Translations under genes and position numbers: made by a program
Part shown: in pieces, positions 1 through 64,000 of the stretch
How the letters are laid out: each line of letters starts with the position of its first letter
Position numbering within the stretch: the first letter of the stretch is position 1
NCBI GenBank assembly: GCA_963807165.1
Contig: CAWDZM010000001.1
Span: forward strand, 641,471 to 705,470
From: an uncultured bacterium
GTDB lineage: Bacteria > Patescibacteriota > Minisyncoccia > UBA6257 > 2-01-FULL-56-20
Length of the DNA stretch: 64,000 nt
Direction of reading: 5' to 3'
Notes under the pieces: generated by a model
What the model was told of the DNA's origin: nothing
The model's input: the letters and a program-made list of their open reading frames with translations, nothing else
Databases searched by the model: none

Positions 1-336
1 TATGACTTACAGCAGATGAAGATTGTTTTTGACGAAGATTTCGGTAGTAGGGCCAGCGGAATTGTTGGAAAGTTTTTAGGAAATGATTTTTATTATTCGC
101 AGGAGGCTCTTGGAAATAATGATATTACAATCCGCGACCTTAATTTGTCCTCCATGCAAGATGTTCCAGTGGTTTCTCTTTCCGATATCGTTGGCGGTAT
201 AGCGACGCCTGGATGGGATATTGGAGATGGTTATGTTGTGTACGCACAACGGCAACCTTCGAACACGGCGGATGATTTTGGCGGTGAATTATATTTCCAA
301 AAAGTAACACTCAGCTCTAGTACAAGCCAATCTTAG
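1..336 (+). CDS. hypothetical protein, 5'-truncated by window edge
   Basis: ORF 16..336 frame stays open back to nt 1 (YDLQQM...), so it is probably the C-terminal ~111 aa of a longer protein. No recognisable motif. Confidence 0.35.
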   Translation, partial: YDLQQMKIVFDEDFGSRASGIVGKFLGNDFYYSQEALGNNDITIRDLNLSSMQDVPVVSLSDIVGGIATPGWDIGDGYVVYAQRQPSNTADDFGGELYFQKVTLSSSTSQS

Positions 337-558
337 AGCCGAGGTCCGAGTGCAAGCCGCGACCGAGGTGCTTTAAGAAATTAGGGAAAGACGGTTCTGT
401 GCGGTCTTCCGAGATGTCCGTTGGGCTTGCCAAATACGGCGCTGTTCATATTTCGATTCCTACCCGGGGCACGACCGTTCATAAAATATTCATACAAGTC
501 TCTGTATGATGAGTTGTAAATATTTAAAAAGGTCGGCAGCAAGATAATCAAAACTATC

Positions 559-711
559 ATGCTTATTACCATCGCCGTCATCCTGCTTGTGTTGTGGATC
601 TTGGGGCTTGTGACCAATTACACGATTGGAGGATTTATTTATATCCTTCTCGTGGCAGCAATCATATTATTCCTTGTAAGGATCATCCGCGGAGAAAATC
701 CGGTAAAATAG
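559..711 (+). CDS. small (50 aa) two-helix membrane protein, lmo0937-family-like
   Basis: MLITIAVILLVLWILGLVTNYTIGGFIYILLVAAIILFLVRIIRGENPVK matches the pattern of the small lmo0937-type membrane proteins. It lies below the 60-aa cutoff of the ORF track. The antisense ORF 381..617 is then spurious. Confidence 0.5.
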   Translation: MLITIAVILLVLWILGLVTNYTIGGFIYILLVAAIILFLVRIIRGENPVK

Positions 712-784
712 TGCCGCGAGAGAGAATCGAACTCACTTAACTCGCTCTTCAGGCGAGGGCTTTACCATTAAGCTATCGCGGCAT
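712..784 (-). tRNA. tRNA-Phe (anticodon GAA)
   Basis: The reverse complement gives GCCGCGA / D-arm TAGCTTAATGGTAAAGC / anticodon stem-loop CTCGC-CTGAAGA-GCGAG / T-arm GTTCGATTC / 3' TCGCGGC-A. The cloverleaf is perfect and CCA is not encoded. Confidence 0.85.
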
Positions 785-1441
785 TTTTTGATGCAATAAT
801 GCATCATAGGTAAGAGCGCTTTCTATCTTATCCCGTTTTCTCCTCAAAAACAAGACTTTTGGATTATGATACATAGCGGTAATAATCTTTTTTGAATCAC
901 CCTTAGTATATTCAAGATTGAGAACGCCTGCGCCTTTGTGAACGAATCCATGTACTCCAAAGAAATCTGTATTTCTCTCTTTGAGCCAATAGATAAAATC
1001 TGGGCTTGCTGATGCGAAGGTCAACTTGAAGCCAAAGCTGCTAGGCCATCTTTTATCCCAAAATGTATAGAATGAGCCATCTCCATCAAAGAGACCACGC
1101 AAAAAATCAGAGAAAAACTCTTCGGGGACAGATATGCTTTGGATTGTTTTGGATTTCGCTGACGTAATTCCTATCTCATTGAGAAATTTATAAAATACTT
1201 TATCTCCGAAATTAACGGAATAATATTTTTTTTCGAGCGAACCACCATTACGGGTCTTGTAAACAGTGGTATCAATTTTTAGCGCTTGTTTGAAATGCTC
1301 GACCATATCAAGGTCTTTTGAGACGAAATAAATGTGCCGTCCATCTTTTGATAGGCAACCATCAGAAGCGATCAATCCAATTGCATAAGCGAGATCGCAA
1401 GACCATACTCGGCAAACTTTTTCTTGAAGTGCATAACGCAT
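773..1441 (-). CDS. LAGLIDADG homing endonuclease (two LAGLIDADG motifs, single-chain type)
   Basis: Motifs IGLIASDGCL and LRGLFDGDGSF are spaced about 100 aa apart. The last four codons (KMPR*) overlap the 5' acceptor stem of tRNA-Phe by 12 nt. Confidence 0.8.
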   Translation of the reverse strand: MRYALQEKVCRVWSCDLAYAIGLIASDGCLSKDGRHIYFVSKDLDMVEHFKQALKIDTTVYKTRNGGSLEKKYYSVNFGDKVFYKFLNEIGITSAKSKTIQSISVPEEFFSDFLRGLFDGDGSFYTFWDKRWPSSFGFKLTFASASPDFIYWLKERNTDFFGVHGFVHKGAGVLNLEYTKGDSKKIITAMYHNPKVLFLRRKRDKIESALTYDALLHQKMPR

Positions 1442-1469
1442 GCGACCATCTTAACAGAGCATGATTAAA

Positions 1470-1507
1470 AAAATATTAAAAACCCCATCTATCGGATGGA
1501 GTTTTTA
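1470..1507. terminator. bidirectional rho-independent terminator (hairpin CCATCtatcgGATGG flanked by A/T runs)
   Basis: Hairpin plus T-run, readable on both strands. It is positioned downstream of rpsA (minus) and of the LAGLIDADG/tRNA unit. Confidence 0.5.
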
Positions 1508-1527
1508 AAGTGGTTGTCGTATGAAGA

Positions 1528-2622
1528 TTATTTCTTTGTCTTCAGCGTAATGCGCTTCTCTTCCTGCTTGACGGTGTCGATGACGAATGGATAGCTTTCG
1601 CCGACGGTCAGCGCTTTCTTCATCTCGTCCTGGCCGCCGAATTCGGAGATGTGCACCATGCCCTGGAGGTCACCATCGAGCGCAACGACCGCGCCGAACG
1701 GATTAAACTTATATACCTTGCCCTGCACGGTCGCGCCGGGCGTAAAGAGGCTACCGACTTTGACCCACGGATCTTCTTTGAGCGCCTTGAGCGAAAGGAA
1801 GACGCGGCCTTCTTTGATGTCAATGATCTTTGCCTTGAGCGGATCGTTCACCTTAACGAGCTCCTTCGGGTTGTCGATCAACTTGTAATCGAGCTCGGAG
1901 ATGTGGATCATGCCCTCGATCTGCGGGTTGTCGGTAAAGCGTACGAACACGCCGAAGTCTGCGGTGCCGGATACCATACAATCGACGACCTGGCCTATCG
2001 TGTAGGCATTGAGTAATTCCTTCACGTTTGCGGAAAGCACTTCGCGCTCGGAGACAATCACTTTATTCGTGCGCGAGTTGACGTCGATGATCTTGACATT
2101 CAATTCCTGGCCGACGAATTTTTTGAGCTCCTCGCCGATCTTGATGCGATCACCATCCGGAACCTTTGGATAATGTTCGAGCGAGAGCTGGGATACCGGG
2201 AGGAACGCTTTCAGATCTTCTGCGACGATGGTCATAAGCCCGCCCGCATTTGCGCCGACGATCTTTGCCTTGATGACTTCTCCTGATTCGGAAAGTTCCT
2301 TGGCGAGCTGCCAGAGCTTCTGCTTGCCGGCTTCGGAGAGCGAAAGTTCGATACAGCCATCTTCGCCATCGAGCGCAACAATCTTTGCTTGGAGGGAATC
2401 GCCGGGCTTGAGGGTGCGGAGCGCTTCGCGCGCGTTCGCGATCTCGGCGCCGAACACGATGCCGGTGCCAAAGCGGCCCATGTCAAAAAAAGCTTTGCGT
2501 GGAAGCCGCTTGATGAGCGTGGCCTCTACGACACTGCCTTCCTTCGGCCAATCGGTGGTGGATATCTCGGTTTTCAGCGCTTGCGCGACTGCGGTCGCTT
2601 TTGGTTCTTCGGTTTGTGGCAT
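1528..2622 (-). CDS. rpsA: 30S ribosomal protein S1, short 4-domain form
   Basis: Four S1 domains (GxV-motif-containing repeats). The track ORF extends to 2742, but the extra 40 aa are translated from the GC-rich palindromic element. The Met at 2622 sits 7 nt downstream of a TATAAT box. Confidence 0.85.
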   Translation of the reverse strand: MPQTEEPKATAVAQALKTEISTTDWPKEGSVVEATLIKRLPRKAFFDMGRFGTGIVFGAEIANAREALRTLKPGDSLQAKIVALDGEDGCIELSLSEAGKQKLWQLAKELSESGEVIKAKIVGANAGGLMTIVAEDLKAFLPVSQLSLEHYPKVPDGDRIKIGEELKKFVGQELNVKIIDVNSRTNKVIVSEREVLSANVKELLNAYTIGQVVDCMVSGTADFGVFVRFTDNPQIEGMIHISELDYKLIDNPKELVKVNDPLKAKIIDIKEGRVFLSLKALKEDPWVKVGSLFTPGATVQGKVYKFNPFGAVVALDGDLQGMVHISEFGGQDEMKKALTVGESYPFVIDTVKQEEKRITLKTKK

Positions 2623-2642
2623 GAGGATGATTATATCAGCGT

Positions 2643-2779
2643 TTCCCGCTTTTGCAAGTCCTGTGCGTGCTTTTGAAAGGACGGCGTTCCGTTCTGCTGA
2701 ACGGCCGCCTTGGCTCTCAGCGCCTTCGCGCTTCCGAGACACCTTTCAAAAGCACGCACAGGACTTGCAAAAGCGGGAA
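2643..2779. repeat. palindromic structured element, copy A (38-bp perfect inverted arms, 61-nt core)
   Basis: Arms 2643-2680 and 2742-2779 are perfectly complementary. The core contains two hairpins (GGCG..CCGTTCtgctGAACGG..CGCC and TCTC-AGCGCcttcGCGCT-GAGA). It is related to copy B at 23254-23378. Confidence 0.7.
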
Positions 2780-2805
2780 CCTCCTTCATTTTGTGGATAT
2801 AAAAA

Positions 2806-2840
2806 TGACCCCCGAAAATCAGGGGTCACGCTTTGTTGAT
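2806..2840. terminator. hairpin TGACCCCcgaaaatcaGGGGTCA with flanking T/A runs (bidirectional terminator)
   Basis: GC-rich stem plus U-run on both strands. It follows the small minus-strand ORF 2943-3101. Confidence 0.5.
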
Positions 2841-2942
2841 GCCGAATTTTCAGCAATTCATTACTATCATTTGAAGAGGAATTTCTCCCTTTGGAAGATC
2901 GGCAAGCCAATCGATCTCATAGAATGCATATTCTTTGCAGTT

Positions 2943-3101
2943 TCAATTCCGTGTCCCGTTTCTAGTGAGGCGATAGACGCCGTGCTTGAGATTTCCGCTT
3001 CCGAGATTGAGCCTATCTCCGGTAATCGGCAACTCTGGAAGCTCTATTATGAGGTGATAAATTCCTCTTCCGGTTTTTGATCCGGTAAGAATAGTTTCCA
3101 T
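2943..3101 (-). CDS. small hypothetical protein (52 aa) with strong Shine-Dalgarno
   Basis: METILTGSKTGRGIYHLIIELPELPITGDRLNLGSGNLKHGVYRLTRNGTRN. GAAAGGAG sits 6 nt upstream of the ATG and a terminator lies ~100 nt downstream. Not in the ORF track (<60 aa). Confidence 0.45.
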   Translation of the reverse strand: METILTGSKTGRGIYHLIIELPELPITGDRLNLGSGNLKHGVYRLTRNGTRN

Positions 3102-3147
3102 GTCGCGCTCCTTTCTGCTCTGATTGTTATATAAAGTTTAGAGTAAT

Positions 3148-3822
3148 TTGGCAATATATGGGGTTCAGGTATTGTTGGATACCCCACCATTTTTCTACTG
3201 GAATTTTCTCTCAAACTTTGCTAAAATATATCCATATATGGTTATCAATTACTTTGGAAATGGCTGTTTTCGATTGCAGAGCGGGGAGACGTCGGTGCTC
3301 GTAAACCCGGAGAACAATCGCTTGAAAGCGGATGTGACGTTAAAGACTCTGACGGCCACGGCGGTGGATGCGGCAGCAGTCGGCGATGAACGGGTAGACG
3401 AAGTGGTCATCTCGTTCGCGGGCGAGTACGAAGAAAAAGAGATCGAGATATTGGGATTTCCGGTGCCGGAAGAATCGACGGATAAGTTTTTGAAGACGAC
3501 GTACGCGGTATTGTGGGAGGGAATGAAGTTTGTATTCCTCGGACATCTTTCTAAACCGATGGATGCGACGCTGATGGAAGAATTTTCGGAACCGGATGTG
3601 TTGATCTTGCCGGTGGGTGGCGGACACTTTCTTGAGCCGGAAGTTGCGGCGAAGATCGCAAAACAGCTGGAAGCGCGAATCGTGATCCCGAGCTTCTATA
3701 AAGATCCTGCGGAATTTTTGAAGGCGTTCGGCAAAAAAGCGGAGGACGTGGATAAATTTGTCTTCAAGCAAAAAGACATTCTTGCGGACAAGGGTCGCGT
3801 AGTAATCCTCAAAGCAAACTAA
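3148..3822 (+). CDS. MBL-fold (UPF0173-like) protein, canonical HxHxDH motif not evident
   Basis: The N-terminal MVINYFGNGCFRL..VLVNP and C-terminal VLILPVGGGHF..EARIVIPSFY resemble the short metal-dependent hydrolase family. The likely start is the Met at 3238. Confidence 0.5.
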   Translation: MAIYGVQVLLDTPPFFYWNFLSNFAKIYPYMVINYFGNGCFRLQSGETSVLVNPENNRLKADVTLKTLTATAVDAAAVGDERVDEVVISFAGEYEEKEIEILGFPVPEESTDKFLKTTYAVLWEGMKFVFLGHLSKPMDATLMEEFSEPDVLILPVGGGHFLEPEVAAKIAKQLEARIVIPSFYKDPAEFLKAFGKKAEDVDKFVFKQKDILADKGRVVILKAN

Positions 3823-4145
3823 TGCTCGAAGAACTCCAGTCGTTGAGCGAAGATAAAAAGAAACAAGTGCTTATCGTCGCCACTATCATCATTATGGTCA
3901 TCATCATTGGAGCATGGGCAGTCTATTTCAACGGTGTTATTATGGGAGCATCGCAGCTGGCGGCGGATCAAGCAACATCGACCGTGGCGGCAACCACGCC
4001 GACCACGACCCCGATCGCCATCACTACTCCAGCGCCTGCGGTAAGCGGTCCGAGTATGTGGCAAGATATAGAAGGCTGGTTCGGATCAATCGCAAATATT
4101 TTCAAAACGCCGTCGCAGTACACCATTCAACCACAGAGTAATTAA
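3822..4145 (+). CDS. small membrane protein with Thr/Pro-rich tail
   Basis: The ATGA overlap with the upstream gene, a single TM helix, and low-complexity TTPTTTP segment. Confidence 0.4.
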
Positions 4146-4162
4146 TAGAGAATACTTTTACT

Positions 4163-6601
4163 ATGCCAGACATGGAACCACAGGAAATAACCAAAGAGCT
4201 CGGCGATTCGTATCTTAGCTATGCGATGTCAGTGATCGTCGCGCGCGCATTGCCGGACGTCCGCGATGGTATGAAGCCGGTGCACCGCCGCGTTTTGTGG
4301 GCGATGTGGGATATGGGCGTTCTCTCCACTGCCAAGTTCCGCAAGTCCGCATACGTCGTCGGCGAAACGATGGCAAAATACCATCCGCATGGCGACTCCT
4401 CTATATATGACACGATGGTGCGCATGGCACAGGATTTTTCTCTGCGCTATCCGCTCGTGCGCGGGCAGGGGAACTTCGGTTCGGTGGACGGTGATCCGCC
4501 GGCCGCCATGCGTTATACGGAGGCCAAGCTCGCCGCGATCGCCAACGAGATGCTTTCGGATATTGAGAAGGATACGGTTGATTGGATCCCAAACTATGAC
4601 GGCACGCGTAACGAGCCGACGGTGTTCCCGGCGCGGTTGCCAAATCTTCTTTTGAACGGCGCGCTCGGCATCGCGGTCGGCATGGCCACGAGCATCCCGC
4701 CGCATAACCTGAACGAGGTTGCTGACGCCATTTTATATTTAGCCGATCACGACGACGCAACGAGCGAGGACCTTTTGCAATTCATCAAAGGCCCGGACTT
4801 TCCGACGGGCGGCATTATCTATGACAACAAGGCGATCAAGGAGGCGTACGTTTCCGGGCGTGGCGGCGTCATCACGCGTGCCAAGACGGACATCGTGGAG
4901 AAAAAGAACAGCCGACAATTCGACATCGTCATTACGGAGATTCCGTATCAGGTCAACAAGTCCGAGCTTATCAAGACGATCGCGGAACTTGCGCAGGATA
5001 AGAAGATCGAGGGCATTCGTGATCTGCGCGATGAGTCCGACCGCGAGGGTATGCGCATCGTGATCGAATTGAAGAACGACGTTGCGCCGCAAAAGGTCTT
5101 GAACTGGCTCTTTAAGCACACTGACCTCGAAAAGAATTTCAACTTTAATATGATTGCGCTCGTGAACGGTATCGAGCCGCGTTTGCTGGATTTAAAAGAC
5201 ATCCTCGCCGAATACATCGCGCATCGCAAGGTGATTGTCACGCGCCGCACAAAGTTTGATCTCCGCAAGGCGGAGGAGCGTGCGCATATTTTGGAAGGGC
5301 TCGCCATCGCGCTCGACGCGATCGACAAGGTCATCGCGACCATCCGTAAGTCGGAAGACAAAGAAGTCGCCCACGTGAACTTGATGAAGAACTTCAAATT
5401 GAGCGCCCTGCAGGCGACTGCTATTTTGGAAATGCGATTGCAGACACTTGCGGCACTTGAGAGGATAAAGATCGAGACAGAGCTGAAGGAAAAGCATGCA
5501 CTCATCGAAGAGCTTAAGTTGATATTAAAGAGTACGACGCGTATTTTAAAGATCATTAAAGATGAAGTGATGGAGTTGAAGAATAAATATGGCGACGAAC
5601 GGCGCACGAAGGTCGTTGGCCGCGCAGTGGAATCCGTGAGCGATGAGGATCTCATCCCGGAAGAAGAAGCGATTGTGACGGTGAGTGGTGGCGGTTACAT
5701 CAAGCGCTTGCCGCCGGGCACGTTCAAGACTCAGAAGCGTGGCGGAAAAGGATTGATCGGTTCCGAGGTTGCCGATGAGGATTTCCTCTCGCACTTCTTT
5801 AGCGCCAACACACACGATAATGTGCTGTTCTTTACCGATCGCGGCCGCGTTTTCCAGACGAAGGTCTACGAGATCCCGCAGGCGACACGCACTTCTAAAG
5901 GCCGCGCTATTCAGAACTTCCTCGAGCTGCCGTCCGAAGAGAACGTGAGCGCTATCGTTAGCTATTCGGCAAAGGGCGCGAAGGCTGAGGGCAAGACCGG
6001 CAAAAAATATTTAATGATGGTCACAAAGCAAGGCGTCATTAAAAAGACACCGCTCGAAGATTTTGAAAACATTCGCCGCAATGGCATCATCGCGCTCTCG
6101 CTCAAGAAGGGCGATCAGCTCAAGTGGGCGCGCCTGACGAGCGGTACGGAGCAGGCGGTGCTCGCCACGCGGCAGGGCCAGTCCATTCGCTTTGATGAGA
6201 AGCAGGTGCGTCCGATGGGTCGCACGGCGGCGGGCGTTCGCGCGATCAAATTAAAAAAACAGAACGATGAAGTGGCCGGCTTTGATATAATAAGAGGAGA
6301 TGATGCGATGTTGCTGATCGTGATGGAGCACGGCTTCGCAAAGCAGACATCGCTCAAGGAATACAAAGTGCAGAGCCGCGGCGGATCGGGCATCAAGACG
6401 GCGGAGGTAACGCCGAAGACAGGAATGGTGGTGTCGGCGCATGTCGTCATGGAGGAAACAGAGATCTTCGCGCTGTCGGCAAAAGGACAGATGATCCGCA
6501 CGGAACTTTCTACGGTGCGCAAGACGGGCCGTTCGGCGCAAGGCGTGCACATCATGGATCTCAAGAACGGTGATCGAGTTGCGGGAACGGTAGTTATCTA
6601 A
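4163..6601 (+). CDS. gyrA: DNA gyrase subunit A
   Basis: [10 protein letters not shown] active-site region, the GyrA-box QRRGGKG, and C-terminal beta-pinwheel repeats. Confidence 0.95.
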
Positions 6602-7993
6602 ATGCCAAAGAACCTTTCTCAAAAGCAGATTATTATCATTGCCGGAGCGGTGGTTTTGGTGCTCATCGGCGCTGTGGTGTTCTTTTTAAACATCCGCTCG
6701 AAGAGCGCGTCACAACAGACGCTCAATCTCACCATCTGGGGAACGGACGACAGCAAGGCATTCAACGATGTGATCCAAGCGTACGCCGGGCCTGGATCGG
6801 GAACGCAGTCGCAGATCAAGTATGTGCAAATCGCACCGGCGCAGTATCAGAGCAAACTGCTCGCGGCGCTTGCCGCCGGCACCGGCCCGGACGTCTTTGA
6901 GATTCCTAACCGTGATCTGGCGCAGTGGCAAAGTGTCGCCGCACCGATTCCTGCCACGCTCACGCCGACGTTCAGCACCGTGACGTTGCAAAATGATTTC
7001 CCGGATGTCGTTTCGCAAGACTTTGTTTCCAGCGCCGGCGCCGTCGGTGGCGGAAATATTTACGCATTGCCGCTTTCGATCGACACGCTCGCGATGATCT
7101 ATAACAAAGATCTTTTTAATACTGCCGGCATCGCGACGGTGCCCTCGACGTGGGAAGGATTGCAGACAGACCTGCCAAAGCTTCGCGTTACGAACGCGCA
7201 GGGTCAGATCACGCAGGCCGCATTCGCGCTCGGCGGTTCGGAGGCGAGCATCGCGGACGCGCCGGATATCGTTTTCCTTTTGATGATGCAGAACGGCGCG
7301 CAGATGAACTCCGCCGACGGCTCGAGCGTGACGTTCGCGACGGGCGGCGATAATGGCGGAGCGAGCGGCACAGGCACGAACGGCGGCATCGGCTCTGCGG
7401 GTGCGGGCAGCATGGACACCGCCGGCCTCAATGCGTTCAACTATTATTTGCAGTTCGCGAACGCGACCGACCAGAACTATACGTGGAATGACGGCATGGG
7501 TGATGCGCTCGCCAACTTTACGCAAGGCAAAGTCGCCGCCATCTTTGATTACTCATCCGCGCTCGCATCCATCAAGGCTGCAGCCCCGTTCCTCAACTAT
7601 GGCGTGGCGCCGATGCCACAGCCTGCGAACGCGATGGTGGCGGTCAACTACGCAAAATACAACGGACTGGCGGTTTCGCGGAACAGCACGCAGATCGCAG
7701 GCGCATGGAACTTCATCGTCAATTTGACGACGTCCGTCGCGGATGAGAATATATATACGAAGGACACGGGCGCCGCGCCGGCTCTGCGGTCGGCGATCGC
7801 GGCGGACGAGACGGATCCCGCGCTTTCGGTCTTCGCCACGCAGGCGCTCACCGCGCGTTCATGGCACGAATCAAACAGCGAGCAGATCGACGGCATCATG
7901 AACACCGCCATCCAAAATGTCCTGAACGGCGCGGCCGATTCCACCACCGCCCTCACCCAGGCGCAGACCGCAATGAATGCGATCGGGGATTGA
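6602..7993 (+). CDS. extracellular solute-binding protein (ABC-transporter SBP family-1-like), membrane-anchored
   Basis: N-terminal TM anchor, then LTIWGTDD..GTGPDVFEIPN.., which is typical of family-1 SBPs. No permease or ATPase partner lies adjacent. Confidence 0.5.
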   Translation: MPKNLSQKQIIIIAGAVVLVLIGAVVFFLNIRSKSASQQTLNLTIWGTDDSKAFNDVIQAYAGPGSGTQSQIKYVQIAPAQYQSKLLAALAAGTGPDVFEIPNRDLAQWQSVAAPIPATLTPTFSTVTLQNDFPDVVSQDFVSSAGAVGGGNIYALPLSIDTLAMIYNKDLFNTAGIATVPSTWEGLQTDLPKLRVTNAQGQITQAAFALGGSEASIADAPDIVFLLMMQNGAQMNSADGSSVTFATGGDNGGASGTGTNGGIGSAGAGSMDTAGLNAFNYYLQFANATDQNYTWNDGMGDALANFTQGKVAAIFDYSSALASIKAAAPFLNYGVAPMPQPANAMVAVNYAKYNGLAVSRNSTQIAGAWNFIVNLTTSVADENIYTKDTGAAPALRSAIAADETDPALSVFATQALTARSWHESNSEQIDGIMNTAIQNVLNGAADSTTALTQAQTAMNAIGD

Positions 7994-8021
7994 GCGGAGC
8001 GGTAAATTAATATCACATTAA

Positions 8022-8501
8022 ATGTTTCTAAAAAAGAACGCCGCGGCAATAGCACTCCTTCTCATCATCGGCTCGTCCGTGGTGTTCCCGCTCGTTGCGT
8101 CGGCATATACGACGCCGAATATTTGGGGGAATCCACCTGGATTCTGGGGTCCACTCGTCTCTTGTACCGGCAATTACCTGACGGGAGCTGGGGCAACTTC
8201 TGGCGCGACCCCTTGTACCAGTCTTTGTGATCTTATCAATACATTTATCAACCTTATCTATTTTGCAATATCGATTGCCCTCTTTATTATCGCGCCGGTA
8301 GCGTTTTTATGCGGCGGCGTGATGATTATGATCGCTGGCGCAAACCCCGGGATGTTGGAATCCGGCAAAAAGGTGCTTACCGGGGTAGTTGTTGGCATCC
8401 TCATTGTTCTATGCTCTTATCTTCTTGTCGCAACCGCCCTTAATGTATTAGGTATCACTCGCGTCGGGGGTTTTGGTGGTGCGACATGCACATCGCATTA
8501 A
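8022..8501 (+). CDS. VirB2/TrbC-like 'T4SS pilin' family protein (paralog 1)
   Basis: Signal peptide plus two TM helices, with the conserved C..I..F and AG.P....K pattern shared with the paralogs at 10238, 10676 and 11128. Confidence 0.6.
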   Translation: MFLKKNAAAIALLLIIGSSVVFPLVASAYTTPNIWGNPPGFWGPLVSCTGNYLTGAGATSGATPCTSLCDLINTFINLIYFAISIALFIIAPVAFLCGGVMIMIAGANPGMLESGKKVLTGVVVGILIVLCSYLLVATALNVLGITRVGGFGGATCTSH

Positions 8502-8504
8502 AAC

Positions 8505-9380
8505 GTGATGAAAAAGATTTCATATTTTTTATTCTCCGCCATAGCTGCTCTCTTTTTATTAATCGCGCCGCTCGTCGCATTCGCACAGACTCAAATAATA
8601 ATTAGTACCAGCGTGCCTGGGACATATGGACCCACCACAGGTGCGGGAGGTCCAGGCTCATTCATCGCAAATTTTTACCAATTCGCATTAATGATCGGTG
8701 GGGTACTTGCCTTTGGAGTTATTGTGTATGGAGGAATACGATATATGGCATCTGCGGGAAATCCTTCCGGGCAAAGCGACGCGAAAGAATGGATTGAGGC
8801 AGCACTGTTGGGGTTGTTATTACTGGTGGGCGTCTACTTTATTCTCAGCGTCATTAATCCACAACTACTCAATCTTAATTTGCCATCGCTTACTCCGATC
8901 AGTATATCGAATATCACGCCAGTGGGTGGAGGAGGGACTAATAGCGGCGGCGGAGGAACCGGAGGTTTCTCATTGGGTGGCAGCGGATTACCTTCTAATA
9001 TTGCGGCCGCTGCGGCTGCAGCCCAAGCTAATAGCATGAGTTCAGCGAACGGGCCGGGCGGCGGCACCGTCGCATGCGCTTGGGCGGTGAATCAAGTTCT
9101 TTCTAGTACGGGTATTGCCCCGATCGACACCAATAACGTTCAGAGCATGGAAAATGCTTTGACGTCAGGCCGGGGGACGCTGGTTGACCCGTCGCAGGCG
9201 GTGGCTGGTGATATTGTTATTCAAGCGCAGGACGGTCATGTCGGCATTTGCATGAATAACGGCTGCACTCAAGTCATATCGAATTCATCATCACATGCGA
9301 CGTTCACCTGGGTAAGTAATACAAGTTTTTCTCCATCGTATAGCGGTGGTCCTGGTCGTATTTATCAAGTTAATAAATAA
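8505..9380 (+). CDS. T4SS-pilin-like N-terminal domain fused to a CHAP/NlpC-P60-like cysteine peptidase domain
   Basis: The N-terminus FALMIGGVLAFGVIVYGGIRYMASAGNPSGQSDAKEW matches the pilin paralogs. The C-terminus has CAWAVNQVL ... GDIVIQAQDGHVGIC (Cys/His CHAP signature), joined by a Gly-rich linker. Confidence 0.6.
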   Translation: MMKKISYFLFSAIAALFLLIAPLVAFAQTQIIISTSVPGTYGPTTGAGGPGSFIANFYQFALMIGGVLAFGVIVYGGIRYMASAGNPSGQSDAKEWIEAALLGLLLLVGVYFILSVINPQLLNLNLPSLTPISISNITPVGGGGTNSGGGGTGGFSLGGSGLPSNIAAAAAAAQANSMSSANGPGGGTVACAWAVNQVLSSTGIAPIDTNNVQSMENALTSGRGTLVDPSQAVAGDIVIQAQDGHVGICMNNGCTQVISNSSSHATFTWVSNTSFSPSYSGGPGRIYQVNK

Positions 9381-9384
9381 TAAT

Positions 9385-10218
9385 ATGAAAAAGTTTATCT
9401 GGATTATTGTCGCGGTGGTCGTCGTCAGCTTGATCGCATGGGCTATCTGGGCTGTTATGGTTACAAAAAATTCGCAGTCAACCAATTCAATTACATCACT
9501 GCCGCCAGTGCAGAGTCAGACTCAAAGCGGGGCGTCGGTTCCCGTCCAAAGCATTCCGCGTCCGCAAGATCCAGTGGTTGCTAAAAATTTTCTTAGCGAT
9601 ATACAAAATGCGGATCAGATTGCTCTTGGCGGTACCGTTATCGCATCTCCATATGCACTACAGATCTGGGGTGATGTAAACAAAGGAGGGGAGGCATTAT
9701 TGGAACAATCATCATCAACGGGATGGAAATTAATTTCTCTTGGCGGCGGCGAATGGAGTGTCCTTGCGCTTGTACAGGAAGGCGTGCCAGTGGCAGCGGC
9801 AGAACAATTGGTCGCAGGCTTAACGAGCGGGTCATCAACGCCATCCATTGCTCCACCGATCGCTATCCCGCCCGGAAACACGATCAGTATAGGAACATCA
9901 AACGGAGTTGTGACGATGAATAATTTTTATAACCATGCGGATTATATCTCGCAAGACCAGCAGGCGGTGGTAGTTCAAGGATCCTCGACTTATAGTATTG
10001 TTTACAACATTCCAGATAGCAGCTTTACTTTAACCATCATCGGTTCTCCATTTGATATCGTGCGTCAAGTGATGGAAACTGTATTTTTGAATTCACTGGG
10101 GATATCACAACAAGATGCTTGTAAGTTGCTTGTATCCGAAAACGTCCCGGGCGACTCTTCTAATCAATATGCAGGCCAAACATTCCGGTTGAGCTTCTGC
10201 AGCTCTGCGGTACAGTAA
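9385..10218 (+). CDS. membrane-anchored hypothetical protein
   Basis: MKKFIWIIVAVVVVSLIAW TM anchor. No recognisable domain. Confidence 0.5.
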   Translation: MKKFIWIIVAVVVVSLIAWAIWAVMVTKNSQSTNSITSLPPVQSQTQSGASVPVQSIPRPQDPVVAKNFLSDIQNADQIALGGTVIASPYALQIWGDVNKGGEALLEQSSSTGWKLISLGGGEWSVLALVQEGVPVAAAEQLVAGLTSGSSTPSIAPPIAIPPGNTISIGTSNGVVTMNNFYNHADYISQDQQAVVVQGSSTYSIVYNIPDSSFTLTIIGSPFDIVRQVMETVFLNSLGISQQDACKLLVSENVPGDSSNQYAGQTFRLSFCSSAVQ

Positions 10219-10237
10219 TACGACCTTATTTGCTATA

Positions 10238-10600
10238 ATGAATACAATGAAAAAGATGGTCGGAAGAATAGGGCTTATGGGAGGCATCGCCGCCTTTTTT
10301 CTCTTTCTAGAAACATCCTTCGTAAAAGCGCAGACCCTCACCGATCCGCTCGGTGGCAAGGAAACTTTTATTAGTGTGGCAAATGATATCGCGCATTTTC
10401 TTCTCTACGACATTGCTATCCCGCTTTCGGTCATTATGGTGCTGGTCGGCGCTTTTCAATTTATAACGGGGGGAGGGGATCCGGCGAAGATCTCCGAGGC
10501 AAGGAAAACAATATTATATGCGGCAATTGGGCTTGGGGTCGCCCTTATCGCAGGAGGGATCACCTCGCTCATCAAAAGCATTCTTCCAAACGGTTCATAA
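10238..10600 (+). CDS. VirB2/TrbC-like T4SS pilin family protein (paralog 2)
   Basis: FITGGGDPAKISEARKTILYAAIGLGVALIAGG aligns with paralogs 3 and 4. Confidence 0.6.
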   Translation: MNTMKKMVGRIGLMGGIAAFFLFLETSFVKAQTLTDPLGGKETFISVANDIAHFLLYDIAIPLSVIMVLVGAFQFITGGGDPAKISEARKTILYAAIGLGVALIAGGITSLIKSILPNGS

Positions 10601-10675
10601 TAAACGTGGTATTTTAAGGCAAAATATGAGACACTGGATAGTAATAAAGGGTCGAAACAAATCTTTTAACTGATT

Positions 10676-11059
10676 ATGAGCACTATCAAAAAGTTTTTTG
10701 TGTCATCGCCGGTTTTTGGAACGTTAGCATTATGGGGAATACACGCCTCGGTGGTTTTGGCGCAAACCTCCGGTGCTACGTCTCCTATCACCGATGAAAC
10801 AGACCTTCAGCAGCTCATGTGTAATATCATTGATTGGTTTTTCTGGGTCATCATTATTATCTCGGTGATTATGGTGCTGGTTGCAGCATTCGATTACATC
10901 ACTGCCGGGGATGATACCGAAAAGATCTCGCTTGGGCGCAAACGCCTGACGTACGCAGCGGTAGGGATTGCTGTTGCGTTATTGGCAGCCGGATTCCCTA
11001 AAATTGTTGCAAGCGTTTTCCCAAATACGGTAAACGCGGAAGTTTCTTGCCTGGGTTAA
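10676..11059 (+). CDS. VirB2/TrbC-like T4SS pilin family protein (paralog 3)
   Basis: YITAGDDTEKISLGRKRLTYAAVGIAVALLAAG. A conserved AAAGGGTCGAAAC motif lies upstream. Confidence 0.6.
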   Translation: MSTIKKFFVSSPVFGTLALWGIHASVVLAQTSGATSPITDETDLQQLMCNIIDWFFWVIIIISVIMVLVAAFDYITAGDDTEKISLGRKRLTYAAVGIAVALLAAGFPKIVASVFPNTVNAEVSCLG

Positions 11060-11127
11060 GCGCGGTGTGCTAACATTCTTAAGTACCTAAGAAAGGTCGA
11101 AAAACCCTCTTAACAATTCATTAGATC

Positions 11128-11535
11128 ATGAAAAAATTAATCAATGTAGCAAAGGAATTCAGCCCCTCGATCATCGCGTTAGTGATGGCAGTGCCGGCAT
11201 TTGCCTTTGCGCAGCTTAGCGCGCCGCCGAGCGGTGGCGGAGTAACTCCGGTCAGTGTTCCGCAGGGGAACATCAGTAGTTTGTCGGGAGTCCTTCAGCT
11301 CCTTTGTAACGTTTTCGGTTGGGCGTTCTACTTCCTCATCGTGCTTGCCGTCATCTTTGTTCTTTACGCGGCATTCAAGTATCTCACCGCAGCCGGTGAG
11401 CCGGAGAAAGGTAAAAGAAGCCGGGTCGGTCTTGCTCTATGCGGCAATCGCCGTTGGCGTTGCGCTTTTGGCAAAAGCAGTCCCGCTCGTCGTGGGAAGC
11501 TTCCTTGGCGCAGGCACCGTGGGTTCCTGCTAATA
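11128..11535 (+). pseudogene. T4SS pilin paralog 4, interrupted by a 1-nt frameshift near 11405-11425
   Basis: Frame 1 gives ..YLTAAGEPEKG*. The adjacent frame (ORF 11255..11533) continues ..VKEAGSVLLYAAIAVGVALLAKAV, which matches the paralog C-termini. Confidence 0.5.
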
Positions 11536-11663
11536 GCGAAATCGTCTTTAGAGAAGTTCAAAAAGCCCCGCAAGGGGTTTTTTGGTTTTGCGCAAAAAAT
11601 TTAAAAGATAGAAAAATCCCCCAACAACCGAAGCTGCTGGGGGATAAATTACTGCAATGCGCT

Positions 11664-12920
11664 CTACGAGACGCGGACGCTTTGGGGCATCTCGATATCT
11701 CCATAGTCGCCATTCCACCGAAGGTGGAACTTGATCATTATACGGTTTGATTCGCCGAAACTGTCATCTTTGAATTTGATGCCGAATTTCGCAGAATCTC
11801 CATGTTTGAGGACAACATTCCAGCCGAGGTCGGAAGTAATCCAGTTAAGCGGAAGAGGAACAACATTGCTTTCGTTGTCGGTTGCGGCCCCTCCCTCTTT
11901 CATGGCAAGTTCTTTCGGGTTGCCCTCTACGCTTGTGAAGATCGCGTCGCACGTGATGAATTTGTTCAGGCGGTGAACGCAGTTCTGGACGACAATATCA
12001 AGATCGCCCACTACTGCGGCCACTTGCACTGGCGCGGCGTTCGGATCGGGAGTTGGAGCAGGTGTTGTTTGCGGAACCACCTGTCCTTCAGCGACCCCCG
12101 AGCCTTTTTCTTCCAATCCCTCTTGGGAAGAGGAATCTGTCTGCCGGGGTGATTTCACGGGTTCTTCAATTTTTTTTGGGCTACCCGTGTCAGCTGCCGG
12201 GTCCTTTGCTTTTGACCTCGCCGAAGCCAGAGGATCCGGGATCGCTGGCGTCTCCGCAGCAGGTTTCTGGGATTGCTCATCCGTTTTTGCCTCCACGCGT
12301 CGATCAAAGTTGAAGTTGATGACGATGGGATTGGTGTGGGCGCCCTTGGTGTCGGAGAAAGGCGTGTACAGGAAAAACAACAACGTGATCCCGCCGAATA
12401 AAATGGCGAGACCGACGACGACGAGTTTTAACTTCTTGATCCCCGCGGCACAGGCGATCGCTGCCAGAATGATGATCTGGGTGAGCGCCAAAGGTCGGTT
12501 GTTCGCAATGGGTATCCAAGCGAAGTAGAGGCCCAGGAGCAGTTCAATTACGAGGACGATCCGAAGCACGTTCGTCGCCTGTCGCGCCCTTGAAACGAAC
12601 TCTCCAATAAATCGAGTTTTCGGCGAAAGCATCGCTTCCATCGCAAAGATCGACATCGGCATCGGCGCGGTCATCATCCACATGAGGGCGATGAACACGA
12701 CGATCGTGAGGGTTGGAATCAGGTACCGCACGGGCCACATCGGCGAGCTTGGCAGTGCCACGAGCAGCAGGACGAACGGCCACGCGATGGCCATCCGTGT
12801 CGCAATGGTGAGGCGGCGCATGATGATCCAGGCGGCGCGGCTGACTCTTCCTGCCGCTACCCGCCCGATCTCGGATGCGAGTTCGCTCAGGTCGTGCAGT
12901 AGGGCAAACGGCTCGTTCAT
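11664..12920 (-). CDS. polytopic membrane protein with disordered Pro/Ala-rich linker and C-terminal extracytoplasmic domain
   Basis: ~6 TM helices followed by low complexity and a ~130-aa globular tail. There is a 4-nt overlap with the upstream gene. Confidence 0.6.
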   Translation of the reverse strand: MNEPFALLHDLSELASEIGRVAAGRVSRAAWIIMRRLTIATRMAIAWPFVLLLVALPSSPMWPVRYLIPTLTIVVFIALMWMMTAPMPMSIFAMEAMLSPKTRFIGEFVSRARQATNVLRIVLVIELLLGLYFAWIPIANNRPLALTQIIILAAIACAAGIKKLKLVVVGLAILFGGITLLFFLYTPFSDTKGAHTNPIVINFNFDRRVEAKTDEQSQKPAAETPAIPDPLASARSKAKDPAADTGSPKKIEEPVKSPRQTDSSSQEGLEEKGSGVAEGQVVPQTTPAPTPDPNAAPVQVAAVVGDLDIVVQNCVHRLNKFITCDAIFTSVEGNPKELAMKEGGAATDNESNVVPLPLNWITSDLGWNVVLKHGDSAKFGIKFKDDSFGESNRIMIKFHLRWNGDYGDIEMPQSVRVS

Positions 12921-13522
12921 CGAATCCTCCTGAGTGTTTCGGTAAGGTTGCGGATGCCCGGACGCGCGGCAGCAGCAAGAGTATTAATGGTGCTGTTGGC
13001 GTTTCCAAGAGAAGTTGCAACAAAGTCCCGGATCTTGCGGAAATCATTGCCGCCGATTGCTCTGCCTTCGGACTCTGCCTGCTTGGCTATTTTTAGCGCC
13101 AGTTGCAGGATGTTATCGTGGGCAAGAAAGGCCCTGACGGTGTCGGTAAATTCCTGATAGGAACTAGAACACCCTAACATCAGGAATACTCCAGGCCTGT
13201 CCGCGTCCGAGACCTTCCGAAGAAGGCTCGTAAGTTCGCCCTCTTCATTTTTGTCTTTCCACGCGTCAATGACCCAGTGTTTTATATTCCGTCCGGCTAT
13301 CTCCGTCCCTTCGTCGTTGGAATTTACCATCTTAGCGACTTCGGCAAGGATTTTTGTCCGGTCGCCGGCGTCGACGAAAAGCTCTTTTGCCTTTGCCGTC
13401 GCAGCGGTACCAACCTGTTGTTTCAGCGCCTTTACGGCCGCCTCAACTCCAAGAGTGGCAGCAGTGCCAGCGGCGAATTCAAGGATACCCTGCAAAATCG
13501 TTTTTTCTTCAGTGCTAGCCAT
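12917..13522 (-). CDS. hypothetical soluble protein (201 aa), first gene of a two-gene minus-strand operon
   Basis: Clean ORF with no motif. It is translationally coupled to 11664..12920. Confidence 0.55.
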   Translation of the reverse strand: MASTEEKTILQGILEFAAGTAATLGVEAAVKALKQQVGTAATAKAKELFVDAGDRTKILAEVAKMVNSNDEGTEIAGRNIKHWVIDAWKDKNEEGELTSLLRKVSDADRPGVFLMLGCSSSYQEFTDTVRAFLAHDNILQLALKIAKQAESEGRAIGGNDFRKIRDFVATSLGNANSTINTLAAAARPGIRNLTETLRRIR

Positions 13523-13673
13523 GCGCCCTCCTTAGTGGCGGTTCTGTTGTTGGCTTCATTCAGTCTCGGTTGTGGAGAACTATCCATATTCTAGCACACC
13601 TTATTGACATTTGTCAAGCCTTGTGTTAACATGCCTATAATGGCACAATAATAAAAAGCCACCATATAAACCA

Positions 13674-14726
13674 ATGCCTATTTTTGAGAAATTCAGGAGG
13701 GCGGAGCAGGAAGATAAGGCAAAAGCGGTACAAGATGCGGGAGAAAGAAAGATTGAGGGGCCGACGGTAAAGCAAATTCTTGCGGATAAGGAACAGTCCC
13801 GGCTCTTTGGTTTGCATCTTGAGAAGCAGGGGAATCATGAACTCGGTGCAAGAGTTATATCCGGCCAACTGTCTCCGGAAGAAGTGGTCGAGCTGAGCGC
13901 CGAACGCTCGAATTTTTTAGCGACGATGGAGTCGGTGAAGGCGATGCGCGAGCGGTTGTCTTCGAAAAATATCGAAGAGATCGTAGCGTCTTCTCCGGAA
14001 TTACAAAAAATTGCCGATGCAGTTGGTTCGAAAGGCCTCCGCGAAGCAGTTTTGCGGGACCTTGAACGCCTCGCCATCGCAGACCCTGAACATTTTCAGA
14101 ACATCAGCGATGCGATGAGGGACATCGAGCAGACGGAGGCGTTGATGGAAGAGGAGGATAAAAAGGTTGGTGCGATTTGTCGAATGTATGAGATAGAAGA
14201 AAGTGAATATCTGGTGGCGATACGAGATAAGGATAACCCAAACGCGGTATATGACCTCGTGAAGAGCCGCATGGGCTGGTTTAAAAAACATTTTAAAACG
14301 CCAGAAGCTCTCGGCGCCGAGATCGATGGAATTATGGATCGCACTGCGGAAATTAAAAAGCTTTCCGCAGAGTACGATAGTCGCACGAGGGGCATCGCGG
14401 AAGCGCTGCACGCAACGATAACTGACAATGAAGATGTGTGGAGATCGCTGGTCTCTGATCTCCAGGGGAGAGGCGCTGAGCGACCGGAAAAAGAAATGGC
14501 ATTTTCCGAAATCATGAATACGCCGATGAACGGAGCGGAAGTTCAGAGCGAGTGGGAATCCTATAAGAGGGATCATGCCAGTGATCCGGGATTTTCCGAA
14601 GAACAGGCCAAGGCGGATTTCGCCAGCGAATACATGGATAGGAATGTTACAAAAAAGAAAAAGGGATTTTGGAGCACTGTAACGAAGGCGCTTTGGGAAT
14701 CCTTTATCCAAGGTAATCTAAAATAA
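13674..14726 (+). CDS. hypothetical alpha-helical protein (350 aa)
   Basis: Long clean ORF, charged and helical, with no recognisable domain. Confidence 0.6.
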   Translation: MPIFEKFRRAEQEDKAKAVQDAGERKIEGPTVKQILADKEQSRLFGLHLEKQGNHELGARVISGQLSPEEVVELSAERSNFLATMESVKAMRERLSSKNIEEIVASSPELQKIADAVGSKGLREAVLRDLERLAIADPEHFQNISDAMRDIEQTEALMEEEDKKVGAICRMYEIEESEYLVAIRDKDNPNAVYDLVKSRMGWFKKHFKTPEALGAEIDGIMDRTAEIKKLSAEYDSRTRGIAEALHATITDNEDVWRSLVSDLQGRGAERPEKEMAFSEIMNTPMNGAEVQSEWESYKRDHASDPGFSEEQAKADFASEYMDRNVTKKKKGFWSTVTKALWESFIQGNLK

Positions 14727-14739
14727 TTATTACCAGTTC

Positions 14740-15033
14740 ATGAATTACACATCAGATGCGTTGATGAAAGAATTTTCGGAGGTCGTTGCGTTGGGAGACG
14801 AGGATGCCGCGCGAAAATTTTTAGCCGACAATCTAAAAAAATTTCCACAAGACGTGCAGGACAAAATCATCTCCGCTTTTTTTGAGGAAGCGCTTTCAAA
14901 GAAAGCCGCCGACCTGCATGCGGTGCTTGATTTCCAAAAAGAAGGGATTGCTGCGATTTCCGATTTGGAGCAGGGAAAGCGTAAGCTTGAAGACAAGCAG
15001 AAATTGCTTGACCTTAAGGAAGGTATAAAATAA
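14740..15033 (+). CDS. hypothetical small protein (97 aa)
   Basis: Follows 13674..14726 after a 13-nt gap and is helical. Confidence 0.5.
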   Translation: MNYTSDALMKEFSEVVALGDEDAARKFLADNLKKFPQDVQDKIISAFFEEALSKKAADLHAVLDFQKEGIAAISDLEQGKRKLEDKQKLLDLKEGIK

Positions 15034-15044
15034 GGATAGTTCGC

Positions 15045-15125
15045 GCCCGGGTGGTGAAATGGCATACACGTCAGCTTTAGGAGCTGATGCCGAAAGGCGT
15101 GGAGGTTCAAGTCCTCTCCCGGGCA
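15045..15125 (+). tRNA. tRNA-Leu (anticodon TAG) with long variable arm
   Basis: GCCCGGG acceptor, D-loop GTGGTGAAATGGCATACAC, anticodon loop TTTAGGA, variable arm TGCCGAAAGGCGT, T-arm GGAGGTTCAAGTCCTCT. CCA is not encoded. Confidence 0.85.
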
Positions 15126-15216
15126 CAAAAACTTTACAAAAATATAATTTTAGTATATGATATAACTGGTCATATTTAAGGAAGTAAGTGTCTCGAAATT
15201 CAGGAGGGAATGCGAT

Positions 15217-15414
15217 ATGGGTTTGGATGTTAACAACAAGCAAGTACCGGTGGTAATGGTGAATTTCCCGCCGATGCCTCAGTTTTCTGATTTTGCGCAA
15301 AAAGGATGCGATGGCGAGTCGCTGATCCTAACGCAGAATGCCAGCTATGCTCGAGCCCTTGAGGCTTGGAAAGAAACATGCGCAACCATTGCACGGGCTA
15401 TCAATCTTAAGTGA
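15217..15414 (+). CDS. hypothetical small protein (65 aa)
   Basis: ORF followed by a good terminator. No motif. Confidence 0.4.
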   Translation: MGLDVNNKQVPVVMVNFPPMPQFSDFAQKGCDGESLILTQNASYARALEAWKETCATIARAINLK

Positions 15415-15438
15415 GACACCCGCAGTTCTCGAATAGCA

Positions 15439-15473
15439 ATACCGATTCTTCAAATGAGGTCGGTATTTTTTTA
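15439..15473 (+). terminator. rho-independent terminator (ATACCGAttcttcaaatgaggTCGGTAT + T7)
   Basis: Hairpin plus U-run. Confidence 0.55.
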
Positions 15474-15479
15474 ATAAAA

Positions 15480-16217
15480 TCACTCCTCCTTCCTCCTCGC
15501 ACCGTGAAACGCCTGGTGTACTTCACGCAACTGCTTGTTGGTGAGGTGTGTGTAGACCTGCGTGGTGGAGATGTTTGCATGGCCAAGGAGCTCCTGCACA
15601 GAGCGCAGGTCGGCGCCATTCACGAGGAGGTCGGTGGCGAAACTGTGGCGGAGTAAGTGCGCGTGGATGTGACGTCGGGATTCCCGCCTGCGTGGCGCGG
15701 GCGGCGACAAGGCGCTGGACGGCGCGCGGCGTGATGGGGCCGATCATTTGCCGACGCGGTCGAGACTGACGAACAACTTTTCTTCTGCATCGCCGCGCTG
15801 CGCCATATACGCTTTGACCGCCTCGCGCGCCGTGTCGGAGATGAAGACCACGCGCAGTTTATCGCCCTTGCCGCGCACGGAGAGTTCGCCACGCTTGAGG
15901 TCGATGCCGCGCGGCAAGGCGCAGAGCTCTGCCAGGCGCAGGCCGGTGGAGAAAAACATTTCGAGTACGGCTTTGTCGCGCAGGTCGCGGAGTGAGTCGC
16001 CCTTCGGAGCGGCGAGCAGTCGCTCAAGGTCGCCGTATTCGAGCGTGTCGATCTGCCTCCCGGGTATTTTCGGGAGCTCTATTTTGTCCGCCGAAAGTGC
16101 TTTGATATCCCGCCGCGCCATATATTTTAAAAAGTTGCGCAAGGCGATCGCGTAATATCCTTGCGTCATGCGCTTCATTTCGCGCCGCGCGAGCGCAACG
16201 CGGAATTCGCGCACCAC
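15480..16217 (-). pseudogene. XerC/XerD-family tyrosine recombinase interrupted by two compensating frameshifts (~15745 and ~15660-15710)
   Basis: The N-terminal ORF (157 aa, SAM-like core-binding domain) is followed by a frame-0 segment [26 protein letters not shown]. The reading then returns to the original frame for [38 protein letters not shown], which carries the catalytic Tyr region. Confidence 0.65.
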
Positions 16218-16443
16218 GCTCGTCCGTGATCTCGGCAGGGGAGGAGATTTTCGCGAACTTCAAAAATTCGCGAAAGATAATGTTGATAGTTCTCACTCGT
16301 CCGCGGCGAACGATTCTTTTCGATCTCCAAATAATTCAAATAATCCTGGAGTAGGCGTTCGATTTCCGTCTTGCGGTTTTATTTTTTCTTTCTTCTTCTC
16401 GGGCATGATTCTATTATACGCTTATCTGTCGCAAAACGGGTGT

Positions 16444-16472
16444 TGACTACAAAGAGGTTAATAGGCATAATA
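16444..16472 (+). promoter_or_regulatory. sigma70-like promoter (TTGACT-17-CATAAT)
   Basis: Near-consensus -35/-10 with 17-nt spacing. It drives the unit 16479-16697. Confidence 0.45.
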
Positions 16473-16478
16473 TATGGC

Positions 16479-16697
16479 AGAATATAGCGTAGGTCAATTA
16501 TACGTGCGCGGCAGATACTGAAAACCATCGGCAGATGTCTCTTAAAGCCAGTGAATTTTTGGCATGGGCTATCGACGGAGCAGTGCTCTACGCCAGAAAT
16601 TCCTTCTGGATAAAAAAGGAATACCTGCCACCTCCGTTTGACTAGGGTACCGCCCACTATGATCGCCACCTCCCCCGAGGCGGCGATTTTTTTGCGA
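16479..16697 (+). ncRNA. candidate ~220-nt sRNA, or mRNA for a 35-aa peptide, delimited by promoter and terminator
   Basis: A promoter lies upstream. The intrinsic terminator ATCGCCaCCTCccccGAGGcGGCGAT + T7 is at 16663-16697. Alternative hairpins CCAGAAattccTTCTGG and ATTCCTT/AAGGAAT are present. The only ORF is MSLKASEFLAWAIDGAVLYARNSFWIKKEYLPPPFD (16536-16643), which has no SD. Confidence 0.4.
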
Positions 16698-16743
16698 ATG
16701 GTCATCTGACTGGAGGCGGGGAGCGCCTCTTTCTTTTCTGCCC

Positions 16744-16772
16744 TTGCTATTTATTCAATAATAAGCTATGAT
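16744..16772 (+). promoter_or_regulatory. rpsO promoter (TTGCTA-17-TATGAT), ATG 8 nt downstream, implying a leaderless transcript
   Basis: The -10 ends at 16772 and the rpsO ATG is at 16781. Confidence 0.4.
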
Positions 16773-16780
16773 GAACCATA

Positions 16781-17047
16781 ATGCTTACTAAACGAGTCAA
16801 AACCCGCATCGTCGGGGAGAATAAGAAACACGACACGGACACGGGTTCTGCGCAGGTGCAGATCGCAATGACCTCGCGCCAGATCGACGAATTGGCCGCG
16901 CACCTCAAGAAAAACCCGAAGGATAATCACTCCCGCCGCGGACTTTTGAAGATGGTATCCAAGCGCAGGAAATTGCTGGCGTATATGAAGAAGCACGAGC
17001 CTTCTCTGTACGAGAAACTCATCAAGAAGCTCGACCTTAAAAAATAA
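16781..17047 (+). CDS. rpsO: 30S ribosomal protein S15
   Basis: 88 aa with the S15 signature ..HSRRGLLKMVSKRRKLLAYMKK. Confidence 0.9.
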   Translation: MLTKRVKTRIVGENKKHDTDTGSAQVQIAMTSRQIDELAAHLKKNPKDNHSRRGLLKMVSKRRKLLAYMKKHEPSLYEKLIKKLDLKK

Positions 17048-17739
17048 TGAAGTCCGAAACCAATCATTCCAACCAGCGGGTTGGGATTTTTGTTGATGTA
17101 TCCAATCTGTATCACTCGGCGAAGAACCTCTACCAGGGCCGCGTGAACTACGCTGAGCTTATAAAGAGCCTCGTCGCCGGGCGCCAGCTGATCCGCGCGA
17201 TGGCATACGTGGTGCGCAGTGAGGGCGTGGAGCCGCAGCAGGCGCGCGGGCATGCGCAGGCGCGCATGGCGGAAAAGGATCAGGCGGCGGCGGTTTCGAT
17301 CGTGCCGGCATCCTCGAATGGATCTAATGGTAACGGCGCAAATGGCGACGGTAACGGCGGCCCTTCTTCCGAAGCGAGTTTTTTTGATGCACTCGAGAAG
17401 GCAGGCTTGGAGCTCCGCATGAAAGATCTGCAGATCTATGCCGGCGGTATGAAGAAAGGCGATTGGGATGTCGGGCTCACGGTGGACGTCATCCGCATGA
17501 TGCCGTTCCTCGATGTGATCATTCTGGTGACTGGCGATGGTGATTACATCCCGTTGGTCAATTACGTAAAATGGGCAGGAGGGCGAGTGGTCGAGATCGC
17601 CTCGTTTCGAAGGAGCGCGTCATCCAAACTAGTGGAGGCCGCCGACGAGTTTGTAAATATAGAGAATATTCCTCGCGCGATCATGAAGCCGCGGTATGTA
17701 GCGACGAGAAACAAGAGGCCGCAGTCGGATGACCATTAA
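17047..17739 (+). CDS. NYN-domain (LabA-like) protein with Gly/Asn-rich insertion
   Basis: VGIFVDVSNLYHS, GDWDVGLTVDVI and VTGDGDY motifs. The start overlaps the rpsO stop. Confidence 0.7.
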   Translation: MKSETNHSNQRVGIFVDVSNLYHSAKNLYQGRVNYAELIKSLVAGRQLIRAMAYVVRSEGVEPQQARGHAQARMAEKDQAAAVSIVPASSNGSNGNGANGDGNGGPSSEASFFDALEKAGLELRMKDLQIYAGGMKKGDWDVGLTVDVIRMMPFLDVIILVTGDGDYIPLVNYVKWAGGRVVEIASFRRSASSKLVEAADEFVNIENIPRAIMKPRYVATRNKRPQSDDH

Positions 17740-17896
17740 AAAATAATTAAATTAACCGAAGCGCGATAAAGGGGATGTCATTCCGAGCTTTGCGCGAGAT
17801 CGAAGGAGGCGAGTAGCGATAGGTGCCGCCACTGACGATCTTGCATAAAGCTCAGGATGACAAGACTCTCCAGGTTCGCCGCTTCACATTAAAAAT

Positions 17897-20044
17897 ATGT
17901 TACAGAAAAAGCAATTTTCCGTTGAGATCGCAGGAAAGACGTTGACGATAGAGACCTCCGCACTCGCCGAGCAGGCGAATGCCGCAGTTATCGCAAAGTA
18001 TGGCGAGACCGTCGTACTTGCGACCGCCGTCATGGCTCGCAAGGAGAGCGATATCGATTGGCTCCCGCTTAAAGTTGATTACGAAGAAAAATTTTACGCC
18101 GCAGGAAAGATCATCGGTTCACGCTACGTGCGTCGCGAAGGCCGCTCGTCCGAAGAGGCGATCTTAGCCGGCCGCTTGGTGGATCGCACCATCCGTCCAC
18201 TCTTTAACGATAAAATGCGTCGCGAGATCCAGGTGGTCGTCACGGTGTTGCAGATCGACGGCGAGAATGATCCGGAATTCGTCGGATTGATCGGCGCTTC
18301 CACTGCGCTCCTTATCTCCGACATCCCGTGGAACGGTCCGGTTGCCGGCGTGCGCGTTGCGCAGACGCCTGCAGAGCTGAACTTGGGCTTTTGGATCAAT
18401 CCGGACAATAGCGCCACGGAAAAGAATCCGCCGATCTTCGACGCGTTCGTTTCCGGTTCCAAAGATCGTATCAATATGATCGAACTTGGCGGATTGGATG
18501 CCCAAGAGAGGGACGTTGTTGCCGGCTTTACGCTCGCACAGAAGGAGATCAACAAACTGATTGAGTTCCAGGAAAAGATTCGCGCGGAGATCGGCAAGCC
18601 AAAGGCGGAAGTTATTTTGGCGGAGCCGGATGCCGACATCAAAGCGGAGGTGCGCGCATTCTTGGCGGACAAATTGGAAGGCGCAATCTATAAAGCCACA
18701 AAGGAAGAACACACGACCGCCGTTGGTGCTTTGAATCACGACCTCAACCTGCACATCAAGGAAAAATTCGGCGCAACCAAAGAAAAGATCAACTGGAAAG
18801 CGTTGGAATATATGTTCGACGAGATGGTAAACGATCTGGTACACAAGAATATTTTGGAAAAGGAGCAGCGCCCGGATGGCCGCACACTCGACGAAGTGCG
18901 CGCGCTCGACGGCGAAGTGGGATTATTCTCCCGCACGCATGGCTCAGCACTCTTCGTCCGCGGCAACACGCAGGCGCTGGCGATCACCACGCTCGCGGCG
19001 CCCGGGGCCGAACAGCTGATCGAATCCATGGAGACCAACGCCAAGCGGCGCTTTATGTTGCACTACAACTTCCCGCCGTTCTCGGTTGGTGAAGTTGGTA
19101 ACTTCCGCGGCCCCGGGCGCCGCGAGATCGGCCACGGTAACCTTGCACGCAAATCGATCGAGCGCTTACTCCCGAGTAAAGAAGAATTCCCGTACACGAT
19201 CCGTGTCGTTTCCGAAATCATGTCTTCCAACGGCTCGTCTTCTCAGGCTACGGTCTGCGCAACGACGCTCTCATTAATGGACGCCGGTGTGCCGCTCAAG
19301 AAACCGGCCGCGGGTATCGCGATGGGTTTGATGATGGCGACCAACGCCGACGGAACATCCGACGTAAATAACTACAAAGTATTGACCGACATCCAGGGAC
19401 CGGAGGATCACCATGGCGACATGGATCTCAAGGTTGCGGGTACAGACGACGGCGTGACCGGCATGCAGATGGACGTCAAAGTGGACGGACTCACGATGGA
19501 GATTTTGGCGAAGGCGTTCGAGCAGGCAAAGGCGGCGCGCATTCATATCTTGAAGACGATCAAAGCGGTATTGCCGACGCATCGCGAGGCGATCTCGCCG
19601 TTTGTGCCGAAGATCCGTCAGTTCAAGATCGACCCGTCCAAGATCGGTACGGTCATCGGTCCTGGCGGCAAGATGATTAACGGTCTCATCGCAAAGTACG
19701 AGCTGGCCGGTATTGATATCGAAGAGGATGGCGGCGTGTATGTCTCCGGTGTTGACCTCGCAAAGGTGGAGGCCGCCGTCGCGGAGATCATGGGTATGAC
19801 GAAGGAGTGGAAGGTAGGAGAAATCGTGGAAGGCCCGATCGTGAAGATTTTGGAATTCGGCGCGATCGTCGACCTCGGCGGTGGTGCAGACGGCATGATC
19901 CATGTTTCCGAGCTCAAACAGGGATTTGTGAAGCAGGTGGAAGACGTTGTGCATCTCGGCGACCACATCCGCGCGAAGATCATCAAGGCAGAGAACGGCA
20001 AGATCGGCTTGTCGTTGAAGCAGATGGAGCAACCGGCGGCGTAA
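17897..20044 (+). CDS. pnp: polyribonucleotide nucleotidyltransferase (PNPase)
   Basis: Two RNase PH domains plus KH plus a C-terminal S1 domain. It keeps the rpsO-pnp linkage. Confidence 0.95.
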   Translation: MLQKKQFSVEIAGKTLTIETSALAEQANAAVIAKYGETVVLATAVMARKESDIDWLPLKVDYEEKFYAAGKIIGSRYVRREGRSSEEAILAGRLVDRTIRPLFNDKMRREIQVVVTVLQIDGENDPEFVGLIGASTALLISDIPWNGPVAGVRVAQTPAELNLGFWINPDNSATEKNPPIFDAFVSGSKDRINMIELGGLDAQERDVVAGFTLAQKEINKLIEFQEKIRAEIGKPKAEVILAEPDADIKAEVRAFLADKLEGAIYKATKEEHTTAVGALNHDLNLHIKEKFGATKEKINWKALEYMFDEMVNDLVHKNILEKEQRPDGRTLDEVRALDGEVGLFSRTHGSALFVRGNTQALAITTLAAPGAEQLIESMETNAKRRFMLHYNFPPFSVGEVGNFRGPGRREIGHGNLARKSIERLLPSKEEFPYTIRVVSEIMSSNGSSSQATVCATTLSLMDAGVPLKKPAAGIAMGLMMATNADGTSDVNNYKVLTDIQGPEDHHGDMDLKVAGTDDGVTGMQMDVKVDGLTMEILAKAFEQAKAARIHILKTIKAVLPTHREAISPFVPKIRQFKIDPSKIGTVIGPGGKMINGLIAKYELAGIDIEEDGGVYVSGVDLAKVEAAVAEIMGMTKEWKVGEIVEGPIVKILEFGAIVDLGGGADGMIHVSELKQGFVKQVEDVVHLGDHIRAKIIKAENGKIGLSLKQMEQPAA

Positions 20045-20140
20045 AAACGCCCGCCACTGTCTCACTCTAACGTAGGAACGTCCACTCGCTTAACAGCGGT
20101 GGGCGTTTTTACTTGTCGCGGTTATAATGAGAAGAATATG

Positions 20141-20788
20141 CAGACAGAAAAAATCGTATATTTTGTAAGGCATGGACAAAGCTTGGATAACGCTTCACCG
20201 GTTTTTCAATCCCCAGATTCTCCACTGACCGAGAAAGGACGGGAGCAGGTGCGGAAGATCGCCGGGCGTATCGGCAAAATCTCTTTCGATGCACTTATCT
20301 CGAGCTCTTTCCGCCGAGCGGGAGAGACCGCTGGATTTATTGCGGAAGCAACGGGGAAAAATATTGAATACTCCGATCTTTTTGTCGAGCGCATAAAACC
20401 CACGAGCGTCAATGGAAAGCCCCATAGCGACAAGGCAGCAACTGTGCTTTGGAAGAAGTGGAATGAGAGTCTTTATGTGCCGGGTGTGCGCGCTGAGGAT
20501 GGAGAGAATTTCGACGATATCGTTATGCGCGCGGATAATGCCCTCGAATATCTTCATGCCCGGCCGGAGCGATCGATCGTTGTCGTGACGCATGGATATT
20601 TCCTGCGGACGATCCTGGCGCGAGTGCTCGTAGGTGAATCGCTGACGGGAGAAATATTCAAAAAGTTCCAGCGCGGAGCGATGATGGAAAATACAGGATT
20701 AACGGTATTGGAATATCAGAATGAATTGGAAAAAGCGGATTCCCGCTGGCGTCTTTGGGTCTATAATGACCACGCCCACCTTGGATAG
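20141..20788 (+). CDS. histidine phosphatase family protein (phosphoglycerate-mutase-like)
   Basis: The VYFVRHGQS catalytic motif is near the N-terminus. The track ORF starts at 20099. Confidence 0.7.
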   Translation, partial: QTEKIVYFVRHGQSLDNASPVFQSPDSPLTEKGREQVRKIAGRIGKISFDALISSSFRRAGETAGFIAEATGKNIEYSDLFVERIKPTSVNGKPHSDKAATVLWKKWNESLYVPGVRAEDGENFDDIVMRADNALEYLHARPERSIVVVTHGYFLRTILARVLVGESLTGEIFKKFQRGAMMENTGLTVLEYQNELEKADSRWRLWVYNDHAHLG

Positions 20789-20822
20789 GGAGCCGGCTTA
20801 TCTATGCTAAAATAGAAGTAAT

Positions 20823-21251
20823 ATGGATAATCCTTTAAGTAAAGTATTAGCGAAGGCTCCGCCGCCACCGCCGTTGGAGGTGAAGATCCGCACGATGCGA
20901 TCAGATATCGACTCGATGATGAAGAGCGGGGGAGGGGCGCCGTCATTTCAGAATGTGGCGGTCGCAGGACTTTCTCTCGAAGGGCATCAGGCGCCGACAT
21001 CTTCTCCGACGCCGATGCCCAATCTTGGTTCGTTCTCTACGCCTAGCGCGATAGTGACGACCCCGATTGCGCCGAGCGTCAGCGTTCCAGCTTCATCCAA
21101 CGCGCCACTTACTGCCACACCCATTGGCCATGAAGTTGCGCCGGAGGCCAGCTCGGGGAATAGTATTATGCCCCTCGTGATCGTGGTGATCGTAGCTATC
21201 ATCGCTATCGGCGTGGTGGGATATTTCGCCTACACCATTTTTGCAAAATAA
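20823..21251 (+). CDS. hypothetical protein with C-terminal TM anchor
   Basis: Pro/Ser-rich with a C-terminal hydrophobic helix. A terminator follows immediately. Confidence 0.5.
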   Translation: MDNPLSKVLAKAPPPPPLEVKIRTMRSDIDSMMKSGGGAPSFQNVAVAGLSLEGHQAPTSSPTPMPNLGSFSTPSAIVTTPIAPSVSVPASSNAPLTATPIGHEVAPEASSGNSIMPLVIVVIVAIIAIGVVGYFAYTIFAK

Positions 21252-21280
21252 AAATGCCCTCAGGGGCATTTTTATTTTAT
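21247..21280. terminator. bidirectional terminator (ATGCCCTCAGGGGCAT flanked by A- and T-runs)
   Basis: Lies between convergent genes 20823..21251 (+) and recA (-). Confidence 0.55.
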
Positions 21281-21297
21281 CCGGCAGATTATATATA

Positions 21298-22413
21298 TTA
21301 TTCCTTCTCTTCTGCCCCGGTCTTTTCTATAACTCCATCGCCGGATTTAAAAGCTTCTGTAGTTTTCTTTTTTATCTCCTCAAGAAGTTTTTTATCCTCC
21401 TTTAATTTCGTTTTTGAATTCTCAAAGCCGACACCTAAGCGTTCGCCATTGTAGCTAAAGCTCGCTCCGGCTTTCTTAACCACGCCATGCGCGACAGCCG
21501 CGTTTAAAACATCGCCTTCATACGAGATTCCCTCGCCGAACAAAATATCGAACTCCGCAGATTTGAATGGCGCGGCGACTTTATTCTTTGCCACTTTTGC
21601 TTTTACCCGATTCCCCACCACCGCCTCTCCTTTTTTAACCTGCGCGATGCGGCGAATATCGATGCGCACCGATGCGGCGAAGGGGAGCGCGCGGCCGCCC
21701 GGCGTCGTTTCCGGGTTGCCGAACATGATGCCAATTTTCATGCGCAGCTGGTTGATAAAGATAATGAGCGTCTGGCTGTTGTTCGCAATCGCAGTGAGTT
21801 TGCGGAGCGCCTGACCCATCATGCGCGCCTGGCGTCCGACATGCTGTTCTCCCATCTCACCTTCGAGTTCCGCGCGGGGCGTGAGCGCCGCGACAGAATC
21901 CACGACGACGACAGAGATGATCCCCGAGCGCACAAGGCTTTCCAAGATATTCAATGCTTCCTCTCCGCTGTCCGGCTGGGAGATAAGCAATTCATTAATA
22001 TTCACGCCGAGCTTGGCGGCGTACTCCGGATCCATCGCGTGCTCCGCATCTATGAATGCAGCCTTGCCGCCTTGCTTCTGTGCCTGGGCGATAACATTCA
22101 ATGCGAGCGTGGTCTTGCCTGACGATTCTGGACCGAAGATCTCGGTTATTCTGCCGCGTGGCAAACCGCCGACGCCGAGTGCGAGGTCGAGAGAGAACGA
22201 TCCGGTCGGGACGACTGCGACATCAACCTTACTGACATCACCGAGCTTCATGATCGCGCCTTCGCCGAACTTATCCTGAAGCGTGGAAAGAAGTTCGTCG
22301 AACTCTTTTGTGCTCGTATGTTTTTCTGCCTGAGATTTATGATTTTCTACCTTATGCCCGCCTGCCTTCTGCTCCTCAGCGCCTGCCTTTTTAGATGTTT
22401 TCATACGCTTCAT
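21298..22413 (-). CDS. recA: recombinase RecA with Lys-rich N-terminal extension
   Basis: GPESSGKTT Walker A and conserved L1/L2 regions. Extra ~30 aa before ..[22 protein letters not shown]. Confidence 0.95.
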
Positions 22414-22462
22414 TATATCAGAGCGGTCGTTAAATTTATATTAAGAAAGGGTTAAAAATCGA

Positions 22463-23203
22463 TTAAAAGGAGGCAGTCCCGGAAGGGCTGGTAGAGTTGA
22501 CAGACGGGAGGGTGTTCCCGGTAGAGCTGGCAGTGGAGCTTGCCGCCACGCCGCCCACTGGCTGGTAGAATATCTGCTCTGTCACGGTCGTTTCGCCACC
22601 AAGGAACTTTTTTGCGGAGATCTCAAACGGATTAGGGCCGATGCCGAGCAGTACGCCTTTCTGCCATGAACCATCGGCGCCGACGATGATCTGCTCTTGT
22701 TCTCCATTTGCACCGACAAGATAGAGTGAGTCCGCGCCGCTCACCATGCCAGATAATGTGATCGTGCTTGATGTCGTTACGTATGGATTTGCGTTGGGGA
22801 TTTCAACGACGAGTGTCGGCTTGCCAAAAATGCGCGGTGCTTGGAACGCAAGATAGATGAGGATCAGGATTCCCGCGCCGATCGCCCAGAGATATTTTGG
22901 TGGCGATTGTTTGATGAAGCGGTTGCGGGGAAGTGTATCGAAGCCGCCGGAATTTTTTACCACCCCTTCCTTTTTTAATTTTGCCCACCACTCTTCGCCG
23001 TCAAATTCGAGGACTGCGCCGAGGTGGAGGAGGTAGCCATGAAAGTACGGCGCCGATGGCATGCTATCGTAATCGCCGCGCAATAAGGACTCGATGTGTG
23101 CCGGGGCGATGCCGGTCATCTCCGCAAGCTTTTTCAGGGAAACGCCGCGCTCCTTTATCTTTTCCGCAAAAAAATGTTCGAAGGGAAGATCGTTGGGATT
23201 CAT
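22463..23203 (-). CDS. RodZ-like protein (XRE-type HTH + TM helix + C-terminal beta domain)
   Basis: N-terminal HTH LKKLAEMTGIAPAHIESLLRG, a TM segment WAIGAGILILIYLAF and a Ser/Thr-rich tail. It is co-directional with recA. Confidence 0.6.
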   Translation of the reverse strand: MNPNDLPFEHFFAEKIKERGVSLKKLAEMTGIAPAHIESLLRGDYDSMPSAPYFHGYLLHLGAVLEFDGEEWWAKLKKEGVVKNSGGFDTLPRNRFIKQSPPKYLWAIGAGILILIYLAFQAPRIFGKPTLVVEIPNANPYVTTSSTITLSGMVSGADSLYLVGANGEQEQIIVGADGSWQKGVLLGIGPNPFEISAKKFLGGETTVTEQIFYQPVGGVAASSTASSTGNTLPSVNSTSPSGTASF

Positions 23204-23253
23204 ATAATCTGATTCTACGGCGCAATAAGAAAATAGTCCATTTTACCCGCCCC

Positions 23254-23378
23254 CGCCACTTGCAAGATGCACTCCTTTTGAAAGGACGGTGTTCCGGCCT
23301 GCTGACCGGCCACCTTGGCTCTCGCCGCCTTCGCGGCTCCGAGACACCTTTCAAAAGGAGTGCATCTTGCAAGTGGCG
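23254..23378. repeat. palindromic structured element, copy B (32-bp perfect inverted arms, 61-nt core)
   Basis: Arms 23254-23285 / 23347-23378. The core is ~85% identical to copy A, with compensatory changes in both hairpins. Confidence 0.7.
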
Positions 23379-23427
23379 AGGCGCAGCAAGAACTATTTTC
23401 TTATTGCTTGAGTGATAAAATAAAAAA

Positions 23428-23460
23428 AACAAAAGACCCAGAAATGGGTCTTTTGTTTTC
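23428..23460. terminator. bidirectional terminator (AAAAGACCCAgaaaTGGGTCTTTT)
   Basis: Perfect 10-bp stem with A/T runs on both sides. Confidence 0.5.
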
Positions 23461-23565
23461 GTCCAACATAGTGCGGACTCCTCCTCGCCAGTTGGTAATT
23501 CTATTTTACTTGAAAAGAACAACCCGTCAAATTGCATTTAACAATTTTTTAATAATTCTTCGTCG

Positions 23566-23636
23566 GTGGTGGAAGAGAGGGGAGTCGAACCCCTTGGACC
23601 CAACTGGCGAGAAGGATCCCGCAACCGTGCCTCCCC
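23566..23636 (-). other. tRNA-like element: canonical T-arm (AGGGG-TTCGACT-CCCCT), 7-bp acceptor helix with two G.U pairs, encoded discriminator A + CCA, but no convincing D/anticodon arms
   Basis: Minus-strand read: GGGGGAG-gcacggttgcgggatccttctcgccagttgggtcca-AGGGGTTCGACTCCCCT-CTCTTCC-A-CCA, 71 nt in total. Confidence 0.3.
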
Positions 23637-23689
23637 CACCACAAAAACGATTATAACTATCGCAGATTAAATTTCTCTAAAATAAAAAA

Positions 23690-23730
23690 TCGCCGTCGCT
23701 TGGGAAGGGGCGACGACGAGGTGGTATAGT
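23690..23730 (-). terminator. rho-independent terminator for 23732..24289 (CGTCGCCCCTTCCCAAGCGACG + T-run on minus strand)
   Basis: Hairpin followed by aTTTTTTATTTT on the minus strand. Confidence 0.5.
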
Positions 23731-23731
23731 G

Positions 23732-24289
23732 CTATTGAATCATTGGCGGGTAGCTGAGGCTTTGCAGTATCAGATTTTTCCCTTCCGCGAACTTCGTATC
23801 TGCATCGGCAAAGCGATGATGGTTGGTAAGCGCGATATGCCCCTGCTCCATCGCTTTATATGCCGAGGTTTGAATAGTGAACCACTCGCACATTCGTTGG
23901 AAGCCTTGTGCGATTTCTTCCAGTGTATGCTTCGAGTTCCACGTTCTCTGGTGGAGGAATATTCCGACAGAGTGCTTGAACGAATGAAGCACGATTGTTT
24001 CGCCGCAGACAACATAGTTTGTCCAGTTGAAAGTATCTATGCCGAGCGCGACATCCTGGCTGTCGAGCACAAAACGGCTGATAGTGAGGGGGTCCTTGGT
24101 GAGTCCGAGGAGTATTTCCATCCGCGAAAGAACATAGTCCGGGTCGGTAAGGATACCCTCGAATCGCCAACACGCTTCCACGACGTTGTAATTAATATTA
24201 CAACGGCGATTCAAGATTTTGAGACCTCTGAGTTTTTCCTCAAACTTCTTTTCGTACAGTTGGTCGTATGCTGTCCGAAGATTCTGCAT
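23732..24289 (-). CDS. hypothetical protein (185 aa)
   Basis: Preferred over the overlapping plus-strand ORF 23729..24376. It is co-directional with upstream ftsK, has its own terminator, and has balanced composition. Confidence 0.45.
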   Translation of the reverse strand: MQNLRTAYDQLYEKKFEEKLRGLKILNRRCNINYNVVEACWRFEGILTDPDYVLSRMEILLGLTKDPLTISRFVLDSQDVALGIDTFNWTNYVVCGETIVLHSFKHSVGIFLHQRTWNSKHTLEEIAQGFQRMCEWFTIQTSAYKAMEQGHIALTNHHRFADADTKFAEGKNLILQSLSYPPMIQ

Positions 24290-24420
24290 TACGCCGATTT
24301 AGAGGGTAAATTTCATAACCCATCCTTTCATGCCGCACTGAAGCGGAGTGATGCTTTAATAGGGCATCAGACCTAAACTGTATTCTTTTTATTCCTTTTC
24401 CTAAGATGTGTCAATTAAGA

Positions 24421-26670
24421 CTACGAAAGTCGCTGATCGATCTTCTCGATATTCACGTCGCGGGGCTTGGCACCGTCGCCGGGGCCGATGAGGTCGGCGG
24501 CTTCCATGAGGTCGAGCAGGCGCGCGGCGCGGGCGTAGCCAACTTTGAGGCGGCGCTGGAGCAATGATGCGGACGCTTTCTTGGCTTCGGCAACGACGGC
24601 GACGGCTTCGTCAAACATATCATCCTCACTTTCTTCACTCTCGCCGCTCGCGTTGATAAAGTGGTCAAAACCTGCAGGCATGATCGGTCCGGCCTTGTCG
24701 ATATTCTCCTCGCCATCTTCCGACGGCTCAGGCATCTCCACTTTATTATTCTCTTTTATAAATTCAACCACACTCTTTAATTCTTCTTCGGTGATGTACG
24801 AACCTTGGATACGTTTTGGTTTGGAAAGTTCCGCGGATAGGAAGAGGAGGTCGCCATGGCCGAGCAGTTTTTCTGCGCCAGCGCCATCTAAGATGGTGCG
24901 CGAATCGATCTGCGACGCCACCTGAAGTGCGATACGTGCGGGGATGTTTGCCTTGATGAGTCCGGTGATCACTTCAACGGACGGGCGCTGCGTGGCTAAC
25001 AATAAATGAATACCGGTCGCGCGCGCCATCTGCGCAAGGCGCACGATCGCGCCTTCCACCTCGCGGCCGAACGAGCTCATAAGATCCGCCATCTCGTCGA
25101 TGCCGATCAAAATAAATGGCAACTGATCTTCTGGTTTTGCCTTTGCATTATAGCTCTTGATATCGCGACTACCGGCGTGTTGCAAAATCTCATAACGGCG
25201 ATCCATCTCTTGAATAGCCCATTTAAGAACGCCGAGCGCTTTTTTGTTTTCCGTAATGACGGGCGTGATCAAGTGTGGGATGCCATCGTACATGGAAAGT
25301 TCGACGCGTTTTGGATCGATGAGTACGAGACGCAGCGTCGCCGGTGAATTCTTATAAAGGAGTGAAGTGATGAGCGAGTGCACCAAAATAGATTTTCCGG
25401 AACCGGTCGCGCCAGCGACGAGCATGTGTGGCATCTTCTCAATATTCGCAAAGATCGGTTCGCCGGAAACGTCGCGGCCGAGCACAAAGCCGAGCGGGCC
25501 GGACTGCATGAATTCCGGATAGTTCATCAAGCTGCCAAGGCGCACGAGCGCGGCGGTCTTGTTCGGTACCTCGATGCCGACGAGCGACTTGCCGGGGATC
25601 GGCGCTTCGATGCGGATCGGATGCGCCGCGAGCGAGAGCGCAAGGTCCTGGCTGAGCGCGGTAATGCGCGAGAGCTTGACCCCCTCCGCCGGCTTTAATG
25701 TGTAGCGCGTGACCGCCGGGCCGACGTTGATCTCTCCCATCTCGACGGGGATGCCGAAGCTATCGAGCGTACGCTTGATGATGTTCGCGTGCGCAAGGAG
25801 GTCGCCGGTGGTCGGCTTGCTCATGTCGGAATTCAAAAGCGAGAGCGGCGGCGGGACGTAGTTGGTGAAGATCGGTGCCTTTGTGGATTTTTTTATTTTA
25901 CCTGCTAGTTCTTCGCCATTCTTTGCGTGGACGACGGTTGGCTCTTCCGGCGCGGATGATTTTTTATCCTTCATCTCTTTTTCGGCGGAAATTTTCTTTA
26001 TTATGGCAACTTCTTCATCTGCGCCGGTGACGAGCAAAGGAATGTCCTCCTCGTCTTCTTCGCCACCTTCATTATTCCATGGCCAGTTCACTGTGATCGG
26101 CACATTTGCGGTCACAAGGACGGAGATGATCAAGATAAAAATATCGATCGTCGTTGCCGCGATGACGCCGAACGGAACATGGAGCGATCCAAACACCAGT
26201 CCGAGCCAGCCGCCATGTCCGGGGGAGAGGAGTTCGATGAGGCCGAGCACGGAAAGAATGAGTAGTGTCGAGCCAATAAGCGTGGTGGCGAGGATGCGTT
26301 TCTGCCGCGAAAGCAGGAATACCGCTGCGGCAAAGAGCAGTGTGGCGGGCAGGATGAGATAGCCCCAACCAAGCAGGGCGTCGAGTCCACTATATATAGC
26401 GGCGCCAGCCGGCCCGGCGATAGAGAACCATGCGAGGACGAGTACCGCCGCCGCGCAAATAAAGCTGATCGCCCAGATGCTGTTCTTCGTCTCGGCGTGG
26501 AGTCGCGGCTCGCGCGCCGCCGCCTTCCGGCCATTCGCGTTGGCGCTAACACGTTCGTCGCCCGAATTTCGCCCGCCACCGTTGCCGGACTTCGACCCGC
26601 CGTTTTTTCCCTTCTTTTTCTTTTTCGCCATTACGTGATTTATTTTAACATCAGTTCGGGATTTATGCAT
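24421..26670 (-). CDS. ftsK: DNA translocase FtsK/SpoIIIE
   Basis: N-terminal TM helices, linker, an ATPase domain with VAGATGSGKS Walker A, and a C-terminal gamma (wHTH) domain. Confidence 0.9.
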   Translation of the reverse strand: MHKSRTDVKINHVMAKKKKKGKNGGSKSGNGGGRNSGDERVSANANGRKAAAREPRLHAETKNSIWAISFICAAAVLVLAWFSIAGPAGAAIYSGLDALLGWGYLILPATLLFAAAVFLLSRQKRILATTLIGSTLLILSVLGLIELLSPGHGGWLGLVFGSLHVPFGVIAATTIDIFILIISVLVTANVPITVNWPWNNEGGEEDEEDIPLLVTGADEEVAIIKKISAEKEMKDKKSSAPEEPTVVHAKNGEELAGKIKKSTKAPIFTNYVPPPLSLLNSDMSKPTTGDLLAHANIIKRTLDSFGIPVEMGEINVGPAVTRYTLKPAEGVKLSRITALSQDLALSLAAHPIRIEAPIPGKSLVGIEVPNKTAALVRLGSLMNYPEFMQSGPLGFVLGRDVSGEPIFANIEKMPHMLVAGATGSGKSILVHSLITSLLYKNSPATLRLVLIDPKRVELSMYDGIPHLITPVITENKKALGVLKWAIQEMDRRYEILQHAGSRDIKSYNAKAKPEDQLPFILIGIDEMADLMSSFGREVEGAIVRLAQMARATGIHLLLATQRPSVEVITGLIKANIPARIALQVASQIDSRTILDGAGAEKLLGHGDLLFLSAELSKPKRIQGSYITEEELKSVVEFIKENNKVEMPEPSEDGEENIDKAGPIMPAGFDHFINASGESEESEDDMFDEAVAVVAEAKKASASLLQRRLKVGYARAARLLDLMEAADLIGPGDGAKPRDVNIEKIDQRLS

Positions 26671-26689
26671 TTGTTATACAATAGAGGAT

Positions 26690-27448
26690 ATGCAACTCTC
26701 TAAAAAATCGCTTATCGTATTTGATCTCGATGGAACTCTTACCGAGAGCAAGGCGCCGCTCAAGCCCGATATGGCGCGGGCGCTCGCCGCGCTCCTTGCA
26801 CAGAAAAAAGTTGCCATTATCGGTGGCGGTAGCTATGAACAGTTCCAAAATCAGTTCGTGGGACACTTTTCGTGTGCCCCTGCGTTGTTTGAAAACCTTT
26901 TCCTTTTTCCGACCACATCGACTTCGTTCTATCGTTATCGCCACCGTGGATGGAAAAAAGTATATCGAAAAGTTTTGAGTGTGGCAGAAAAGAAAAAGAC
27001 TATGCGTACGTTCGCGAATGCATTTGCCGCTACCGGATATGTTCAGCCGAAAAAAGTGTGGGGCACCGTGATTGAGGATCGCGGGACACAGATCACGTTT
27101 TCTGCACTTGGGCAGAAAGCGCCCGTCAAAGCAAAGGCGATGTGGAATAAAAAAAATGATGTGCGGGCGGCGCTCATGAAGATCATGAAAAAAGAATTGC
27201 CTCAGTTTGAGGTTCGTAGTGGTGGACTTACCTCTATCGATGTCACAAAAAAAGGTATTGATAAGGCCTACGGCGTCCGCCAGATAGAAAAAGTATTAAA
27301 AATTCCTATAAAAAATATGGTGTTTATCGGCGATGCGCTCTATCCGGGCGGCAATGACGCGGCGGCGAAGAAAACCGGCGTGCAGACGATCGCGGTGAAG
27401 GGTCCGCGCGATACGATCGCGATCATTAAAAAAATATTAAAAAGCTGA
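26690..27448 (+). CDS. HAD-IIB family hydrolase (Cof/phosphomannomutase-like)
   Basis: Motif I LIVFDLDGTLT and C-terminal FIGDALYPGGNDAAA (motif IV). Confidence 0.75.
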   Translation: MQLSKKSLIVFDLDGTLTESKAPLKPDMARALAALLAQKKVAIIGGGSYEQFQNQFVGHFSCAPALFENLFLFPTTSTSFYRYRHRGWKKVYRKVLSVAEKKKTMRTFANAFAATGYVQPKKVWGTVIEDRGTQITFSALGQKAPVKAKAMWNKKNDVRAALMKIMKKELPQFEVRSGGLTSIDVTKKGIDKAYGVRQIEKVLKIPIKNMVFIGDALYPGGNDAAAKKTGVQTIAVKGPRDTIAIIKKILKS

Positions 27449-27501
27449 GCACGCCGCGAAAATCATTGACTGAGCCGCAGTAAAAGCGTATATTCTGGGT
27501 A

Positions 27502-27981
27502 ATGCCAGATACCTTTATCAGCTCACTAGGAATGAAATTGACGGTACCCGAAGTGGTGCAAGAGATCATCGCATTCATGGGGGCCGACCTTTTGTATAAA
27601 TATAGAGTGACGATCGGCACCGACTCCCAACTCCTCGCCAGTAAGAACGCCGATTTTGTGAACGCGGTCGTGGTGCATCGCATCGGCAATGGCGGCCGCT
27701 ACTTTTACCGCCGCTTCGAGCTGGGAAAATTCCACACATTGCGCGACCGGATGATCCGCGAGGCGATAATCTCGCTCGAGGTTGCGCAAGGCGTACTCGC
27801 CGAACTCAAGAAATTTCCACTTCCGGAATTCGAGTTTGAGATCCACGCGGACATCGGCATGAACGGCCCGACAAAGGCGGTGATCCAAGAGATCGTCGGT
27901 ATGATCCGCGCAAACAATTTTGAAGTGCGCATCAAGCCCGATAGCTACGCCGCCACGAATGTTGCGGACCGGCACGTTTAG
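27502..27981 (+). CDS. RNase H-like fold protein (YkuK/DUF458-like), tentative
   Basis: TIGTDSQ ... IHADIG ... ATNVADRH acidic/His pattern at ~160 aa length. Confidence 0.4.
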   Translation: MPDTFISSLGMKLTVPEVVQEIIAFMGADLLYKYRVTIGTDSQLLASKNADFVNAVVVHRIGNGGRYFYRRFELGKFHTLRDRMIREAIISLEVAQGVLAELKKFPLPEFEFEIHADIGMNGPTKAVIQEIVGMIRANNFEVRIKPDSYAATNVADRHV

Positions 27982-27993
27982 TATTTACAAAAT

Positions 27994-28572
27994 ATGACAC
28001 TCGATACCCTCGTGTTCGACATCGAAACGCAGAACTTTTTTACCGACCCGGAAGTGGGGCGGGATAATTATGCTGCGCTCAAAATTTCCGTCGTTGCGGT
28101 CTACTCATATATAGAGGACCGGTATTTTTGCTATGAGGAGAACGAGATGGAGAAGCTCGCGGAATTGTTCAGCGACGCGCGGCGTATCGTCGGCTTTAGC
28201 ATGAACCGCTATGATATCCCCGTACTAAATAATTATTTTCAGCGGTTGCCGGGCGCGCCGAAACTGTGGGAGATGGAGCGCATCGATCTCTTGGAAGAGA
28301 TTGAGATGGCGACGGGGAGTCGCGTCAGTCTTGACCGGCTTGCGGGTGCGAATCTTGGCCTGCATAAGACCCATCCCAGTTCAGAGGCGGGGCAGTTATA
28401 TCGCGATGGCAAGATCGAAGAGCTCAAGGAATATTGCATGAACGATGTGAAGCTCACCAAGGATTTGTATGATCTCTATCGCAAGCAGAATTTTTTGATG
28501 GTGCCGAGTAAGAAGACGGGCGAGGTCATAAAGGTAATGTTCGCGAAGCCGGTAACGCCGGCGTTGTTATAA
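27994..28572 (+). CDS. DEDD-family 3'-5' exonuclease (DnaQ-like)
   Basis: Exo I VFDIETQ, Exo II GFSMNRYDIPVL and Exo III YCMNDVKLTKDLY motifs. Confidence 0.65.
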   Translation: MTLDTLVFDIETQNFFTDPEVGRDNYAALKISVVAVYSYIEDRYFCYEENEMEKLAELFSDARRIVGFSMNRYDIPVLNNYFQRLPGAPKLWEMERIDLLEEIEMATGSRVSLDRLAGANLGLHKTHPSSEAGQLYRDGKIEELKEYCMNDVKLTKDLYDLYRKQNFLMVPSKKTGEVIKVMFAKPVTPALL

Positions 28573-28580
28573 TGATATTT

Positions 28581-29789
28581 ATGCGCAGACTTTATTTTGA
28601 TCATGCGGCCTCGACGCCCGTCGACCCGCGTGTTCTTCGCGCGATGCATCCGTATTTTTTACGCGAGTTTGGGAACCCTGGCTCGCTGCATTCGTTCGGC
28701 CAGAAGGCGATCGCTGCGGTGGACGCATCGCGCGAAGAGATTGGAAAATTAATCGGCGCGAAACACTTCCGCGAGATTATTTTTACGAGCGGTGCGACGG
28801 AGGCGAACAATCTCGCGCTCCGCGGCGCGGTGGAGTTCTATAAGAAGCACCATTCGGATGGCGCCGCGGATCCTGTCACTGCCCGGCCGCGCATTATTAT
28901 TTCATCCATCGAGCACGAATCAATTTTAGAAACCGCTCGCGCGTTGGAGAAAGATGGCGTCGAGGTCATCATGTTGCCGGTCAACAAAGAGGGAGTCATT
29001 GATATCATCGCGTTGAAAAATGCACTGAACGAGCACACGGTCGTTGTTTCGATCATGCACGTGAACAATGAAGTGGGAACAATCCAACCGCTCCGCGAAA
29101 TAAAATTCATGATCGACGCATTTCGCAAGGGTGCGGCCTATCCACTTTTTCATACTGATGCCGCGCAATCGTTCGCATATTTATATTGTGATGTTGCGAT
29201 GCTTGGCGTGGATATGATGACGCTTTCCGCGCACAAGATGAATGGACCGAAAGGCGTCGGCGCACTCTATGTGCGGCGCGATGAAAAGATATTTTCAAAA
29301 AGCGGCGGTTTTCCGCTGACCGCGCAGGTAAACGGCGGCGGGCAGGAGTTTGGCATACGTTCAGGCACGGAGAATGTGCCGGGTATCGTGGGGTTCGCCC
29401 GCGCAGCAACGCTCGCCGCCGCCGCTCGCGGCAAGAACGCCACGCGCGTCACGGCGTTGCGTGACGAACTATGGAAGCGTATTAAAGCCGCCGTGCCAGG
29501 CGTGGAGATCAATGGTCCGATAGGGGATGCTAAGGCGCCTCATATTTTGAACATCTATTTCCCCAGCCACGACGCGCAGGACCTGCTTACGCGGTTCGAC
29601 CGCGCCGGCCTCGCTGTCTCATCCGGCTCTGCGTGCCGTTCTCGCGCGGCGGAATCATCGTACGTCATCGAAGCGCTCGGGTATAACAAATCGCGCGCCG
29701 GTTCGAGCATCAGATTCAGCTTAGGAAAAGACACTACAAAGGGAGAAGTAGCAGCAGCGGCGAAGATCGTGGGAAGGGTTTTACAATAG
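28581..29789 (+). CDS. cysteine desulfurase (class V aminotransferase, NifS/IscS-like)
   Basis: PLP-lysine motif SAHKMNGPKG and active-site SSGSACRS. The track ORF starts at 28572. Confidence 0.9.
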   Translation: MRRLYFDHAASTPVDPRVLRAMHPYFLREFGNPGSLHSFGQKAIAAVDASREEIGKLIGAKHFREIIFTSGATEANNLALRGAVEFYKKHHSDGAADPVTARPRIIISSIEHESILETARALEKDGVEVIMLPVNKEGVIDIIALKNALNEHTVVVSIMHVNNEVGTIQPLREIKFMIDAFRKGAAYPLFHTDAAQSFAYLYCDVAMLGVDMMTLSAHKMNGPKGVGALYVRRDEKIFSKSGGFPLTAQVNGGGQEFGIRSGTENVPGIVGFARAATLAAAARGKNATRVTALRDELWKRIKAAVPGVEINGPIGDAKAPHILNIYFPSHDAQDLLTRFDRAGLAVSSGSACRSRAAESSYVIEALGYNKSRAGSSIRFSLGKDTTKGEVAAAAKIVGRVLQ

Positions 29790-29801
29790 TCTGTAACCTC
29801 A

Positions 29802-29850
29802 TTAGCAATCTCACCCTGAGATTGACAATAGCCGCTTCGGCGCCTACAAT
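29802..29850 (+). promoter_or_regulatory. clpB promoter (TTGACA-16-TACAAT) overlapped by a CIRCE-like inverted repeat TTAGCAATC-N9-GATTGACAA
   Basis: The 9-bp arms with 9-nt spacer mirror the HrcA operator TTAGCACTC-N9-GAGTGCTAA (6/9 matches per arm). Confidence 0.4.
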
Positions 29851-29974
29851 TGATATATATCAGTGCTCTGCGCGGTATAATAAGTTAATAAGGTTTTAAT
29901 TTCTGTTTAAGAACTTTTTAATCTCCGGCAGCGTATAGTTATATCATCGTCGCCGACAAAATCAATAAAATCAC

Positions 29975-32629
29975 ATGCCAAACTTTCATCGTTTTACTAT
30001 AAAAGCACAAGAAGCCCTGCAGAATGCGCAAGAGATTGCCGCCAAAAAGAATCACGGCGAGTTGAAGTCGGTGCATTTGCTTGCTGCGCTTTTAGAGGAT
30101 GAACAATCGCTCGTCATTCCGGTGCTTGAGCGCTCCGGCGTGGATATCGAGCAGTTGGACGAGCAGATCGAGGTTGAACTCGATCGCATTCCGCCTATTG
30201 TGAGCAATGGTGCGCTCGGCCAGCTTTATCTTTCGCAGGAATTGATGAAGATACTTGATCAGGCGGCGAAGGTCGCTGCACAGCAAAAGGATGAGTTCGT
30301 CTCATGCGAGCATCTTCTGCTTGCACTGCTCGACGTGAACGGCGCCGCGAAATCCTTACTCGAAAAATTTGGCGTAAAGCGCGAGGCGGCGTTCCGCGTG
30401 CTCGCGCAGTTGCGGGGTTCCACGCGCGTGACGGATGAAACGCCGGAGAGTAAGTTCCAGGTACTCGAAAAATATGCCATCAATCTGAGCGATAAGGCCA
30501 AGGCGGGGGAGCTTGATCCGGTCATTGGGCGCGAAGAAGAGTTGCGCCGTCTGATGCAGGTGCTCTCGCGTCGCACCAAGAACAATCCGTGCCTTATCGG
30601 CGAGCCGGGCGTGGGAAAGACCGCAATAGTAGAGGGATTGGCACAGCGCATCGCTTCGGGCGACGTTCCGGAGCTGCTTAAAGGCAAGCAGGTGTTGATG
30701 CTCGATCTGGGCTCTCTCATCGCCGGAACAAAGTTCCGTGGCGAGTTTGAAGACCGCTTGAAGGCGTTTATGAAGGAGGTGAAGAACGCGCAGGGCCAGA
30801 TTATCCTATTTATAGATGAGATACACACGATCGTCGGCGCCGGCGCTGCGGAAGGCGCGATCGACGCGTCGAACCTGCTCAAACCCGCGCTCGCGCGTGG
30901 CGAACTCCACGCGATCGGCGCAACCACGATCCGCGAATATCAGAAGTATATAGAGAAGGATCCGGCGCTCGAGCGGCGCTTCCAACCGATTATAGTAGAG
31001 GAGCCGACGATCGAGGATTCGATTTCGATTTTGCGCGGGCTTAAGGAAAAATACGAGATCCATCATGGTATGCGCATCAGTGATGAGGCTATAGTGGAGG
31101 CCGTGAATCTTTCCGCGCGGTACATCACCGACCGCTTCTTGCCGGACAAGGCCGTGGACCTGATTGACGAGGCCGCCGCGGCGCGCCGGTTGGAGTCGGA
31201 GAGTTTGCCAAAGGAAATCGACCGCGCGCGCCGTGAGATCACGCGCTTGGAGATAGAAAAGCAGGCGCTTTCGCAGGAGGGGAAGAAAACCGCTACCACC
31301 GAGCGGATTAAAGAGATCAATAAGCAGCTCACGCTATTAAAAGAACAGAATGACGAGCTTTCGAGTAAGTGGCACTCGGAAAAGATAAAATTTGAGACTT
31401 TACACCAGCTTCGCCAGAAGGTGGATAACTTAAAGCGCGAGGCGGAGGTGGCGGAGCGGGAAGGCAACCTCGAGCGCGTGGCGCAGATCATGTACGGCGA
31501 ACAGCCGGCAGCCGAAAAGGATTTTGCGATATTCGAAAAGAAGAATTTTGGCGGCCCGGCGATAGCGAAAGGCAAGAAAGTAGCCGCCGGAAATGACCGC
31601 TTCCTTAAGGAATCTGTGGATAAAGAAGACGTCGCTGCGGTCGTGGCGTTATGGACCGGTATTCCGCTCAAGCGGATGCTTGAGACCGATACCGATAAGC
31701 TTATCCGTATCGAAGACGTTCTGCGCGAGCGCGTGATTGGGCAGGATGAGGCGATCGCCTCCGTTTCCTCGGCGTTGCGCCGTTCCCGTGCAGGGCTTTC
31801 GGATGAAAATCGCCCGATCGGATCGTTTATGTTCCTCGGACCGACGGGCGTCGGCAAGACCGAGCTCGCCCGGACGCTCGCGGAGTTTATGTTCAACGAC
31901 GAAAAGGCACTCGTGCGCGTGGATATGTCCGAATATATGGAGCGTCACGCGACGAGCCGTCTGATCGGTTCGCCTCCGGGCTATGTGGGCCACGAGGAAG
32001 GCGGACAGCTTACCGAGATTATCCGCCACCGGCCCTATAGCATCATTCTTTTTGATGAGATCGAAAAGGCACACCCCGAAGTGTTCAACCTGCTTTTGCA
32101 GGTGTTAGACAACGGCCGCCTTACCGACAGCAAGGGCAAAACGGTCAACTTTAAGAATTCGATCATTATCATGACGTCGAACGTCGGCAGTGAATATCTC
32201 AAAGCGATGTCGCGCATCGGGTTCAGCGCGGAGAGCGAGCAGGCGTCGGCCGAAGAAGGGGATTATCGCCAGAAAGTGATGGAAGCTCTCCGCGGCAGTT
32301 TCCGCCCGGAGTTTTTGAACCGCATCGACGACGTGGTCATCTTCAATCCGCTTCGCCGTCACGATATCGAGAAGATCGTGGATATTCAGATCAAGCTGAT
32401 CGAGAAGCGCCTTGCGGATCGCCGTATCAAGCTGGAGATCGAGAGCGCCGCGCGTGCGCACCTCACAAAAGAAGGCTTTAGCGCGGAGTACGGTGCCCGC
32501 CCCTTGAAGCGTTTGATGCAGAAGGTTATCCTTGATAAGTTGGCGGACAAGATCATCCGCGGCGAATTCAAAGATGGTGGAAAAGTTAAAGTCAATTTTA
32601 AGGCGAACGAGCTGGTCTTTACTTCTTAG
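29975..32629 (+). CDS. clpB: ATP-dependent chaperone ClpB
   Basis: Clp_N domain, two AAA+ modules ([16 protein letters not shown]) and a long middle coiled-coil between them. Confidence 0.95.
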
Positions 32630-33308
32630 GGCAGTCATTTTTGGTGTCGCGTGGTGGGCACTGCCGTTCTGGCTGTTTCTCCTTATCGCGCTCTATCTCT
32701 ACTTTGTCCCAACAACGGGCGCCGGAAAAGTTTCGGTGCCCGTTGTTGTATTGCTTTTGATCACATTCCTTGAGCCTCAAAGTATCGTTGCCGCAGTCAT
32801 GTTCGCCGCGCTATTCTATTTTATTCTTCTCATCAAAGATTTGATCATCATCGATCGTCGCTCGGCGTATGAACTACTCATCCTTGCGCTATCATATTTT
32901 CTTTTGCGCGGTTTCTTCCTGAACGTCGGCGGCTCGCTCAGCTACTGGTCATTATTAGACAGCCTTATCGCCGCCGCCGCAGTGAGCGCGATGACAATGA
33001 GTTTTATTAGAAATTTTTCTCCCTCCACCGAGCAGGGAATGGCGGCACCACGAGAGGCGCGCTCCTTTGACCGTATGCTTGGCTGGCTGGTTTTCCTCTT
33101 GATGTGGCAACTGATCATTGTGGGGCTTTTTCTCCCACTTAACTTTCTTTACCAGTCGGCAGTCGTATTCCTTTTGGCAGTCATCCTCATCGATCTCATC
33201 CCGCAACACGTCTTCGGCGAACTTTCACGGATAAAAGCCCTCGCCACCGGAACGGTGCTTTTTGCGCTGATCGTCATTGTACTCGCCTCAGCCCGCTGGG
33301 TTATTTAA
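32574..33308 (+). CDS. polytopic membrane protein, hypothetical; start overlaps clpB 3' end
   Basis: ~6 TM helices. There is no in-frame start after the clpB stop, so the start must lie inside clpB (Met at 32574, or 32532 per the track). Confidence 0.5.
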   Translation: MVEKLKSILRRTSWSLLLRAVIFGVAWWALPFWLFLLIALYLYFVPTTGAGKVSVPVVVLLLITFLEPQSIVAAVMFAALFYFILLIKDLIIIDRRSAYELLILALSYFLLRGFFLNVGGSLSYWSLLDSLIAAAAVSAMTMSFIRNFSPSTEQGMAAPREARSFDRMLGWLVFLLMWQLIIVGLFLPLNFLYQSAVVFLLAVILIDLIPQHVFGELSRIKALATGTVLFALIVIVLASARWVI

Positions 33309-33363
33309 TATATTTTTAATGTGAGTGTGCTATGGTGGGGTTGTTGAAAAAAACAACCCTACT

Positions 33364-33888
33364 ATGGATCAAAATCTATCAAGACTCACAAAAATTGGGA
33401 ACTGGATCGCCACGTTACTTTTGGGTAATACGCGGGAGTTGATCGCGCGGATTGATGAACGGACCATTCTCATGCAGAAAGATTTAGAGGGTTTAAAAGG
33501 AGATCTTAAAGACGTGAGATCTAAGGTAGACGATATGTCCCCAAAGCTTGATATTCTTTGGAAAGACAAGCTCGCCTCTGCACATTCCCGGCGGAGGCTT
33601 AACGCGTATGGAGAAAAAGTTCTCAAAGAAAGCGGTATAAAAGAAATTATTGATGAAAAGAAAAAAGAGCTTTTTGGACTTATAAAAGCAAAAGAGGCAA
33701 AAAATATTTATGATGCAGAAGAAAATATCCTTTCCGTGGTCAAACGATTGCCGGAACAGTATCCCGATATTGTGAATAAATTGAAAACAGGAGCTTTCAA
33801 CACAGGGACCGATTTGGATACGGTCCTATATGCAGGTGGTATTTATTTGCGTGATCTTATATTACCCGACCTAGGATTTCCTTCATAA
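33364..33888 (+). CDS. hypothetical protein
   Basis: Clean ORF (track start 33325) with coiled-coil-like composition. Confidence 0.5.
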   Translation: MDQNLSRLTKIGNWIATLLLGNTRELIARIDERTILMQKDLEGLKGDLKDVRSKVDDMSPKLDILWKDKLASAHSRRRLNAYGEKVLKESGIKEIIDEKKKELFGLIKAKEAKNIYDAEENILSVVKRLPEQYPDIVNKLKTGAFNTGTDLDTVLYAGGIYLRDLILPDLGFPS

Positions 33889-33928
33889 ACCTTGCAATTG
33901 CAGGATTGCAGGATTATAATCCCCGCAT

Positions 33929-34636
33929 ATGAAAGAGACCGGCAAAGAGCGTTTTGTCCTCACTAAGGCCTATGAGGTCGCTTACGCGCTGTTCCGTTTG
34001 GCGGCTCAATTGCAGGAAAAGGACTTTGCAGAACCGCTCCGGGCATCCGGCACGGCATTGCTTGCCGCCGCTGCGGCGGAGGATTACATCGCCGCCGAGC
34101 GTGCGATCCGCGTCATGGAATGTCTCGTCAAATTTGGGGGAGATGTGAACCTGATTGGGAGTCCGAATGTGGATGTGATGATGCGCGAGATCTACGCCCT
34201 GGACGTGGCTATCGCCGAACGCAAAACTGCGGTCAAAACCGACGAGGTGAACGTTGCCGAAATATTCTCCAAGCCGGAGATTGCCGAACCGACCCGTGTC
34301 GTTGAATCTGCACGCCCCGCGGAATCGGCAATGGAGCCGGAGCCGATGCGCATAGAAGATTTTAGTGTGCGACCACAAGCACAAGTGCAACGACAACCCC
34401 GCCAGCCTTCGAATGATTCGGCAATCCGGCAAAACACAATTCTTACGCGCATTCGGCAATCCGGCAATTGCAGGATGAAGGATATTCAAGAGTTATTTCC
34501 CGATACAAGCGAGCGGACTATTCGCTATGATCTGCAAACGTTAGTTGAACAGAACCGAATAGAGAGAATCGGCAACGCCGGACCATTGGTGTTCTACCGC
34601 GCGAGCATGGCGGAGCGGGGAATCGGCACCAAATAA
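33929..34636 (+). CDS. hypothetical regulator: N-terminal helical bundle + C-terminal DeoR-like winged HTH
   Basis: The C-terminus ILTRIRQSGNCRMKDIQELFPDTSERTIRYDLQTLVEQNRIERIG fits a DeoR-type HTH. Confidence 0.5.
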   Translation: MKETGKERFVLTKAYEVAYALFRLAAQLQEKDFAEPLRASGTALLAAAAAEDYIAAERAIRVMECLVKFGGDVNLIGSPNVDVMMREIYALDVAIAERKTAVKTDEVNVAEIFSKPEIAEPTRVVESARPAESAMEPEPMRIEDFSVRPQAQVQRQPRQPSNDSAIRQNTILTRIRQSGNCRMKDIQELFPDTSERTIRYDLQTLVEQNRIERIGNAGPLVFYRASMAERGIGTK

Positions 34637-35114
34637 AAGGAGGTAACCTTTCGCCTGGCGGCACGTTCTATTATGTGCCGTTAGACGAAAGGTTATGGAG
34701 GAGGATAAAATACTTTTCCACACCTTTTTCCCAAACGGCAGCGTAGTATATGCGGTACAATAGTAGAAAGGTTCGGTGTGAGGCTGAACCAAAGAATATA
34801 TTGAGCGGTCGTTATTTTTTTAGCGGCAGCAAAATCTATTTTATTCAGCCTCGCCACAAAGCGAGCTTTTTCTTTTATAGCGGTTCCCTTACAAAGATAT
34901 TAACCCCGTTTTCGTCGCTCTCTTCTATTTGATCGGTCGTCGCTTTCCCTCACGAGGCGGCCGCTCGAGCGAATAGAGTGAAGTGCCGGAAACGGTCCTG
35001 AAAAAATAGAAAATAAAAAAACGTGATTTGGTGCACGGAAAGGTCGACGGCTGAAAGGGTCCATAACGGATCAACAGGTCGATACCAATAATTAAAGAAA
35101 TAATATAAGTAAAA

Positions 35115-38100
35115 ATGAATAAAAATAAATTGGTTTCATCTGTTCTCGCTGTTGCCACTTTGGTGGTAATGGTCGGAACGCCTCTGGTGAACGCAAGCGC
35201 GCAGACCACGTCGAGCCTTCAGGCTCAGATCGCGGCATTGCTCGCCCAGATCCAGACCCTCCAGAGCCAATTGAATGCTTCTGGCACCACGACCACTTCG
35301 GTCGGCGCAAACACCTATAACTTTACCAGCGACCTCACCGTTGGTTCTACAGGTTCTGCGGTAATGGCACTCCAGCAGTTTTTGATTGGACAGGGAGATC
35401 TCGTTCTCGCTACGCCGACCCAGTACTTCGGTGCGCTTACCCAAGCTGCACTCGCAAAGTTCCAGGCCGCGCATGGCATCACTCCTTCTGTCGGTTACTT
35501 CGGTCCTAAGACGCGCGCTTTCGTTAACTCGATGAGCACGTCCACGACCACCACGACGACCACCACGACGGGCACGATTGCTCCGGTTGGTGCGCCGTTG
35601 TCTATCTCACTCGATGCGCAGACCCCGGGTTCCTCGAACGTAGCGGCTGGCGCGGTGAACACTCCGGTCTTGAAGCTTGACTTCACGGCTGGTGCAACGC
35701 CCGTCACCATCACGAACTTGGTGTTGACCCGTTCAGGTCTTTCGCAGGATTCCGACTTGGATAACGTCTACCTCTAGCAGTGCGCGGTACCAAGTTGGCA
35801 TCAAACCTCGGCTTCAACAATGGGGCGATCACCTTCTCGAATGGCGCAGGACTCTTTACGGTTCCGGCGAATTCCACGCAGGTCATCACCGTCACTGTTG
35901 ATGTCGATAATGGTGGAATTGGCAAAAACAATGTCACTGTTGCAGCGGATTCCGGCCATATCTTCCAGATTGGCTTGGCTTCCGCGAGCAATGTAACCGG
36001 CGGCACTTTCACGGGCAACTTCCCGTTGGAGAGCGCGCAGTTCACGATCGCATCCGTCACAAATTTGGCGACGACTTACCGTCTCCGGCCCTCAGACTTC
36101 TTCGACGACCGTGAATGCGGGCCAGTTGGATGATCTCGTTGGTCAGTTCACCGTTCAGGCCGGTAATAACCCGGTCAAGGTGACACAGTTAAACTTCACG
36201 AATGTCGGAAGCGTAACGCCAAGCTACCTCCAGAACGTCAAATTGATGGATGGCTCAACCCAGCTTGGTGCGACCATCACCTCTCTTGGCAGCAACAACA
36301 TTGCGACGTTCGACCTTTCTGGCGCGCCGCTCATGTTGACCTCCGGCCAGTCGGCGGTGTTGTCGCTCTATGCGGACATCACGGGTGGCGTAAATCGCAA
36401 CTTCCAGTTCTCTATCCAGCAGTCGTCTGACATTCAGGCGGAGGATACGACCTATGGGGTTGGCATTGGTGCGACCCTCCAGACAGGCCTTTCGTTCCCG
36501 ATTGATTTCTCCTGTGGTTACCATCAGTAATGGCGGCGTAGTGGCATCGAGGGATGCGAACACCCCGACCACCTACGCGGTGGCAGGGAATACCAATCAG
36601 GTGCTCGGCGATGTTTGATGTCTTGGCTTCCGGCGACAGCATCAAGTTCAATGAAATGGACTTCTGGCTACACGCTTGAACAATGGCGACACGATCAATA
36701 ACTTCCGCGTTGTTGATGACCAGGGTGCTCAGATCGGCACAACGGTCAATACGACCGCTGGTGCGACAGCAACAATGTTAACGGTATCGTTGCTGAAGGC
36801 AGCGGCAGTTTGAACTACATCATTCCGGCCAACACGACTCGTGTCTTGACGGTCTATGGTGATTTGCCTTCGAATGCTTCTGGAACGGTAACGTGTGACA
36901 TTCGGTGAACCGAGTGGCACTTTCGGCTCCAACAATGGTACTTCTGCGGAGAGCTACACGACCTATGCGAACGCGACGACGACGGCTGTTTCTGGAAACA
37001 CCCTCCAGATCTTGAACTCGAATACGAATCTTCTCATAAGCGAGAACTACGGTTTGGGTTCTCCGGTGTCTGCAGCGGCGGTGCGCCCAGCATGTAGAGA
37101 TTGGATCGTACACGCTTACGGCGGGACAGGTGAATGGTGTTAATTTGACGGGCGTTACCATCTCGGCAACGAGCACCCTTCCGGTTAACTACCTGACAAA
37201 CCTTGAGGTGTTCGATGGTTCTACCCAGATCGGCCAGACCTATTCTACGGTAGTCGCTGGAAATGCGCTATAACTTCAACACCAATTCCCCGATTGCGAT
37301 TCCGGCGAATGGCTCCGTCACGCTCGATGTTTACGCAAACATTAGCTCGAACGTAAGCGCTCAGACGGTATCTCGGCGACGACTTTGTCGGCGGTAAATG
37401 CTTCGACCCAGGCGGGTAATGCCGATAACGGTCCAGCTCGACGGCAGGCCAGAATCTTTCCTTCAACACGGGAGGTACGCTGAGTGGCTCGCTCTCGGCA
37501 GGTACGTCGCAGGCATCCTAGCTTGGCATGGGTATCACGGGCGTGAATGTCGCCCAGTACCAGTTCGTCGCTGACAATAACGGCAGCGAGACCCTGACGA
37601 AATTGGTGATTCTCGACAGCTACAACCACGGCGAACACCTCGACTGCTTGGCGCTCAAGCCTTCGGATCTCATCAACTATCGGTTGACGGATTCGGCAGG
37701 CAATGTGCTTAGCACGGCGAGTGAGGATCGAACGGTACGTTGACCTTCAACTTGACTGGCTTGCCATTCCTGTGAATGGAACGCAGTACGTGAATTTGGT
37801 GGCGGATACGAATTCATACCCGTATGCGACATCAGGCGGATACGCATGCGTATGATCTTGACGAGCTACCAGTACACCAACGCTACGCAGTCGAGACGAC
37901 GAGCACTCTGGCCAACGGCATGGGTAACCTCTTCACGGTTTACCAGACAACGCTTGGTGTGGCTGGTACTTCGGTTGGTCAACGCCCGAACAACATCTCC
38001 GGTGTTGAGCAACATCGTGGGTGAGTTCAACTTCACGGCTGGCAGTGGCAACATCGAACCCGAAAGTGTTGAACAAGGTTACCTTGTCGAACCGGTGGTT

Positions 38101-38530
38101 CGTTGATCCAGGCAAGCACGATCGCAGACCCTCGGCCTCTATGATGCCTCGGCTCCGTCGGTGCTCTTGGCTTCTTCAACAGCAACCTCAGACGATACAG
38201 CATGACGTTCACCTTTGCGAATCTGAACCGAACCAGTGGACAATTCCGTACAGCTCTACAAAGACATTACTCGTAGAAACGTTGTCTGTCGCCGACTGGC
38301 GGCGCTTTGGGCGGTTCGCTGACGAATGGCAACAGGTGGCAGTTATCAGGTGTTCTCACTGGTTAACAGTGGACTGATGGTCCGTCGTGGCACGGCGATG
38401 GTACGACGACGCTGGGTGCGAATACTTACGTTCGGCATTGGCTTAGCCCGTCTATCTCGATCGCCGGTTCCGAGCCGAACATCACTGACTTGTCCAACTA
38501 GTCTGGTATCCCTCCGATCCGATCGCTTGT
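35115..38530 (+). pseudogene. large secreted cell-surface protein: signal peptide + PG_binding_1 domain + Thr-run + ~100-aa repeats, shattered by >10 frameshifts/stops
   Basis: The intact N-terminus (35115-35777) has TFTSDLTVGSTGSAVMALQQFLIGQGDL ... GYFGPKTRAFV. Downstream, the reading frame switches repeatedly (track ORFs 35780, 36111, 36895, 37528, 37846, 38021 ...), yet repeat motifs such as DGSTQLG/DGSTQIG persist. A terminator follows at 38547. Confidence 0.55.
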
Positions 38531-38546
38531 GACGATCGGATAGGAA

Positions 38547-38580
38547 AAACAAAACAGCCCTTCGGGGCTGTTTTGTTTTG
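38547..38580 (+). terminator. rho-independent terminator (AAAACAGCCCttcgGGGCTGTTTTGTTTTG)
   Basis: Perfect stem plus U-run. Confidence 0.55.
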
Positions 38581-39395
38581 GGGAGGGGCGCATATTTTTA
38601 TCCGCACGGAGGGAATTTAAGATCTATTTAATGTCGCGAGGAGTATCGTGGGAGGGATGCAAGATTCCTCGCGATACAAAAAATTAATGATTATATCGAA
38701 GAATTTTTTCCTATGGCACAAGGAGAAGTAATCAGCACTCCAGAGGAAGAAATTTTATTTACTCCAAGATGTAAAAATATCGCGCAGAACGTTCAAACAT
38801 ATAGTCGAGCGGCGCTCTATAAACGATGGATTTGGAGTGAGCTGGTATAAAAGACTTACTAAGAAGTGCGCAAGATATAGTGGACAATCCGGAGGCAGTT
38901 AATTAGAAATACGAATCTAGTAAAATATCCTGAGAGAAGTATGATTGGGAGGTTGGATTCAGGAATAGAAGCGGCGATAATGGTGGTCGTGGATTGATCT
39001 CTTGAGGGAGAAAAAAAGTTATAACAATATTTCTGAAAGAAAGGCGTCAATTTTTGGCTTAATAAAAAAAGAGCCCATAGCTTTGTATCTGGAGGGGCGG
39101 CATCAATACAATAGCGAGTGTGTTGATTTCCCTCATCGAAAACGCACCTTGCGATACGCCCCCGCAGTGGAAGCCTTTCTGCCGTCAGATACAAAATTAT
39201 GAGTTGTTTACCATTTTAATCTACCTCGTCGCTATTCTTCCGTCAAATTTCTTTTAATCTTTATTTAATAACCTGCCCGCCGTCTGCTTGCCACCCATTT
39301 ACCACCCCCTTGTGCAGAAAACCCTTGATTTTGCTATACTAAAGGGGAGCTAAAATACAAAAGGTCGAGAAAAGAAACTAAATTTATCATCAATC

Positions 39396-39671
39396 ATGAA
39401 TAAAAAAGGATTAGTGGAAGCGGTCATGAAGGCAACGGGCATTGAAACGAAGGCAGCAACGGAGCGTGCGGTAGATGCGGTATTTGATACGATCGTAAAG
39501 ACCATGGGCCGCGGCGAGGAAGTCGCGATCACGGGCTTTGGAACGTTCCGCGTTGCCAAGCGCGCTGCGCGTGAAGGCCGCAACCCCAAGACCGGCGAAA
39601 AGATCCAGATCAAGGCTTCGATCAAGCCGAAGTTCCGCGCCGGCAAGCTTCTCAAAGAAGCAGTGCTGTAA
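39396..39671 (+). CDS. hup: DNA-binding protein HU
   Basis: 91 aa with the GFGTFRV arm motif and an extended -10 (TGcTATACT) upstream. Confidence 0.9.
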   Translation: MNKKGLVEAVMKATGIETKAATERAVDAVFDTIVKTMGRGEEVAITGFGTFRVAKRAAREGRNPKTGEKIQIKASIKPKFRAGKLLKEAVL

Positions 39672-39798
39672 TTGCTGAAAAAGGATCCTTCTTCAGTATC
39701 TTAAGATGAAAAGCACCGCGTGAGGCGGTGTTTTTCATATCTAAAATATTTTTTGAAAATTTAAAGATAGTTAATGAGGGGTTGCTATAATTGCGAGC

Positions 39799-40212
39799 AT
39801 GCAAAACCCAAATAAAGAGGACCGTGCGTTATCCGAATTTATAGAAAGCCACGTATTTTTTATTAGGGGGATGAGGGTAGTGCTGAGTACGCATCTTGCT
39901 AACTTGTATGAAATTGAGCCTCGCGTCCTGATCCAGGCTGTAAAAAGAAACAAGGGTCGTTTCCCGCACTCTTCCTTATTTCAGCTTAATGCAATTGAAT
40001 TCAGCGCTTTAAAATCACAAATTGTGATTTTAAAACATAATAGAATTCGACGTTCTTTGCCATATGCCTTTACTGAGCAGGGTGTAGTGATCCTTGCGAG
40101 TGTTTTGCGAAGCAGTCGTGCAATCGCTATGAATGCCGCGATTATAAGGAATTTTGTCCGACCACATCGCCCCTATTTAAAGGCACGCATCATTGCTCCG
40201 GGGTTGTGGTAA
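39799..40212 (+). CDS. ORF6N-domain protein (phage antirepressor-type N-terminal domain)
   Basis: IRG.RV.L...LA.LY..E...L.QAVKRN..RFP ... LPYAFTEQGV..L.SVLRS.RAI..N pattern. Confidence 0.7.
   Translation: MQNPNKEDRALSEFIESHVFFIRGMRVVLSTHLANLYEIEPRVLIQAVKRNKGRFPHSSLFQLNAIEFSALKSQIVILKHNRIRRSLPYAFTEQGVVILASVLRSSRAIAMNAAIIRNFVRPHRPYLKARIIAPGLW
40008..40034. repeat. 27-bp perfect palindrome TTTAAAATCACAAaTTGTGATTTTAAA embedded in the ORF6N coding sequence
   Basis: A second copy is at 53095-53127 inside the ORF6N remnant. Confidence 0.5.
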
Positions 40213-40222
40213 AATAGAACCA

Positions 40223-40690
40223 ATGGCAAAGTTTGAGATCACATGGGAAGCGCCGGAGTTTGAGTATCGCGAGAAGGACGTCTCGTGGTATTGGATATCT
40301 ATCATCGTGGCTGCGGCCATCATCGCATTTTCGGCGTGGCAAAAGGATTTTCTCTTCGGCCTTTTTATCGTCATCGCGGAAATGCTTTTTATTGTGTGGG
40401 GTAATCGCGTGCCGCAGGTGGTTCCCTTCACGTTGACGGACGTGGACGTAAGCATTGGGGGGTATAAAACCTATCTTATGAAAGAGTTCGAGAGCTGGAG
40501 CGCCGACACTGATGGTGTGGAATGGGCCGATGTGATGCTCCACTTCCGCTCACGCCTGCATCCGCCGCTCGCGCTCATCGTTCCGGAAGAGAAAATGACC
40601 GACCTGCGCAATAATCTTAAACTCGTGCTGAAAGAGATTGAGCACCAGCCCACGCTTATCGATTCCATTGAAAAATTCCTCCGTTTCTAG
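40223..40690 (+). CDS. hypothetical membrane protein (2 TM)
   Basis: MAKFEITWEAPEFEY.. then two hydrophobic helices. The track ORF starts at 40193. Confidence 0.5.
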   Translation: MAKFEITWEAPEFEYREKDVSWYWISIIVAAAIIAFSAWQKDFLFGLFIVIAEMLFIVWGNRVPQVVPFTLTDVDVSIGGYKTYLMKEFESWSADTDGVEWADVMLHFRSRLHPPLALIVPEEKMTDLRNNLKLVLKEIEHQPTLIDSIEKFLRF

Positions 40691-40718
40691 TATCCTTCAT
40701 CTGTCATACATACGAAGA

Positions 40719-40790
40719 GCCCTCGTCGTTCAACGGATAGGACGCAAGCTTGCGGAGCCTGTAATCGTGGTTCGATTCCACGCGGGGGCA
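40719..40790 (+). tRNA. tRNA, probably Arg (anticodon GCG), with one A-C mismatch in the anticodon stem
   Basis: GCCCTCG acceptor (one G.U), D-arm GTTC-AACGGATA-GGAC, anticodon loop TTGCGGA, T-arm CGTGG-TTCGATT-CCACG, discriminator A. Confidence 0.55.
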
Positions 40791-40831
40791 CCTAGATAGA
40801 AATTCGCTACGCATATAGTATTATTAGAAAC

Positions 40832-41860
40832 ATGGCGAAGGAAGTTGGGAGGATGAATATGAAACGATGGTCTTGGGTTTTCGCGATCCTTGCGTGCGCG
40901 GGGAGTTTTTTGTTTGGGTGGTTTTTAAAACAAGTGACGACGGTCTTCACTGTGCCAAGCCCCATACGACTTACCGGATATCAATACATCAGTCCGCTCG
41001 TCAGTTGTAATTTGAGTAGTGTGGCAGCCTTTACGCAAGATCAACCAGTGGTCAACGCCATCCAATCGGCGATCGCGCAAGATAAAACCGCTGGCGATAT
41101 TACCGACGCATCCGTCTATTTTTCGGACTTCACAACAAATCAGTGGGCGAGCGTGAATGGCAGTGAAAAATATTATCCGGCGAGCTTGGGGAAGGTGCCA
41201 ATCATGATGGCGTATTATGCAATGGCGGAAAGCACGAGCAGTATTCTTGATGAGGAGAATAGCTATCCGACGAGCGCGCCGGATCTTAACCTTCAACAGG
41301 AGATCCCGCCGACGAGCGCCATCACTCCCGGACAGGAATATACGAACAAGCAACTTATCGAGTATATGATCAAATATTCCGACAATAATGCTGCGGATGT
41401 GCTGACCGCATATACCACTCCTGCCGAGTTACAGAATGTGTATAGCGTGTACTCGGACCTTAATATTCCGATAGACAACAATGTGACGGCGTCCACGAGC
41501 GACATCATGACGCCCCAGCAATATTCGATATTGTTCAAGGCGTTGTATAACGCTACCTATCTTTCCCGCGATGATTCAGAAAAGGCGCTCGCGCTCATGA
41601 CACAAACGACGTTCACGCAAGGACTTGTGGCGGGCGTGCCGAGCTCGACGGTTGTGTCGCACAAATATGGCTTGGCGTCATATCTTTCTGGCGGCGTGCC
41701 GACGCAGTGGGAGTTGCATGATTGTGGAATTGTGTACGCGCCGGGGAATCCCTATCTGCTTTGTGTGATGACGAAGGGGAATACGAGCATCGCCGCGCAG
41801 GAAAAAACGATCGCTGATATTTCGAGCGCGACGTATAATGCAGTAGAAGCGGGGAAGTAG
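40832..41860 (+). CDS. class A beta-lactamase-like serine hydrolase
   Basis: SxxK (ASLGK), SDN (YSDNNAADVL) and a KTG-like (HKYGL) motif. An N-terminal signal/TM is present. Confidence 0.7.
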   Translation: MAKEVGRMNMKRWSWVFAILACAGSFLFGWFLKQVTTVFTVPSPIRLTGYQYISPLVSCNLSSVAAFTQDQPVVNAIQSAIAQDKTAGDITDASVYFSDFTTNQWASVNGSEKYYPASLGKVPIMMAYYAMAESTSSILDEENSYPTSAPDLNLQQEIPPTSAITPGQEYTNKQLIEYMIKYSDNNAADVLTAYTTPAELQNVYSVYSDLNIPIDNNVTASTSDIMTPQQYSILFKALYNATYLSRDDSEKALALMTQTTFTQGLVAGVPSSTVVSHKYGLASYLSGGVPTQWELHDCGIVYAPGNPYLLCVMTKGNTSIAAQEKTIADISSATYNAVEAGK

Positions 41861-41909
41861 TCCATTAGGATTGATTTTTTTGCCAAGCTCTATATAATGA
41901 ATCCGTAAA

Positions 41910-41980
41910 GCGGGTATCGTATAACGGTATTACATCTGGTTGCCAATCAGACGACAGGGGTCCGACTCCCCTTACCCGCT
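41910..41980 (+). tRNA. tRNA-Gly (anticodon GCC) with short D-stem and TCCGACT T-loop
   Basis: GCGGGTA/TACCCGC acceptor, anticodon stem-loop TCTGG-TTGCCAA-TCAGA, T-arm AGGGG-TCCGACT-CCCCT. Confidence 0.65.
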
Positions 41981-42074
41981 CACTCACCAGCAGAACGAGC
42001 GCTGGATGATAATAAGCTTGACTCATTGATAAAAAGGGCATAAAAAGTGGGTAGGTCTTCTCACGGAGGAAAAT

Positions 42075-42791
42075 ATGAACAATGGAATCCCGGCGTCACT
42101 TTTGCCGATCATTGAAACATGGAAAGCTCCACAAGAGGGAATGTCGCATGTGGTCCGGTGGTTGAAGTATCACAACGATGAGCCTGGCGTTCGGCGGCAG
42201 GATTCGTCCCAGCATACTATTTCGATTGTCGTCCTTGCGATGATTGTGGTAGCTGTTTTGCGGAAATATATCCCGCTTGATGGGTGGCTTCTCACCGATG
42301 CATTCTCTCTGCACGATCTTGGTGAGGGAGAGTGCAAAAAGGATACTCACTATATCGACAAATCTGTTACCGGAGATCTTGAGGAATATTTAGCCTTCCG
42401 GCAGCGCTATGAATTTTTAGGCCCAGTCGTGTTCGAGTCTCTCCATCCTGCGTTTCTATTGCAGTTTGCAGCGAAGAACCCGAGTATTTTCCCTAAAGAT
42501 GCACAGCGCATTATGGCAGATCTTTGTCGGGATTATCCCATGGAGATACTCGTATTCGATGCTATTGAGCGATGGGATTATGTTCTCTATGCGCTCGAGC
42601 AATATCACGAGCGGGGGAATGAAAAGATTCTGACGCAGGTTCTCCGGCATCAGGTTCCACATCTTGATGTCCTGGCGGTAGAGCTTCCTGGTTTTGGGGT
42701 TGAAATCTGGAAGTCCGAGATTTCCCTATGGGCTCATGATTTTCTGAAAGCTCACGAGGGCCAATGGATCGAGCAGAAAAGCGCGGCATAA
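42075..42791 (+). CDS. HD-domain phosphohydrolase (YfbR-like 5'-deoxynucleotidase, putative)
   Basis: H...HD...D metal motif (SQHTISIV ... LHDLGEGE ... D). Located upstream of dcd/thyX-like. Confidence 0.6.
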   Translation: MNNGIPASLLPIIETWKAPQEGMSHVVRWLKYHNDEPGVRRQDSSQHTISIVVLAMIVVAVLRKYIPLDGWLLTDAFSLHDLGEGECKKDTHYIDKSVTGDLEEYLAFRQRYEFLGPVVFESLHPAFLLQFAAKNPSIFPKDAQRIMADLCRDYPMEILVFDAIERWDYVLYALEQYHERGNEKILTQVLRHQVPHLDVLAVELPGFGVEIWKSEISLWAHDFLKAHEGQWIEQKSAA

Positions 42792-42858
42792 TGATGCCCA
42801 GGGCTGCAGACACTTTCCGTGTTTGCAGCCTTTTTTTACTTAGAGTAAAATCTAGGGA

Positions 42859-43452
42859 ATGATTCTCTCCGACCGCGATATTAAAAAAGCGTTAAAATCT
42901 GGGCGCATTTCCGTCGCGCCGCTGTTCCCGCACGCGATACAACCGGCATCGATCGATCTTCATCTCGGCGCGGATTTTTTGGTGTTCCGCACCAACCAGG
43001 ATATTTGCATCGATCCCAAAGAGCCGATCGATCACATGATGGAGAAGGCAACGATCAACGATAAAAAACAATTCATCATTCATCCGGGTGAATTTGCGCT
43101 TGGCATGATCTACGAAGTGGTAGGCGTCGGCGATGATATGGTGGGACGGCTTGAGGGCAAGTCATCGCTTGGACGCATCGGTCTTATCATTCACGCGACG
43201 GCAGGATATCTCGATCCGGGAAATAAATTAAAGATGACGCTCGAGCTACACAACGTCTCACCGCTTCCGATCAAGCTATACTATAAAATGCCGATCGCGC
43301 AGATGTCGTTCACGCCACTCTCTTCTCCGGCAGATCATCCCTATGGCAAAAAAGCGCTAGGCAGTAAATATTACGGCGCGATGAAGCCGCAGGCATCGCA
43401 ATACTGGAAGAATTTTAAGAAGAATAATCAGTGGATGAAATTTGGAAAATAA
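42859..43452 (+). CDS. dcd: dCTP deaminase (dUTPase superfamily)
   Basis: MILSDRDI N-terminus and dUTPase-fold motifs. Confidence 0.9.
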   Translation: MILSDRDIKKALKSGRISVAPLFPHAIQPASIDLHLGADFLVFRTNQDICIDPKEPIDHMMEKATINDKKQFIIHPGEFALGMIYEVVGVGDDMVGRLEGKSSLGRIGLIIHATAGYLDPGNKLKMTLELHNVSPLPIKLYYKMPIAQMSFTPLSSPADHPYGKKALGSKYYGAMKPQASQYWKNFKKNNQWMKFGK

Positions 43453-45142
43453 TCTGCGCAATATGAACAACGAAGCATATCGTCCGGATTTTCCAGGTGA
43501 TACATGGACCGACGAAGAGCGATTTCTGCTTAGGCCTTTTGTAAGCAATCTTGATGGATTCATCTCGGTCTTACGCAATCTTCCGCCGGAGATCGTCGGC
43601 GCGCTGTGCTCACGCGCGAGCCGCGCAAGCGGATCACTCGTACGGATCTTGCACGACGAATACCTCAAGCCAATCATCGATAGCGATCCAAAGCTTGGCG
43701 AGGAATTAAAGCAGACGATCACATTCCTCGAAGAGCACGGGTTTAAGAATATCCTAAACAACCAACGCGCGCAGGCGTTCTATGTAAAGTGGCTTTCGCA
43801 GTACGGCGACGATTCGATTGCACAAATGACAGGCACCCACGTGGCGTTCTGGGGTATTTCGCAGGTGGCGATGAAGTATCTGGAGGATCAGCGCATCGGC
43901 CTGGAGCCGATCGAGAAGTCTACGCGCTACGTGAGCTTTGCCAAGAAGGTGGGCGGGAGTTATTTATATTACACACCAAAGCCGGATCTTGAGGCGCTTG
44001 GTTTATTGAACGAGTATCGCGTTGCGATGGACAATCTTTTTGAGACATACGCCACGCTCGTGGAGGAACTGAAGGTGTGGCTTAAGGCGAACTATGAGGA
44101 GAAGGATGGTGTGCTAGAGAAGAAAGCATTCGATACATTGCGTGGTATGTTGCCGATGGCAACGCTCGGTCAGGTCGGGTTTCGTGGCAATGCGCAGGCG
44201 CTCGAATACGCAGTGAATCGCATGGCCGCGCACGAGCTCGGCGAGTTCCGCTGGATCTCGGAAACGCTTCGGGGGGAGTTGGATAAAGAAATTCCATCAC
44301 TTCTGCTCCGGTTGCAGGATGAGAAATCTCACGAGTATCAACGCTATCTTGGCAATCGCCTGCAGGTTACGCGGGATTTTGTGAAGACGTCGCATCCGGA
44401 TATGGTACCTGCCGACGAGGCCGCGCCCGCAACAGGTCCAGCCGTGAAGCTTGTTGAGTATGATGCCGATGCGGAGACGAAAGTGCTCGCGGGAATATTG
44501 TATGCGGCAAGCCACACAGAATGGGAAGCGTGCATCGCAAAAGCAAAAAAACTTTCGCCTGATGAGAAAGAAAAGTTGCTTGGTGCGTATCTCTCGGGGC
44601 GCACCCAGCGTTGGCACAAAGTGGGCCGTGCCTTCGAGAACAGCTACGTGCGCTTCGATATCCTGATGGACATCGGCGCGTACCGCGATCTGCACCGCCA
44701 CCGGATGATGACGCAGGAGCGCCAGCTTTTTACCGTGCGCCATGGATATGATGTGCCGCAGGAACTTGTCTGGGCTGGGCTTGATAAGCGCTATAAAGAA
44801 ACACTGGAATCCATCGTCCCACTCTTCAAAAAGTTAGAAGCCCATTCTCCGGAACTCGCGCAATACGTGGTGCCGCTCGCGTATCGTGTGCGGTTTCAAC
44901 AATATCAGAATTTGCGCCAGTTCTTCTGGGAAGCGGAACTTCGCACCGGGCCGCAAGGACATCCGAACTACCGTTTTATCGAACAGGAAAAATTCCGGTT
45001 ATTAAAAGACAAGCTTCCGCTCATCAGTAAGGCGATGATTGTTGATATGAACGATTACAGTTTTGCTCGACGCGGCACTGAAGAAGCAATTCTCGCAAAA
45101 GAAGAAAAACTACGCAATCGCTTGCAGGGGAAGAGTGAATAG
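43442..45142 (+). CDS. thyX: ThyX-family (flavin-dependent thymidylate synthase)-like protein, unusually long (566 aa), signature divergent
   Basis: The C-terminal half has DIGAYRDLHRHRMMTQERQ (RHR motif). The N-terminal ~300 aa looks like a degenerate extra ThyX-like repeat. 11-nt overlap with dcd. Confidence 0.65.
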   Translation: MENNLRNMNNEAYRPDFPGDTWTDEERFLLRPFVSNLDGFISVLRNLPPEIVGALCSRASRASGSLVRILHDEYLKPIIDSDPKLGEELKQTITFLEEHGFKNILNNQRAQAFYVKWLSQYGDDSIAQMTGTHVAFWGISQVAMKYLEDQRIGLEPIEKSTRYVSFAKKVGGSYLYYTPKPDLEALGLLNEYRVAMDNLFETYATLVEELKVWLKANYEEKDGVLEKKAFDTLRGMLPMATLGQVGFRGNAQALEYAVNRMAAHELGEFRWISETLRGELDKEIPSLLLRLQDEKSHEYQRYLGNRLQVTRDFVKTSHPDMVPADEAAPATGPAVKLVEYDADAETKVLAGILYAASHTEWEACIAKAKKLSPDEKEKLLGAYLSGRTQRWHKVGRAFENSYVRFDILMDIGAYRDLHRHRMMTQERQLFTVRHGYDVPQELVWAGLDKRYKETLESIVPLFKKLEAHSPELAQYVVPLAYRVRFQQYQNLRQFFWEAELRTGPQGHPNYRFIEQEKFRLLKDKLPLISKAMIVDMNDYSFARRGTEEAILAKEEKLRNRLQGKSE

Positions 45143-45163
45143 AGAGTAAATTGTTATGGTGCG

Positions 45164-45844
45164 TTACAGCCCGAGCGTTTTTTGTGCGATCACCCAAACT
45201 TTTTCGTGCACTTCGTCGATGGAGAGCAATCTTCCGTCCTCCACGCATTCGACGACGGTAAAATCTTTAGGGAATAGTTCTGCGATCTCTAGATATATTT
45301 TTTCGGTTTTCTGGAGATGGGAGAGGTCGGCCTCGTGAATATCTTTTTTTAGCGGAGCAGTTTCTGTTGCCGCTCTTTTTTTTCTGAGCTCAAGCGATAT
45401 CTCCGCGGGCATATGTAAAATGATGTTCAAATCCGGCTTCGGGATTTTTAATGTTCCATATTCGAGATCATAAAGCCATTGGAAGAACGCAAGGCGCTCA
45501 TCTTTGTTCTCAATTTTTGATCCTTGGTGGCCCATGTTCGAGCCAACGAAACGATCGAGCACAATCATTTCCCCTGCGCGAAGCCACGGATTCAATCTCT
45601 TTGCACTCGCGTCATAGCGATCCATCGCATAAAAAAGAGAAGCCTCATGCGGGCCTATCGTGTCCAATGTCCCATAATCTCCCGCGAGATATTCGCGGAC
45701 GAAATAAGATGAAGGTTCTTCGTATTGAGGGAAGTGGGTGGTATGCAGTGCGACTCCCGGAGGGATTTTTGCAATAAGCCGTTTGAACTGTTCGCTCTTT
45801 CCCGATCCGTCCGGTCCTTCAATAACGATAAATTTTCCGTTCAT
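45164..45844 (-). CDS. tmk: thymidylate kinase
   Basis: FIVIEGPDGSGKS P-loop, DR(Y/F) and lid motifs. The track ORF extends to 45958, but the Met at 45844 puts the P-loop at residues 6-14 and is preceded by TATACT. Confidence 0.85.
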   Translation of the reverse strand: MNGKFIVIEGPDGSGKSEQFKRLIAKIPPGVALHTTHFPQYEEPSSYFVREYLAGDYGTLDTIGPHEASLFYAMDRYDASAKRLNPWLRAGEMIVLDRFVGSNMGHQGSKIENKDERLAFFQWLYDLEYGTLKIPKPDLNIILHMPAEISLELRKKRAATETAPLKKDIHEADLSHLQKTEKIYLEIAELFPKDFTVVECVEDGRLLSIDEVHEKVWVIAQKTLGL

Positions 45845-45974
45845 ATTCTCTATAGTATACTTGCTTTGCCCGTCAGACCCAAAAGCGCTATAATAGACGT
45901 ATATAAGATGCCCTATGTTGTGTGGGGCATTTTTGATAGAAAACCGTAACTTATCCACATATTTAACGTTCTAA

Positions 45975-46550
45975 ATGATAGACGGTGAGGAAGAACAACT
46001 CATTCGGTCAGCCGTCGGGGGCGATTCCTCGGCTTTTGGCTCTCTCTACGACCGTTATCAACCGGCAATTTACCGTTTTATTGTGGTCAAAGTTGGTAGC
46101 CGTGAGGAAGCCGAGGATATCACCCATCACGTGTTCCTATCTGCGTGGCAGAATGTAGGCAGCTACAAACACCGCGGACATCCGTTCTCGAGCTGGCTCT
46201 ACCAGATCGCGCGGAACATGGTGATCGACCACTATCGTGCCAAGAAGGACGATGTGAGTCTCGACAAGTTGGATCCGGAGTCTTCTATTATTCCCGCCGT
46301 CGCGCAGTCGGATCTTTCGGTCAAGATGCAGCTCGAGAAGGTGTCTATCGCCATCGCGGAGCTGAAGCCGGATTATCAAGACGTTATCATTCTACGATTC
46401 GTTGAAGATTTGCCGCTCAAGGAAGTGGCGGCGATCCTCAAAAAATCGGAAGGTGCCATAAAGCTTGCCCAGCATCGCGCCATCAAAGAATTAAAAAAGA
46501 AATTGGGTGATGGGGAGGGCGGCAATTATTACGAAGATGAAATTATCTGA
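45975..46550 (+). CDS. RNA polymerase sigma factor, ECF (sigma-70 regions 2 and 4)
   Basis: Region 2 HHVFLSAWQNVGSY..FSSWLYQIARNMVIDHYR. Region 4 LPLKEVAAILKKSEGAIKLAQHRAIKEL. Confidence 0.8.
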   Translation: MIDGEEEQLIRSAVGGDSSAFGSLYDRYQPAIYRFIVVKVGSREEAEDITHHVFLSAWQNVGSYKHRGHPFSSWLYQIARNMVIDHYRAKKDDVSLDKLDPESSIIPAVAQSDLSVKMQLEKVSIAIAELKPDYQDVIILRFVEDLPLKEVAAILKKSEGAIKLAQHRAIKELKKKLGDGEGGNYYEDEII

Positions 46551-47061
46551 AATCCTTAAACAATTTAAACAGATAGAACCCGGCGCGGAATATTCAGAAC
46601 ATTCCCGTACGGAGATTTTGCTTTCTCCGCAGGTAGCGCCGCGCACATGGCGTAGCGTGTTCACGGTGCTGCATATGATCGAGACGGGAGCTGCCGTGGC
46701 GATCGCCGGATTTTTCATATTTATATTAGCGGGAAGTTTTTCGCCGACGCGTTCGATTGCGCCGATCCAGTATGCGGTGATCGATCCTGCCGGCTTGCAT
46801 GCGGAGGCGCAGGCGATCGATATGCAGATCCAACTGGCTGACGTGGAATATCCGCAGGTGACTTCTACGCCTTCCTCTAGTATTTCCACAATAGCCACGA
46901 CTACTCCGGCGCTTCCGGCGAGCGCGTTTGCTCCTGCCGTTGCGCCGCAGTCCACGCCTTCATCCTCCGTTTCCGCAGCACCTGCGACGACGGCTTCGAC
47001 CTCGACTGCGTCTACCACTATTCTTTCCGTCGACCAGGTATTACAGCAACTTTCACAATGA
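46537..47061 (+). CDS. putative anti-sigma factor (single TM helix, Ser/Thr/Ala-rich extracytoplasmic tail)
   Basis: Overlaps the sigma stop. A TM helix AAVAIAGFFIFILAG is present. Typical sigma/anti-sigma arrangement. Confidence 0.45.
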   Translation: MKLSEILKQFKQIEPGAEYSEHSRTEILLSPQVAPRTWRSVFTVLHMIETGAAVAIAGFFIFILAGSFSPTRSIAPIQYAVIDPAGLHAEAQAIDMQIQLADVEYPQVTSTPSSSISTIATTTPALPASAFAPAVAPQSTPSSSVSAAPATTASTSTASTTILSVDQVLQQLSQ

Positions 47062-47846
47062 TGAATAAAAAAACCATGACGGCAAGCGCGGTGGCGATTA
47101 TTTGCGCCGCCGTTTTTGGCATCGTGGCGTTGCATGTGCCGAGCGCGCATGCGGCGACCGCAGTGAACGCCGACTGCGGCATCACCGCGGCGGACCTTGC
47201 TCAGATAACGGCGATACAGAACGATCCTTCACTGAGCCCTTCTGATGAAATAAAGCAGGAGCTTGCGGTGCGAAAGCAGTTGGTGGGCGTAACGATCGTC
47301 TGTGCGGAACAGGAGACACAATTGCTCCATACCAATTTGCAGAACGCGTCCGTAGAGAGCGACATGCAATCGTTGCAGTCACAGATGTTGGGCAATCTTA
47401 ACCAGTCAAGCGATTTTTATAATACGGAGCTGACGAAGCTCGGCGTGGTCGGCATTGCGGGTACTAAGGCGATCGCGCAGGAAGTTTTTGCATGGCGCGC
47501 GAACGTATTCGTTCCGCAAAGTGAGGGCGCCAACAATCTTATGCTTTGGAGCAAGAATCAAAGCCTCTTTACTACCGCACAGACGAGGATGACGCAGACA
47601 CAACAGGCGGTGTCATATCTTGAAGGCGTGACGCCGAACGCGAGTCTCCAGACCGCATTCGCCGCAGCGCAGGCATCATTTAGTGACGCGCAAACCGAGA
47701 ATGCGGCCGCCAAGACCGCACTCCTCACGAGCGTCGCCCCGGATCAAACGTACGCGCTCATTAAGAAATCCCTCGCATCACTTTCCGACACCTACGATAG
47801 TTTTTCGACCGTGAGCGCTATTATTAAAAAAAATCTCCCACAATAG
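47058..47846 (+). CDS. secreted hypothetical protein co-transcribed with the sigma/anti-sigma pair
   Basis: Signal peptide ..ALHVPSAHA and a Gln-rich helical body. 4-nt overlap with the upstream gene. Confidence 0.5.
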   Translation: MMNKKTMTASAVAIICAAVFGIVALHVPSAHAATAVNADCGITAADLAQITAIQNDPSLSPSDEIKQELAVRKQLVGVTIVCAEQETQLLHTNLQNASVESDMQSLQSQMLGNLNQSSDFYNTELTKLGVVGIAGTKAIAQEVFAWRANVFVPQSEGANNLMLWSKNQSLFTTAQTRMTQTQQAVSYLEGVTPNASLQTAFAAAQASFSDAQTENAAAKTALLTSVAPDQTYALIKKSLASLSDTYDSFSTVSAIIKKNLPQ

Positions 47847-47864
47847 CCTGTAGATAATATAAAT

Positions 47865-47934
47865 AAAAAAGAGGATGGCTATTGAGCGAGTGGACGTGCT
47901 TACGTCGGAGCGAGATAGCATCCTCTTTTTTATG
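47865..47934. terminator. long composite bidirectional terminator hairpin (AAAAAAGAGGATG ... CATCCTCTTTTTT)
   Basis: 13-bp outer stem with an inner GACGTgcttACGTC hairpin. It serves the convergent 47058..47846 (+) and comF (-). Confidence 0.55.
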
Positions 47935-48623
47935 CTTTTGCGACGGCGACGGCGATGATCTTTTTTGCTCCGCCGGATTTGAGGACGCGGGCGGCTTCGG
48001 TGAATGTGGTGCCGGAGGTGGTGACGTCATCGATGAGGAGGATTTTTTTGTCTCGCAATGCTTTTATCGCGCCGTCCGCGAGTGCAAAGCAGTCGCGGAC
48101 ATTTTCGCGGCGTTCGAAGATATCTTCGGTTTCACTTTGCGGCTTGCGGTGCTGGACGCGCGCGAGGAGGTGTTCCTCGCAGGGGATGCCGAGCGCGCGG
48201 GCAAACGGCCTGGCGATGAGCGCCGATTGGTTGAACCCGCGCGCGCGGGCGCGCTTTGTTGAGAGGGGAATGGGAACTGCGATAAAGTCATGCAAATCAA
48301 GACCGAGCCGCGCAACGTATCCGACGAGGATTTCCGCAAGTGGTTCTGCCGCGCCCGCGATCCCTTGGAATTTGAGCGCGTGAATAAGCGCGCGCAAGGG
48401 CTTCGTCGTCATAGCGCCCGGCGGCGCCGAGCAGGTACGGCGCATCTTTATGGCAGATTTTTTTCTGTTCCGGCAGGCGCGCGGCGCAGGTGCCGCAGAA
48501 GAGCGTGTCGAACCCATCGATGCTTTGCCGGCACGCAGCACAGATCGCCCCGTTTGGGATGGAATCGCCGCATCCCACGCACGCGGGCGGGAAAAAAATG
48601 TCTCCGAAGAAGTTGATATTCAT
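47930..48623 (-). pseudogene. comF: competence protein ComF (Zn-finger N-domain + phosphoribosyltransferase domain) with a 1-nt frameshift near 48395-48410
   Basis: The N-terminal ORF 48297..48623 has CVGCGD..CAAC..CGTC and ..LGAAGRYDDEA. The C-terminal ORF 47930..48541 continues ..LRALIHALKFQG ... ILLIDDVTTSGTT. Both parts are intact apart from the shift. Confidence 0.7.
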
Positions 48624-48667
48624 GCTATTATATAGTAAAGAACCTGCATTAAAAGACGATTAACTGG

Positions 48668-49738
48668 ATGTTCCCATTTTTTAAAGAAGCATCATATCTT
48701 GGCGTTGATATCGGCACGACCTCCATCAAAATGGTCGAGGTTGTGGCGGGAAAGAAGGCGCCGCGCGTCGTGAATTACGGCGAGCTGGAATCGAGCGGCT
48801 ATCTCGCACGCGCCAACCAGGCGCTGCAGACGAGCGGTTTAAAGATATTTGAGGAAGATGCGGTAGCATTACTCAAAGCCCTCGTGAAACAACTTGCGCC
48901 GGCGACGCAGGATGTAATCGCCTCACTGCCGCCATTCGATGTCTTTATGACCCTCGTCGATTTCCCTGCGATGGAGGCAAAGGACGTCGCGAAGGCGTTG
49001 GTCTATCAGGCAAAGCAATATGTGCCGATGCCGCTTTCCGAAGTGGCGCTCGACTGGATGAAGATCGCAGATTATCAGGACGAGAAAGGATTCGCGCATC
49101 AGAAAATATTATTGATCTCCGTCCCGCAGGAACAAATCAAAAAATATCAGCGGATGTTTGCCGCAGCAGGATTGCGCTTGCGTGCGCTCGAGATCGAATC
49201 GCTTTCCATCGCGCGCATCTTTTCCGGCGATCCTACGCCGACGACCATCGTGGATATCGGCTCCCGATCCACGAATATTATTTTCATGGAAAAAGGCGTC
49301 CTCGCGTGGAGTTCGCAGAGCGATATCGCCGCGTCATCGCTCACGCAGGCGCTCGCGACGAGTCTGGGAATCAATCCCATGCGTGCGGAAGAGCTCAAAA
49401 AAGAGCGGGGGATACTTGGCACCGGTCCTAACTACGAGTTATCCACAATAATGATGCCGTTTTTAGATGGTATAGTTAATGAAGTGAAGAAGGCTACTTA
49501 TAGCTACCGCCAGCAGTTCCCTACAGCAACGGTGGCGGAGCGGATTATCCTTACCGGGGGAGGCGCGAACCTTTCCGGTATCGAAAAATATTTCGAAAAG
49601 GGATTTGGGATCCCCGTGGTAAAGGCAACTCCCTTTTCACGGTTTGAATGCCCCGATGCGATCGCGCCATTTATTCCCGAGCTTGGCGCTCCAATGACGG
49701 TCGCCCTCGGGCTTGGAATGAAGCAGTTCGTCAAATAA
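48668..49738 (+). CDS. pilM: type IV pilus assembly protein PilM (actin-like ATPase)
   Basis: LGVDIGTTSIKMVEV N-terminus with an FtsA/actin fold pattern. Confidence 0.85.
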   Translation: MFPFFKEASYLGVDIGTTSIKMVEVVAGKKAPRVVNYGELESSGYLARANQALQTSGLKIFEEDAVALLKALVKQLAPATQDVIASLPPFDVFMTLVDFPAMEAKDVAKALVYQAKQYVPMPLSEVALDWMKIADYQDEKGFAHQKILLISVPQEQIKKYQRMFAAAGLRLRALEIESLSIARIFSGDPTPTTIVDIGSRSTNIIFMEKGVLAWSSQSDIAASSLTQALATSLGINPMRAEELKKERGILGTGPNYELSTIMMPFLDGIVNEVKKATYSYRQQFPTATVAERIILTGGGANLSGIEKYFEKGFGIPVVKATPFSRFECPDAIAPFIPELGAPMTVALGLGMKQFVK

Positions 49739-49748
49739 TATATTTATC

Positions 49749-50309
49749 ATGCCACTTCCAGAAAAAGTAATTGAACAATTAGGACGGGAAACTTCTGAGA
49801 CGCAAGGATGGGCGACGGGTGCCCTGTTCTTTTCCGGCGCTATACTTTTTCTCGCCGTGGCCATCTACGTCGGACTTACCTTTGGCTATGAACCTTATTT
49901 GCAAGGCCAGCTGGCAAACGTGCAAAGTCAGGTGAGCGCCCAGGAAAAATCTATCTCCACGAGCCAGCAATCTCAGCTAATCGATTTTTATTCGCAAATT
50001 GCGAACCTTCAGACATTATTAAAAAATCACATACTTTCTTCACAATTCTTTTCATGGCTTGAGCAGAACACCGAGGCGAACGTTTATTATCAATCGATCA
50101 CGCGCACCCCAGGCGGCCAGATCACGCTTACTGGCACGGGCAAATCCGAAGCGGACGTAAACCAGCAAATCGCCATCTTCGAGAACTCGCCGGAGGTTTC
50201 ATCGGTGACCGTTTCCAGTGTTACCGCTCCACAACTGCTTCAGACGGGATGGAATTTTAGCCTCACCCTTATTATGAATCCGTCGGTATTTTTAGCCGCT
50301 CAACAATAA
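49749..50309 (+). CDS. pilN: type IV pilus assembly protein PilN-like (bitopic)
   Basis: Single N-terminal TM then a periplasmic domain. Position is directly after pilM. Confidence 0.65.
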   Translation: MPLPEKVIEQLGRETSETQGWATGALFFSGAILFLAVAIYVGLTFGYEPYLQGQLANVQSQVSAQEKSISTSQQSQLIDFYSQIANLQTLLKNHILSSQFFSWLEQNTEANVYYQSITRTPGGQITLTGTGKSEADVNQQIAIFENSPEVSSVTVSSVTAPQLLQTGWNFSLTLIMNPSVFLAAQQ

Positions 50310-50310
50310 T

Positions 50311-50946
50311 ATGAAACAAGGGACAAAACGACTTTCCAGTATTATCATCGCGGCGCTCATCCTTGCCGGGGCGCTCGTGGTCTACTTCGAATTCATCGTA
50401 CCTGCCTATGCCAGCCTTGAGATGGTAAAAGGACAGGAACAGAGCGAGCAGACGTTATACGCGAACGAGACACAGATTGTCGGCCAGATAAAAAATTTGC
50501 TTGCGACGTACCAGGGTGATGCGACATCGAGTCAGTCGGTCGCGATGGCATTGCCGGTGGGGTCGGATGTTTCGGGCGCGCTCGCCCAGATCTACGGTAT
50601 CGCCGCGAACTCCGGCGTTACCATTCAGCAGACGGCGATTTCGATCCAGGCGGTGCAGGCAATCGCCTCGTCCGGTTCCACTGATTCCACAAGCGGACTC
50701 GCAAGCGCGGCTGCGGCGGGATCTATCGTCAAGCCGACCGGCACGGTTTCCGTTCAGGTAAGCGGCTCCGGCAGTTATGAATCATTCAAAAATTTTCTCC
50801 ACGGGCTGGAAACAAACATCCGCATCTTTGACGTGAACGCAATATCATTGCAACCTGCAGCAGTTCTTTCCACAAAGACACAAGCGGCGAATCCTGACAT
50901 GTTCAATTACACTATAACGGTCGTAACGTATTATCAGGCATCATAA
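50311..50946 (+). CDS. pilO: type IV pilus assembly protein PilO-like (bitopic)
   Basis: Single TM, coiled-coil and a periplasmic domain. Ordered pilM-N-O. Confidence 0.55.
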   Translation: MKQGTKRLSSIIIAALILAGALVVYFEFIVPAYASLEMVKGQEQSEQTLYANETQIVGQIKNLLATYQGDATSSQSVAMALPVGSDVSGALAQIYGIAANSGVTIQQTAISIQAVQAIASSGSTDSTSGLASAAAAGSIVKPTGTVSVQVSGSGSYESFKNFLHGLETNIRIFDVNAISLQPAAVLSTKTQAANPDMFNYTITVVTYYQAS

Positions 50947-50950
50947 CATT

Positions 50951-51250
50951 ATGGCTATTATTGTTGATGAAGGAGAAAAAAAGGGCAACGTATTGGGCAT
51001 CTTCGGATGGCTGATATTCTTGGGCATCGTTGCCGCGACGGTATATTATGTATTTTTTGCCCAGCCGCAGTTGGTGCCCGTCACGGCGAGCGGGAGTCTA
51101 AGTGCCATCGCGCCTATCGCACAACTCGCGTTGCATCCCGAGTCCGTCGTACAAGGTCCGGCGTTTCAGTCATTGGTCTCTAGTGTCCCATTGCCAACCC
51201 CCCAGGGTCCGGCGGCCGTTGGTCGCTCGAATCCATTCATCGCACCGTAA
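50951..51250 (+). CDS. small membrane protein, pilus-locus associated
   Basis: One TM helix GIFGWLIFLGIVAATVYYVFF, then a terminator. Confidence 0.4.
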   Translation: MAIIVDEGEKKGNVLGIFGWLIFLGIVAATVYYVFFAQPQLVPVTASGSLSAIAPIAQLALHPESVVQGPAFQSLVSSVPLPTPQGPAAVGRSNPFIAP

Positions 51251-51258
51251 GAGAAAAA

Positions 51259-51289
51259 AGAAACCCCACCGCTGTGGGGTTTCTTTTTA
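51259..51289 (+). terminator. rho-independent terminator (AAACCCCACcgctGTGGGGTTT + T-run)
   Basis: Stem plus U-run. Confidence 0.55.
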
Positions 51290-51312
51290 TGCCAGCGTGT
51301 TAGAATAAAGAC

Positions 51313-53031
51313 ATGACGAGTGATGAATTTTTGCAACAACTCCAAGCGCGGGGATTGATCACCGATGCGATCGCGGCGCGCCTTAAGCGCGATGCGATTG
51401 TCGGCAATGAATCGGCGGAGGATATCATCGGCCGCGAGCGGATCGTTCCCGATGAACAGGTCGCGGCGCTTAAAAGCGAGCTGCTCAAGGTTCCGTATAA
51501 AAAGATAGATCCCGAGGCGCTCGACGCGAAGCTCATGGGGTTTGTGCCGGAAGAGACCGCGCGTACCTATCACGCGATTCCGATCAGTCTACAAGATGGA
51601 CTGCTCATCGTTGGTATGTTGCATCCCGATGATCCGAAGGCGCAGGACGCGATGAAGTTCATCGCGCGACAGAATCATATCAATCTTGGAGTTTATCTTA
51701 TTTCATACAACGACCTCCAGGCGGCACTGCGGAAATATTCCCCGTATCGTGCGGAGATCGAGCAGGCGGTGCAGTCGCTCAATATAAAAGAGGGATCGGG
51801 CGGCCAGCAGGCGATCGAGCTCGAGGGCGGCGACAGTGCGGATGCGCCTATCATCAAGATCGTTGCGGATACATTCAAGGAAGCGGTGTTGAACAAAGCG
51901 TCCGACGTGCACATCGAACCGCAGCAGAAATCGTTGCGTATCCGCTTGCGTATTGATGGCGACTTACGCGAAGTGGCATCACTGCCGGTGGAACTTGCCC
52001 AACCGATCACGTCACGCGTGAAGGTTATTTCAAATTTAAAGATCGACGAGACGCGTGTGCCACAGGACGGTCGCTTCCGCGCAAAACTTTTTGATCGCAA
52101 CGTCGACTTCCGTGTTGCCACGTTTCCGACGCCGCTCGGCGAGAAGATCGCCATTCGCGTGCTTGATCCTTCGACCGGCTTGAAGAGTTTTGAAAAATTA
52201 GATCTGCTCGATCCGACGCGCGAGGTTATTAAAAAAGGGTTGGATAAGCCGTTCGGTATGGTGCTTATCACGGGTCCGACCGGTTCCGGAAAAACGACGA
52301 CGCTTTACGCGTTTTTGCAAACGCTCAACACCGAGGATGTGAATATCGTTTCACTCGAAGACCCGGTGGAATATTTCGTTTCCGGCATCAACCAGTCGCA
52401 GGTGCGACCGGAGATCGGCTACGACTTTGCATCGGGTTTGCGTCAGATTCTGCGCCAGGACCCAGACGTTATTATGGTCGGTGAAATCCGTGACAATGAG
52501 ACCGCCGGGCTTGCGGTGCAGGCGGCGCTCACCGGACACGTCGTGCTTTCCACGCTCCACACCAACAACAGCGCCGGCGTCATTCCGCGTCTCATCGATA
52601 TGAAGGTGGAGCCGTTTCTGCTTCCGGTGTCGCTCAGCTTGATCATCGCCCAACGTCTTGTGGGAGTGCTTTGCCCGGATTGCAAAGCTCCCGAGGCCGC
52701 CCCGCCGGAAGTGCAAAAGATCGTCGCGCAAGCGCTCGAAGGGTTGCCCTCAAGCGTTATCGCGCAGTTTACCGCGCCGTACCAGATTTACCACGCAAAA
52801 GGCTGCGCCACGTGCAAGGGCCGCGGCGTTGTTGGCCGCACCGGAATTTACGAGGCATTCCTCGTCACCAAGGAGATCGAGGATGTCGTCAGCTCCGGCG
52901 TTACCACACAAAAGATCACCGCGCAGGCAAAGGCGCAGGGTATGATCACGCTTCGCCAGGATGGTATCGTGAAAGCGCTAAAGGGAGTGGTTTCGATAGA
53001 GGAGATCATCAGAGAGACGGAGGAGGCGTAG
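51313..53031 (+). CDS. pilB: type IV pilus assembly ATPase PilB (GspE family)
   Basis: Walker A GPTGSGKTTT, Asp/His boxes and a C-terminal tetracysteine (CPDC...CATC). Confidence 0.9.
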   Translation: MTSDEFLQQLQARGLITDAIAARLKRDAIVGNESAEDIIGRERIVPDEQVAALKSELLKVPYKKIDPEALDAKLMGFVPEETARTYHAIPISLQDGLLIVGMLHPDDPKAQDAMKFIARQNHINLGVYLISYNDLQAALRKYSPYRAEIEQAVQSLNIKEGSGGQQAIELEGGDSADAPIIKIVADTFKEAVLNKASDVHIEPQQKSLRIRLRIDGDLREVASLPVELAQPITSRVKVISNLKIDETRVPQDGRFRAKLFDRNVDFRVATFPTPLGEKIAIRVLDPSTGLKSFEKLDLLDPTREVIKKGLDKPFGMVLITGPTGSGKTTTLYAFLQTLNTEDVNIVSLEDPVEYFVSGINQSQVRPEIGYDFASGLRQILRQDPDVIMVGEIRDNETAGLAVQAALTGHVVLSTLHTNNSAGVIPRLIDMKVEPFLLPVSLSLIIAQRLVGVLCPDCKAPEAAPPEVQKIVAQALEGLPSSVIAQFTAPYQIYHAKGCATCKGRGVVGRTGIYEAFLVTKEIEDVVSSGVTTQKITAQAKAQGMITLRQDGIVKALKGVVSIEEIIRETEEA

Positions 53032-53069
53032 GAGACCGTAGAGATTGTCCCCGGTTCATTCATGCTCAT

Positions 53070-53178
53070 TTCAGCTTAGCGCCAATAAATTCAACGTTTT
53101 AAAATCACAATCTGTGATTTTAAAACGTAACAATATCCGCCGTTCTTTGCTGTATACCTGTAGCGAGCGAGGGCTTGG
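53070..53178 (+). pseudogene. decayed fragment of an ORF6N-domain gene retaining the internal palindrome (53095-53127)
   Basis: ~65-70% nt identity to 39985-40095 of the intact ORF6N gene. It would translate FQLSANKFNVLKSQSVILKRNNIRRSLLYTCSERGLG. Confidence 0.5.
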
Positions 53179-53252
53179 ATATGCCTCAATTTTATAATTA
53201 ATATTTAATCCTCCCATTCACCTTACTTCTCTTGATGTGGTAATATTATCTT

Positions 53253-54326
53253 ATGGATGATTTCAAACAGCAGCTCAACGATCTTTTGACGACGACGGCG
53301 AAGCAGAATGCGTCGGACCTTCACCTTGCGGTGGGGCGCAAGCCGACGTTGCGTATTGATGGCGTGCTGATCCCACTGGAGAAAGAGCCGGTTATGACGC
53401 CGGAGTCGGCGGAGGGAATCATCTCGCAGCTGCTCACGCCGGAGCAAAAGACGAAGCTCATCACTCAACGGCAGGTGGACTTCGCATACAGCTTGGAGGA
53501 CAAGGCACGGTTCCGCGTGAACGTTTATTTCCAGCGCGGCTATTTGGCGGCGGCGCTTCGGCTCATCCCTACGCGCATCAAGACGATCGAAGAGTTGAAT
53601 CTTCCGCCGCTTTTGCACGACTTCGCACAGCTTTCCCAGGGCTTCGTGCTGGTGGTGGGCCCCGCCGGACACGGAAAATCTTCCACGCTTGCGGCGATGG
53701 TGGATGAGATCAACCACACGCGCACTGATCACATTATCACGATCGAGGATCCGGTGGAATATCTTTTTACGCAGGACAAGTGCATCGTCTCGCAGCGCGA
53801 GGTGGGCAGTGATGCCACGAGCTTTCACTCGGCGCTCCGCACCGTTCTGCGCCAGGATCCGGACGTCGTGATGATCGGCGAGATGCGCGATGCGGTCTCC
53901 ATCGGCACGGCCATGACCGCTTCCGAAACCGGGCACTTGGTTGTTTCAACATTGCATACCAATTCCGCGTCGCAGACGATCGATCGTATCATCGACTCAT
54001 TCCCCGCAGAACAGCAGGGACAGGTCACGTCACAGCTCGCCGCGACACTTGTCGCCATCGTTTCGATCCGCTTGCTCCCGCGCATTTCCGGCGGCCGTAT
54101 TCCGGCGATGGAGATCATGATCGTCAACCCGGCTATCCGCAATCTTATCCGCGAGCGCAAAACGTATCAGATCGATCTCGTGATCGAAACGAGCTTGCAG
54201 GAGGGGATGGTCACGCTCAACCGCTCACTGGTTAATTTGATCAAGAATAAAGAGATCACATTAGAAAACGGCGAGTTGTATTCACTCAATCCGTCGGAGC
54301 TACGCATTCTATTAGAAAGAACATAA
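53253..54326 (+). CDS. pilT: twitching-motility ATPase PilT
   Basis: Walker A GPAGHGKSST and ~350 aa length. No N-terminal GspE-N domain. Confidence 0.9.
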   Translation: MDDFKQQLNDLLTTTAKQNASDLHLAVGRKPTLRIDGVLIPLEKEPVMTPESAEGIISQLLTPEQKTKLITQRQVDFAYSLEDKARFRVNVYFQRGYLAAALRLIPTRIKTIEELNLPPLLHDFAQLSQGFVLVVGPAGHGKSSTLAAMVDEINHTRTDHIITIEDPVEYLFTQDKCIVSQREVGSDATSFHSALRTVLRQDPDVVMIGEMRDAVSIGTAMTASETGHLVVSTLHTNSASQTIDRIIDSFPAEQQGQVTSQLAATLVAIVSIRLLPRISGGRIPAMEIMIVNPAIRNLIRERKTYQIDLVIETSLQEGMVTLNRSLVNLIKNKEITLENGELYSLNPSELRILLERT

Positions 54327-54353
54327 AAATGAGGGCGATCTCTCGTTGTCTTC

Positions 54354-55565
54354 ATGAAATTTAAATATCAGGCCAAGACAAAAGAGGGCGCGACGCAGGT
54401 GGGTTTTGTGGAGGCGGCGGACCGCGATGCGGCGAGTGCGATCCTTTCGAGCCACGATCTTTTTGTACTGAGCGTCGTCGCGAATCGTCCGCCGACCCTG
54501 CTCGACCACATCGCGGGATTTTTTGGCCGGGTGGGAAATAAAGATCTCATCGTGTTCACGCGTCAGCTTGCGACATTACTTGAGGCGCGGCTCCCCTTGA
54601 ACAACGCGCTGAAGATCTTGCACGAACAGACGACGAACCCGCGATTGAAAGATGCCATCTCGCAGGTGACTGATGACATCGATGCGGGGGTATCGTTCTC
54701 GCAGGCGATGGAACGCCAGAAAGAGGTCTTTCCTGACTACTATACTGAGATGGTGCGCGCCGCGGAGGTCACGGGTAATTTGAACGAGGTCGCGGTATTC
54801 CTTGCCGACTATACGGAGAAGCAGGGCGATCTTGCGAGTAAGGCGTCATCGGCACTCGTGTATCCTGGCATCGTTGTCGGGTTGTTTGTCGTCGTCGCAT
54901 TCATCTTGTTGACGTTCGTGTATCCATCGCTTGGCGGCGTGTTTGCAGAGAATGGCGTGGCGCTCCCGTGGTATACGCAGGTGTTGCTGGACACCGGAAC
55001 ATTCCTTAACAAATGGTGGATCGTCGTCGTGGTCGGCGTGGCCGTGCTCGGTGCAGTGGCTTTCAACTATTCCCAAAGCGATGAAGGAAAATCGTTGATC
55101 GACGAAATGAAGATCCGTCTGCCGCTCGTTAAAAAAGTATATTCGCCGGTCATTATGGCACAATTCGGCAACTCCGCGGCCTTGCTCGTGCACGGCGGCA
55201 TCCCCGTTGCACAAGCGCTCGAGATCATCGGGCACATGATAGACAACGTGCGCTACCGCGAGATCATTCACGACATCGCAGAGGATGTCCGGCAGGGACT
55301 TCTGCTTTCGCAGAGCATCGCAAAATATCCGGAATATTTCCCGGCACTCGTTTCGCAGATGGTGGCGGTGGGGGAGACGACGGGCAAAATCGAGGAGATG
55401 TTCACCCGCCTTTCCGGCATCTATACCCGCGAGGCGGATCAGATCACGAATAATTTGGTGGACCTTATTCAGCCGGTGCTCATGATTGGCATCGGCGTGA
55501 TGGTAGGCCTGCTCTTTGCCTCCATCCTTATCCCCATTTACAACCTCACGGACAGCATCCACTAG
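54354..55565 (+). CDS. pilC: type IV pilus platform protein PilC (GspF family)
   Basis: Two GspF repeats and three TM segments. Confidence 0.85.
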   Translation: MKFKYQAKTKEGATQVGFVEAADRDAASAILSSHDLFVLSVVANRPPTLLDHIAGFFGRVGNKDLIVFTRQLATLLEARLPLNNALKILHEQTTNPRLKDAISQVTDDIDAGVSFSQAMERQKEVFPDYYTEMVRAAEVTGNLNEVAVFLADYTEKQGDLASKASSALVYPGIVVGLFVVVAFILLTFVYPSLGGVFAENGVALPWYTQVLLDTGTFLNKWWIVVVVGVAVLGAVAFNYSQSDEGKSLIDEMKIRLPLVKKVYSPVIMAQFGNSAALLVHGGIPVAQALEIIGHMIDNVRYREIIHDIAEDVRQGLLLSQSIAKYPEYFPALVSQMVAVGETTGKIEEMFTRLSGIYTREADQITNNLVDLIQPVLMIGIGVMVGLLFASILIPIYNLTDSIH

Positions 55566-55627
55566 ATGCTATAATAGAAAGGTCACTCTATTATTCAAAA
55601 GGTCGAGAAAGATTTCTGTCTAAAAAA

Positions 55628-56125
55628 ATGATTAAAAACACAAGAAAGGGCTTTACCCTCATTGAAATCTTGATCGTCGTTGCCATCATCGCCATCTTGG
55701 CGTCGGTCGTGTTGGTGGGCCTTGGCCCGACCCAGCAGGCTGGCCGCGACGCACGCAGACTTTCCGATTTGCACGAAGTGCAGAACGGATTGGAATTGTA
55801 CTATAACAAGAATGGTGCGTATCCGATTCCGAGCCCTGCGAGTTGGGGTTCAGCATCGACCGCAGGATCGCTTTCCGCGGATCTCATCAGTGCCGGTGTG
55901 GGTATTACCTCTATCCCGAATGACCCGAGCAGCGGAAAGAATTATGTTTATGGCTGGGGTCCGGCTGCTACCACTTATGAACTTGCCGCAACTATGGAAA
56001 GCGCCAATGGTTCCGAGTGGGTGAATTATTCCGCGCCGACCGCACTCAGCGCGGGTGGGGGCGTTACCGATGGTGCGACGCTTACCTGCACGCAAGCCTC
56101 TCTGCAGTACTGCGTCTCCTTATAA
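55628..56125 (+). CDS. type IV (major) pilin, class III signal peptide
   Basis: KGFTLIEILIVVAIIAILASVV prepilin N-terminus. AAAAGGTCGAGAAAG motif in the 5' UTR. Confidence 0.8.
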   Translation: MIKNTRKGFTLIEILIVVAIIAILASVVLVGLGPTQQAGRDARRLSDLHEVQNGLELYYNKNGAYPIPSPASWGSASTAGSLSADLISAGVGITSIPNDPSSGKNYVYGWGPAATTYELAATMESANGSEWVNYSAPTALSAGGGVTDGATLTCTQASLQYCVSL

Positions 56126-56205
56126 ATTTCATCAGGAAATTTATTCTCAAAACTCCCGCTTCGGCGGGTTTTTTGATGCCCGGCGATTTCTGTTAGAATA
56201 GAGGA

Positions 56206-57009
56206 ATGCTTTGGCTCATCCTCTTTCTCTTCGGTATCGCGATCGGCAGTTTTTTAAATGTTGTCATCTTGCGCTATGATGGCGAACATTTTTTGTTCGA
56301 CGCAAAGATGATCGGTGGGCGATCGCATTGCATGCACTGCAAGGAAACATTGCGATGGTTCGAGCTCGTGCCGCTTTTCAGCTTTCTTATTCAGGGCGGC
56401 CGATGCCGTCGATGCAAGGCGCAGCTAAACATCCAGTACCCGATCGTGGAACTCATCTCGGGACTCGTCTTTATATTCGTTCCGTTTATGTTCGGTATCG
56501 GAACGGCATCCACCGCGCTCATTATTTTTATCGCCGCGCTATGGATAGCGATCCTGGAGGCATTGCTTGTTATGTCGTTGATTGATATCCGGCTTGGTAT
56601 CATCCCGGATGAGATCAATATTTTTCTCGGAGTGATCGGGATCGCGCTCATACTATTCGCGAGTGGCGGTGAGGTGTGGGTGATGCTCGCAAGGGTGATC
56701 GGTGCGGCAGGCGCCGGCGTGTTTTTTGCCGGACTCATTGCCGTCACGCGTGGCAAAGGGATGGGCATGGGCGATCTCAAGCTTGCGATCCCACTCGGAC
56801 TTATCTTTGGCTGGCCGGATATCGCACTGGTGCTTGTACTCGCATTCGTCATCGGCGCCATCATCGGTGTGATCACGATCGCGTTTGGAAAGAACAGTAT
56901 GAAGGGCACGCTTCCATTCGGGCCATTCCTCGCGCTCGGCGCCGCGGCAACATTTTTTTGGGGTGCTCCGATCCTCGGCTGGTATCTTTCGCTACTCGGT
57001 ATCCGGTAA
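56206..57009 (+). CDS. pilD: prepilin peptidase PilD (A24 family)
   Basis: N-terminal CxxC...CxxC zinc cluster (CMHC...CRRC) and two catalytic Asp-containing TM regions. Confidence 0.85.
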   Translation: MLWLILFLFGIAIGSFLNVVILRYDGEHFLFDAKMIGGRSHCMHCKETLRWFELVPLFSFLIQGGRCRRCKAQLNIQYPIVELISGLVFIFVPFMFGIGTASTALIIFIAALWIAILEALLVMSLIDIRLGIIPDEINIFLGVIGIALILFASGGEVWVMLARVIGAAGAGVFFAGLIAVTRGKGMGMGDLKLAIPLGLIFGWPDIALVLVLAFVIGAIIGVITIAFGKNSMKGTLPFGPFLALGAAATFFWGAPILGWYLSLLGIR

Positions 57010-57051
57010 TTTTCTATCGCAGCGTCCGCGAGGAAATGATAGAATACTCCT

Positions 57052-57663
57052 ATGGGAAACGGCGCAGACAAAAAAGGTTTCACGTTAGTAGAGATGCTCA
57101 TCGTCCTCGCGATCACCGCGTTGCTTTCGGGGCTTGCCATCGTTTATACGCATGTCGGGCAGAATCAGATCGCGCTCTCGATCGAGGAATCAAAGATCGC
57201 CCAGCTTATTCTCCAGGCGCGGGAGCTTTCCGTCGCGACATATAGCACGGATAATGCCACGTGCGCCTACGGCGTGGCATTCAATTACGCGAGTTCCAGC
57301 TATTCGCTCTTTGAATACAATGCCGCAGTGAGCTTGCCATCCTACCCTGGCCGGCCGATATGTCCATCACTCGCAAGCACGACCGCCGCAGGCGCGGTCG
57401 ATCCAAGCGTAATGGATATTTATGAGAGCGGAAGCTGGCAGGTCCATACCGCGCAGGGCGTCGTGTTGGATAATGACGGTGCCGCGAGCGACACTATTCA
57501 GTACGTGCTCTTTTATCCGCCTGATCCGTTCACTGCTATCGATCTTTCTAGTAATGACACCTTCCAATATCCCGCGCCAACGGCGTACGTCTATTTAAGT
57601 ACCACGGATGGAAGCGATTCACGCACGATCACCGTCAACTCCGCAGGGCAAGTAAGTCTATAG
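57052..57663 (+). CDS. minor pilin / pseudopilin (prepilin N-terminus)
   Basis: KKGFTLVEMLIVLAITALL. Confidence 0.7.
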   Translation: MGNGADKKGFTLVEMLIVLAITALLSGLAIVYTHVGQNQIALSIEESKIAQLILQARELSVATYSTDNATCAYGVAFNYASSSYSLFEYNAAVSLPSYPGRPICPSLASTTAAGAVDPSVMDIYESGSWQVHTAQGVVLDNDGAASDTIQYVLFYPPDPFTAIDLSSNDTFQYPAPTAYVYLSTTDGSDSRTITVNSAGQVSL

Positions 57664-57665
57664 CC

Positions 57666-58223
57666 ATGAATACCCACTTTCATTCCCGCCGCGGTCAGAC
57701 GCTCGTTGAGGCGCTTGTCGCGCTCAGCATTTTAACGACGGGTTTTATCGGCATCGTCGGGCTTCTGACGAAATCATTTCAATTGAACCGGACAACGGGG
57801 AATGATACGCAGGCGACGTATCTTGCATCCGAGGGGATCGAGGTTGCAAAGAGTCTGATCGATCACGATGTATACACCGGACTGGCGGTTGGCAGTGATG
57901 ACTGGGGGCAGTGTTTTGATCTGGGCAGTGGCGCGACGGGGTATTTCAAGCTGGAGTACGATACGACGACATGTCCGCCGCCGGAATACTTCGGATCGAC
58001 AAATTATCTTTCCGATCCACTCTATTTCAATGCTTCGAGCGATGTTTATACCTACGATACGCTTGGCGCGGCGAAAACCAATTTTGCACGCGAGGTGGTG
58101 ATCACTATGCCTGCCGCGACGTATCCGAATGAGATCGACGTGCAGTCCACCGTTACGTGGACGGACGGCGGGCAGTCAAATACGATCACGCTGGAAGATC
58201 ATTTTTATAACTGGCATCCGTAA
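57666..58223 (+). CDS. minor pilin-like protein
   Basis: RRGQTLVEALVALSILTTGFIG prepilin-like N-terminus. Confidence 0.65.
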   Translation: MNTHFHSRRGQTLVEALVALSILTTGFIGIVGLLTKSFQLNRTTGNDTQATYLASEGIEVAKSLIDHDVYTGLAVGSDDWGQCFDLGSGATGYFKLEYDTTTCPPPEYFGSTNYLSDPLYFNASSDVYTYDTLGAAKTNFAREVVITMPAATYPNEIDVQSTVTWTDGGQSNTITLEDHFYNWHP

Positions 58224-58225
58224 AT

Positions 58226-58861
58226 ATGAATATGAATACAAACGCAAAAAAAGGATTCACGCTTATCGAGATGCTCGTCACGGTCGGGCTCTTTACCATC
58301 ATCATCACGATCGCGGTTGGGGGATTCACGAATGCGATCCGCACACAGAGCGAGGTGGCCTCGCTCATTTCCGCGCAGAGCAACGTGAGTATCGCGCTCG
58401 AGCAGATGGCGCGCCAGGTGCGCACGGGATATCTTTTCTGCAACGCGCCGGGAAATACGTTTGCAAATACGAATTCCGCCGCGCCGCAGTACGCGAACGG
58501 GGATTGCGGCTGTGTGTACAACACCGGCGATGTACCCGGTACGTGGACGTGCAACGCCATCGACTTCTATGACGCCGAAGGGGATCACATCGATTATTTT
58601 TTGCAAAACGGCGCGCTTATTGAAAGCTCAACACTGAGCGTCACTCCGCAGTCCGTCACGGGCAACGCCGTGTCGGTGAAGTATCTGCAGTTCAAGCTCT
58701 TTGGCCAGACGGAGGGCGATCAGTGGCCGCCGCGCGTTACCATTTCCATCGGCATTGCGCCGAGCTCCACCGACCCGGCGGTCTCGAATGACGTGCTCAA
58801 CTTGCAGACCACCGTGAGCGCGAGGGATATTGATTGCGCGCCCGGTACCTCACAGTGCTAG
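58226..58861 (+). CDS. minor pilin-like protein
   Basis: KKGFTLIEMLVTVGLFTIIITIAV prepilin N-terminus. Confidence 0.7.
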   Translation: MNMNTNAKKGFTLIEMLVTVGLFTIIITIAVGGFTNAIRTQSEVASLISAQSNVSIALEQMARQVRTGYLFCNAPGNTFANTNSAAPQYANGDCGCVYNTGDVPGTWTCNAIDFYDAEGDHIDYFLQNGALIESSTLSVTPQSVTGNAVSVKYLQFKLFGQTEGDQWPPRVTISIGIAPSSTDPAVSNDVLNLQTTVSARDIDCAPGTSQC

Positions 58862-58937
58862 GATTGTTGTCCATCGCCCGCGACGCCGGCGATTATCCAC
58901 AGCCCCCATTTACCCCGCATCTGTTACTATTAGTAAT

Positions 58938-59393
58938 ATGAATGATTCCAAACGCATCTGGGTCTGGGTTGGCGTCGCAGTTGTTGTAATCGCACTCGCC
59001 GCATGGCTGATCTGGGGAGTATCGTTAAAGCCAAAGCAGTTGACTGGTCCCGTGCCGGTCTTCGCTCCACAAGGACAACTGACCCCGCAGTTTCCAAAGA
59101 ACTTAATCCTTGATGCACGGGCAGAGGTCAACAGCAGTTATTCCATCGGTTATTCCACGAGCACCAACCAATACACCGCTGAGTGGGTCTCTTCCAGCTC
59201 CCTCGCGACGCTCGACGCCGATTACAAGAATTACTTCGCCGCAAACGGGTGGCAGGTGACGAACAGCAATGCCGTGTCGGCTGTCACCAAGCTCGGCGTC
59301 GTGTATGCCTCGACTTCAACCGCAAATATCAACGTGACCTTGGTCGCCCAGGGCAAAGGCTCAGAAGTGACGATCAGCTACGTGGCGCACTAA
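58938..59393 (+). CDS. membrane-anchored hypothetical protein at end of pilus locus
   Basis: MNDSKRIWVWVGVAVVVIALAAWLIW anchor. The track ORF begins upstream at 58830, inside the previous gene. Confidence 0.45.
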   Translation: MNDSKRIWVWVGVAVVVIALAAWLIWGVSLKPKQLTGPVPVFAPQGQLTPQFPKNLILDARAEVNSSYSIGYSTSTNQYTAEWVSSSSLATLDADYKNYFAANGWQVTNSNAVSAVTKLGVVYASTSTANINVTLVAQGKGSEVTISYVAH

Positions 59394-59575
59394 GGGAGTG
59401 CTATTTAAACATGTTTTGCAAGGCTTTTAGCGGTTTTTCCGCTGATTTGACATATATCTAGAATCCTGCTATACTGATGACAGCATGATCGCAGACCATC
59501 GTGGTCTTGCGTCGACTCGGTTCCATGCGAATCGAGCCACACTTAACAAGTGAATTACGGAAAAAGGAGAAACCC

Positions 59576-61645
59576 ATGCACAGCAGCTCTAATACTGCTT
59601 TGTCGTTTGCGTCCGGGCTGCGTAGCCTGGGCGTCGCCTTAACTCTTCTTGCCATCGCCACCCTCGCAACCACCGGTTGCGGCGGCAGCGGAACCACCGG
59701 AGGTCATGTCCAGACAACCCCGACTATCACGTGGCCTACGCCCGCGGCAATCACCGCTGGCACAGCACTCAGCTCAACACAGCTGGATGCCACGGCAAGC
59801 GTTGCCGGATCGTTCGTCTACACTCCCGCAGCTGGTACAGTGCCCGCAGTGGGAACACAGACGCTTTCGGTAACTTTCACGCCGACGGACACAACGGACT
59901 ACACTTCTGCAAGTGCCACGGTACAAATCGTGGTGAATGCAGTCGTGAAGACAACCCCGACTATCACGTGGCCTACGCCCGCGGCAATCACCGCTGGCAC
60001 AGCACTCAGCTCAACACAGCTGGATGCCACGGCAAGCGTTGCCGGAACGTTCGTCTACACTCCCGCAGCTGGTACAGTGCCCGCAGTGGGAACGGATACG
60101 CTTTCGGTAACTTTCACGCCGACGGACACAACGGACTACACTTCTGCAAGTGCCACGGTGCAAATCGTGGTGAATGCAGTTGTGAAGACCAACCCGACCA
60201 TCACGTGGCCTACGCCCGCGGCAATCACCGCTGGCACAGCACTCAGCTCAACACAGCTGGATGCCACGGCAAGCGTTGCCGGAACGTTCGTCTACACTCC
60301 CGCAGCTGGCACAGTGCCCGCAGTGGGAACGGATACGCTCCTCGCAACCTTCACGCCGACGGACACTACCGACTACAATTCGGTGACGGCCAACGTTACG
60401 TTGACCGTGATTCCGGCGACGCCGACAATTACGTCGATTACGCCACGGTATGTGGTAGCGGATACATTCTCGTATTTTGTGAACTACACGGTTACGGGTA
60501 CGGGATTCCAGAACGGGGATAATGTCCATGACGAAAGCGGAATGTTTACCCCAGATATCAGCCTCGCCGGTTTGGCATCGGGTGCAACAAGCTTTGGGTT
60601 GACGCTTCAGTGGCAGCCAGGTTCTTACGAACCATGGTTTTCCAATTGGGAAGTACAGCATCCGAGCGGTGCGTATGGCAATTCATCAGCCACCGCATTC
60701 TTCGGCTCTGGGAGCCAGAGTACACTCGCAGATTCCGCGTCTACAGGGACAATGTTCCAAGTGGAAGAGAAAACCGGACAAGTTCACCTGTTTAAAACGG
60801 ATGGGACAACAGGAATTCTTTTCCCCATTACGCAAACAGCCACACCCACGGCTATCGCGATCGATGACACTACTGGGGATATTGCCTATCTTTTCACCAG
60901 CAAGAATGACATCGCTGTTTATACCCCGAGTGGAACACGGGTATGTGATGTCACTCCCAATATAGCCTTCGTCTCAAGCATTTCGGCTAAGGGTGGCTAT
61001 ATGGTCTTCACCGACCCGACGGACAACCTTGTTGGTATCGCCAAGATGGACTGCAGTGGGTATCACACGATTCCTGTTACCGGTCAACCCTGGGCAGTCT
61101 CGATGGCGAATAACGGCGGCGTGCCGTATGCCGACGTTATCTCTCGGGATAAAGCATCGGCAAATGGTTTGCCGATGCTCACCGAAGTGAACGTCCTTAC
61201 CGGCGTCACTGCGGGAACAGTGGAGCTTACCGGCTTCACCCCCGTCAGCACTGTTCGTGCGGAGAATGCGTACCAAGGGTTGTATCAAGTGCAGGCATCC
61301 AGCCTGTCGTCGACCGTTGCTGTACTCTCCACATCCGACAACTCCGTGCTGATCATCAACGCCAACACGATGACGATCACGCACACCGTTTCGGTTCCGG
61401 AGATTCCCTTCGGCATTGCCATGCAGGACAGCGCAGACCCAGTGGTATGGGTCGCGTACATCTTGGCAAGCAGTGGCGAAGCAGTGACGCACATCGGCGC
61501 AATTGATTCGACGACGGGGAATTACACCTCCGGCGTCGGCGAGTGCCAGGCGGGCATCCTTGCAGGCGGATTCGTCGCGAACTCCAATGGCGTCTACTGC
61601 GCCATGGGATCAACGATCGCCGCTCCACTTGTTCTTCAACCGTAA
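59576..61645 (+). CDS. surface lipoprotein with three tandem MBG-type (YGX-like) domains and a C-terminal beta-rich domain
   Basis: Lipobox LATTGC. Three 79-aa repeats of ..PTITWPTPAAITAGTALSSTQLDATASVAG.FVYTPAAGTVPAVGT.TLSVTFTPTDTTDYTSASATVQIVV... Good SD AAAGGAG upstream of the Met at 59576. Confidence 0.6.
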   Translation: MHSSSNTALSFASGLRSLGVALTLLAIATLATTGCGGSGTTGGHVQTTPTITWPTPAAITAGTALSSTQLDATASVAGSFVYTPAAGTVPAVGTQTLSVTFTPTDTTDYTSASATVQIVVNAVVKTTPTITWPTPAAITAGTALSSTQLDATASVAGTFVYTPAAGTVPAVGTDTLSVTFTPTDTTDYTSASATVQIVVNAVVKTNPTITWPTPAAITAGTALSSTQLDATASVAGTFVYTPAAGTVPAVGTDTLLATFTPTDTTDYNSVTANVTLTVIPATPTITSITPRYVVADTFSYFVNYTVTGTGFQNGDNVHDESGMFTPDISLAGLASGATSFGLTLQWQPGSYEPWFSNWEVQHPSGAYGNSSATAFFGSGSQSTLADSASTGTMFQVEEKTGQVHLFKTDGTTGILFPITQTATPTAIAIDDTTGDIAYLFTSKNDIAVYTPSGTRVCDVTPNIAFVSSISAKGGYMVFTDPTDNLVGIAKMDCSGYHTIPVTGQPWAVSMANNGGVPYADVISRDKASANGLPMLTEVNVLTGVTAGTVELTGFTPVSTVRAENAYQGLYQVQASSLSSTVAVLSTSDNSVLIINANTMTITHTVSVPEIPFGIAMQDSADPVVWVAYILASSGEAVTHIGAIDSTTGNYTSGVGECQAGILAGGFVANSNGVYCAMGSTIAAPLVLQP
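59714..60424 (+). repeat. 3 x 237-bp near-identical tandem repeats (coding, MBG domains)
   Basis: Units begin at 59714, 59951 and 60188, with >95% nt identity between units. Confidence 0.8.
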
Positions 61646-61659
61646 TTCAAACAAACCTT

Positions 61660-61705
61660 GGCCCGGATCTTCCTAAACAGGAAGCCGGGCCATTCTTTTA
61701 TCTAT
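61660..61705 (+). terminator. terminator hairpin (GGCCCGGatcttcctaaacaggaagCCGGGCC + T-run)
   Basis: 7-bp GC stem with an inner hairpin, followed by ATTCTTTT. Confidence 0.45.
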
Positions 61706-61751
61706 AATTATCCACAACCCCCATTTTCGGCACATCTGTTAGTATTAAGGT

Positions 61752-64000
61752 ATGAAAAATTTAAAGAGATATTATCTGGTGGCCATAGTATCCTTGGTGG
61801 TGGTAGGCGTAGCGGGCGTAGCATTGGCTATTAATAATCCCGGAAATACGTATACCAATACCATCCCGCCCATTATTACTGCGAGTGCCACCCCAAATTC
61901 TTCAGCGAGTACGGTAGAAGTGAGCGGGACCATCACCGGACTCGCAGAGCAGTATGGTCTTTCAGGTGTTTGTGTTTCTCCTAACTTCACCGCCACGGCA
62001 AATATCGCAAGCGGATTAGGAACTACCGGGTGGAGCATTGACTCGACCTCTTTATCGGGAGCATTCGCACCAACCCAAACGCAACAAGGGGTATCTACCA
62101 TACAGTGCTCTCATTTTGATTACTACGGGAATTACTCGACCGAAGATGAAATGTTATCGAATATCAATGCTCTTCCAACGAGCACCAACTCGCGTTATCA
62201 AAATTATGAATATAGTTTTGACTTTCCGGTTGACGTGAGTTCATTGAGCGCAGGAAATTATAACCTGGTGCTCCAGGTGGATTCTTCCGGCGTTGTTGCA
62301 ACGACATCTATTCCCATCACGGTAACAGCCTCTGGCGCAGAATCCTTTACCCCGATGGTGGTATCTCCAACGGCTACGTACGACGCATCAACCCAAACGG
62401 TAGCGTTGGGGGGAACGATAACGGACGGAACGGAAACATTCACTACGCAGGCCGTGTGTGTTGGAACTACGCCGAATGTGTATACCGTGACCGGTCCGCT
62501 CCACCCCGGCGGGTCAACATGGTCTGTCATCAATGCTTCCGGTGCAACGCTTATGAACGGACCTGCTTCGTACGCGCCTGCCACCACTACAAACACTGTC
62601 TTTGGATACGTGTGCCAGGGAACCAGCCGCCAGACAGCGTTGACGGATTCTGATCCGTATTACTTCAACACTTCAATTGATGCCTCCGCTCTTCCCGCAG
62701 GGAGTTATACGTTAAAGGTGGTAACCACTCCTATCTGCGTTCCTTCCTTTGGATCCGCAACTTGTTCGCCAATGCCTCCGGTTGATACCGAGGATGTTCC
62801 GTTCACCGTTCCTTCGCCGAGCGCGCCTTCGTCCACAAACGCAGGGATTATTACGGTGACATCGGAGAATGCGCAAAACCCTTCAGTGTTGGTTCCGGCA
62901 TTGTGGGATCTGGCGGGCAATGTAACAAATACTATAAATGGTATTGTCTGTTCTGCCGCGTCTGCGATTGGCACCACGGGAAATATTTCGTGGAATGGTG
63001 TTCCATGCTCGGGGGAGCGGCAAGTGTACTCAGGGCTTCCTAATAATAGTGATAACTATGTTCTCCCGGACGCCACAACAGCAGTGCCGTATTATTCTTT
63101 TAATTCCATCAAAGAGACTCCGATTGCACAAAAAGAAAATACAAGCATCTTCGGGAAATTAGGAATTTCGTTGGATAATATTTTTAGCACGATTGCTAAT
63201 GCATATGATATTTCTCCCGCAGGCTCACAAACATTAACGGCCACGATTCCGAGTGCTGCGTTTACCATTCTCTGGACTCCGGATGCAGGTATGCAAATCA
63301 ATCCTGCTGCCGTGACACTTGACTCATCCAGTTCGCCAAGTCAAACAATCACAATAACAGATGATGGCGCGCCTGGTTCAACCCTTACGTGGACAGCCTC
63401 AGCAAACACCACGAGCGGTGGCAATTGGTTGAGCGCTCCTTCGGGTGGCTCTGTCTCGTACGGCGCTCCAGGCAGCGCGACTATCTCATATGTTCCGCCA
63501 TCGCCTACGCTTGCGAATGGGATGTATTCCGGGACGGTGACGTTTTCTGGATATGATGCAGCTAGCACGAATAAAGTCGCAACCATCTCAGCTGCTGTGA
63601 CCCTCAACGTCACAAACAGTAGCAATCCCACCAGCACGCCTTCTAGCACTCCGCCGATCATCCCCAATTGCAATTCGACTAGCGTTCCCGTGAATGGAAC
63701 TGTTGATTGCACTCCGGGTGGCGGGCCTGGTCCTGGATATTATTGCACTGTCACCGGCGGAGGAACGGTTGATAGTAATTGCGACTATACCGCGCCGCCG
63801 CAGCCAGGACAGAGCATCATTAACATCTGCTCCACCCAGCCCGGCTATACGAACGACTGCGATTCGACGACGATCACCGTGACGCCGCCGACGTTGCCCG
63901 CGTGCCAATCGTCCAGCTGTCAGGTTTCTTGCGGTCCGCTCACCGCATCACCTGCGCAGATCGTCGTTCCGGAATCGACCGATCTACAGGATAGCTGTTC
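61752..64000 (+). CDS. large secreted/cell-surface protein, 3'-truncated by window edge (>749 codons, no stop)
   Basis: Continuous open frame from the ATG at 61752 to nt 64000. It is absent from the ORF track, presumably because it has no stop. There is an N-terminal signal/TM MKNLKRYYLVAIVSLVVVGVAGVALA. The body is Thr/Ser/Gly-rich with recurring Cys pairs. Confidence 0.6.
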   Translation, partial: MKNLKRYYLVAIVSLVVVGVAGVALAINNPGNTYTNTIPPIITASATPNSSASTVEVSGTITGLAEQYGLSGVCVSPNFTATANIASGLGTTGWSIDSTSLSGAFAPTQTQQGVSTIQCSHFDYYGNYSTEDEMLSNINALPTSTNSRYQNYEYSFDFPVDVSSLSAGNYNLVLQVDSSGVVATTSIPITVTASGAESFTPMVVSPTATYDASTQTVALGGTITDGTETFTTQAVCVGTTPNVYTVTGPLHPGGSTWSVINASGATLMNGPASYAPATTTNTVFGYVCQGTSRQTALTDSDPYYFNTSIDASALPAGSYTLKVVTTPICVPSFGSATCSPMPPVDTEDVPFTVPSPSAPSSTNAGIITVTSENAQNPSVLVPALWDLAGNVTNTINGIVCSAASAIGTTGNISWNGVPCSGERQVYSGLPNNSDNYVLPDATTAVPYYSFNSIKETPIAQKENTSIFGKLGISLDNIFSTIANAYDISPAGSQTLTATIPSAAFTILWTPDAGMQINPAAVTLDSSSSPSQTITITDDGAPGSTLTWTASANTTSGGNWLSAPSGGSVSYGAPGSATISYVPPSPTLANGMYSGTVTFSGYDAASTNKVATISAAVTLNVTNSSNPTSTPSSTPPIIPNCNSTSVPVNGTVDCTPGGGPGPGYYCTVTGGGTVDSNCDYTAPPQPGQSIINICSTQPGYTNDCDSTTITVTPPTLPACQSSSCQVSCGPLTASPAQIVVPESTDLQDSC

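Follow-up and report, generated by a model that had tools for sequence, protein, structure and literature searches.

The window (64,000 nt from an uncultured Patescibacteriota bacterium, contig CAWDZM010000001.1) contains two palindromic elements, copy A and copy B. Copy A lies between the divergent rpsA gene on one side and a metallo-beta-lactamase-fold gene on the other. Copy B lies ~50 nt upstream of a unit formed by a rodZ-like gene and recA. On the plus strand, copy A consists of a 38-nt 5' arm (2643..2680), which holds the palindromic TTGCAA at 2652-2657, a 61-nt core (2681..2741) and a 3' arm (2742..2779). The 3' arm is the exact reverse complement of 2643-2680, including a mirrored TTGCAA; the two 38-nt arms are 100% complementary with 61 nt between them. 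In copy B, also on the plus strand, the 5' arm (23251..23285) and the 3' arm (23347..23381) are each 35 nt long and 97% complementary. Here 32 bp, starting at 23254, are perfect (23254-23285 paired with 23347-23378), and the core between them (23286..23346) again has 61 nt. Paired palindromes around a core of equal length had been noticed in a sequence-only reading of the window, and arm, pattern and folding analyses confirmed them. As that reading also stated, the arms have diverged: outside the core, the two copies have only TTGCAAG and CTTTTGAAAGG in common, the latter being an 11-nt inner arm segment (inside 2643..2680 in copy A) that is conserved in the family. A 45-nt core pattern matched only copies A and B in the window, where 0 matches were expected from 100 shuffles. 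Two other long inverted repeats of the window, 18992-19126 and 28634-28738, lie within coding genes and are unrelated to copies A and B.

The core of copy A begins with AC, followed by hairpin P2 (2683-2709, plus strand), which consists of GGCG/CGCC and then CCGTTC-TGCT-GAACGG. After the junction TTGGC comes hairpin P3 (2715-2739, plus strand), with TCTC/GAGA, AGCGC-CTTC-GCGCT and a 3-nt bulge, TCC; CA follows it. Copy B has the same architecture, with GCCGC/GCGGC in P3 and one C·A mismatch in P2. In four core base pairs, both partners differ between the copies. Three compensatory differences had been proposed. Compensation is complete in two of them, GGCG/CGCC to GGTG/CACC and AGCGC/GCGCT to GCCGC/GCGGC. 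In the third, CCGTTC/GAACGG to CCGGCC/GACCGG, one pair is compensated, but the C·A mismatch remains in copy B. For both copies the predicted fold was a long stem carrying two hairpins, with RNA z values of -12.6 to -14.8 on either strand. Folding with DNA parameters gave z values of -12 to -15.7, and both strands of copy A folded equally well as DNA, at about -68 kcal/mol.

rpsA really starts at the minus-strand ATG 2620-2622, which lies 20 nt from copy A, and the N-terminal sequence MPQT(E/D)EPK is conserved in four genomes. The predicted promoter and leaderless start (2620..2657, minus strand) comprise a -35 box TTGCAA (2657-2652), a 16-nt spacer, TATAAT (2635-2630) and the ATG (2622-2620). 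The promoter scan found a TG-extended -10 box and 10/12 matches. The assignment of TTGCAA as the -35 box, with TATAAT 7 nt before the ATG, held up, but the box lies in the left, rpsA-proximal arm and not in the distal arm named in the sequence-only reading. The same layout is present at L008, L018 and L029, where the right flanks differ. Copy A appears to donate the -35 box of rpsA, which is supported by the retention of this layout in four genomes. For the rodZ-like gene, which encodes an HTH_25 domain, the candidate promoter and start (23201..23240, minus strand) are TGGACT (23240-23235), a 17-nt spacer, TAGAAT (23217-23212) and the ATG (23203-23201). The two gene starts thus lie 20 and ~50 nt from copies A and B, in agreement with the proposed 20-50 nt.

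The terminators noted nearby were also found. A terminator-like hairpin with a T tract (2805..2829, minus strand) lies 25 nt right of copy A, and a 16-bp terminator hairpin of bidirectional shape (23425..23460, minus strand), kept at orthologous loci, lies ~45 nt right of copy B. Read on the minus strand, both are T-tract hairpins (2829-2805 and 23460-23425). No T tract follows the 3' arm of copy A or copy B. Because the flanking promoters and terminators point away from both copies, the elements may not be transcribed there, and their transcription at the window sites is uncertain. By symmetry with the -10 boxes of rpsA and the rodZ-like gene, divergent starts would fall at ~2641 and ~23223, that is, at the stem bases (2643 and 23222). 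This prediction relies on how bidirectional promoters are laid out in published work. On the plus strand, the -10 candidates for these starts are weak (GATTAT and GATTCT). The ORFs 2652..3080 and 22933..23415 and the 40-aa N-terminal extension of the rpsA ORF cross the palindromes and are best read as artefacts, as had been suggested. Copies A and B belong to a promoter-adjacent type and may modulate or insulate the neighbouring promoters.

To take a census of the family, one genome per species was scanned with the pattern CCTTGGCTCTC-N14-TCCGAGACA. This gave 21 sites in 7 CPR assemblies, labelled Paceibacterota, Parcubacteria, Minisyncoccia or uncultured CPR, with one labelled Saccharibacteria. 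Single assemblies had as many as seven sites; a complete 882-kb chromosome had five. A further 59 loci came from JGI metagenomes, with peat among the sources. A covariance model built from 22 copies then gave 92 matches (70 distinct) in the CPR assemblies and metagenomes; within the window it found only copies A and B. A lack of further copies had been named as an outcome that would refute the sequence-only reading; they do exist, several per genome. The copy number is ~8-10 per 0.9-Mb genome. The family unit consists of the 61-nt core, or an 83-nt variant of it, and ~11-13 bp of inner arm (CTTTTGAAAGG / CCTTTCAAAAG). A second, divergent subfamily has GGGG/CCCC at its stem base.

Database searches with the window and 20 loci returned no Rfam family at gathering score, and around copy A only tRNAs and noise appeared at E <= 10. 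BLAST against phages and plasmids and two viral-contig scans found no family copies. Pfam scans of ten neighbouring proteins revealed no transposase and, save for a LAGLIDADG ORF, no nuclease, and our literature searches found no description of such a CPR element. The census confirmed a real and recurrent family of structured elements in Paceibacteria-type CPR bacteria, new to Rfam and to the searched literature.

Two types of locus were observed. In the first, the element lies in sense orientation behind a protein gene (fusA, secY, tuf, rpsF, rpsA, pnp, pilB and two unnamed ORFs) or behind a tRNA gene (tRNA-Ile, -Glu, -Tyr, -Lys, -Ala, -Arg and a tRNA-like sequence). In the second, its neighbour is a divergent promoter that appears to be leaderless (those of rpsA, the rodZ-like gene, iPGM and ssb). 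The same housekeeping sites are occupied in different genomes. The promoter-proximal position noted for the two window copies is not typical of the family; most locus families directly follow a stop codon or a tRNA 3' end.

The orientation of the element was compared with both genes and replication. Of the copies next to which a long ORF ends, 20 have that end at the 5' arm and 2 at the 3' arm. Counted by locus family with tRNAs included, 5'-arm abutment was found in ~15 families, compared with 2 for the other arm. For replication, there was a tendency to follow positive GC skew (37 of 50 loci by raw skew, 13 versus 6 by corrected skew) and the majority coding strand (30 versus 14 loci). Copies A and B are on the leading, gene-rich strand, and their window neighbours are not. 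Replication direction was rejected as the orientation rule: it is confounded by gene orientation, and L033, which lies behind rpsA on the minority strand, contradicts it. The better rule is that the 5' arm abuts the neighbouring gene.

The element was also considered as a terminator in its own right. Some copies do have this appearance. At L001 (tuf), L023 (pnp) and L033 (rpsA), the outer arms begin at the stop codon and have an A tract, a GC stem and a T tract, and orthologous sites that have no core are plain long terminator hairpins (window 20041-20112, L029 and L041). However, copies A and B and most others have no T tract, a sense-strand terminator was found within 130 nt in 13 of 65, and intrinsic terminators have no conserved 61-nt loop. 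The idea was rejected.

The pairing of the helices was tested in the 70 distinct sequences. In this set, whose sequences are related and whose alignment was fitted to the covariance model, 95.5% of cells held standard pairs, compared with 79% in shuffles and 35-55% with slid partners. Changes on both sides were found in 24 of 33 pairs, and the 22-sequence set gave a similar picture. None of 500 shuffles reached the observed pairing or covariation values. Covariation was seen in all three helices, P1, P2 and P3. P2 tolerates many stem variants and a 22-nt branch insertion, and the apical stem of P3 is mostly AGCGC/GCGCT or GCCGC/GCGGC. The lower P3 stem, the 3-nt bulge and the junctions are almost invariant, which was partly imposed by the search pattern. 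The covariance model had been put forward as a check on uncompensated arm changes; the arms do not change without compensation, and all helices covary.

A helix that is selected on one RNA strand is expected to tolerate G·U pairs but not A·C pairs. We counted both in the arms of 67 distinct copies. The 1747 pairs comprised 1691 Watson-Crick pairs, 16 G·U, 22 A·C and 18 others. With symmetric scoring there was no wobble excess in the arms (G·U 16 versus A·C 22, binomial p = 0.42), and none in the core helices (G·U 16 versus A·C 13). Pairing is equally strict on both strands with no preference for G·U, indicating that the stems are unlike an RNA helix kept by selection. The compensatory RNA structure proposed from the two window copies was therefore upheld in part: the covarying structured unit stands, but selection on an RNA helix is not supported, since there is no wobble excess and the outer arms are copies of the flank.

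These data bear on whether the element is a genuine structured RNA, that is, a three-way-junction small or cis-acting RNA selected as a transcript, with the stem as a processing stalk, for example for RNase III. Its copies would then represent either paralogous RNA genes or modules in the 3' UTRs of a regulon concerned with translation. The strong covariation in three helices is consistent with this, as are a core more conserved than the coding flanks and the sense orientation behind ~15 gene or tRNA families versus 2. P2 accepts its 22-nt expansion as RNA helices often do, the neighbours belong to translation and RNA metabolism (EF-Tu, EF-G, SecY, S6, S1, PNPase and tRNAs), and the divergent starts predicted above would fall at the stem bases. 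However, wobble pairs are not in excess on either strand, in arms or core. The stems continue into mirrored stretches of genes, tRNAs and promoter boxes that an RNA function would not need. The lack of an Rfam match even at E <= 10 and the weakness of the plus-strand -10 candidates also speak against it, and we consider such an RNA unlikely. By eye, readings of the core as hammerhead, twister, K-turn, anticodon-like or attC-like were dropped, as the defining motifs are absent.

The arms were then compared with their surroundings. They have a median length of 29 bp, and in 29 of the 67 distinct copies they are perfect and 20 bp or longer. Across 45 locus groups, family-wide conservation is confined to the inner 11-13 bp (53-100% per position) and is near random beyond. 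A loose GCAYRYGC-like motif extends to ~20 bp in about half of the loci; farther out, the sequence is specific to each locus. At several loci the 5' arm includes the end of the adjacent gene. The last 8 nt of tRNA-Ile are inside the 5' arm of L005, and the tRNA-Tyr 3' end is in that of L016, where a decayed mirror of the T-arm lies further out. The last codons and the stop of fusA, secY, tuf, pilB and rpsA (genes named by Pfam) are likewise inside 5' arms. In copies that follow an ORF, the stop codon is mostly at -1 to +10 of the first paired base. At L038 and L062, the right arm or adjoining flank complements an older CGC codon, which is now AGA on the left.

Mirror similarity continues past the perfect stem. 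The mean local score was 8.6, compared with 5.8 in controls (Mann-Whitney p = 1.5e-7), and 47% lay above the 95th percentile of the controls. Among the mirrored segments are fusA coding sequence (L045 and L006) and, at L067, the iPGM promoter together with its start codon. The ungapped Watson-Crick fraction is 0.84 or more up to 25 bp from the stem base, 0.72 at 26-30 bp, 0.47 at 31-35 bp, ~0.32 at 36-60 bp and 0.25 beyond 60 bp. Copy B shows the same feature. The spacer of the rodZ-like promoter (GCAATAAGAAAATAGT, 23222..23237, plus strand) has its mirror on the far side of the element (ACTATTTTCTTATTGC, 23392..23407, plus strand). At L043, which is orthologous to the copy B locus, this outer repeat is changed on both sides, with GCATCAGGAAAATAGT on each.

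The outer stem thus repeats, in inverted form, what lies 5' of the core. Because the outer arms mirror the 5' flank and the similarity reaches beyond the stem, templated DNA copying is indicated. Selection is not a credible cause of each additional pair in a hairpin of about -90 kcal/mol, whereas templated copying is credible. Imperfect inverted repeats are known to have their arms perfected and extended by template switching (PMC5941160, PMC8604942 and PMC13100816). Quasipalindrome correction of this kind would explain near-perfect arms without selection, two-sided changes including transversions, and growth of the arms into the flanks. It is a mutational process, however, and leaves the conserved core, the fixed orientation and the recurrence at housekeeping genes unexplained.

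Conservation was measured at orthologous loci. Identity was 0.89-0.96 in the core, 0.49-0.77 in the outer arms, 0.60-0.84 in the left flanks (0.68-0.84 without the rodZ-upstream family) and 0.50-0.73 in the right flanks. The core value is inflated by ascertainment, as 20 of the 61 core nucleotides are fixed by the search pattern; by simple arithmetic, the core without these positions is still ~0.85 identical. The P2 and P3 variants and the 22-nt module are spread without regard to locus. The rpsA-upstream site carries subfamily 1 in the window and subfamily 2 in OY970358.1 (L018), with the same outer arm, CGCTTTTGCAAG. This swap and the independence of variants from locus point to conversion or replacement among copies. 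Three copies (L041, L015 and L044) have arms that do not match, with a crossover inside P3; they are either recombinants or assembly chimeras.

Gain or loss of the element was also observed. L004 (680-785) and L075 differ by one clean indel, in which the 24-bp arms are included in full. The empty site of L075 reads GCATT^ATTTCT, and the occupied site of L004 reads GCATT-C-[palindrome]-TC-ATTTCT; no clear duplication is seen at this single empty site. At the pnp 3' end the core is present in L023, and plain long hairpins are found in the window (20041-20112) and in L041. At the rpsA 3' end the core is present in L033, and the window and L029 have a plain hairpin. A flipped core was found in none of six locus families with orthologous loci. 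Spacer inversion was also looked for in the loops of the window and L041 pnp hairpins, and their similarity was not above that of shuffles.

An ordinary non-autonomous transposon (MITE) with no host function, kept where it is tolerated, could account for part of this picture. The cores would then seem conserved because only young or converted copies are detected. Several copies per genome in at least two subfamilies, a clean presence/absence difference with the 24-bp arms included, shuffling of P2/P3 variants and the 22-nt module among orthologous loci, and hybrid-arm copies would all fit, and the general layout is that of Correia elements. Yet sites are shared by genomes whose flanks are 50-84% identical, with the core at 0.89-0.96, and the terminal repeats are unconserved past 11-13 bp. 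The single empty site shows no clear target-site duplication, no autonomous partner or family copy turned up in the viral, phage and plasmid collections, and ~8-10 copies per 0.9-Mb genome is a low number. We regard a MITE of this sort as improbable.

A DNA-level site was considered as well. Here a core-recognising protein (for example a nucleoid protein, topoisomerase or strand-specific nickase) would bind a cruciform or hairpin, and the site would influence supercoiling, replication or access to the promoter; if the protein were a nickase, it might also start copying of the flank from the hairpin. In favour of this, complementarity is equally strict and DNA folding equal on both strands. The sites follow heavily transcribed units or lie just upstream of strong promoters, where supercoiling is extreme, and the rpsA -35 box is within the extrudable stem. 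The T/Y-shaped layout is also like that of parvoviral terminal hairpins. More generally, the hairpins of parvoviruses and poxvirus junctions seem comparable in having two small hairpins on a long stem, an asymmetric centre and inverted adjoining sequence; the CPR elements differ in being chromosomal and internal, with no flip/flop forms seen. To our knowledge, there is no Rep-like nickase for these elements. The Pfam scans of ten neighbouring proteins gave no candidate protein, and orientation tracks the upstream gene rather than replication (30 versus 14 loci for the majority coding strand, with L033 as a clear counter-example). Cruciform extrusion over a 61-nt centre would be kinetically unfavourable. 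A DNA-level site of this kind is very unlikely in our view. The active form may be RNA, single-stranded DNA or a cruciform.

Among known systems, the layout and probable effects of the element are closest to those of Correia and REP elements. Correia elements of Neisseria (CREE/NEMIS) donate promoters and form RNase III-type hairpins (PMC2649163). Like them, the CPR element has inverted repeats around a conserved, directional core and lies in intergenic DNA next to genes; its arm can give a -35 box, and its long predicted RNA hairpin is of the kind bound by RNase III (PMC2649163). Correia repeats, however, are alike in every copy, have a target duplication and number 100-250 per genome, whereas the CPR element has an 11-13 bp common arm with the rest local, and ~8-10 copies at conserved sites. 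REP/BIME and REPIN sequences of enterobacteria and pseudomonads are likewise palindromic repeats that lie after stop codons and between the cistrons of operons. REP/BIME sequences form part of the transcript of the gene before them and are believed to shield it against 3' exonucleases. A REP unit is a short palindrome with hundreds of copies and a RAYT transposase partner; in contrast, the CPR unit is a non-palindromic, two-hairpin core of 61 nt, and its palindrome is local.

The explanation that we favour, with modest confidence, is a lineage-specific, interspersed nested palindrome of the Correia/REP kind, which became fixed at the ends of highly expressed genes and whose arms are made by templated copying. 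The stem would arise by fold-back or template-switch DNA synthesis, and not by compensatory substitution of the RNA type. An initial fold-back duplication would be followed by ongoing homogenisation (quasipalindrome correction and expansion) outside the coding sequence. Within the coding sequence the mirror copy would decay, which would explain why the perfect stem usually starts within ~10 nt of the stop codon. The conserved, orientation-locked core probably acts as part of a very stable hairpin in sense transcripts, located either where a highly expressed cistron ends or between two of them. Such a hairpin would block 3' exonucleases or serve as a double-strand processing site, as REP and Correia elements do. 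We infer the RNA-level function, the template-switch mechanism and the promoter effects from sequence.

Several points speak against this interspersed palindrome with copied arms. At copies A and B the flanking signals point away from the element, as described above, and the conservation of the core is inflated by the search pattern. A plain hairpin barrier needs no conserved two-hairpin core, and template switching should occasionally invert the spacer, but no flipped core was present among the six locus families. The core might instead be an active 'palindrome maker', a strand-specific site, perhaps one where an enzyme nicks or stalls, from which hairpin-primed synthesis copies the gene end, tRNA end or promoter on the 5' side, inverted, onto the 3' side. 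We think this doubtful. If true, it would place mirrored promoters and stop-overlapping hairpins at the busiest genes of these minimal genomes, a form of local genome remodelling that is undescribed in bacteria.

The family offers an unusually clear natural case in which what looks like compensatory evolution along a long helix is better accounted for by templated DNA copying of the flank, and it calls for caution in covariation-based RNA discovery. For annotation, the palindromes create false ORFs and false N-terminal extensions, and they probably produce chimeric joins in metagenome assemblies. CPR genomes are tiny, with little non-coding DNA, and few non-coding elements are known in them. 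This family holds prime sites in such genomes, behind the genes for EF-Tu, EF-G, SecY, ribosomal proteins and tRNAs, and on the rpsA promoter. If the core has a defined partner or activity, it would provide a handle on RNA 3'-end metabolism, promoter control and palindrome formation in these uncultured bacteria.

Immediately 3' of the element, four family loci from CPR assemblies and JGI metagenomes carried a conserved stretch with three hairpins, about 120 nt long (L014, about 3730-3860; L027, about 790-930; L055, about 310-450; L028, about 640-750). It had no match in Rfam. In L014 and L027, its end was a direct repeat of the final 15-18 nt of the upstream tRNA-Glu. The arrangement in these two loci resembled that of a miniature element inserted into the 3' end of a tRNA, together with an att-like duplication. 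Shortly downstream of ssb-locus copies of the family, ARAGORN reported a 'tRNA-???' with a two-base anticodon in two loci (L019, 2262-2336, plus strand; L011, 4500-4572, minus strand), for which the Rfam tRNA model made no call.

A LAGLIDADG-type homing-endonuclease ORF (Pfam LAGLIDADG_3) was located on the minus strand of the window at 773-1441, between the rpsA terminator and a minus-strand tRNA gene (712-782), and shared 10 nt with the 5' end of the latter. In L033 and L029, two loci corresponding to the window rpsA region, the orthologous spacer lacked such an ORF, and the window ORF therefore looks like a mobile insertion.

Three copies had hybrid arms, in which the left and right arms of the stem came from different loci or alleles and the changeover fell within P3, the second hairpin of the core (L041, 6761-6849; L015, 5351-5439; L044, 1089-1176). 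They arose either through genuine recombination among repeats or as chimeras produced at the repeat during metagenome assembly. Locus L036 carried its element on the minus strand (5' arm GGCTAGTCCC..., 3' arm ...GGGACTAGCC). TAG occurred on both strands of the palindromic arm. The ORF upstream stopped 5 nt short of the 5' arm, and a convergent ORF of 260 codons appears to use the 3'-arm TAG as its stop codon.

At the pnp 3' end of the window, a 20-bp hairpin (20041-20112) with a 32-nt loop and A/T-tract flanks began 1 nt ahead of the stop codon. At the orthologous site, L023 had the family core and L041 a 61-nt loop unrelated to it. Hairpins that are long, resemble terminators and overlap stop codons seem to be a general feature of these genomes.

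On the minus strand, a promoter-like TTGACG-16-TAAAAT (window 23530-23503) was followed by a terminator (23460-23425); together they could specify a candidate small RNA of about 70 nt. An imperfect inverted repeat of 24 nt (23472-23495/23600-23623) overlapped this unit. For rpsA, the rodZ-like gene and iPGM, the -10 box was only 6-8 nt ahead of the ATG (window 2620-2657 and 23201-23240; loci L018, L067 and L065), a spacing which suggests that this lineage commonly produces leaderless mRNAs.

Follow-up and report, generated by a model that had tools for sequence, protein, structure and literature searches.

What can a set of VirB2-like pilins be doing in a stretch of chromosome where the rest of a T4SS is not encoded? 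The question is raised by five pilin-like ORFs located at 8022-11533 of a 64-kb window (the whole stretch of DNA that was analyzed), in which no VirB4-, VirB3-, VirB6- or VirD4-like genes were found. Profile searches identified the five ORFs as relatives of the Pfam family T4SS_pilin (PF18895). The locus is a chromosomal operon of an ultrasmall CPR/Patescibacteria bacterium, in which one of the five VirB2-like pilins is fused to a cell wall hydrolase, and its homologs point to a Paceibacteria/Parcubacteria-like affinity. Such pilin arrays have already been described for Patescibacteria and therefore this one is a typical member. Most likely the operon codes for the pilin set and a VirB1-like wall hydrolase of a Patescibacteria-type T4SS, and it is fairly probable that it represents the pilin and cell wall module of such a system (MPF-FATA-derived), with the genes for ATPase and translocon at another site. 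The features of the region are:

6602..7993, + strand, SBP_bac_1, membrane-anchored solute-binding protein (Pfam PF01547, 93.2 bits)
8022..8501, + strand, g1, Cys-rich VirB2-like pilin, 159 aa, signal peptide ...VASA/YT
8508..9380, + strand, g2, pilin::hydrolase fusion, 290 aa, signal peptide ...AFA/QT
9385..10218, + strand, g3, non-pilin partner with conserved adjacency to the hydrolase gene, 277 aa
10238..10600, + strand, g4, Cys-free VirB2-like pilin, 120 aa, signal peptide ...VKA/QT
10676..11059, + strand, g5, VirB2-like pilin, 127 aa, signal peptide ...VLA/QT
11128..11533, + strand, g6, VirB2-like pilin, out of frame, split into two ORFs that overlap (frames 1 and 2)
11560..11588, + strand, terminator-like hairpin, AAAAAGCCCC-GCAA-GGGGTTTTTT plus T run, closing the operon

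The genes gyrA, SBP and g1 to g6 are tightly packed on one strand, the SBP gene beginning right after the gyrA stop codon (6601), with the terminator at the 3' end. No ABC permease or ATPase gene was found near the SBP gene. The RNA fold of 11535-11660 had an energy of -36.1 kcal/mol (z=-3.1) and none of 200 shuffles was as stable; a consensus terminator scan did not list the hairpin. The initial annotation had described the five pilin genes as consecutive, something that does not hold, the non-pilin g3 separating g2 from g4.

The products of g1, g2, g4, g5 and g6 all begin with a signal peptide, after which comes a hydrophobic hairpin of two helices. Their proposed identity as VirB2/T4SS-pilin-like paralogs is borne out by PF18895 (gathering score 26.6 bits) for four of the five, i.e., g2 (31.3 bits), g4 (31.9), g5 (41.2) and the repaired version of g6 (35.0), while g1 stayed below with 22.3 bits; against a local family HMM g1 reached 40.1 bits (E=6e-11). 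The suggested relationship to TrbC/VirB2 (PF04956, gathering score 27.9) was detected for g4 (25.9 bits) and g5 (24.6 bits), just under the gathering score in both cases. In the same way, the Mbov_0395 family of Mycoplasma ICEs (NF045849), a small two-helix "pilin-like" conjugal transfer protein of wall-less/monoderm MPF-FATA-type T4SSs, matched g4 (E=1.8e-5), g5 (8.8e-4) and repaired g6 (7.4e-7), with 18.9-28.8 bits; all were below the family cut-off of 40, so that none of the three is a member. Two features attributed to all five pilins are actually more restricted. The motif AG.P.K..R..L.YAA... appears in g4-g6 only, and the conserved Cys-containing helix in g1, g5 and g6 only. In g1 Cys69 precedes helix 1 and Cys156 follows helix 2, the hairpin of g5 is flanked by Cys49 and Cys125, and repaired g6 has Cys60 and a C-terminal Cys134. 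Over the pilin domains compared, 24 had both Cys, 17 had neither and one was discordant (Fisher p=7e-11, phylogeny left uncorrected).

The organization of the locus is kept in relatives. L002 and L004 have the same order (SBP, pilin, pilin::CHAP, g3, pilins) and L037 and L040 match it without the leading g1-type pilin; in all four the SBP ortholog precedes the pilin genes as it does here. The paralogs pair one to one with orthologs that keep the same order: for g1 at 9366-9995 of L002 and 9480-9953 of L004, for g4 at 11747-12094 of L004 (48% identity) and 11780-12151 of L002 (44%), and for g5 at 12174-12551 of L004 (48%) and 12163-12516 of L002 (41%). The paralog expansion that had been proposed is old rather than recent. 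Old, non-redundant paralogs with one-to-one orthologs more likely represent one major pilin accompanied by minor ones than a set of antigenic variants, and they argue against the antigenic variation considered in the papers on Patescibacteria arrays.

The single-nucleotide frameshift noticed in the fifth pilin is present in the sequence, as a one-base insertion at ~11410 (AAA-G-GTA) that places an extra G after the codon AAA (11407-11409). When base 11410 is removed, the product is a pilin of 134 aa that shares 63% identity with the intact L002 13028-13420, and the PF18895 score rises from the 20.3 bits of the N-terminal fragment to the value given above. The restored loop, GEPEKVK, is that of the intact L002 12538-12948, and close variants are found in L002 13028-13420 and L004 12589-13059, also intact. 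The out-of-frame g6 together with the missing nearby machinery might indicate a decaying or non-functional remnant, i.e., a locus being lost, and a second gene of the window, a large one at ~35.1-38.5 kb, is also broken across several frames. We consider this very unlikely, given that the other five genes are intact, that the 3' part of g6 is free of stop codons and has kept its overall identity to the ortholog, and that operon order and content are conserved across distant relatives. A single-base indel, in a window with another multiply broken gene, fits better with an assembly error or with a very recent or phase-variable change.

The protein encoded by g2 consists of the VirB2-like hairpin (residues ~49-121), a disordered Gly/Ser/Ala linker (~128-159) and an NlpC/P60-CHAP-like domain (~160-290). 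At the sequence level, the reading as a pilin fused to a Cys/His peptidoglycan peptidase stands. All 34 full-length homologs match PF18895, and Cys190 (9075-9077), His244 (9237-9239) and Asn259 (9282-9284) are invariant across them, the catalytic candidates of a papain-like domain. As to the CHAP assignment, PF05257 did not match g2 itself and matched 25 of the 34 homologs, sub-threshold throughout (best E=1.9e-5); the Pfam NlpC/P60 models did not reach threshold on g2. The profile of the domain matched in the PDB the NlpC/P60 endopeptidase CwlO (E=4.8e-6, with the His aligned), as well as MepS, RipA and a Tn916-like hydrolase. The AF2 model predicts, in agreement with the fusion, a helical hairpin (pLDDT ~90) and a separate C-terminal domain (pLDDT 72-90), and the best Foldseek matches to the whole model were the NlpC/P60 hydrolase Cg1735 and Tse1, both weak (E=0.15-1.5). 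The fusion had been called unusual, which is not the case in this phylum: among the best 150 representatives (clustered at 50% identity), ~45 extend over both the pilin and the hydrolase domain, and sister pilin::SLT_3 fusions are common. In L003 a pilin::SLT_3 and a pilin::CHAP fusion adjoin each other.

A phage endolysin, Lys2972, was another PDB sequence match of g2 (E=6e-4). A peptidoglycan hydrolase accompanied by small proteins with a pair of hydrophobic helices could also be the endolysin and holin-like proteins of a prophage-type lysis cassette, an idea that is hardly credible here: the signal peptides are cleavable, no phage genes are found nearby, the proteins are PF18895 members and the five paralogs have orthologs at a conserved chromosomal position, after gyrA and SBP, in several lineages.

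The g3 product has an N-terminal TM helix followed by domain A (~60-150), widespread and always found after a hydrolase gene, and domain B (~160-277), with two conserved Cys and restricted to the Patescibacteria-type homologs recovered here (AF2 model pLDDT 85.9). Across phyla, 34 of 41 distinct loci have a g3-like gene directly 3' of the CHAP-like gene, within 30 bp, and BLASTP to the cyanobacterial partner at L017 10397-10828 gave 39% identity over 57 aa (E=5e-8). No Pfam family matched g3, NCBIfam NF033672 gave a weak match (29.4 bits) and the PDB fold search gave no match, so neither to Tsi1 nor to other known immunity folds. Any role assigned to g3 is a guess because it has no recognisable fold or family.

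The layout, a hydrolase gene with a small partner gene right after it, recalls the T6SS pair Tse1-Tsi1 and is the usual one of effector and immunity genes. This would suit an offensive device in which g2 is a minor pilin, built into the filament, that displays its endopeptidase outside to breach the host wall where the cells touch. The immunity protein or inhibitor sparing the producer's own wall would be g3, whose membrane anchor places it on the enzyme's side. Pilins of the VirB2/TraA type have both ends on the outer surface of the pilus, making the display of a C-terminal domain possible. Tse1 is one of the few structural neighbours of g2 (weak, E~1), and Patescibacteria are epibionts whose T4SS is essential on hosts (PMC10633639). 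We nevertheless regard this as unlikely. The lack of similarity between g3 and immunity proteins speaks against it, and g3-like genes also come after pilin::SLT_3 fusions (L003, L010, L029), whose catalytic fold differs, a poor fit to a simple inhibitor specific for the CHAP active site. Polymerisation of these pilins is hypothetical. Besides, in cyanobacteria a putative lysozyme-like region (judged from sequence, with no Pfam match) and a CHAP-like domain are in a single protein, without pilin anchor, followed by the g3-like partner. These pairs belong to conjugation-like clusters, adjoining VirD4-like coupling proteins (L026, L030; NF045973 E~1e-30, below cut-off) and, in L019, with a weak TraC/VirB4-like ATPase, suggesting an ancestral housekeeping role of the VirB1 type.

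The statement that no T4SS machinery accompanies the pilins holds for the window only, as absence in 64 kb does not show that the machinery is missing and VirB4 is common in Patescibacteria, being present in 2,417 of 3,035 assemblies (80%), usually near dnaA (PMC12102498). Arrays of pilin genes have 2-11 members and in many cases are not linked to virB4; where both are present (1,948 assemblies), the pilin gene is close to virB4 in just 1,135 (PMC12102498). A direct link was found in the relative L011, where the order is PrgI-like (PrgI/VirB3-like, PF12666, 35.4 bits), CD1110-type VirB4 (NF045971, 373.8 bits, cut-off 325), a 329-aa gene, pilin::CHAP and g3-like, then dnaA/dnaN. Against the T4SS module stand the absence of ATPase or translocon genes within 64 kb, the score of g1 under the Pfam threshold, the sub-threshold hydrolase models and weak Foldseek matches of g2, and the broken frame of g6; in addition, a C-terminal domain of 170 residues may keep a pilin from ever polymerising.

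The PF18895 hairpins might instead be small bitopic membrane proteins or anchors that organize hydrolases during growth, division or envelope maintenance, independently of any T4SS. The housekeeping surroundings (gyrA upstream), with T4SS genes absent from the window, would agree with it, and so would the fusion genes that come after clpB in several relatives or stand alone with the partner (L001), and a protein in L012 that joins VanY, hairpin and CHAP. To our knowledge, no T4SS pilus has ever been observed for any Patescibacteria. This wall remodelling is quite unlikely in view of the sub-threshold yet consistent similarity to TrbC/VirB2 and NF045849, the physical proximity of VirB4 and PrgI genes in L011 and of coupling-protein genes in cyanobacteria, and the statistical association of PF18895 genes with virB4 in 1,135 assemblies (PMC12102498). 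Furthermore, the array within the T4SS cluster of Ca. Southlakia epibionticum is essential, as is the T4SS (PMC10633639, PMC12857230). The literature sees the T4SSs of Patescibacteria as systems devoid of relaxase that epibiotic growth requires (PMC10633639, PMC12857230), which is in line with the preference expressed earlier for a surface-filament or cell-contact role over canonical conjugation.

As a T4SS module, the locus could work as follows. The Sec signal peptide of each pilin would be cut after A-x-A, leaving a two-helix hairpin whose short basic loop is predicted to be cytoplasmic and both ends outward, judging from sequence, AF2 and the known topology of VirB2/TraA. TrbC and VirB2 undergo head-to-tail cyclisation by a peptidase. 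In g1, g5 and g6, the co-occurring Cys before helix 1 and after helix 2 may be joined by a disulfide that holds both ends together, a likely substitute for, and functional analogue of, this cyclisation. Extraction and assembly of the pilins would depend on a machine built around VirB4. To judge from relatives and literature, its genes would lie at another site, probably close to dnaA. In g2 the hairpin would be the membrane anchor and the flexible linker of ~35 residues would let the endopeptidase domain be delivered to the assembly site, where it may open the organism's own peptidoglycan like VirB1, PrgK or TraG. Anchored in the same compartment, g3 might bind, regulate or restrain the hydrolase, as their conserved adjacency hints.

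Compared with the arrays of Ca. Southlakia epibionticum ML1 (SEML1_0006-0019), Ca. Nanosynbacter lyticus TM7x and the survey (PMC12102498), the locus shares the tandem divergent PF18895/VirB2-like genes, sometimes interrupted by a non-pilin gene, the chromosomal location, the monoderm host lineage and the absence of a relaxase nearby. Pairwise identity among its pilins is 13-35%, the published mean being 25%. It differs in having its array outside the virB4 cluster, a hydrolase fused to one "pilin" and, as the interrupting gene, the conserved partner of that hydrolase. Published arrays are most abundant in Microgenomatia and Saccharimonadia, unlike this Paceibacteria/Parcubacteria-like one. 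With VirB2 (Agrobacterium T-pilin), TrbC (RP4) and TraA (F), its pilins share the signal peptide, two hydrophobic helices, short basic loop and small mature size (~90-130 aa), besides the TrbC matches of g4 and g5. However, those systems are diderm, and here VirB5, VirB7, VirB9 and VirB10 are absent and pilus formation is only putative.

The hydrolase resembles PrgK (pCF10), TraG (pIP501) and CD419/TcpG, which are anchored in the membrane and cut peptidoglycan with SLT and/or CHAP-type domains, and its L011 homolog is near VirB4 as are the VirB1-like hydrolases of Gram positives. Between them, the neighbouring SLT_3 and CHAP fusions of L003 reproduce the combination of SLT and CHAP seen in TraG and PrgK, with the activities on separate proteins, each followed by a dedicated g3-like partner gene, and with an anchor that is a VirB2-like hairpin, preceded by a cleavable signal peptide, instead of a single N-terminal TM. 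It has the papain-like Cys-His(-polar) core of the NlpC/P60 endopeptidases (CwlO, LytF, MepS/Spr, RipA), but no LysM, SH3 or coiled-coil domains, and identity is below ~20%. According to the survey most VirB2-bearing Patescibacteria genomes lack VirB1 (PMC12102498); the CHAP-like domain of g2 is too divergent for its Pfam/CONJScan-type models. The literature that we found on Patescibacteria T4SSs and pilin arrays does not discuss the anchoring of a hydrolase by a pilin hairpin, the pairing of hydrolase and partner genes (34/41 loci), the co-occurring Cys at the two hairpin ends or the one-to-one orthology of the paralogs. Finally, the type IV pilus system reported in the same window is a real cluster, located at 48.7-59.4 kb.

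The region is chromosomal DNA of the Candidate Phyla Radiation (Patescibacteria), with gyrA, PNPase, recA, ftsK, clpB and a type IV pilus cluster, and the named ones among its homologs belong to MAGs of Paceibacterota, Kaiserbacteria, Minisyncoccia and 'Parcubacteria'. On the + strand we have found six closely spaced genes (g1 to g6, gaps 3-75 bp) from 8022 to 11533, five of them coding for VirB2-like pilins. The initial annotation had described five consecutive pilin genes; the five are indeed present, but the description is inexact because a non-pilin gene, g3, sits between g2 and g4.

Features of the pilin operon (positions in the window; scores are against PF18895, T4SS_pilin, gathering threshold 26.6 bits)
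4163-6601, gyrA, 5' of the solute-binding protein gene and the six-gene array
6602-7993, gene for a membrane-anchored solute-binding protein, between gyrA and g1
8022-8501, + strand, g1, VirB2-like pilin, Cys-rich; 22.3 bits, below threshold
8508-9380, + strand, g2, VirB2-like pilin fused to a hydrolase; 31.3 bits
9385-10218, + strand, g3, non-pilin gene between g2 and g4
10238-10600, + strand, g4, VirB2-like pilin; 31.9 bits
10676-11059, + strand, g5, VirB2-like pilin; 41.2 bits
11128-11533, + strand, g6, VirB2-like pilin, frameshifted; 20.3 bits for the N-terminal fragment, 35.0 when repaired
11560-11588, terminator-like hairpin that closes the array

The PF18895 threshold was passed by g2, g4, g5 and the repaired g6, in agreement with the pilin family proposed initially, and g1, despite its 22.3 bits, scored 40.1 bits with a local family HMM and has conserved orthologs. 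The other family proposed, TrbC/VirB2 (PF04956, gathering threshold 27.9 bits), did not hold: none of the five reached the threshold, g4 (25.9 bits, E=1.1e-5) and g5 (24.6 bits, E=2.9e-5) falling just below it and the others giving no match. By these scores g4 and g5 are related to TrbC/VirB2 but lie outside PF04956 by the Pfam criterion. The ends of the pilin signal peptides fit A-x-A (…AFA/Q, …VKA/Q, …VLA/Q and …ASA/Y, the slash marking the end) and are followed, in the sequences and their alignment, by two hydrophobic helices and, between them, a short polar/basic loop. The five pilins are 13-35% identical to one another. A promoter scan gave no enrichment over shuffles and an Rfam scan returned tRNAs only.

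The same order (solute-binding protein, Cys-rich pilin, pilin::CHAP, g3, several pilins) is repeated 3' of gyrA in two related loci, L002 and L004. Two more distant loci, L037 (Moranbacteria) and L040 (Parcubacteria), share it except for the leading Cys-rich pilin, and gyrA was seen upstream in just one of the two, L040. The genes located 3' of the array in the window were conserved in no related locus compared. Among the neighbours, a 418-aa membrane protein (11664-12920, minus strand) and 201-aa and 350-aa proteins were considered as VirB6-like or module genes and discarded, being conserved in no related locus and having no family matches. The pilins themselves each have their own ortholog in relatives, with the order kept: g4 pairs with L004 11747 (48% identity), g5 with L004 12174 (48%) and g6 with L002 13028 (63%). 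This one-to-one orthology points to an ancient set, probably subfunctionalised, e.g. into major and minor pilins, and means that the paralog expansion noted initially is not a recent one. It favours distinct major/minor pilin roles over antigenic variation.

An orphan membrane-anchored SBP_bac_1 protein is encoded directly 5' of the pilin operon also in the distant relatives, with no ABC permease or ATPase gene in view, and may be part of the module, e.g. in cell-surface ligand binding.

SBP_bac_1 genes 5' of the pilin operon
6602-7993 in the window
8030-9349 in L002
8159-9475 in L004
934-2379 in L037
7838-9310 in L040

The second gene of the operon, g2, codes for a signal peptide, a pilin hairpin, a Gly/Ser/Ala-rich linker and a C-terminal domain of 130 residues. 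In the AF2 model, the hairpin helices (residues 49-81 and 86-116) had pLDDT values of ~90, the linker (128-159) <50 and the C-terminal domain 72-90. This domain had been read as CHAP-like, with a Cys/His catalytic pair that should persist after alignment, and so it does: Cys190, His244 and Asn259, together with Asp235 and Arg222, are invariant in 34 full-length g2 homologs, and the same Cys/His/Asn (C35, H89 and N104 in the numbering of A3, the alignment of the domain) do not vary among 27 domain sequences of several phyla. They match the catalytic pattern of NlpC/P60-CHAP enzymes, a conserved Cys at the N-terminus of a helix, a His on a strand after it and a third polar residue. CHAP PF05257 (gathering threshold 26 bits) gave no match at E<=1 on the window protein; it matched 25 of the 34 homologs at E<=0.1, always below threshold (best E=1.9e-5), and scored 19 bits on the homolog from the related locus L007. 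Searched against PDB sequences, the domain-only profile A3 was significantly similar to solved members of the NlpC/P60-CHAP group, i.e., CwlO (E=4.8e-6, and here the catalytic His aligns), a wall hydrolase of C. difficile (4.3e-4) and the endolysin Lys2972 (6.1e-4), with weaker matches to Spr/MepS, RipA and a Tn916-like hydrolase. Foldseek with the whole model placed the NlpC/P60 hydrolase Cg1735 and Tse1 on top, both weak. Judged by these profile matches to NlpC/P60 and the sub-threshold ones to CHAP, the domain would be placed in the papain-like NlpC/P60-CHAP superfamily and assigned to neither Pfam family. The fusion of a pilin to a papain-like Cys/His domain is real, but the CHAP label does not extend to a family match. 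A prophage lysis cassette was considered and rejected because of the context.

The fusion had also been called unusual, a description that we cannot share. A large protein search recovered hundreds of proteins of ~280-310 aa that combine PF18895 with the CHAP-like domain or with SLT_3 (PF18896), and a profile search over 1.84 billion representatives gave 397 clusters at E<=1e-30, ~45 of the best 150 having both domains within one stretch. L003, the Kaiserbacteria genome CP064968, has a pilin::SLT_3 fusion almost adjacent to a pilin::CHAP one. Taken together they amount to the SLT plus CHAP domain pair found in the Gram-positive T4SS hydrolases TraG(pIP501) and PrgK(pCF10) (PMC12102498).

Several variants of this architecture were detected. 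L012 9200-10684 codes for VanY (D-Ala-D-Ala carboxypeptidase), the pilin hairpin and the CHAP-like domain in one 494-aa protein, and relatives of 544-553 aa (L007 5057-6718 and L031 8693-10327) have a long N-terminal extension 5' of the hairpin. There are also 'poly-pilins' with two to ~11 tandem hairpin domains per polypeptide (the database proteins P0234, P0244, P0245 and P0271, L037 4079-5406 and L040 11060-11653); P0271 has 11 matched stretches over 1147 aa. In L001 (16733-18222), ~6 kb from the fusion, a weak match to the RVT_1 reverse transcriptase lies beside a bAvd-like gene, a pair that may represent a diversity-generating retroelement. The public annotation of g2 (P0001, 255 aa) apparently begins at an internal codon, probably a GTG, ~35 codons 3' of the ATG that starts the ORF at 8508; such a start would strip the signal peptide from the protein, and the homologs align from the ATG at 8508.

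The gene that follows, g3, codes for an N-terminal TM helix and two predicted extracytoplasmic domains (alignment A2 of its homologs; AF2 pLDDT 85.9). Searching with local HMMs the ORFs of 41 distinct related loci, we found a g3-like gene <=30 bp 3' of the CHAP-like gene in 34 of them, and one of the seven exceptions is truncated by the contig end. These g3-like genes usually code for just one of the two domains, domain A (~125-200 aa). They also appear 3' of pilin::SLT_3 fusions (L003, L010 and L029). The pairing extends beyond Patescibacteria. In cyanobacteria a CHAP-like domain ~50% identical is found at the C-terminus of secreted proteins of ~730-810 aa that have no pilin hairpin and contain instead a putative lysozyme-like middle region (recognised from the sequence, with no Pfam match), and again a g3-like partner follows. 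The same pair was found in a Rickettsiales MAG and in a Vulcanimicrobiota MAG.

As to what g3 is, Pfam gave no family assignment and the sole NCBIfam match, below threshold, was to NF033672 'copper uptake system-associated protein'; it probably reflects a small fold in common and carries no functional meaning. Foldseek against the PDB found no fold match (best E=0.044, to an unrelated fold). A VirB8/PrgL/TraM/TraH-like scaffold (N-terminal TM segment plus NTF2-like domain) was considered and not supported: the TM segment is present, but there was no VirB8, PrgL or TraM structure among the PDB Foldseek hits and no VirB8-type match in Pfam or NCBIfam. The conserved adjacency and the shared compartment suggest that g3 regulates the hydrolase, acts on it as an inhibitor or immunity factor, or partners it in assembly. 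Found from Patescibacteria to cyanobacterial conjugation clusters, the family may be a new one of T4SS accessory proteins or inhibitors.

The initial annotation had stressed that the array lacks T4SS machinery. Within the 64-kb window this is correct: no T4SS ATPase or translocon gene was detected, the large ATPases being FtsK, ClpB, PilB and PilT, and the eight proteins of the T4SS cluster of L011, a Patescibacteria MAG, have no homolog there. Homologs of the hydrolase are found in T4SS clusters in other genomes (L011, L026 and L030), whereas the window copy has no T4SS neighbours. In L011 the order is a PrgI/VirB3-like gene (PF12666, 35.4 bits), a 224-aa gene, VirB4 (NCBIfam NF045971 'CD1110 family', 373.8 bits for a cut-off of 325), a 329-aa gene, pilin::CHAP, the g3-like gene and a 435-aa gene, with dnaA-dnaN ~1.3 kb beyond. 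In the cyanobacterial L026 and L030, a VirD4-like coupling protein is encoded ~1 kb 3' of the hydrolase/partner pair, and in L019 an ATPase of 954 aa with weak similarity to TraC/VirB4 is encoded 5' of it. Proteins of 709, 1097, 329 and 435 aa encoded in the L011 cluster (1-15298, beside dnaA/dnaN) have no Pfam match and are candidate lineage-specific T4SS components. In a survey of the phylum, VirB4 was present in 2,417 of 3,035 assemblies, in Paceibacteria typically near dnaA/dnaN, and VirB2-like genes in 1,948 of the VirB4-positive assemblies, close to virB4 in just 1,135 (PMC12102498). An unlinked pilin array is the normal state in Patescibacteria, and its isolation in the window is no proof that the machinery is missing, nor a sign of novelty.

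Most likely, the operon would provide a Patescibacteria-type T4SS with its pilin set and its VirB1-like wall hydrolase, the genes for the ATPase and the translocon being located elsewhere. The pilin hairpin of g2 would direct the endopeptidase to the place of pilin handling and thus to a local opening of the organism's own wall, and g3 would control or partner the enzyme. The main alternative is that g2 is displayed on a filament and attacks the wall of the host, with g3 as its immunity protein. The g2-g3 pair does show the adjacency and co-inheritance expected of effector and immunity (or enzyme and inhibitor) genes, and Ca. S. epibionticum cannot grow as an epibiont without its pilin array and its T4SS (PMC10633639, PMC12857230); extracellular filament formation by T4SS pilins has been demonstrated in no Patescibacterium (PMC12857230). 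We regard this alternative as unlikely. Quite unlikely, in our estimate, is the version in which the hairpin of g2, together with those of the sister pilin::SLT_3 proteins, is truly polymerised into a pilus that carries peptidoglycan-cutting enzymes on flexible linkers and opens the host wall, the g3-like proteins being a new inhibitor/immunity family shared with cyanobacterial conjugation systems. Local opening of the cell's own wall by a VirB1-like g2 is the reading we prefer. Patescibacteria account for a large share of bacterial diversity and include the genetically tractable Saccharibacteria.

The locus belongs to a described class, the VirB2-like pilin arrays of Patescibacteria, and is not a new kind of system. 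As far as our literature searches show, the hydrolase within a pilin fusion, the cross-phylum partner, the Cys staple and the orthology of the paralogs have not been discussed. The survey cited found VirB1 missing from most VirB2-bearing genomes and therefore inferred that the pilus needs no wall hydrolase (PMC12102498). Here the hydrolase is present but hidden in a fusion to a VirB2-like hairpin (CHAP-like, or SLT_3 in the sister proteins), and such fusions would likely be scored as pilins instead of VirB1.

A further feature of the pilins is a pair of Cys residues, one at the beginning of helix 1 or just before it and the other after helix 2. Scoring 42 distinct pilin domains from these loci, we found both in 24, neither in 17 and a discordant state in one (Fisher p=7e-11, with kinship ignored). 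The pair is present in g1, g5 and g6 and absent from g4 and g2, and some g2 homologs carry it. In the VirB2/TraA topology both ends of the hairpin are on the outer side of the membrane, so that the two Cys are probably linked by a disulfide joining the hairpin ends. By analogy, the predicted bond would resemble the head-to-tail cyclisation of T-pilin and TrbC, and the co-occurrence of the two residues suggests a disulfide substitute for pilin cyclisation.

The single-nucleotide frameshift reported in the fifth pilin is there: in g6 (…GAG AAA G GTA AAA GAA…) one surplus G at ~11410 breaks the frame, and its removal restores a 134-aa product with the loop 'GEPEKVKEAGSVLLYAAIAV'. The loop motif GEPEKVK is identical in an intact relative (L002 12538-12948) and close variants are found in others, GDPEKVK in L002 13028-13420, to which the repaired g6 is 63% identical overall, and GDPENIK in L004 12589-13059. 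No stop codon interrupts the out-of-frame tail, and its sequence remains well conserved, which points to either a very recent change or an assembly error. Programmed +1 frameshifting was judged unlikely, as no slippery or pause context is recognisable and the orthologs are in frame. At ~35115-38550 (+ strand) of the window, a large surface-protein-like gene (Thr/Ser/Asn/Gly-rich) appears split into at least seven ORF fragments across frames, and no ORF >=120 aa is found between 36530 and 39799. Heavy indel error could account for it, or the gene could be decayed or variable. Its state makes indel errors plausible and is relevant to the question of an artefactual frameshift in g6. In its essentials, the initial annotation had correctly identified the pilin paralogs, the fusion and the frameshift.

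Some minor observations were made in the same DNA and its relatives. The GyrA of L002 (4198-8010, 1270 aa) contains an intein with a LAGLIDADG homing endonuclease, and the window GyrA (812 aa) is intein-free. At 43442-45142, a ThyX (Thy1) domain occupies residues 337-526 of a 566-aa ORF with no Pfam match in its N-terminal ~330 residues; the ORF may be a fusion, may be merged or may have a miscalled start. The type IV pilus system noted initially is confirmed as complete at 48668-61645, with PilM, PilN, PilO, PilB (51313-53031), PilT, PilC, the major pilin and the prepilin peptidase PilD, plus at least three minor pilins bearing N-methylation motifs. These genes are followed by one for a protein of 714 aa that contains an Ig-like (ASH/CFAP65-type) domain.

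Follow-up and report, generated by a model that had tools for sequence, protein, structure and literature searches.

A leader box in Shine-Dalgarno-less mRNAs of Paceibacteria, apparently an undescribed expression signal

Patescibacteria account for much of bacterial diversity, and only a few of them are cultivated. To our knowledge, next to nothing has been learned so far about the control of their gene expression. The window studied here, that is, the whole stretch of 64,000 nucleotides, is DNA from this phylum (Parcubacteria/Paceibacteria). Its features of interest are the hup gene, which encodes the protein HU, together with five other genes that carry a very similar short word in front of their start codons (Table 1). 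These genes code for a small membrane protein, two T4SS pilins, a large surface protein and the major type IV pilin. An intrinsic terminator-like hairpin is found 3' of hup, at about 39705-39735. In a reading made from the sequence only, a near-identical motif had been pointed out at these six sites. All six are present, within 1-2 nt of the positions given at that time, and the distances from GGTCG to the ATG (28, 26, 33, 73, 33 and 27 nt, with the sites taken in coordinate order) are also as that reading had them. Pfam agrees with the gene identities that it assigned at all six sites, the families being DUF5670, T4SS_pilin (twice), Bac_DNA_binding, N_methyl and PG_binding_1.

Table 1. Boxes, promoter elements and associated features in the window.
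Feature	Position	Strand	Remarks
Box AAAGGTCGG (8-mer 528-535)	528-536	+	31 nt 5' of ATG 559; 50-aa DUF5670 membrane protein
Variant box AAAGGGTCGAAAC	10646-10658	+	30 nt 5' of ATG 10676; T4SS pilin
Extended -10 TGCTAACAT	11068-11076	+	15 nt upstream of the box of the second T4SS pilin
Box AAAGGTCGA (8-mer 11092-11099)	11092-11100	+	36 nt 5' of ATG 11128; second T4SS pilin
Structured leader of the surface-protein gene (box 1, hairpin, box 2)	35039-35084	+	ATG 35115; PG_binding_1 gene
Box 1 of this leader, AAAGGTCGACG	35039-35049	+	
Variable hairpin of this leader	35058-35072	+	
Box 2 of this leader, GGTCGATA	35077-35084	+	
Extended -10 TGCTATACT of hup	39332-39340	+	Conserved as TGnTAnAmT in most of 80 loci
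Box AAAGGTCGA of the hup leader (8-mer 39360-39367)	39360-39368	+	36 nt 5' of ATG 39396
Spacer between box and start codon of hup	39369-39395	+	A/U-rich, G-poor, without SD
hup (HU, 91 aa)	39396-39671	+	Pfam Bac_DNA_binding
Extended -10 TGCTATAAT of the major pilin gene	55567-55575	+	19-22 nt 5' of the box (range shared with hup)
Box AAAGGTCGA (8-mer 55598-55605)	55598-55606	+	30 nt 5' of ATG 55628; major type IV pilin

The sites at 528, 11092, 35039, 39360 and 55598 have in common the exact 8-mer AAAGGTCG followed by a purine. The sixth site, at 10646, carries the variant AAAGGGTCG with one extra G, and a -10-like TAGTAAT (10639-10645) abuts it. Counted on both strands, the exact 8-mer occurs eight times in the window against 2.38 expected, a number that none of 100 dinucleotide shuffles reached. 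Five of these eight copies are in sense orientation shortly before start codons and coincide with sites already pointed out, while the remaining three are antisense and within genes. The GGTCG core (163 copies against 144.5 expected) and the one-mismatch set of AAAGGTCG (63 against 59.7) are barely enriched in the window. These two looser definitions, as well as AAGGTCGA, were dropped, as they show little or no enrichment there. Thus, the motif first described stands in its exact form, which is significant, and loses its looser GGTCG core: the signal is carried by the exact 8-mer only.

The same distinction is seen in 1.3 Mb of related loci. There, the exact word gives 104 sense matches at most 200 nt upstream of genes, whereas each of the 24 words with one mismatch gives at most 11 upstream-sense matches, and no enrichment is seen for the two wobble-type changes GAAGGTCG and AAAGGTTG (A to G at position 1; C to U at position 7). 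When hup is set aside, 48 intergenic matches are upstream of genes in sense orientation versus 2 otherwise. In-gene counts of the word equal background, and its frequency upstream of genes is far above background. A DNA uptake sequence, a KOPS and a methylation motif were considered for such a word and rejected by reasoning, the word being not enriched in genes and sense-upstream only.

Conservation was followed in gene families. A search of GTDB genomes with the HU protein gave 80 loci, all of them from Patescibacteria of the Parcubacteria/Paceibacteria group. In a further HU homology search, none of the best 120 matches had an identity below 79%. Of 81 hup loci, 80 have the exact 8-mer in front of the gene, with HU identity going down to 79%; the single exception is a locus cut by a contig end. 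The bases that flank the box vary freely across these loci. The major pilin provided an independent test, for which 79 metagenome loci were fetched by means of PilC, encoded just before the major pilin gene. The exact 8-mer was found at the pilin gene directly after pilC in 44-46 independent loci, with PilC identities ranging from 84% to about 50%. The variant AAAGGGTCGAAA is found at the major pilin in three loci (L082, L092 and L094). It is the same variant as that at position 10646 of the window, and in this sub-class of four the -10 directly abuts it. Upstream of the gene for the surface protein of about 1150 aa, the box occurs in about 30 loci. Single instances precede the genes for ATP synthase subunit c (atpE), an SPW-repeat membrane protein, a DUF5666 secreted protein and other small envelope proteins.

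The six sites had been taken for a leader element shared by highly expressed structural genes, and a comparison with related genomes had been suggested. The invariance of the box in front of hup and of the major pilin gene, as well as its strict orientation, supports this view of a shared leader element for abundant structural proteins. The targets would mostly be proteins present in many copies (HU, major pilins, an S-layer-like surface protein, ATP synthase subunit c and small envelope proteins), judging by the nature of the same families in other bacteria, and we infer that the corresponding genes are highly expressed. Not all related genes use the box. In the same clusters, minor pilins are leaderless whereas the major pilin bears the box, and, of the four T4SS pilin paralogues in the window, two likewise lack a leader. 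Moreover, the major pilin itself is leaderless in more distant lineages. This implies that the box is dispensable for the major pilin gene and that leaderless and boxed architectures interchange in evolution.

The background against which the box has to be seen is a largely SD-less one. In the window and in the 1.3 Mb of loci, most genes have no Shine-Dalgarno (SD) sequence and have a -10 element, often of the extended form TGnTAnAAT, placed 6-9 nt before the ATG; of the strong extended -10 boxes with an ORF behind them, 78 show this leaderless spacing. Canonical SD words are present but serve a minority of genes; an ORF start comes after 21% of the copies of AAGGAGG, compared with about 12.7% for GGAGG and similar words. 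The boxed genes form an unusual class, with a leader of about 40-55 nt and no SD. In hup and pilin loci, 12-24 nt usually separate the -10 from the box. From the start of the box to the ATG, the distance is 26-43 nt in 65 of the 80 hup loci and in most pilin loci, and 30-41 nt in other gene families. The distance to the ATG is therefore constrained, and it is too large for an SD, as the sequence-only reading had remarked. That reading had also put the box downstream of a -10. This position holds, but the TAAAAT and TATTAT boxes that it chose are weaker ones, the conserved element being the extended -10 located 19-22 nt upstream. Between the extended -10 of the major pilin gene and its box, a degenerate copy of the box, AAAGGTCA, is found at 55578-55585.

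At the seventh base after the -10, which corresponds to the position of the A of the ATG in leaderless genes, G is enriched. This enrichment suggests that the transcript probably starts there. The box would then begin 5-17 nt into the RNA, and we infer that it is transcribed in every case. The spacer which follows the box is rich in A and U (A 0.44, U 0.30, C 0.15, G 0.11) and essentially unstructured, with a mean folding energy of -0.6 kcal/mol. SD-like 4-mers are found in the spacers of only 3 of 78 hup leaders and of none of 41 pilin leaders, and AUG is depleted (10 occurrences versus 22 expected). The idea of a special accessibility of the box was considered and dropped: in folded hup leaders, the probability that the box is unpaired equals the leader average.

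Some leaders depart from the usual spacing. Fourteen hup leaders in which the box is 58-122 nt from the ATG (the cut-off being set at more than about 50 nt) were folded. One hairpin is found in all 14 (mean z = -2.3; z below -2 in nine of them), and the unpaired remainder is about 20 nt, the same as in short leaders. On the other side of the box, six of ten leaders with a long gap between -10 and box have a stable hairpin (z < -3), and 6-15 unpaired nt remain. As these hairpins restore the spacing, a site read on double-stranded DNA would gain nothing from them. It could be, however, that the hairpin inserts simply reflect inserted DNA, such as palindromic elements, and not selection for spacing.

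A second set of data comes from the leader of the surface-protein gene, in which AAAGGTCGACG, the variable hairpin, GGTCGATA, an A-rich tract and the ATG follow one another. In the RNAalifold consensus, GUCGAC of the first box (35043-48) pairs with GUCGAU of the second (35078-83). The resulting helix, which takes in the 3' half of the box, runs on into covarying pairs and an inner hairpin. Compensatory changes are seen in 7 of the 14 pairs, and paired cells reach 90.7% versus 81% in shuffles. The covariation score is 0.293 versus 0.127 in shuffled alignments; none of 500 shuffles reaches 0.293, and slid controls stay at or below 0.146. Most likely, the box acts in RNA.

The interpretation that we favor, with a probability of about 0.45, thus slightly below even, is that the box is a cis element of the 5' UTR, read as RNA by a trans-acting factor which recruits or holds the ribosome for SD-independent initiation. 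The word AAAGGUCG(R) would mark the minority of Paceibacteria mRNAs that have a leader but no SD. A protein, or a protein part of the small ribosomal subunit, is the most likely candidate for its sequence-specific reader. Indeed, the exclusion of wobble variants, together with invariance over deep divergence, argues for a protein reader or a ribosomal component rather than for an evolving sRNA. An initiating small subunit covers the mRNA up to about -35. The factor would sit just beyond this limit of the mRNA path in the ribosome. From the box, some 20-28 nt of A/U-rich RNA without structure lead on to the AUG. Protection of the 5' end may be an additional function of the factor. The geometry of the box is fixed relative to both the 5' end and the AUG. 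Since the spacing towards the -10 is constrained to about the same degree as that towards the ATG, a role in translation is inseparable from a role at the 5' end, for instance in stability. Two observations agree poorly with this model. In the sub-class where the -10 abuts the variant box, transcription would start inside the box, and in the surface-protein leader base pairing involves half of the box, which suits a reader of single-stranded RNA poorly. A bolder form of the proposal is that the box defines a third bacterial initiation route, beside the SD-led and the leaderless ones, in which a dedicated factor or a lineage-specific ribosomal component reads AAAGGUCG about 30 nt before the AUG, loads SD-less leaders and is reserved for the most abundant proteins; in this form, the proposal is doubtful.

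The link with the 5' end raises the possibility that the box has no direct role at the start codon. It would then be a stabiliser or a 5'-end-defining site, where a bound protein or ribosome blocks 5'-to-3' decay of the RNase J type or defines a processed 5' end. The proximity of the box to the predicted 5' end, about 5-17 nt, is kept by the upstream hairpin inserts, its targets are plausibly long-lived, abundant mRNAs, and in the surface-protein leader it makes up the foot of a stem-loop close to the 5' end, an arrangement that is classic for stabilisers. We nevertheless consider this explanation unlikely, as the distance to the ATG is also constrained, and restored by hairpins, and a pure stabiliser has no need of that. 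Two known systems can be compared with it. STAB-SD is an SD-like 5' stabiliser of Bacillus (cryIIIA type; B. subtilis). It is located close to the 5' end, at a large distance from the start codon. The box, by its predicted transcript start, would share this location, but it lacks the extended complementarity to 16S rRNA: with a STAB-SD-type pairing, AAAGG alone fits the canonical anti-SD and the invariant UCG is left unexplained. When bound to the chloroplast atpH 5' UTR, the helical-repeat RNA-binding protein PPR10 acts as a block to RNase J, sets the 5' end and activates translation (PMC3799425, PMC3326301). Here, an atpE gene bears the box, which, like a PPR10 site, would be a sequence-specific, single-stranded 5'-UTR site in SD-poor mRNAs with a subunit-c gene among the targets. 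However, PPR10 sites are about 17-25 nt long and serve one gene each (PMC3799425, PMC3326301), whereas in Paceibacteria a single 8-mer is common to many genes.

If the box works by bringing the ribosome to the mRNA through a bound factor, as we favor, it has to be set beside the known elements of initiation. Like an SD, it is a short, purine-containing word of the leader, and its AAAGG can pair with CCUUU of 16S rRNA. Unlike an SD, it is located 26-43 nt from the ATG instead of 5-10 nt, has no GGAGG-like substitutes and contains an invariant UCG that mismatches the canonical anti-SD, the latter being deduced from the enrichment of AAGGAGG before ORF starts. Enhancers bound by S1 are degenerate A/U-rich tracts that cooperate with an SD, and T4 gene 38 has a split ribosome-binding site in which a hairpin keeps the effective distance. 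The box resembles both in its location (about -20 to -40) and in its unstructured, A/U-rich spacer, and it resembles the gene 38 site further in that spacer hairpins preserve the effective distance. An S1-dependent enhancer was rejected all the same: the position fits, but an invariant 8-mer containing GGUCG, with no SD following it, rules this out. A CsrA/RsmA site was also rejected, since the core is GGU and not GGA, the box is not in a hairpin loop in hup leaders and it is 30 nt from the start. Rfam gave no match at any box site (gathering score or E ≤ 5 for the whole window; E ≤ 10 for 34900-35200), and a full-text literature search retrieved no paper on a Patescibacteria leader motif or on the box word.

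Leadered mRNAs without SD are known in Haloferax volcanii (PMC3986360), and leaderless-rich genome classes have been defined with GeneMarkS-2 (PMC6028130). As in Paceibacteria, transcripts there are mostly leaderless, and the few leaders have no SD (PMC3986360, PMC6028130). The leaders of Paceibacteria have a conserved word, and we know of no such word reported for leaders of Haloferax or of leaderless-rich genomes. In its presumed function, the box is most like an upstream translational enhancer, a STAB-SD stabiliser or a PPR10 site, and it does not match the features that define any of them. A distinct initiation pathway may eventually prove to be involved.

A reader made of RNA also deserves attention. 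An exact word of 8-9 nt common to unrelated mRNAs is typical of seed targets, and the box might pair with CGACCUUU, in the seed of an sRNA or in an exposed rRNA segment, so that a regulon is activated or repressed. Such a trans pairing could be imitated, or competed with, by the cis pairing between the two boxes of the surface-protein leader, and invariance in deep lineages would suit a highly constrained partner such as rRNA. What makes this explanation improbable is that wobble-compatible variants are barred and that about 2 Mb of related loci contain no conserved intergenic complement, whether CGACCTTT or a partner of the GGTCGATA type. In addition, the anti-SD tail is apparently canonical, as judged by the AAGGAGG frequencies (21% versus about 12.7%), and it matches AAAGG only. 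None of the fetched loci contains rRNA; the match in locus L065 turned out to be a perfect extended SD, seen from the opposite strand. P0151, a homologue of the LAGLIDADG gene of the window, is free-standing, with no rRNA nearby. Mimicry of tRNA had been envisaged from the resemblance of AAGGUCG to the junction of variable loop and T-stem. Among 155 tRNA genes, AAGGTCG is found in seven tRNA-Gly(GCC) and one tRNA-Leu; no initiator tRNA was among those found, and the idea was dropped.

Reading at the DNA level, by a global transcription factor for which the box would be an operator immediately 3' of the promoter, or by an elongation factor recognizing the non-template strand in the manner of ops/RfaH, is very improbable. 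The box is asymmetric, single and always in sense orientation, its distance to the promoter is broken by hairpin inserts of up to about 100 nt while the geometry relative to the ATG is kept, and RNA-structure covariation surrounds it. On the other hand, the box abuts the -10 in one sub-class, and may thus be incompletely transcribed there; the surface-protein region contains 2-4 GGTCGA boxes, reminiscent of multiple operators, and a DeoR-type HTH gene adjoins the surface-protein gene. RfaH is a NusG paralogue that acts at ops, whose consensus GGCGGTAGnnTG lies in the leaders of long operons, and RfaH-controlled operons also have no SD and encode surface structures. In both cases, an invariant, orientation-specific word is found in SD-less leaders of genes for pili or surface structures. 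However, the box has no sequence similarity to GGCGGTAGnnTG. The distance at which ops is found in long operons varies, and its reading takes place on the non-template DNA in a pause, whereas the targets of the box are short, monocistronic genes (150-3600 nt) that have no need of antitermination, with a geometry tied to the ATG and to the 5' end. An ops/RfaH site was rejected on these grounds.

That the box is a misread ordinary signal, namely the SD of an ORF that is longer than annotated, or the -35 element of a leaderless promoter, is largely refuted: AAAGG is SD-like, and the -36 to -29 location is where the -35 of a leaderless promoter is expected, but an in-frame start 4-13 nt after AAAGG exists in just 2 of 78 hup and 2 of 38 pilin leaders, in-frame stops interrupt 34 of 78 and 13 of 38 of them, respectively, leader lengths are not multiples of 3, TANNNT occurs 4-10 nt before the ATG in 16 of 64 short hup leaders against 178 of 458 (39%) other genes, and the conserved extended -10 is upstream of the box. 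Both versions were rejected, the first for want of an alternative in-frame start at SD spacing and the second from the position of the -10. The SD-like use of the same 8-mer does exist elsewhere. In a scan of viral contigs for a promoter followed by the box, 9 of 120 matches have the Paceibacteria spacing, and in many of the copies on viral contigs AAAGG is an ordinary SD 2-10 nt before the ATG, these being phages of other hosts.

With the box taken, as we prefer, for a leader element read in RNA, several uses can be considered. It is a simple, searchable signal, invariant across the sampled Paceibacteria, that marks a defined set of genes, and it makes the translation of SD-less leadered mRNAs in mostly leaderless organisms testable. 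The box RNA, for example AAAGGUCGAGAAAAG, can serve as bait in RNA pull-downs. The box is also a ready-made expression element for the emerging genetic systems of this group, and it would predict which surface proteins and pilins are abundant in uncultivated cells. Finally, knowledge of the leader bears on annotation. Several database entries for HU are 105-145 aa long instead of 91 aa. In these entries, the start was probably called too far upstream, and the position of the leader corrects such calls.

Throughout the window, a -10 box is found 6-9 nt ahead of the ATG, without a Shine-Dalgarno (SD) motif, in the majority of genes, and genes located behind short intergenic gaps show the same pattern (examples in the table below). 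These -10 boxes are often of the extended form TGnTAnAAT. It appears that the bulk of the genes of this organism are carried on leaderless mRNAs. The gene directly following hup, which encodes an ORF6N-domain protein, has a textbook leaderless promoter consisting of TTGCTATAAT, 7 nt and the ATG; the ORF6N family is antirepressor-like and phage-associated. In the relative locus L065, a perfect 13-nt extended SD (AAGGAGGTGATCC; 15474-15490, minus strand) precedes the ATG of a GC-rich gene, whereas the rest of that genome is SD-poor. This gene is possibly of foreign origin.

Positions of the features discussed (window coordinates)
Feature	Position	Strand	Remark
-10 box near ATG, no SD (examples)	39780-39801, 57036-57054, 53236-53255, 20805-20825		
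ORF6N-domain protein gene	39799-40212		directly after hup
T4SS pilin cluster	8022-11604		
T4SS pilin paralogues	8022, 10238		look leaderless
T4SS pilin paralogue	10676		variant box
T4SS pilin paralogue	11128		exact box
Large surface-protein gene	35115-38600		frames 35115-35777, 35780-36133, 36111-36530, others
Surface-protein leader	35043-35083		
tRNA gene and LAGLIDADG_3 homing-endonuclease gene	712-782 and 773-1441	-	

Apparently leaderless and box-containing starts occur side by side in a single cluster that holds four T4SS pilin paralogues. Their starts are of different types (apparently leaderless, variant box with an extra G, or the exact 8-mer), which suggests that expression levels differ among the paralogues. 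Among relatives, the major pilin gene is leaderless and devoid of the box in eight loci (L085, L098, L128, L135, L136, L138, L139 and L157), lineages in which this gene has lost the box. There, its start is laid out as TGnTAnAmT, about 6 nt, then the ATG. AAAGGT separates the -10 from the ATG in L085, which looks like the result of a leader deletion; L139 and L157 still carry a relic, AAAGGTCA, upstream of the -10. A gene of about 357 aa that starts with MATPQEKLNELL or MPTPQEKLNELL lies close to pilC in L033, L136, L137, L139, L142 and L157. Its leader, located downstream of an extended -10, is 76-111 nt long, repeat-rich and without the box; it is a second, different leader type.

Long hup leaders (L031, L032, L033, L039, L060, L065, L078) contain short tandem repeats, such as GAGACAT/GAGACAA, ATACGAA or CTAAAAGCTAA, that fold into long hairpins and for which slippage or small mobile palindromes are possible sources. 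Several HU database entries of the clade (P0001, P0002, P0006, P0008, P0009 and others) measure 105-145 aa rather than 91 aa, probably because gene callers placed the start upstream, within the leader.

The leader of the large surface-protein gene and the homologous leaders in L001-L074 correspond to a structured RNA supported by covariation, in which an outer helix (GUCGAC/GUCGAU) encloses a variable inner hairpin. No match to this leader was found in Rfam, and it is in its own right a candidate new cis-regulatory RNA. Further GGTCGA-like boxes surround it, with GGGTCGAA upstream and (A/G)TCGAAA close to the ATG. The gene itself is broken into several frames in the window, while relatives have a single intact ORF of 1090-1277 aa; the split reflects either a pseudogene or sequencing or assembly frameshifts.

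Among the viral contigs (L166-L285), many phage contigs of other hosts carry the same 8-mer 2-10 nt before an ATG, downstream of TGCTATAAT, where it acts as a normal ribosome-binding site of the AAAGG type. The spacing resembles that of Paceibacteria, or the AAAGGTCGACG form is present, in a few AT-rich contigs (L193, L203, L257, L268, L174/L269), which might represent phages of Paceibacteria or misfiled host DNA.

Finally, the LAGLIDADG_3 homing-endonuclease gene ends within or against a tRNA gene. A homologue, P0151 from Niyogibacteria, is likewise free-standing, outside any rRNA intron.

Follow-up and report, generated by a model that had tools for sequence, protein, structure and literature searches.

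A conserved palindrome embedded in ORF6N genes points to a nucleic-acid signal within a candidate phage-defence family

Most ORF6N genes across bacterial phyla carry a palindrome at the same spot. Paired base changes in its arms keep the self-complementarity even where they alter the protein, which argues for a nucleic-acid signal. On this comparative evidence, we take the palindrome to be a selected nucleic-acid element of the ORF6N gene family, hidden in a candidate phage-defence gene, and not a side effect of the peptide. The most conserved ORF6N motif, L[KR]SQ[IF]V[IT]S, owes its conservation largely to the DNA or RNA behind it. The ORF6N case is thus a caution for inferring function from protein motifs.

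Two palindromes in the window

The window, the whole 64-kb stretch of DNA analysed here, holds two copies of the palindrome:

40008..40034, no strand assigned: palindrome copy 1, TTTAAAATCACAA-A-TTGTGATTTTAAA, with 13-nt arms and one central base
53094..53128, no strand assigned: palindrome copy 2, ACGTTTTAAAATCACA-ATC-TGTGATTTTAAAACGT, with 16-nt arms and a 3-nt centre
39799..40212, plus strand: intact short-form ORF6N gene encoding 137 aa (from the ORF list, Pfam PF10543, PADLOC PDC-S05 and synteny)

Both palindromes are present as the first-pass annotation described them, with copy 1 inside the intact ORF6N gene, except that the arms of copy 2, given there as 15 bp, are slightly longer. The window contains the pattern TTTAAAATCACA-N3-TGTGATTTTAAA at two places only, 40008-40034 and 53098-53124. 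With up to three mismatches no further site was found in the window, and none appeared in 100 dinucleotide shuffles.

Copy 1 lies in frame in the 137-aa ORF, where it is read as A-L-K-S-Q-I-V-I-L-K-H, and it codes for L71-K79, a predicted low-confidence loop. In a global alignment of the two copies, the arms are identical at 24/24 positions and the flanks at 64/89 (72%); the chance of 24/24 arm identity at the flank rate is about 4e-4. The earlier suggestion of a constraint above that on the surrounding coding sequence therefore holds for this pair, and it generalises to the family. Three flank differences of copy 2 relative to copy 1 each gain a base pair in the stem, and its fold energy has z-scores of -6.5 on the plus strand and -6.0 on the minus strand.

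Arm covariation across the ORF6N family

The family set comprises 80 unique in-gene sites from ORF6N genes retrieved by protein similarity. On average 11.25 of 12 arm pairs in these genes are Watson-Crick, and 54% of the palindromes are perfect. Synonymous resampling that keeps the amino acids and the family codon usage yields 4.69 +/- 0.20 of 12 pairs and 0.01% perfect sites, and arms swapped between genes yield 9.33 +/- 0.12 of 12 (maximum 9.71, 500 trials). In alignment A3, 91% of cells are paired (21-44% in slid controls), and both partners vary in 11 of 14 pairs. Compensatory cells number 148, versus 54.6 +/- 7.2 in shuffles, none of 500 reaching the observed value.

Codons, and in places residues, follow the pairing. 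K/R is coupled with I/T (AAA/ATT 21 times, AGG/ACC 12, AAG/ACT 10, AGA/ATC 10) and S with V/A (TCA/GTG 73, TCG/GCG 3), and residue 77 (I or T) tracks the synonymous codon choice for K/R at position 72. Paired arm changes alter residues in K/R with I/T and in V with A; together with S and L, these are amino-acid pairs that co-change to keep a hairpin. The third kind is seen in the window gene, where S78L (TCA>TTA) is paired with a synonymous L71 change (TTG>TTA) in the ortholog codon alignment. Among five CPR orthologs, 17 of 65 invariant-residue codons are identical, and these include the codons of K72, S73, V76 and I77.

The first-pass annotation had allowed that a conserved motif might make the palindrome a mere by-product of codon choice. 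The motif L[KR]SQ[IF]V[IT]S is indeed nearly invariant among close relatives and one encoding of SQIV is inherently palindromic, but we consider codon choice for the peptide LKSQIVIS next to impossible as the explanation, given the resampling (4.7/12 pairs and 0.01% perfect against 11.25 and 54%), the arm swaps, the amino-acid-changing covariation, the dependence of residue 77 on the codon at 72, the occurrence of non-coding copies, and the distant genes with unrelated peptides that keep a 13-nt-arm palindrome at the same position (EVIKKFDNL in Segatella, ELVENFDRF in Legionella geestiana). Bacteroides ovatus, with the peptide MSSQFVMT, also keeps the palindrome at this position. The palindrome thus occupies the same domain position, with different sequences, in CPR bacteria, Legionella, Bacteroidota and Fusobacteriota. 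ORF6N members that lack it, the other circumstance raised at the outset, were found only among distant homologues, in Treponema, Sulfuricurvum and Alistipes (three of the nine plasmid genes examined).

The centre of the in-gene TCRCA-N3-TGYGA sites is 3 nt in 72/72, and the centre triplet is found in either orientation, AAT or ATT. G-U pairs are rare in alignment A3 (about 3% of cells). Outside pair d=7, sense-strand G.T and A.C are found 16 and 17 times; at d=7, A.C is found 14 times and G.T never.

The host gene and its protein

The window ORF6N protein belongs to the Pfam ORF6N family (PF10543; E=2.4e-24, 85.9 bits against a cut-off of 27.8) and covers profile positions 2-86 of 86. It also matches the PADLOC PDC-S05 profiles (E=9.4e-37). 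Across this protein and its relatives, PDC-S05 matches range from E 1e-36 to 1e-121, with a full-length match for the ORF6N protein of an L. pneumophila plasmid (E=3.8e-121).

PDC-S05 is an ORF6N/RhuM-type single-gene candidate defence system, and the likeness consists in these profile matches and in the neighbourhoods of the relatives, many of which sit beside type I restriction-modification or Abi genes. One PDC-S05 representative, unrelated to the window protein, cut T7 and T5 plating ~1000-fold; it was described as a RhuM-domain protein, not the short CPR form (bioRxiv 10.1101/2024.09.26.614923). The embedded palindrome has never been reported for that system, and the CPR gene differs in being a conserved syntenic chromosomal gene: the window gene has orthologs in related Paceibacterota in the same order, namely PG_binding_1 protein, HU, ORF6N and a 155-aa protein. 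Elsewhere, single ORF6N genes are dropped into unrelated operons (ilvD/ilvB, bshC/mutL, dnaN, aroA, type I restriction-modification), where they are co-oriented with their neighbours and tightly packed. A search of 50,697 phage records for an ORF6N association returned three weak matches only.

ORF6N is predicted to bind DNA through a winged-helix-like fold, and its tail is usually a coiled coil. Sequence search found no solved structure, and fold search gave weak winged-helix matches only, the best being Ski/Dachshund DNA-binding domains (E 0.4-0.6). In the predicted structure, residues 71-80 are coil with a mean pLDDT of 61, the lowest-confidence block of the domain. The palindrome gives a concrete handle on this candidate phage-defence family, as the cis element, its free copies and the protein could be tested jointly.

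Free-standing copies and decayed fragments

The palindrome travels with ORF6N, as the first-pass annotation proposed: beyond the in-gene sites, there are free-standing copies near ORF6N genes and copies in decayed fragments. Core palindromes stand free around ORF6N genes in 21 upstream and four downstream positions, and seven are centred 31-56 nt ahead of the start of the domain match. Among free-standing sites with the same core the centre is exactly 3 nt in 28/30, and there no coding constraint applies; taken with the 72 in-gene sites, this is a two-fold symmetric site with fixed half-site spacing.

Two loci (L067, L081) have arrays of six or so palindromes, irregularly spaced (39-61 bp and 49-79 bp, respectively) and differing from one another within an array; the L067 array comes directly after a tRNA gene. 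Sites beside one gene vary in their outer arms in both loci, and core variants include TCGCA, TGCCA, TCAAA and TCGAA. In Butyrivibrio, a site with 16-nt arms precedes the ORF6N start by 29 nt, and in Alistipes one precedes the first gene of a KilA-N...ORF6N-Abi row by ~80 nt. Scans for consensus promoters were uninformative, assigning the upstream sites to no clear -35/-10 boxes. In the CPR orthologs, the window gene among them, the in-gene site is the only one, with none upstream.

Perfect palindromes survive in decayed ORF6N fragments (the window, L088, L084, L051, L054, L087), and in non-coding fragments the arms reach 16-19 nt (the window, L088, L087). L040, L060, L072 and L075 carry in-frame duplications of the hairpin segment, and in L013 the ORF6N gene breaks off exactly where the palindrome ends. 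Both the L. pneumophila plasmid and L054 have the 3' part of the gene between two identical palindromes, at distances of 713 bp and 409 bp, respectively. Viral contigs have no exact window-type pattern; the solitary palindromes that they do contain lie in heterogeneous intergenic contexts with no common neighbour. The consensus site had no match in 5,426 complete E. coli genomes.

What the palindrome may do

The operator, recombination-site and RNA-hairpin readings of the first-pass annotation are all live candidates, which can only be ranked. We tentatively favour a DNA-level site that is bound by ORF6N itself. ORF6N would recognise the DNA of the palindrome as its own two-fold-symmetric target. 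One such target lies within the gene, in a segment coding for a presumably tolerant surface loop; in many lineages there would be more, arrayed shortly before the start codon or placed at the operon promoter. This contact could lead to autoregulation or could mark the locus as self. The recognised part would be the inner half-sites, TCACA-N3-TGTGA and variants: as the outer arms differ among the sites beside one gene, recognition must be confined to the core, which is itself variable.

Several observations count against such a self-site. Independent half-sites of a dimer should not covary, and the strict complementarity of the outer arms needs an extra assumption, either that hairpin or cruciform extrusion is required or that templated repair from arm to arm homogenises an existing palindrome. 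The A.C/G.T asymmetry at d=7 is not predicted by a purely symmetric double-stranded DNA model. The CPR orthologs lack an upstream site, and the three distant plasmid genes lack the palindrome altogether.

As an RNA hairpin, the element could sit in the ORF6N mRNA with its 5' leader, or else on an antisense RNA, and control the stability, processing or translation of ORF6N or its host operon. We judge this unlikely, although covariation of the arms independent of their sequence, as seen here in the compensatory changes, is the classic signature of a base-paired structure. The predicted stems have -15 to -24 kcal/mol and z-scores of -3 to -6.5, the upstream copies of L059 and L082 lie between possible promoters and the ribosome-binding site, and the co-oriented, packed operons that host ORF6N are places where an internal hairpin could matter. 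The sense-strand A.C excess at d=7 would be G.U on an antisense RNA. However, G-U is about as rare as the A.C mismatch (16 vs 17) except at that one position, where the sense strand has only the non-pairing A.C (14 vs 0). Both centre orientations are used, and the loop is fixed at 3 nt. The palindrome is also perfect in fragments without any ORF6N left to regulate, and there is neither a U-tract nor an Rfam match.

Rather less probable is a DNA hairpin that serves as a recombination, nicking or mobility site, through which ORF6N cassettes, gene halves or hairpin units are copied, swapped or inserted. Such a site would fit the single ORF6N genes dropped into unrelated operons, the short palindrome-centred fragments in unrelated places (the window, L088, L084, L051, L054), the in-frame hairpin duplications and the L013 truncation. 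The identical palindromes that bracket a 3' part, the L067 array after a tRNA gene and the insertion that holds copy 2 point the same way. Against it, recombinases, HUH enzymes and integrases are not consistent neighbours, the operon insertions are nearly devoid of non-coding flanks and show neither terminal hairpins nor target duplications, and the window has two copies only. A comparison of identity in the N- and C-terminal halves gave no clear breakpoint signal and is uninformative, because the C-terminal half is uniformly conserved.

To a functionless, self-perpetuating palindrome we give a similarly small chance. It would have arisen by chance in a segment coding for a tolerant loop and been kept perfect by intrastrand template switching, with quasi-palindrome correction copying arm from arm at a rate above that of point mutation. 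In E. coli, the correction of quasi-palindromes by template switching is well established as a mutational mechanism. The near-perfect Watson-Crick pairing without a G.T preference is in line with this, as are the persistence and even lengthening of the palindrome in non-coding fragments and the substitutions and duplications tolerated by the encoded low-confidence loop. Neutral correction leaves unexplained, however, the shared domain position from CPR to Legionella, Bacteroidota and Fusobacteriota with different sequences, and the clustering of copies with the same core and a 3-nt centre just upstream of ORF6N. Other long odd-centred palindromes in the window and the loci are few and terminator-like.

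It is likewise rather improbable that ORF6N/PDC-S05 genes are hairpin-dependent selfish or defence cassettes, whose protein would recognise the hairpin or cruciform extruded by the in-gene palindrome and by the free-standing copies, and so control toxicity or expression of the gene, or mediate copying of segments centred on the hairpin. If true, a structure-specific signal would have dictated the most conserved motif of the domain throughout the existence of the family.

Copy 2 in the pilB-pilT spacer

Under the favoured self-site reading, copy 1 would be the resident in-gene site of the window, and copy 2 the site that outlasted a second ORF6N gene, one that entered between pilB and pilT and later lost nearly all of its sequence to deletion. 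Two further features of the window bear on this:

53057..53176, plus strand: ORF6N-derived fragment corresponding to residues 57-96, lacking a start codon and all other parts of the domain
53035..53205, no strand assigned: ~170-bp lineage-specific insertion in the pilB-pilT spacer, which holds the ORF6N fragment

The fragment is still in frame, with 77.8% identity to the intact gene over 117 bp (blastn) and 60% at the amino-acid level (tblastn, E=5e-10), and an ORF6N profile built in this analysis matches it at profile positions 62-101 (E=4e-10). It is thus less diverged than the ~65-70% first estimated, and its span replaces the earlier bounds of 53070-53178. The distance to pilT was given correctly: copy 2 ends 125 bp before the pilT ATG at 53253.

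In the closest relative (L148, PilT 96% identical) the pilB-pilT spacer is 49 bp and lacks the insertion; its homology with the window resumes at about 53206, downstream of it. Copy 2 is therefore not a conserved pilT element, and, as part of a lineage-specific insertion, it probably lies upstream of pilT only incidentally. The odd insertion would then be explained as the relic of a second ORF6N gene and not as a pilus regulator.

Co-option of copy 2 as a pilB terminator or a pilT regulatory site is accordingly very doubtful. Its place between the two genes, 125 bp upstream of pilT, would suit such a role and a terminator scan reports it, but on the minus strand only; the plus strand has no T-tract there, and the native terminator-like hairpins of the window differ in having GC-rich stems between A and T tracts. 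The spacer of the closest relative does without copy 2, two other relatives have spacers unrelated to that of the window, and the pilT-proximal sequence common to the relative begins downstream of the insertion.

A MITE-like unit was dropped as an account of the insertion, since among the compared sequences its flanks match nothing else and only the ORF6N-like core does. An att-site duplication around an island between the copies (40-53 kb) was also rejected: composition and gene content there look chromosomal, and the fragment is homologous on both sides of the palindrome and only 78% identical.

Comparison with known elements

Some DNA-binding proteins have sites inside their own genes, as with the lambda ori iterons in gene O, parS in spo0J/parB, and the internal operators lacO2 and galOI. 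Here too the palindrome lies in the gene of a predicted DNA binder with extra copies nearby, and the number of lambdoid O iterons varies as do the in-frame repeats in L040, L060 and L075. Unlike in those systems, binding by ORF6N is a prediction, the arms covary freely and are not conserved half-sites, the site keeps one domain position across phyla, and no origin or partition function is indicated.

REP/BIME elements with their RAYT (TnpA-REP) proteins share the short clustered palindromes, the covarying arms and a co-occurring protein gene alongside. The ORF6N palindrome differs in its very low copy number (two in 64 kb), its lack of a GTAG-type tetranucleotide and its main copy, which is in-gene and translated. 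We rejected a REP/RAYT system on copy number and because the partner gene is ORF6N, not a Y1 HUH transposase. Rickettsia palindromic elements are about 100-150 bp and lie in frame in many unrelated genes of one genus. They resemble the present case as palindromic DNA translated within a structurally tolerant region of a protein, whereas the ORF6N palindrome is 27-39 bp and confined to one domain family, at a fixed position, in many phyla.

Cis-acting RNAs in coding regions (viral CREs) likewise hold a reading frame to stem covariation, and pairing there guides which codons and even which amino acids are used. The ORF6N palindrome, in contrast, has almost no G-U, a fixed triloop size and both centre orientations, and it persists in non-coding, gene-less copies. 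Rfam covariance models reach the gathering score in the window for four tRNAs only; at the palindrome, a search opened to E<=10 shows chance-level miRNA/sRNA matches only (E>1), and no Rfam family matches. As an intrinsic terminator, copy 1 goes unreported and copy 2 is reported on the minus strand only, with 4 GC pairs of 16; lacking a U-tract, the palindrome is not an intrinsic terminator. Integron attC sites are imperfect, 57-141 bp long, with extrahelical bases, and lie at the 3' end of a cassette, next to intI; this candidate was rejected for a perfect, mid-gene palindrome of 27-39 bp, and no integrase was seen in the neighbourhoods examined. A CRISPR array was rejected on the non-identical palindromes and irregular spacing of L067 and L081.

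None of the papers found to mention ORF6N describes a palindrome, and neither an Rfam family nor a paper describes the one reported here. The core sequence itself appears in the literature once, listed as a spurious CRISPR call.

Two ORF6N-linked palindromes in the window

TTTAAAATCACA-N3-TGTGATTTTAAA matches exactly twice in the window, at 40008-40034 (copy 1) and 53098-53124 (copy 2). No further match occurs in the window at up to three mismatches, and 100 shuffles gave 0. This confirms the two ORF6N-linked palindromes reported in the first-pass annotation, with small corrections to coordinates and identity:

39799-40212: intact ORF6N gene, 137-aa ORF (Pfam ORF6N match, E=2.4e-24)
40008-40034: copy 1 palindrome, 13-nt arms and a single central base, in frame, encoding ALKSQIVILKH
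51313-53031: pilB, left neighbour of the copy 2 stretch
53057-53176: ORF6N-like stretch around copy 2, 117 bp, 77.8% identical to the intact gene
53094-53128: copy 2 palindrome, 16-nt arms and a 3-nt centre
53253-54326: pilT, right neighbour of the copy 2 stretch

Between the copies 24/24 arm positions are identical, as against 72% of the flanks (probability ~4e-4). The reading frame around copy 2 is still open, with 60% amino-acid identity to residues 57-96 of the intact ORF6N.

GC content is 0.40-0.45 over 38400-40200 (HU and ORF6N) and 0.50-0.56 around it. Two of the four tRNA genes in the window (40719-40790 and 41910-41980) lie <2 kb downstream of ORF6N; the others are at 712-782 (minus strand) and 15045-15125. 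The window also holds four perfect inverted repeats with 15-nt arms and a common layout (A-rich run, short GC stem, 4-nt loop, T-rich run), at 21245-21278, 23426-23459, 38546-38579 and 51255-51288. They resemble bidirectional intrinsic terminators and differ markedly from the ORF6N palindrome.

Arm complementarity across the ORF6N family

Metagenome loci (80) were gathered purely on protein similarity (relatives 44-63% identical) and inspected at the stretch of DNA that encodes L[KR]SQ[IF]V[IT][SL]. Nearly all retrieved ORF6N genes carry a palindrome with 13-17-nt arms there; arm sequences vary from gene to gene and complementarity is retained. With sites placed by profile alignment, not by palindromic character, 11.25 of the 12 pairs at distances 2-13 from the centre are Watson-Crick in the 80 unique in-gene sites; 43 sites are perfect and 20 have a single mismatch. 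When the peptides are kept and synonymous codons redrawn from family usage, the pair count falls to 4.69 ± 0.20 and the share of perfect sites to 0.01%; exchanging 3' arms among genes gives 9.33 ± 0.12 (maximum 9.71 over 500 trials). Thus the earlier proposal that the palindrome is constrained beyond its coding sequence holds. Its stated alternative, a by-product of codon choice under a conserved peptide, is rejected by the synonymous control and by distant genes with unrelated peptides over the same palindrome position.

In a gap-free alignment of in-gene sites (A3), 91% of cells are paired and both sides change in 11 of 14 pairs. Compensatory cells number 148, against 54.6 ± 7.2 after shuffling (0/500 reach the observed value), and sliding the partner by 1-3 columns leaves just 21-44% paired. 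The couplings cut across the genetic code. Codons 72 (K/R) and 77 (I/T) combine as AAA/ATT (21), AGG/ACC (12), AAG/ACT (10) and AGA/ATC (10), so that Ile or Thr at 77 is set by the synonymous Arg/Lys codon used at 72. Ser73/Val76 are written TCA/GTG (73 times) or TCG/GCG (3; Val to Ala), and Leu71/Ser78 TTG/TCA or TTA/TTA (Ser to Leu).

Paceibacterota orthologs and the pilB-pilT insertion

PilT homologues place the source organism in Candidatus Paceibacterota. Four related contigs share the gene order around the short ORF6N gene (PG_binding_1 protein, HU, ORF6N, 155-aa protein). Among the five orthologs, codons are identical at only 17/65 invariant-residue positions, including K72, S73, V76 and I77. 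Loci L153, L154 and L155 read TTG AAA TCA CAA/CAT TTT GTG ATT TCA; the window reads TTA ... TTA, a synonymous L71 change paired with S78L, and L156 holds an A.C intermediate, TTA with TCA. A second block of identical codons in these CPR orthologs (85-94, CGT TCT TTG CCA TAY GCC ... GAG CAG; window 40050-40085; L153-L156) is partly kept in the fragment (53140-53176). It may be lineage-specific, since these codons vary across the wider family.

An HU-family gene (39396-39671) lies directly upstream of ORF6N (39799-40212), likewise in the four orthologous contigs (L152-L156), and two genes upstream of ORF6N on Butyrivibrio plasmid pCY186 (L159 596-2451). HU binds bent and cruciform DNA, and the pairing may therefore be relevant to a structure-forming site.

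Copy 2 sits in a ~170-bp insertion (53035-53205), because in the closest relative, whose PilT is 96% identical, the pilB-pilT spacer is only 49 bp and homology resumes at ~53206. Two further relatives have spacers of 79 and 200 bp, unrelated in sequence, which together with the insertion-free closest relative rules out that copy 2 is a conserved element controlling pilT. Within the insertion, matches to any other sequence compared are confined to the central ORF6N-like part, and the best reading of copy 2 is the remnant of a second ORF6N gene. At 53014-53044, by the insertion's left edge, the last 18 bases of pilB (GAGACGGAGGAGGCGTAG) run directly into a shortened repeat of themselves, GAGACCGTAG, perhaps a scar left when the insertion arose.

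Plasmid-borne relatives

Of the nine plasmid-borne ORF6N genes of cultured bacteria that were inspected, five show a palindrome inside the gene, at the corresponding place in the domain and with arms no shorter than 11 nt:

Legionella pneumophila: peptide LRSQIVTLE
Bacteroides ovatus: atgtcatcacaATTtgtgatgacat, peptide MSSQFVMT
Haliovirga: peptide LVSQSVIP
Segatella copri: gaggttatcaaaAAAtttgataacctc, unrelated peptide EVIKKFDNL
Legionella geestiana: gaactggtcgaaAATttcgaccggttc, unrelated peptide ELVENFDRF

In Butyrivibrio the in-gene site has decayed and a 16-nt-arm palindrome lies 29 nt upstream of the start codon; the genes of Treponema, Sulfuricurvum and Alistipes (3/9) lack an in-gene palindrome. 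Because palindromes at the same position overlie unrelated peptides, the palindrome predates the peptide and is more general than it, though not universal.

On the Alistipes indistinctus plasmid (L160), a 13-nt-arm palindrome (caactgtcgcaaATTttgcgacagttg, 103-133) lies ~80 nt upstream of a KilA-N gene heading the row KilA-N, hypothetical protein, ORF6N (without internal palindrome), Abi. Segatella copri plasmid NZ_CP152486 (L144, 4140 bp) has two genes only, a replication initiator and the palindrome-bearing ORF6N, and would serve as a compact experimental system.

Copies outside the gene, decayed fragments and duplications

The core also recurs in palindromes beyond the reading frame: in the retrieved loci, 21 lie upstream of ORF6N genes and 4 downstream; seven are centred 31-56 nt ahead of the domain-match start. 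L067 has an array of six different palindromes within 270 bp between a tRNA gene and the ORF6N start, beginning 13 nt past the tRNA gene; L081 has six or seven within 400 bp and L059 three upstream. Of 30 free-standing sites in loci chosen independently of the pattern, 28 have exactly 3 nt between TCRCA and TGYGA. The window-type sequence is present within ORF6N genes, upstream of them or alone in 11 genome contigs (Bacilli, Omnitrophota, Gammaproteobacteria, Gallionellaceae, Paceibacterota, Fibrobacter and a deltaproteobacterium). In viral contigs a degenerate pattern found 53 sites, 23 of them fully complementary at the four degenerate pairs (3.3 expected); at 33 of the 53, no ORF6N gene lies within the fetched stretch.

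Decayed ORF6N fragments with a perfect palindrome recur (L088, L084, L051, L054). That of L088 has centre ATC, as in copy 2, and a fragment decayed further still (L087) keeps 19-nt arms. In four genes the hairpin segment is tandemly duplicated in frame, giving two LxSQxVxS units per protein (L040 3180-3250; L060 1020-1080; L072 3190-3260; L075 3170-3260); in L072 the first unit is decayed and the second has 19-nt arms. One ORF6N gene is truncated just past the palindrome. Two near-identical palindromes enclose the 3' portion of ORF6N in the L. pneumophila plasmid NZ_CP048619 (L145 4169-4193 and 4883-4906, the second 18 nt past the stop codon) and in L054 (3187 and 3596, the second within a short extra ORF6N fragment).

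Possible function of the palindrome

Since complementarity is independent of sequence, the arms must either pair with each other, as a hairpin or cruciform, or be copied from each other. We favour DNA over RNA as the acting level because G-U and A.C are equally rare, centre triplets occur in both orientations, triloop size is fixed, and perfect palindromes persist in fragments with no gene to regulate; an RNA hairpin is unlikely. We likewise prefer to connect the palindrome with the ORF6N protein itself, because free-standing copies are tightly associated with ORF6N genes, adjoin starts or presumed operon promoters, and have a core more conserved than the outer arms. Of the readings considered we tentatively prefer a DNA-level self-site of ORF6N, with binding predicted. 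A cruciform requirement would keep the outer arms complementary; alternatively, templated arm homogenisation would do so.

Several points count against a self-site. Independent half-sites are not expected to covary, the CPR orthologs have the in-gene site only and lack an upstream one, and at the pair seven positions from the centre A.C occurs 14 times on the sense strand and G.T 0 times. This asymmetry hints at a strand-specific constraint, with G.T or G.U tolerated on the antisense strand, or may be a codon or residue preference at that single position. A recombination or mobility site seems less probable than an RNA hairpin, and a non-functional palindrome maintaining itself is equally doubtful.

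The palindrome belongs among cis elements embedded in coding sequence. The nearest precedents are proteins with binding sites in their own genes (lambda O/ori, parB/parS, internal operators), REP/RAYT pairs, translated Rickettsia palindromic elements and coding-embedded RNA structures, and all four fail to match it on defining features. We found no Rfam family and no paper describing it. Its cross-phylum spread, coupled amino-acid changes and residence in a candidate defence gene are unusual.

The ORF6N protein and its neighbourhoods

The AlphaFold model of the window ORF6N has mean pLDDT 78 and pTM 0.72. Residues 71-80, encoded by the palindrome, form a coil between helix and strand, where the domain is modelled least confidently (pLDDT 61), in keeping with the substitutions and duplications that this segment tolerates. 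Fold comparison gave at best weak matches, to Ski/Dachshund winged-helix DNA-binding domains (E 0.4-0.6, TM 0.42/0.56); sequence search found no relative of solved structure.

The PADLOC candidate defence system matched by ORF6N proteins is PDC-S05, one representative of which shielded E. coli from T7, T5 and T4 (preprint, bioRxiv 10.1101/2024.09.26.614923). The family is almost absent from cultured-phage records. Some relatives lie in type I restriction-modification or Abi neighbourhoods, and others are single co-oriented genes inside housekeeping operons (ilvD/ilvB; bshC/mutL; dnaN; aminotransferase with aroA). Such placement among housekeeping genes is how a small selfish or defence gene behaves. 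The operon-inserted genes of L072, L039, L028 and L035 (~2900-3600 in each) have hardly any spacer, and after dnaN the stop and start codons overlap.
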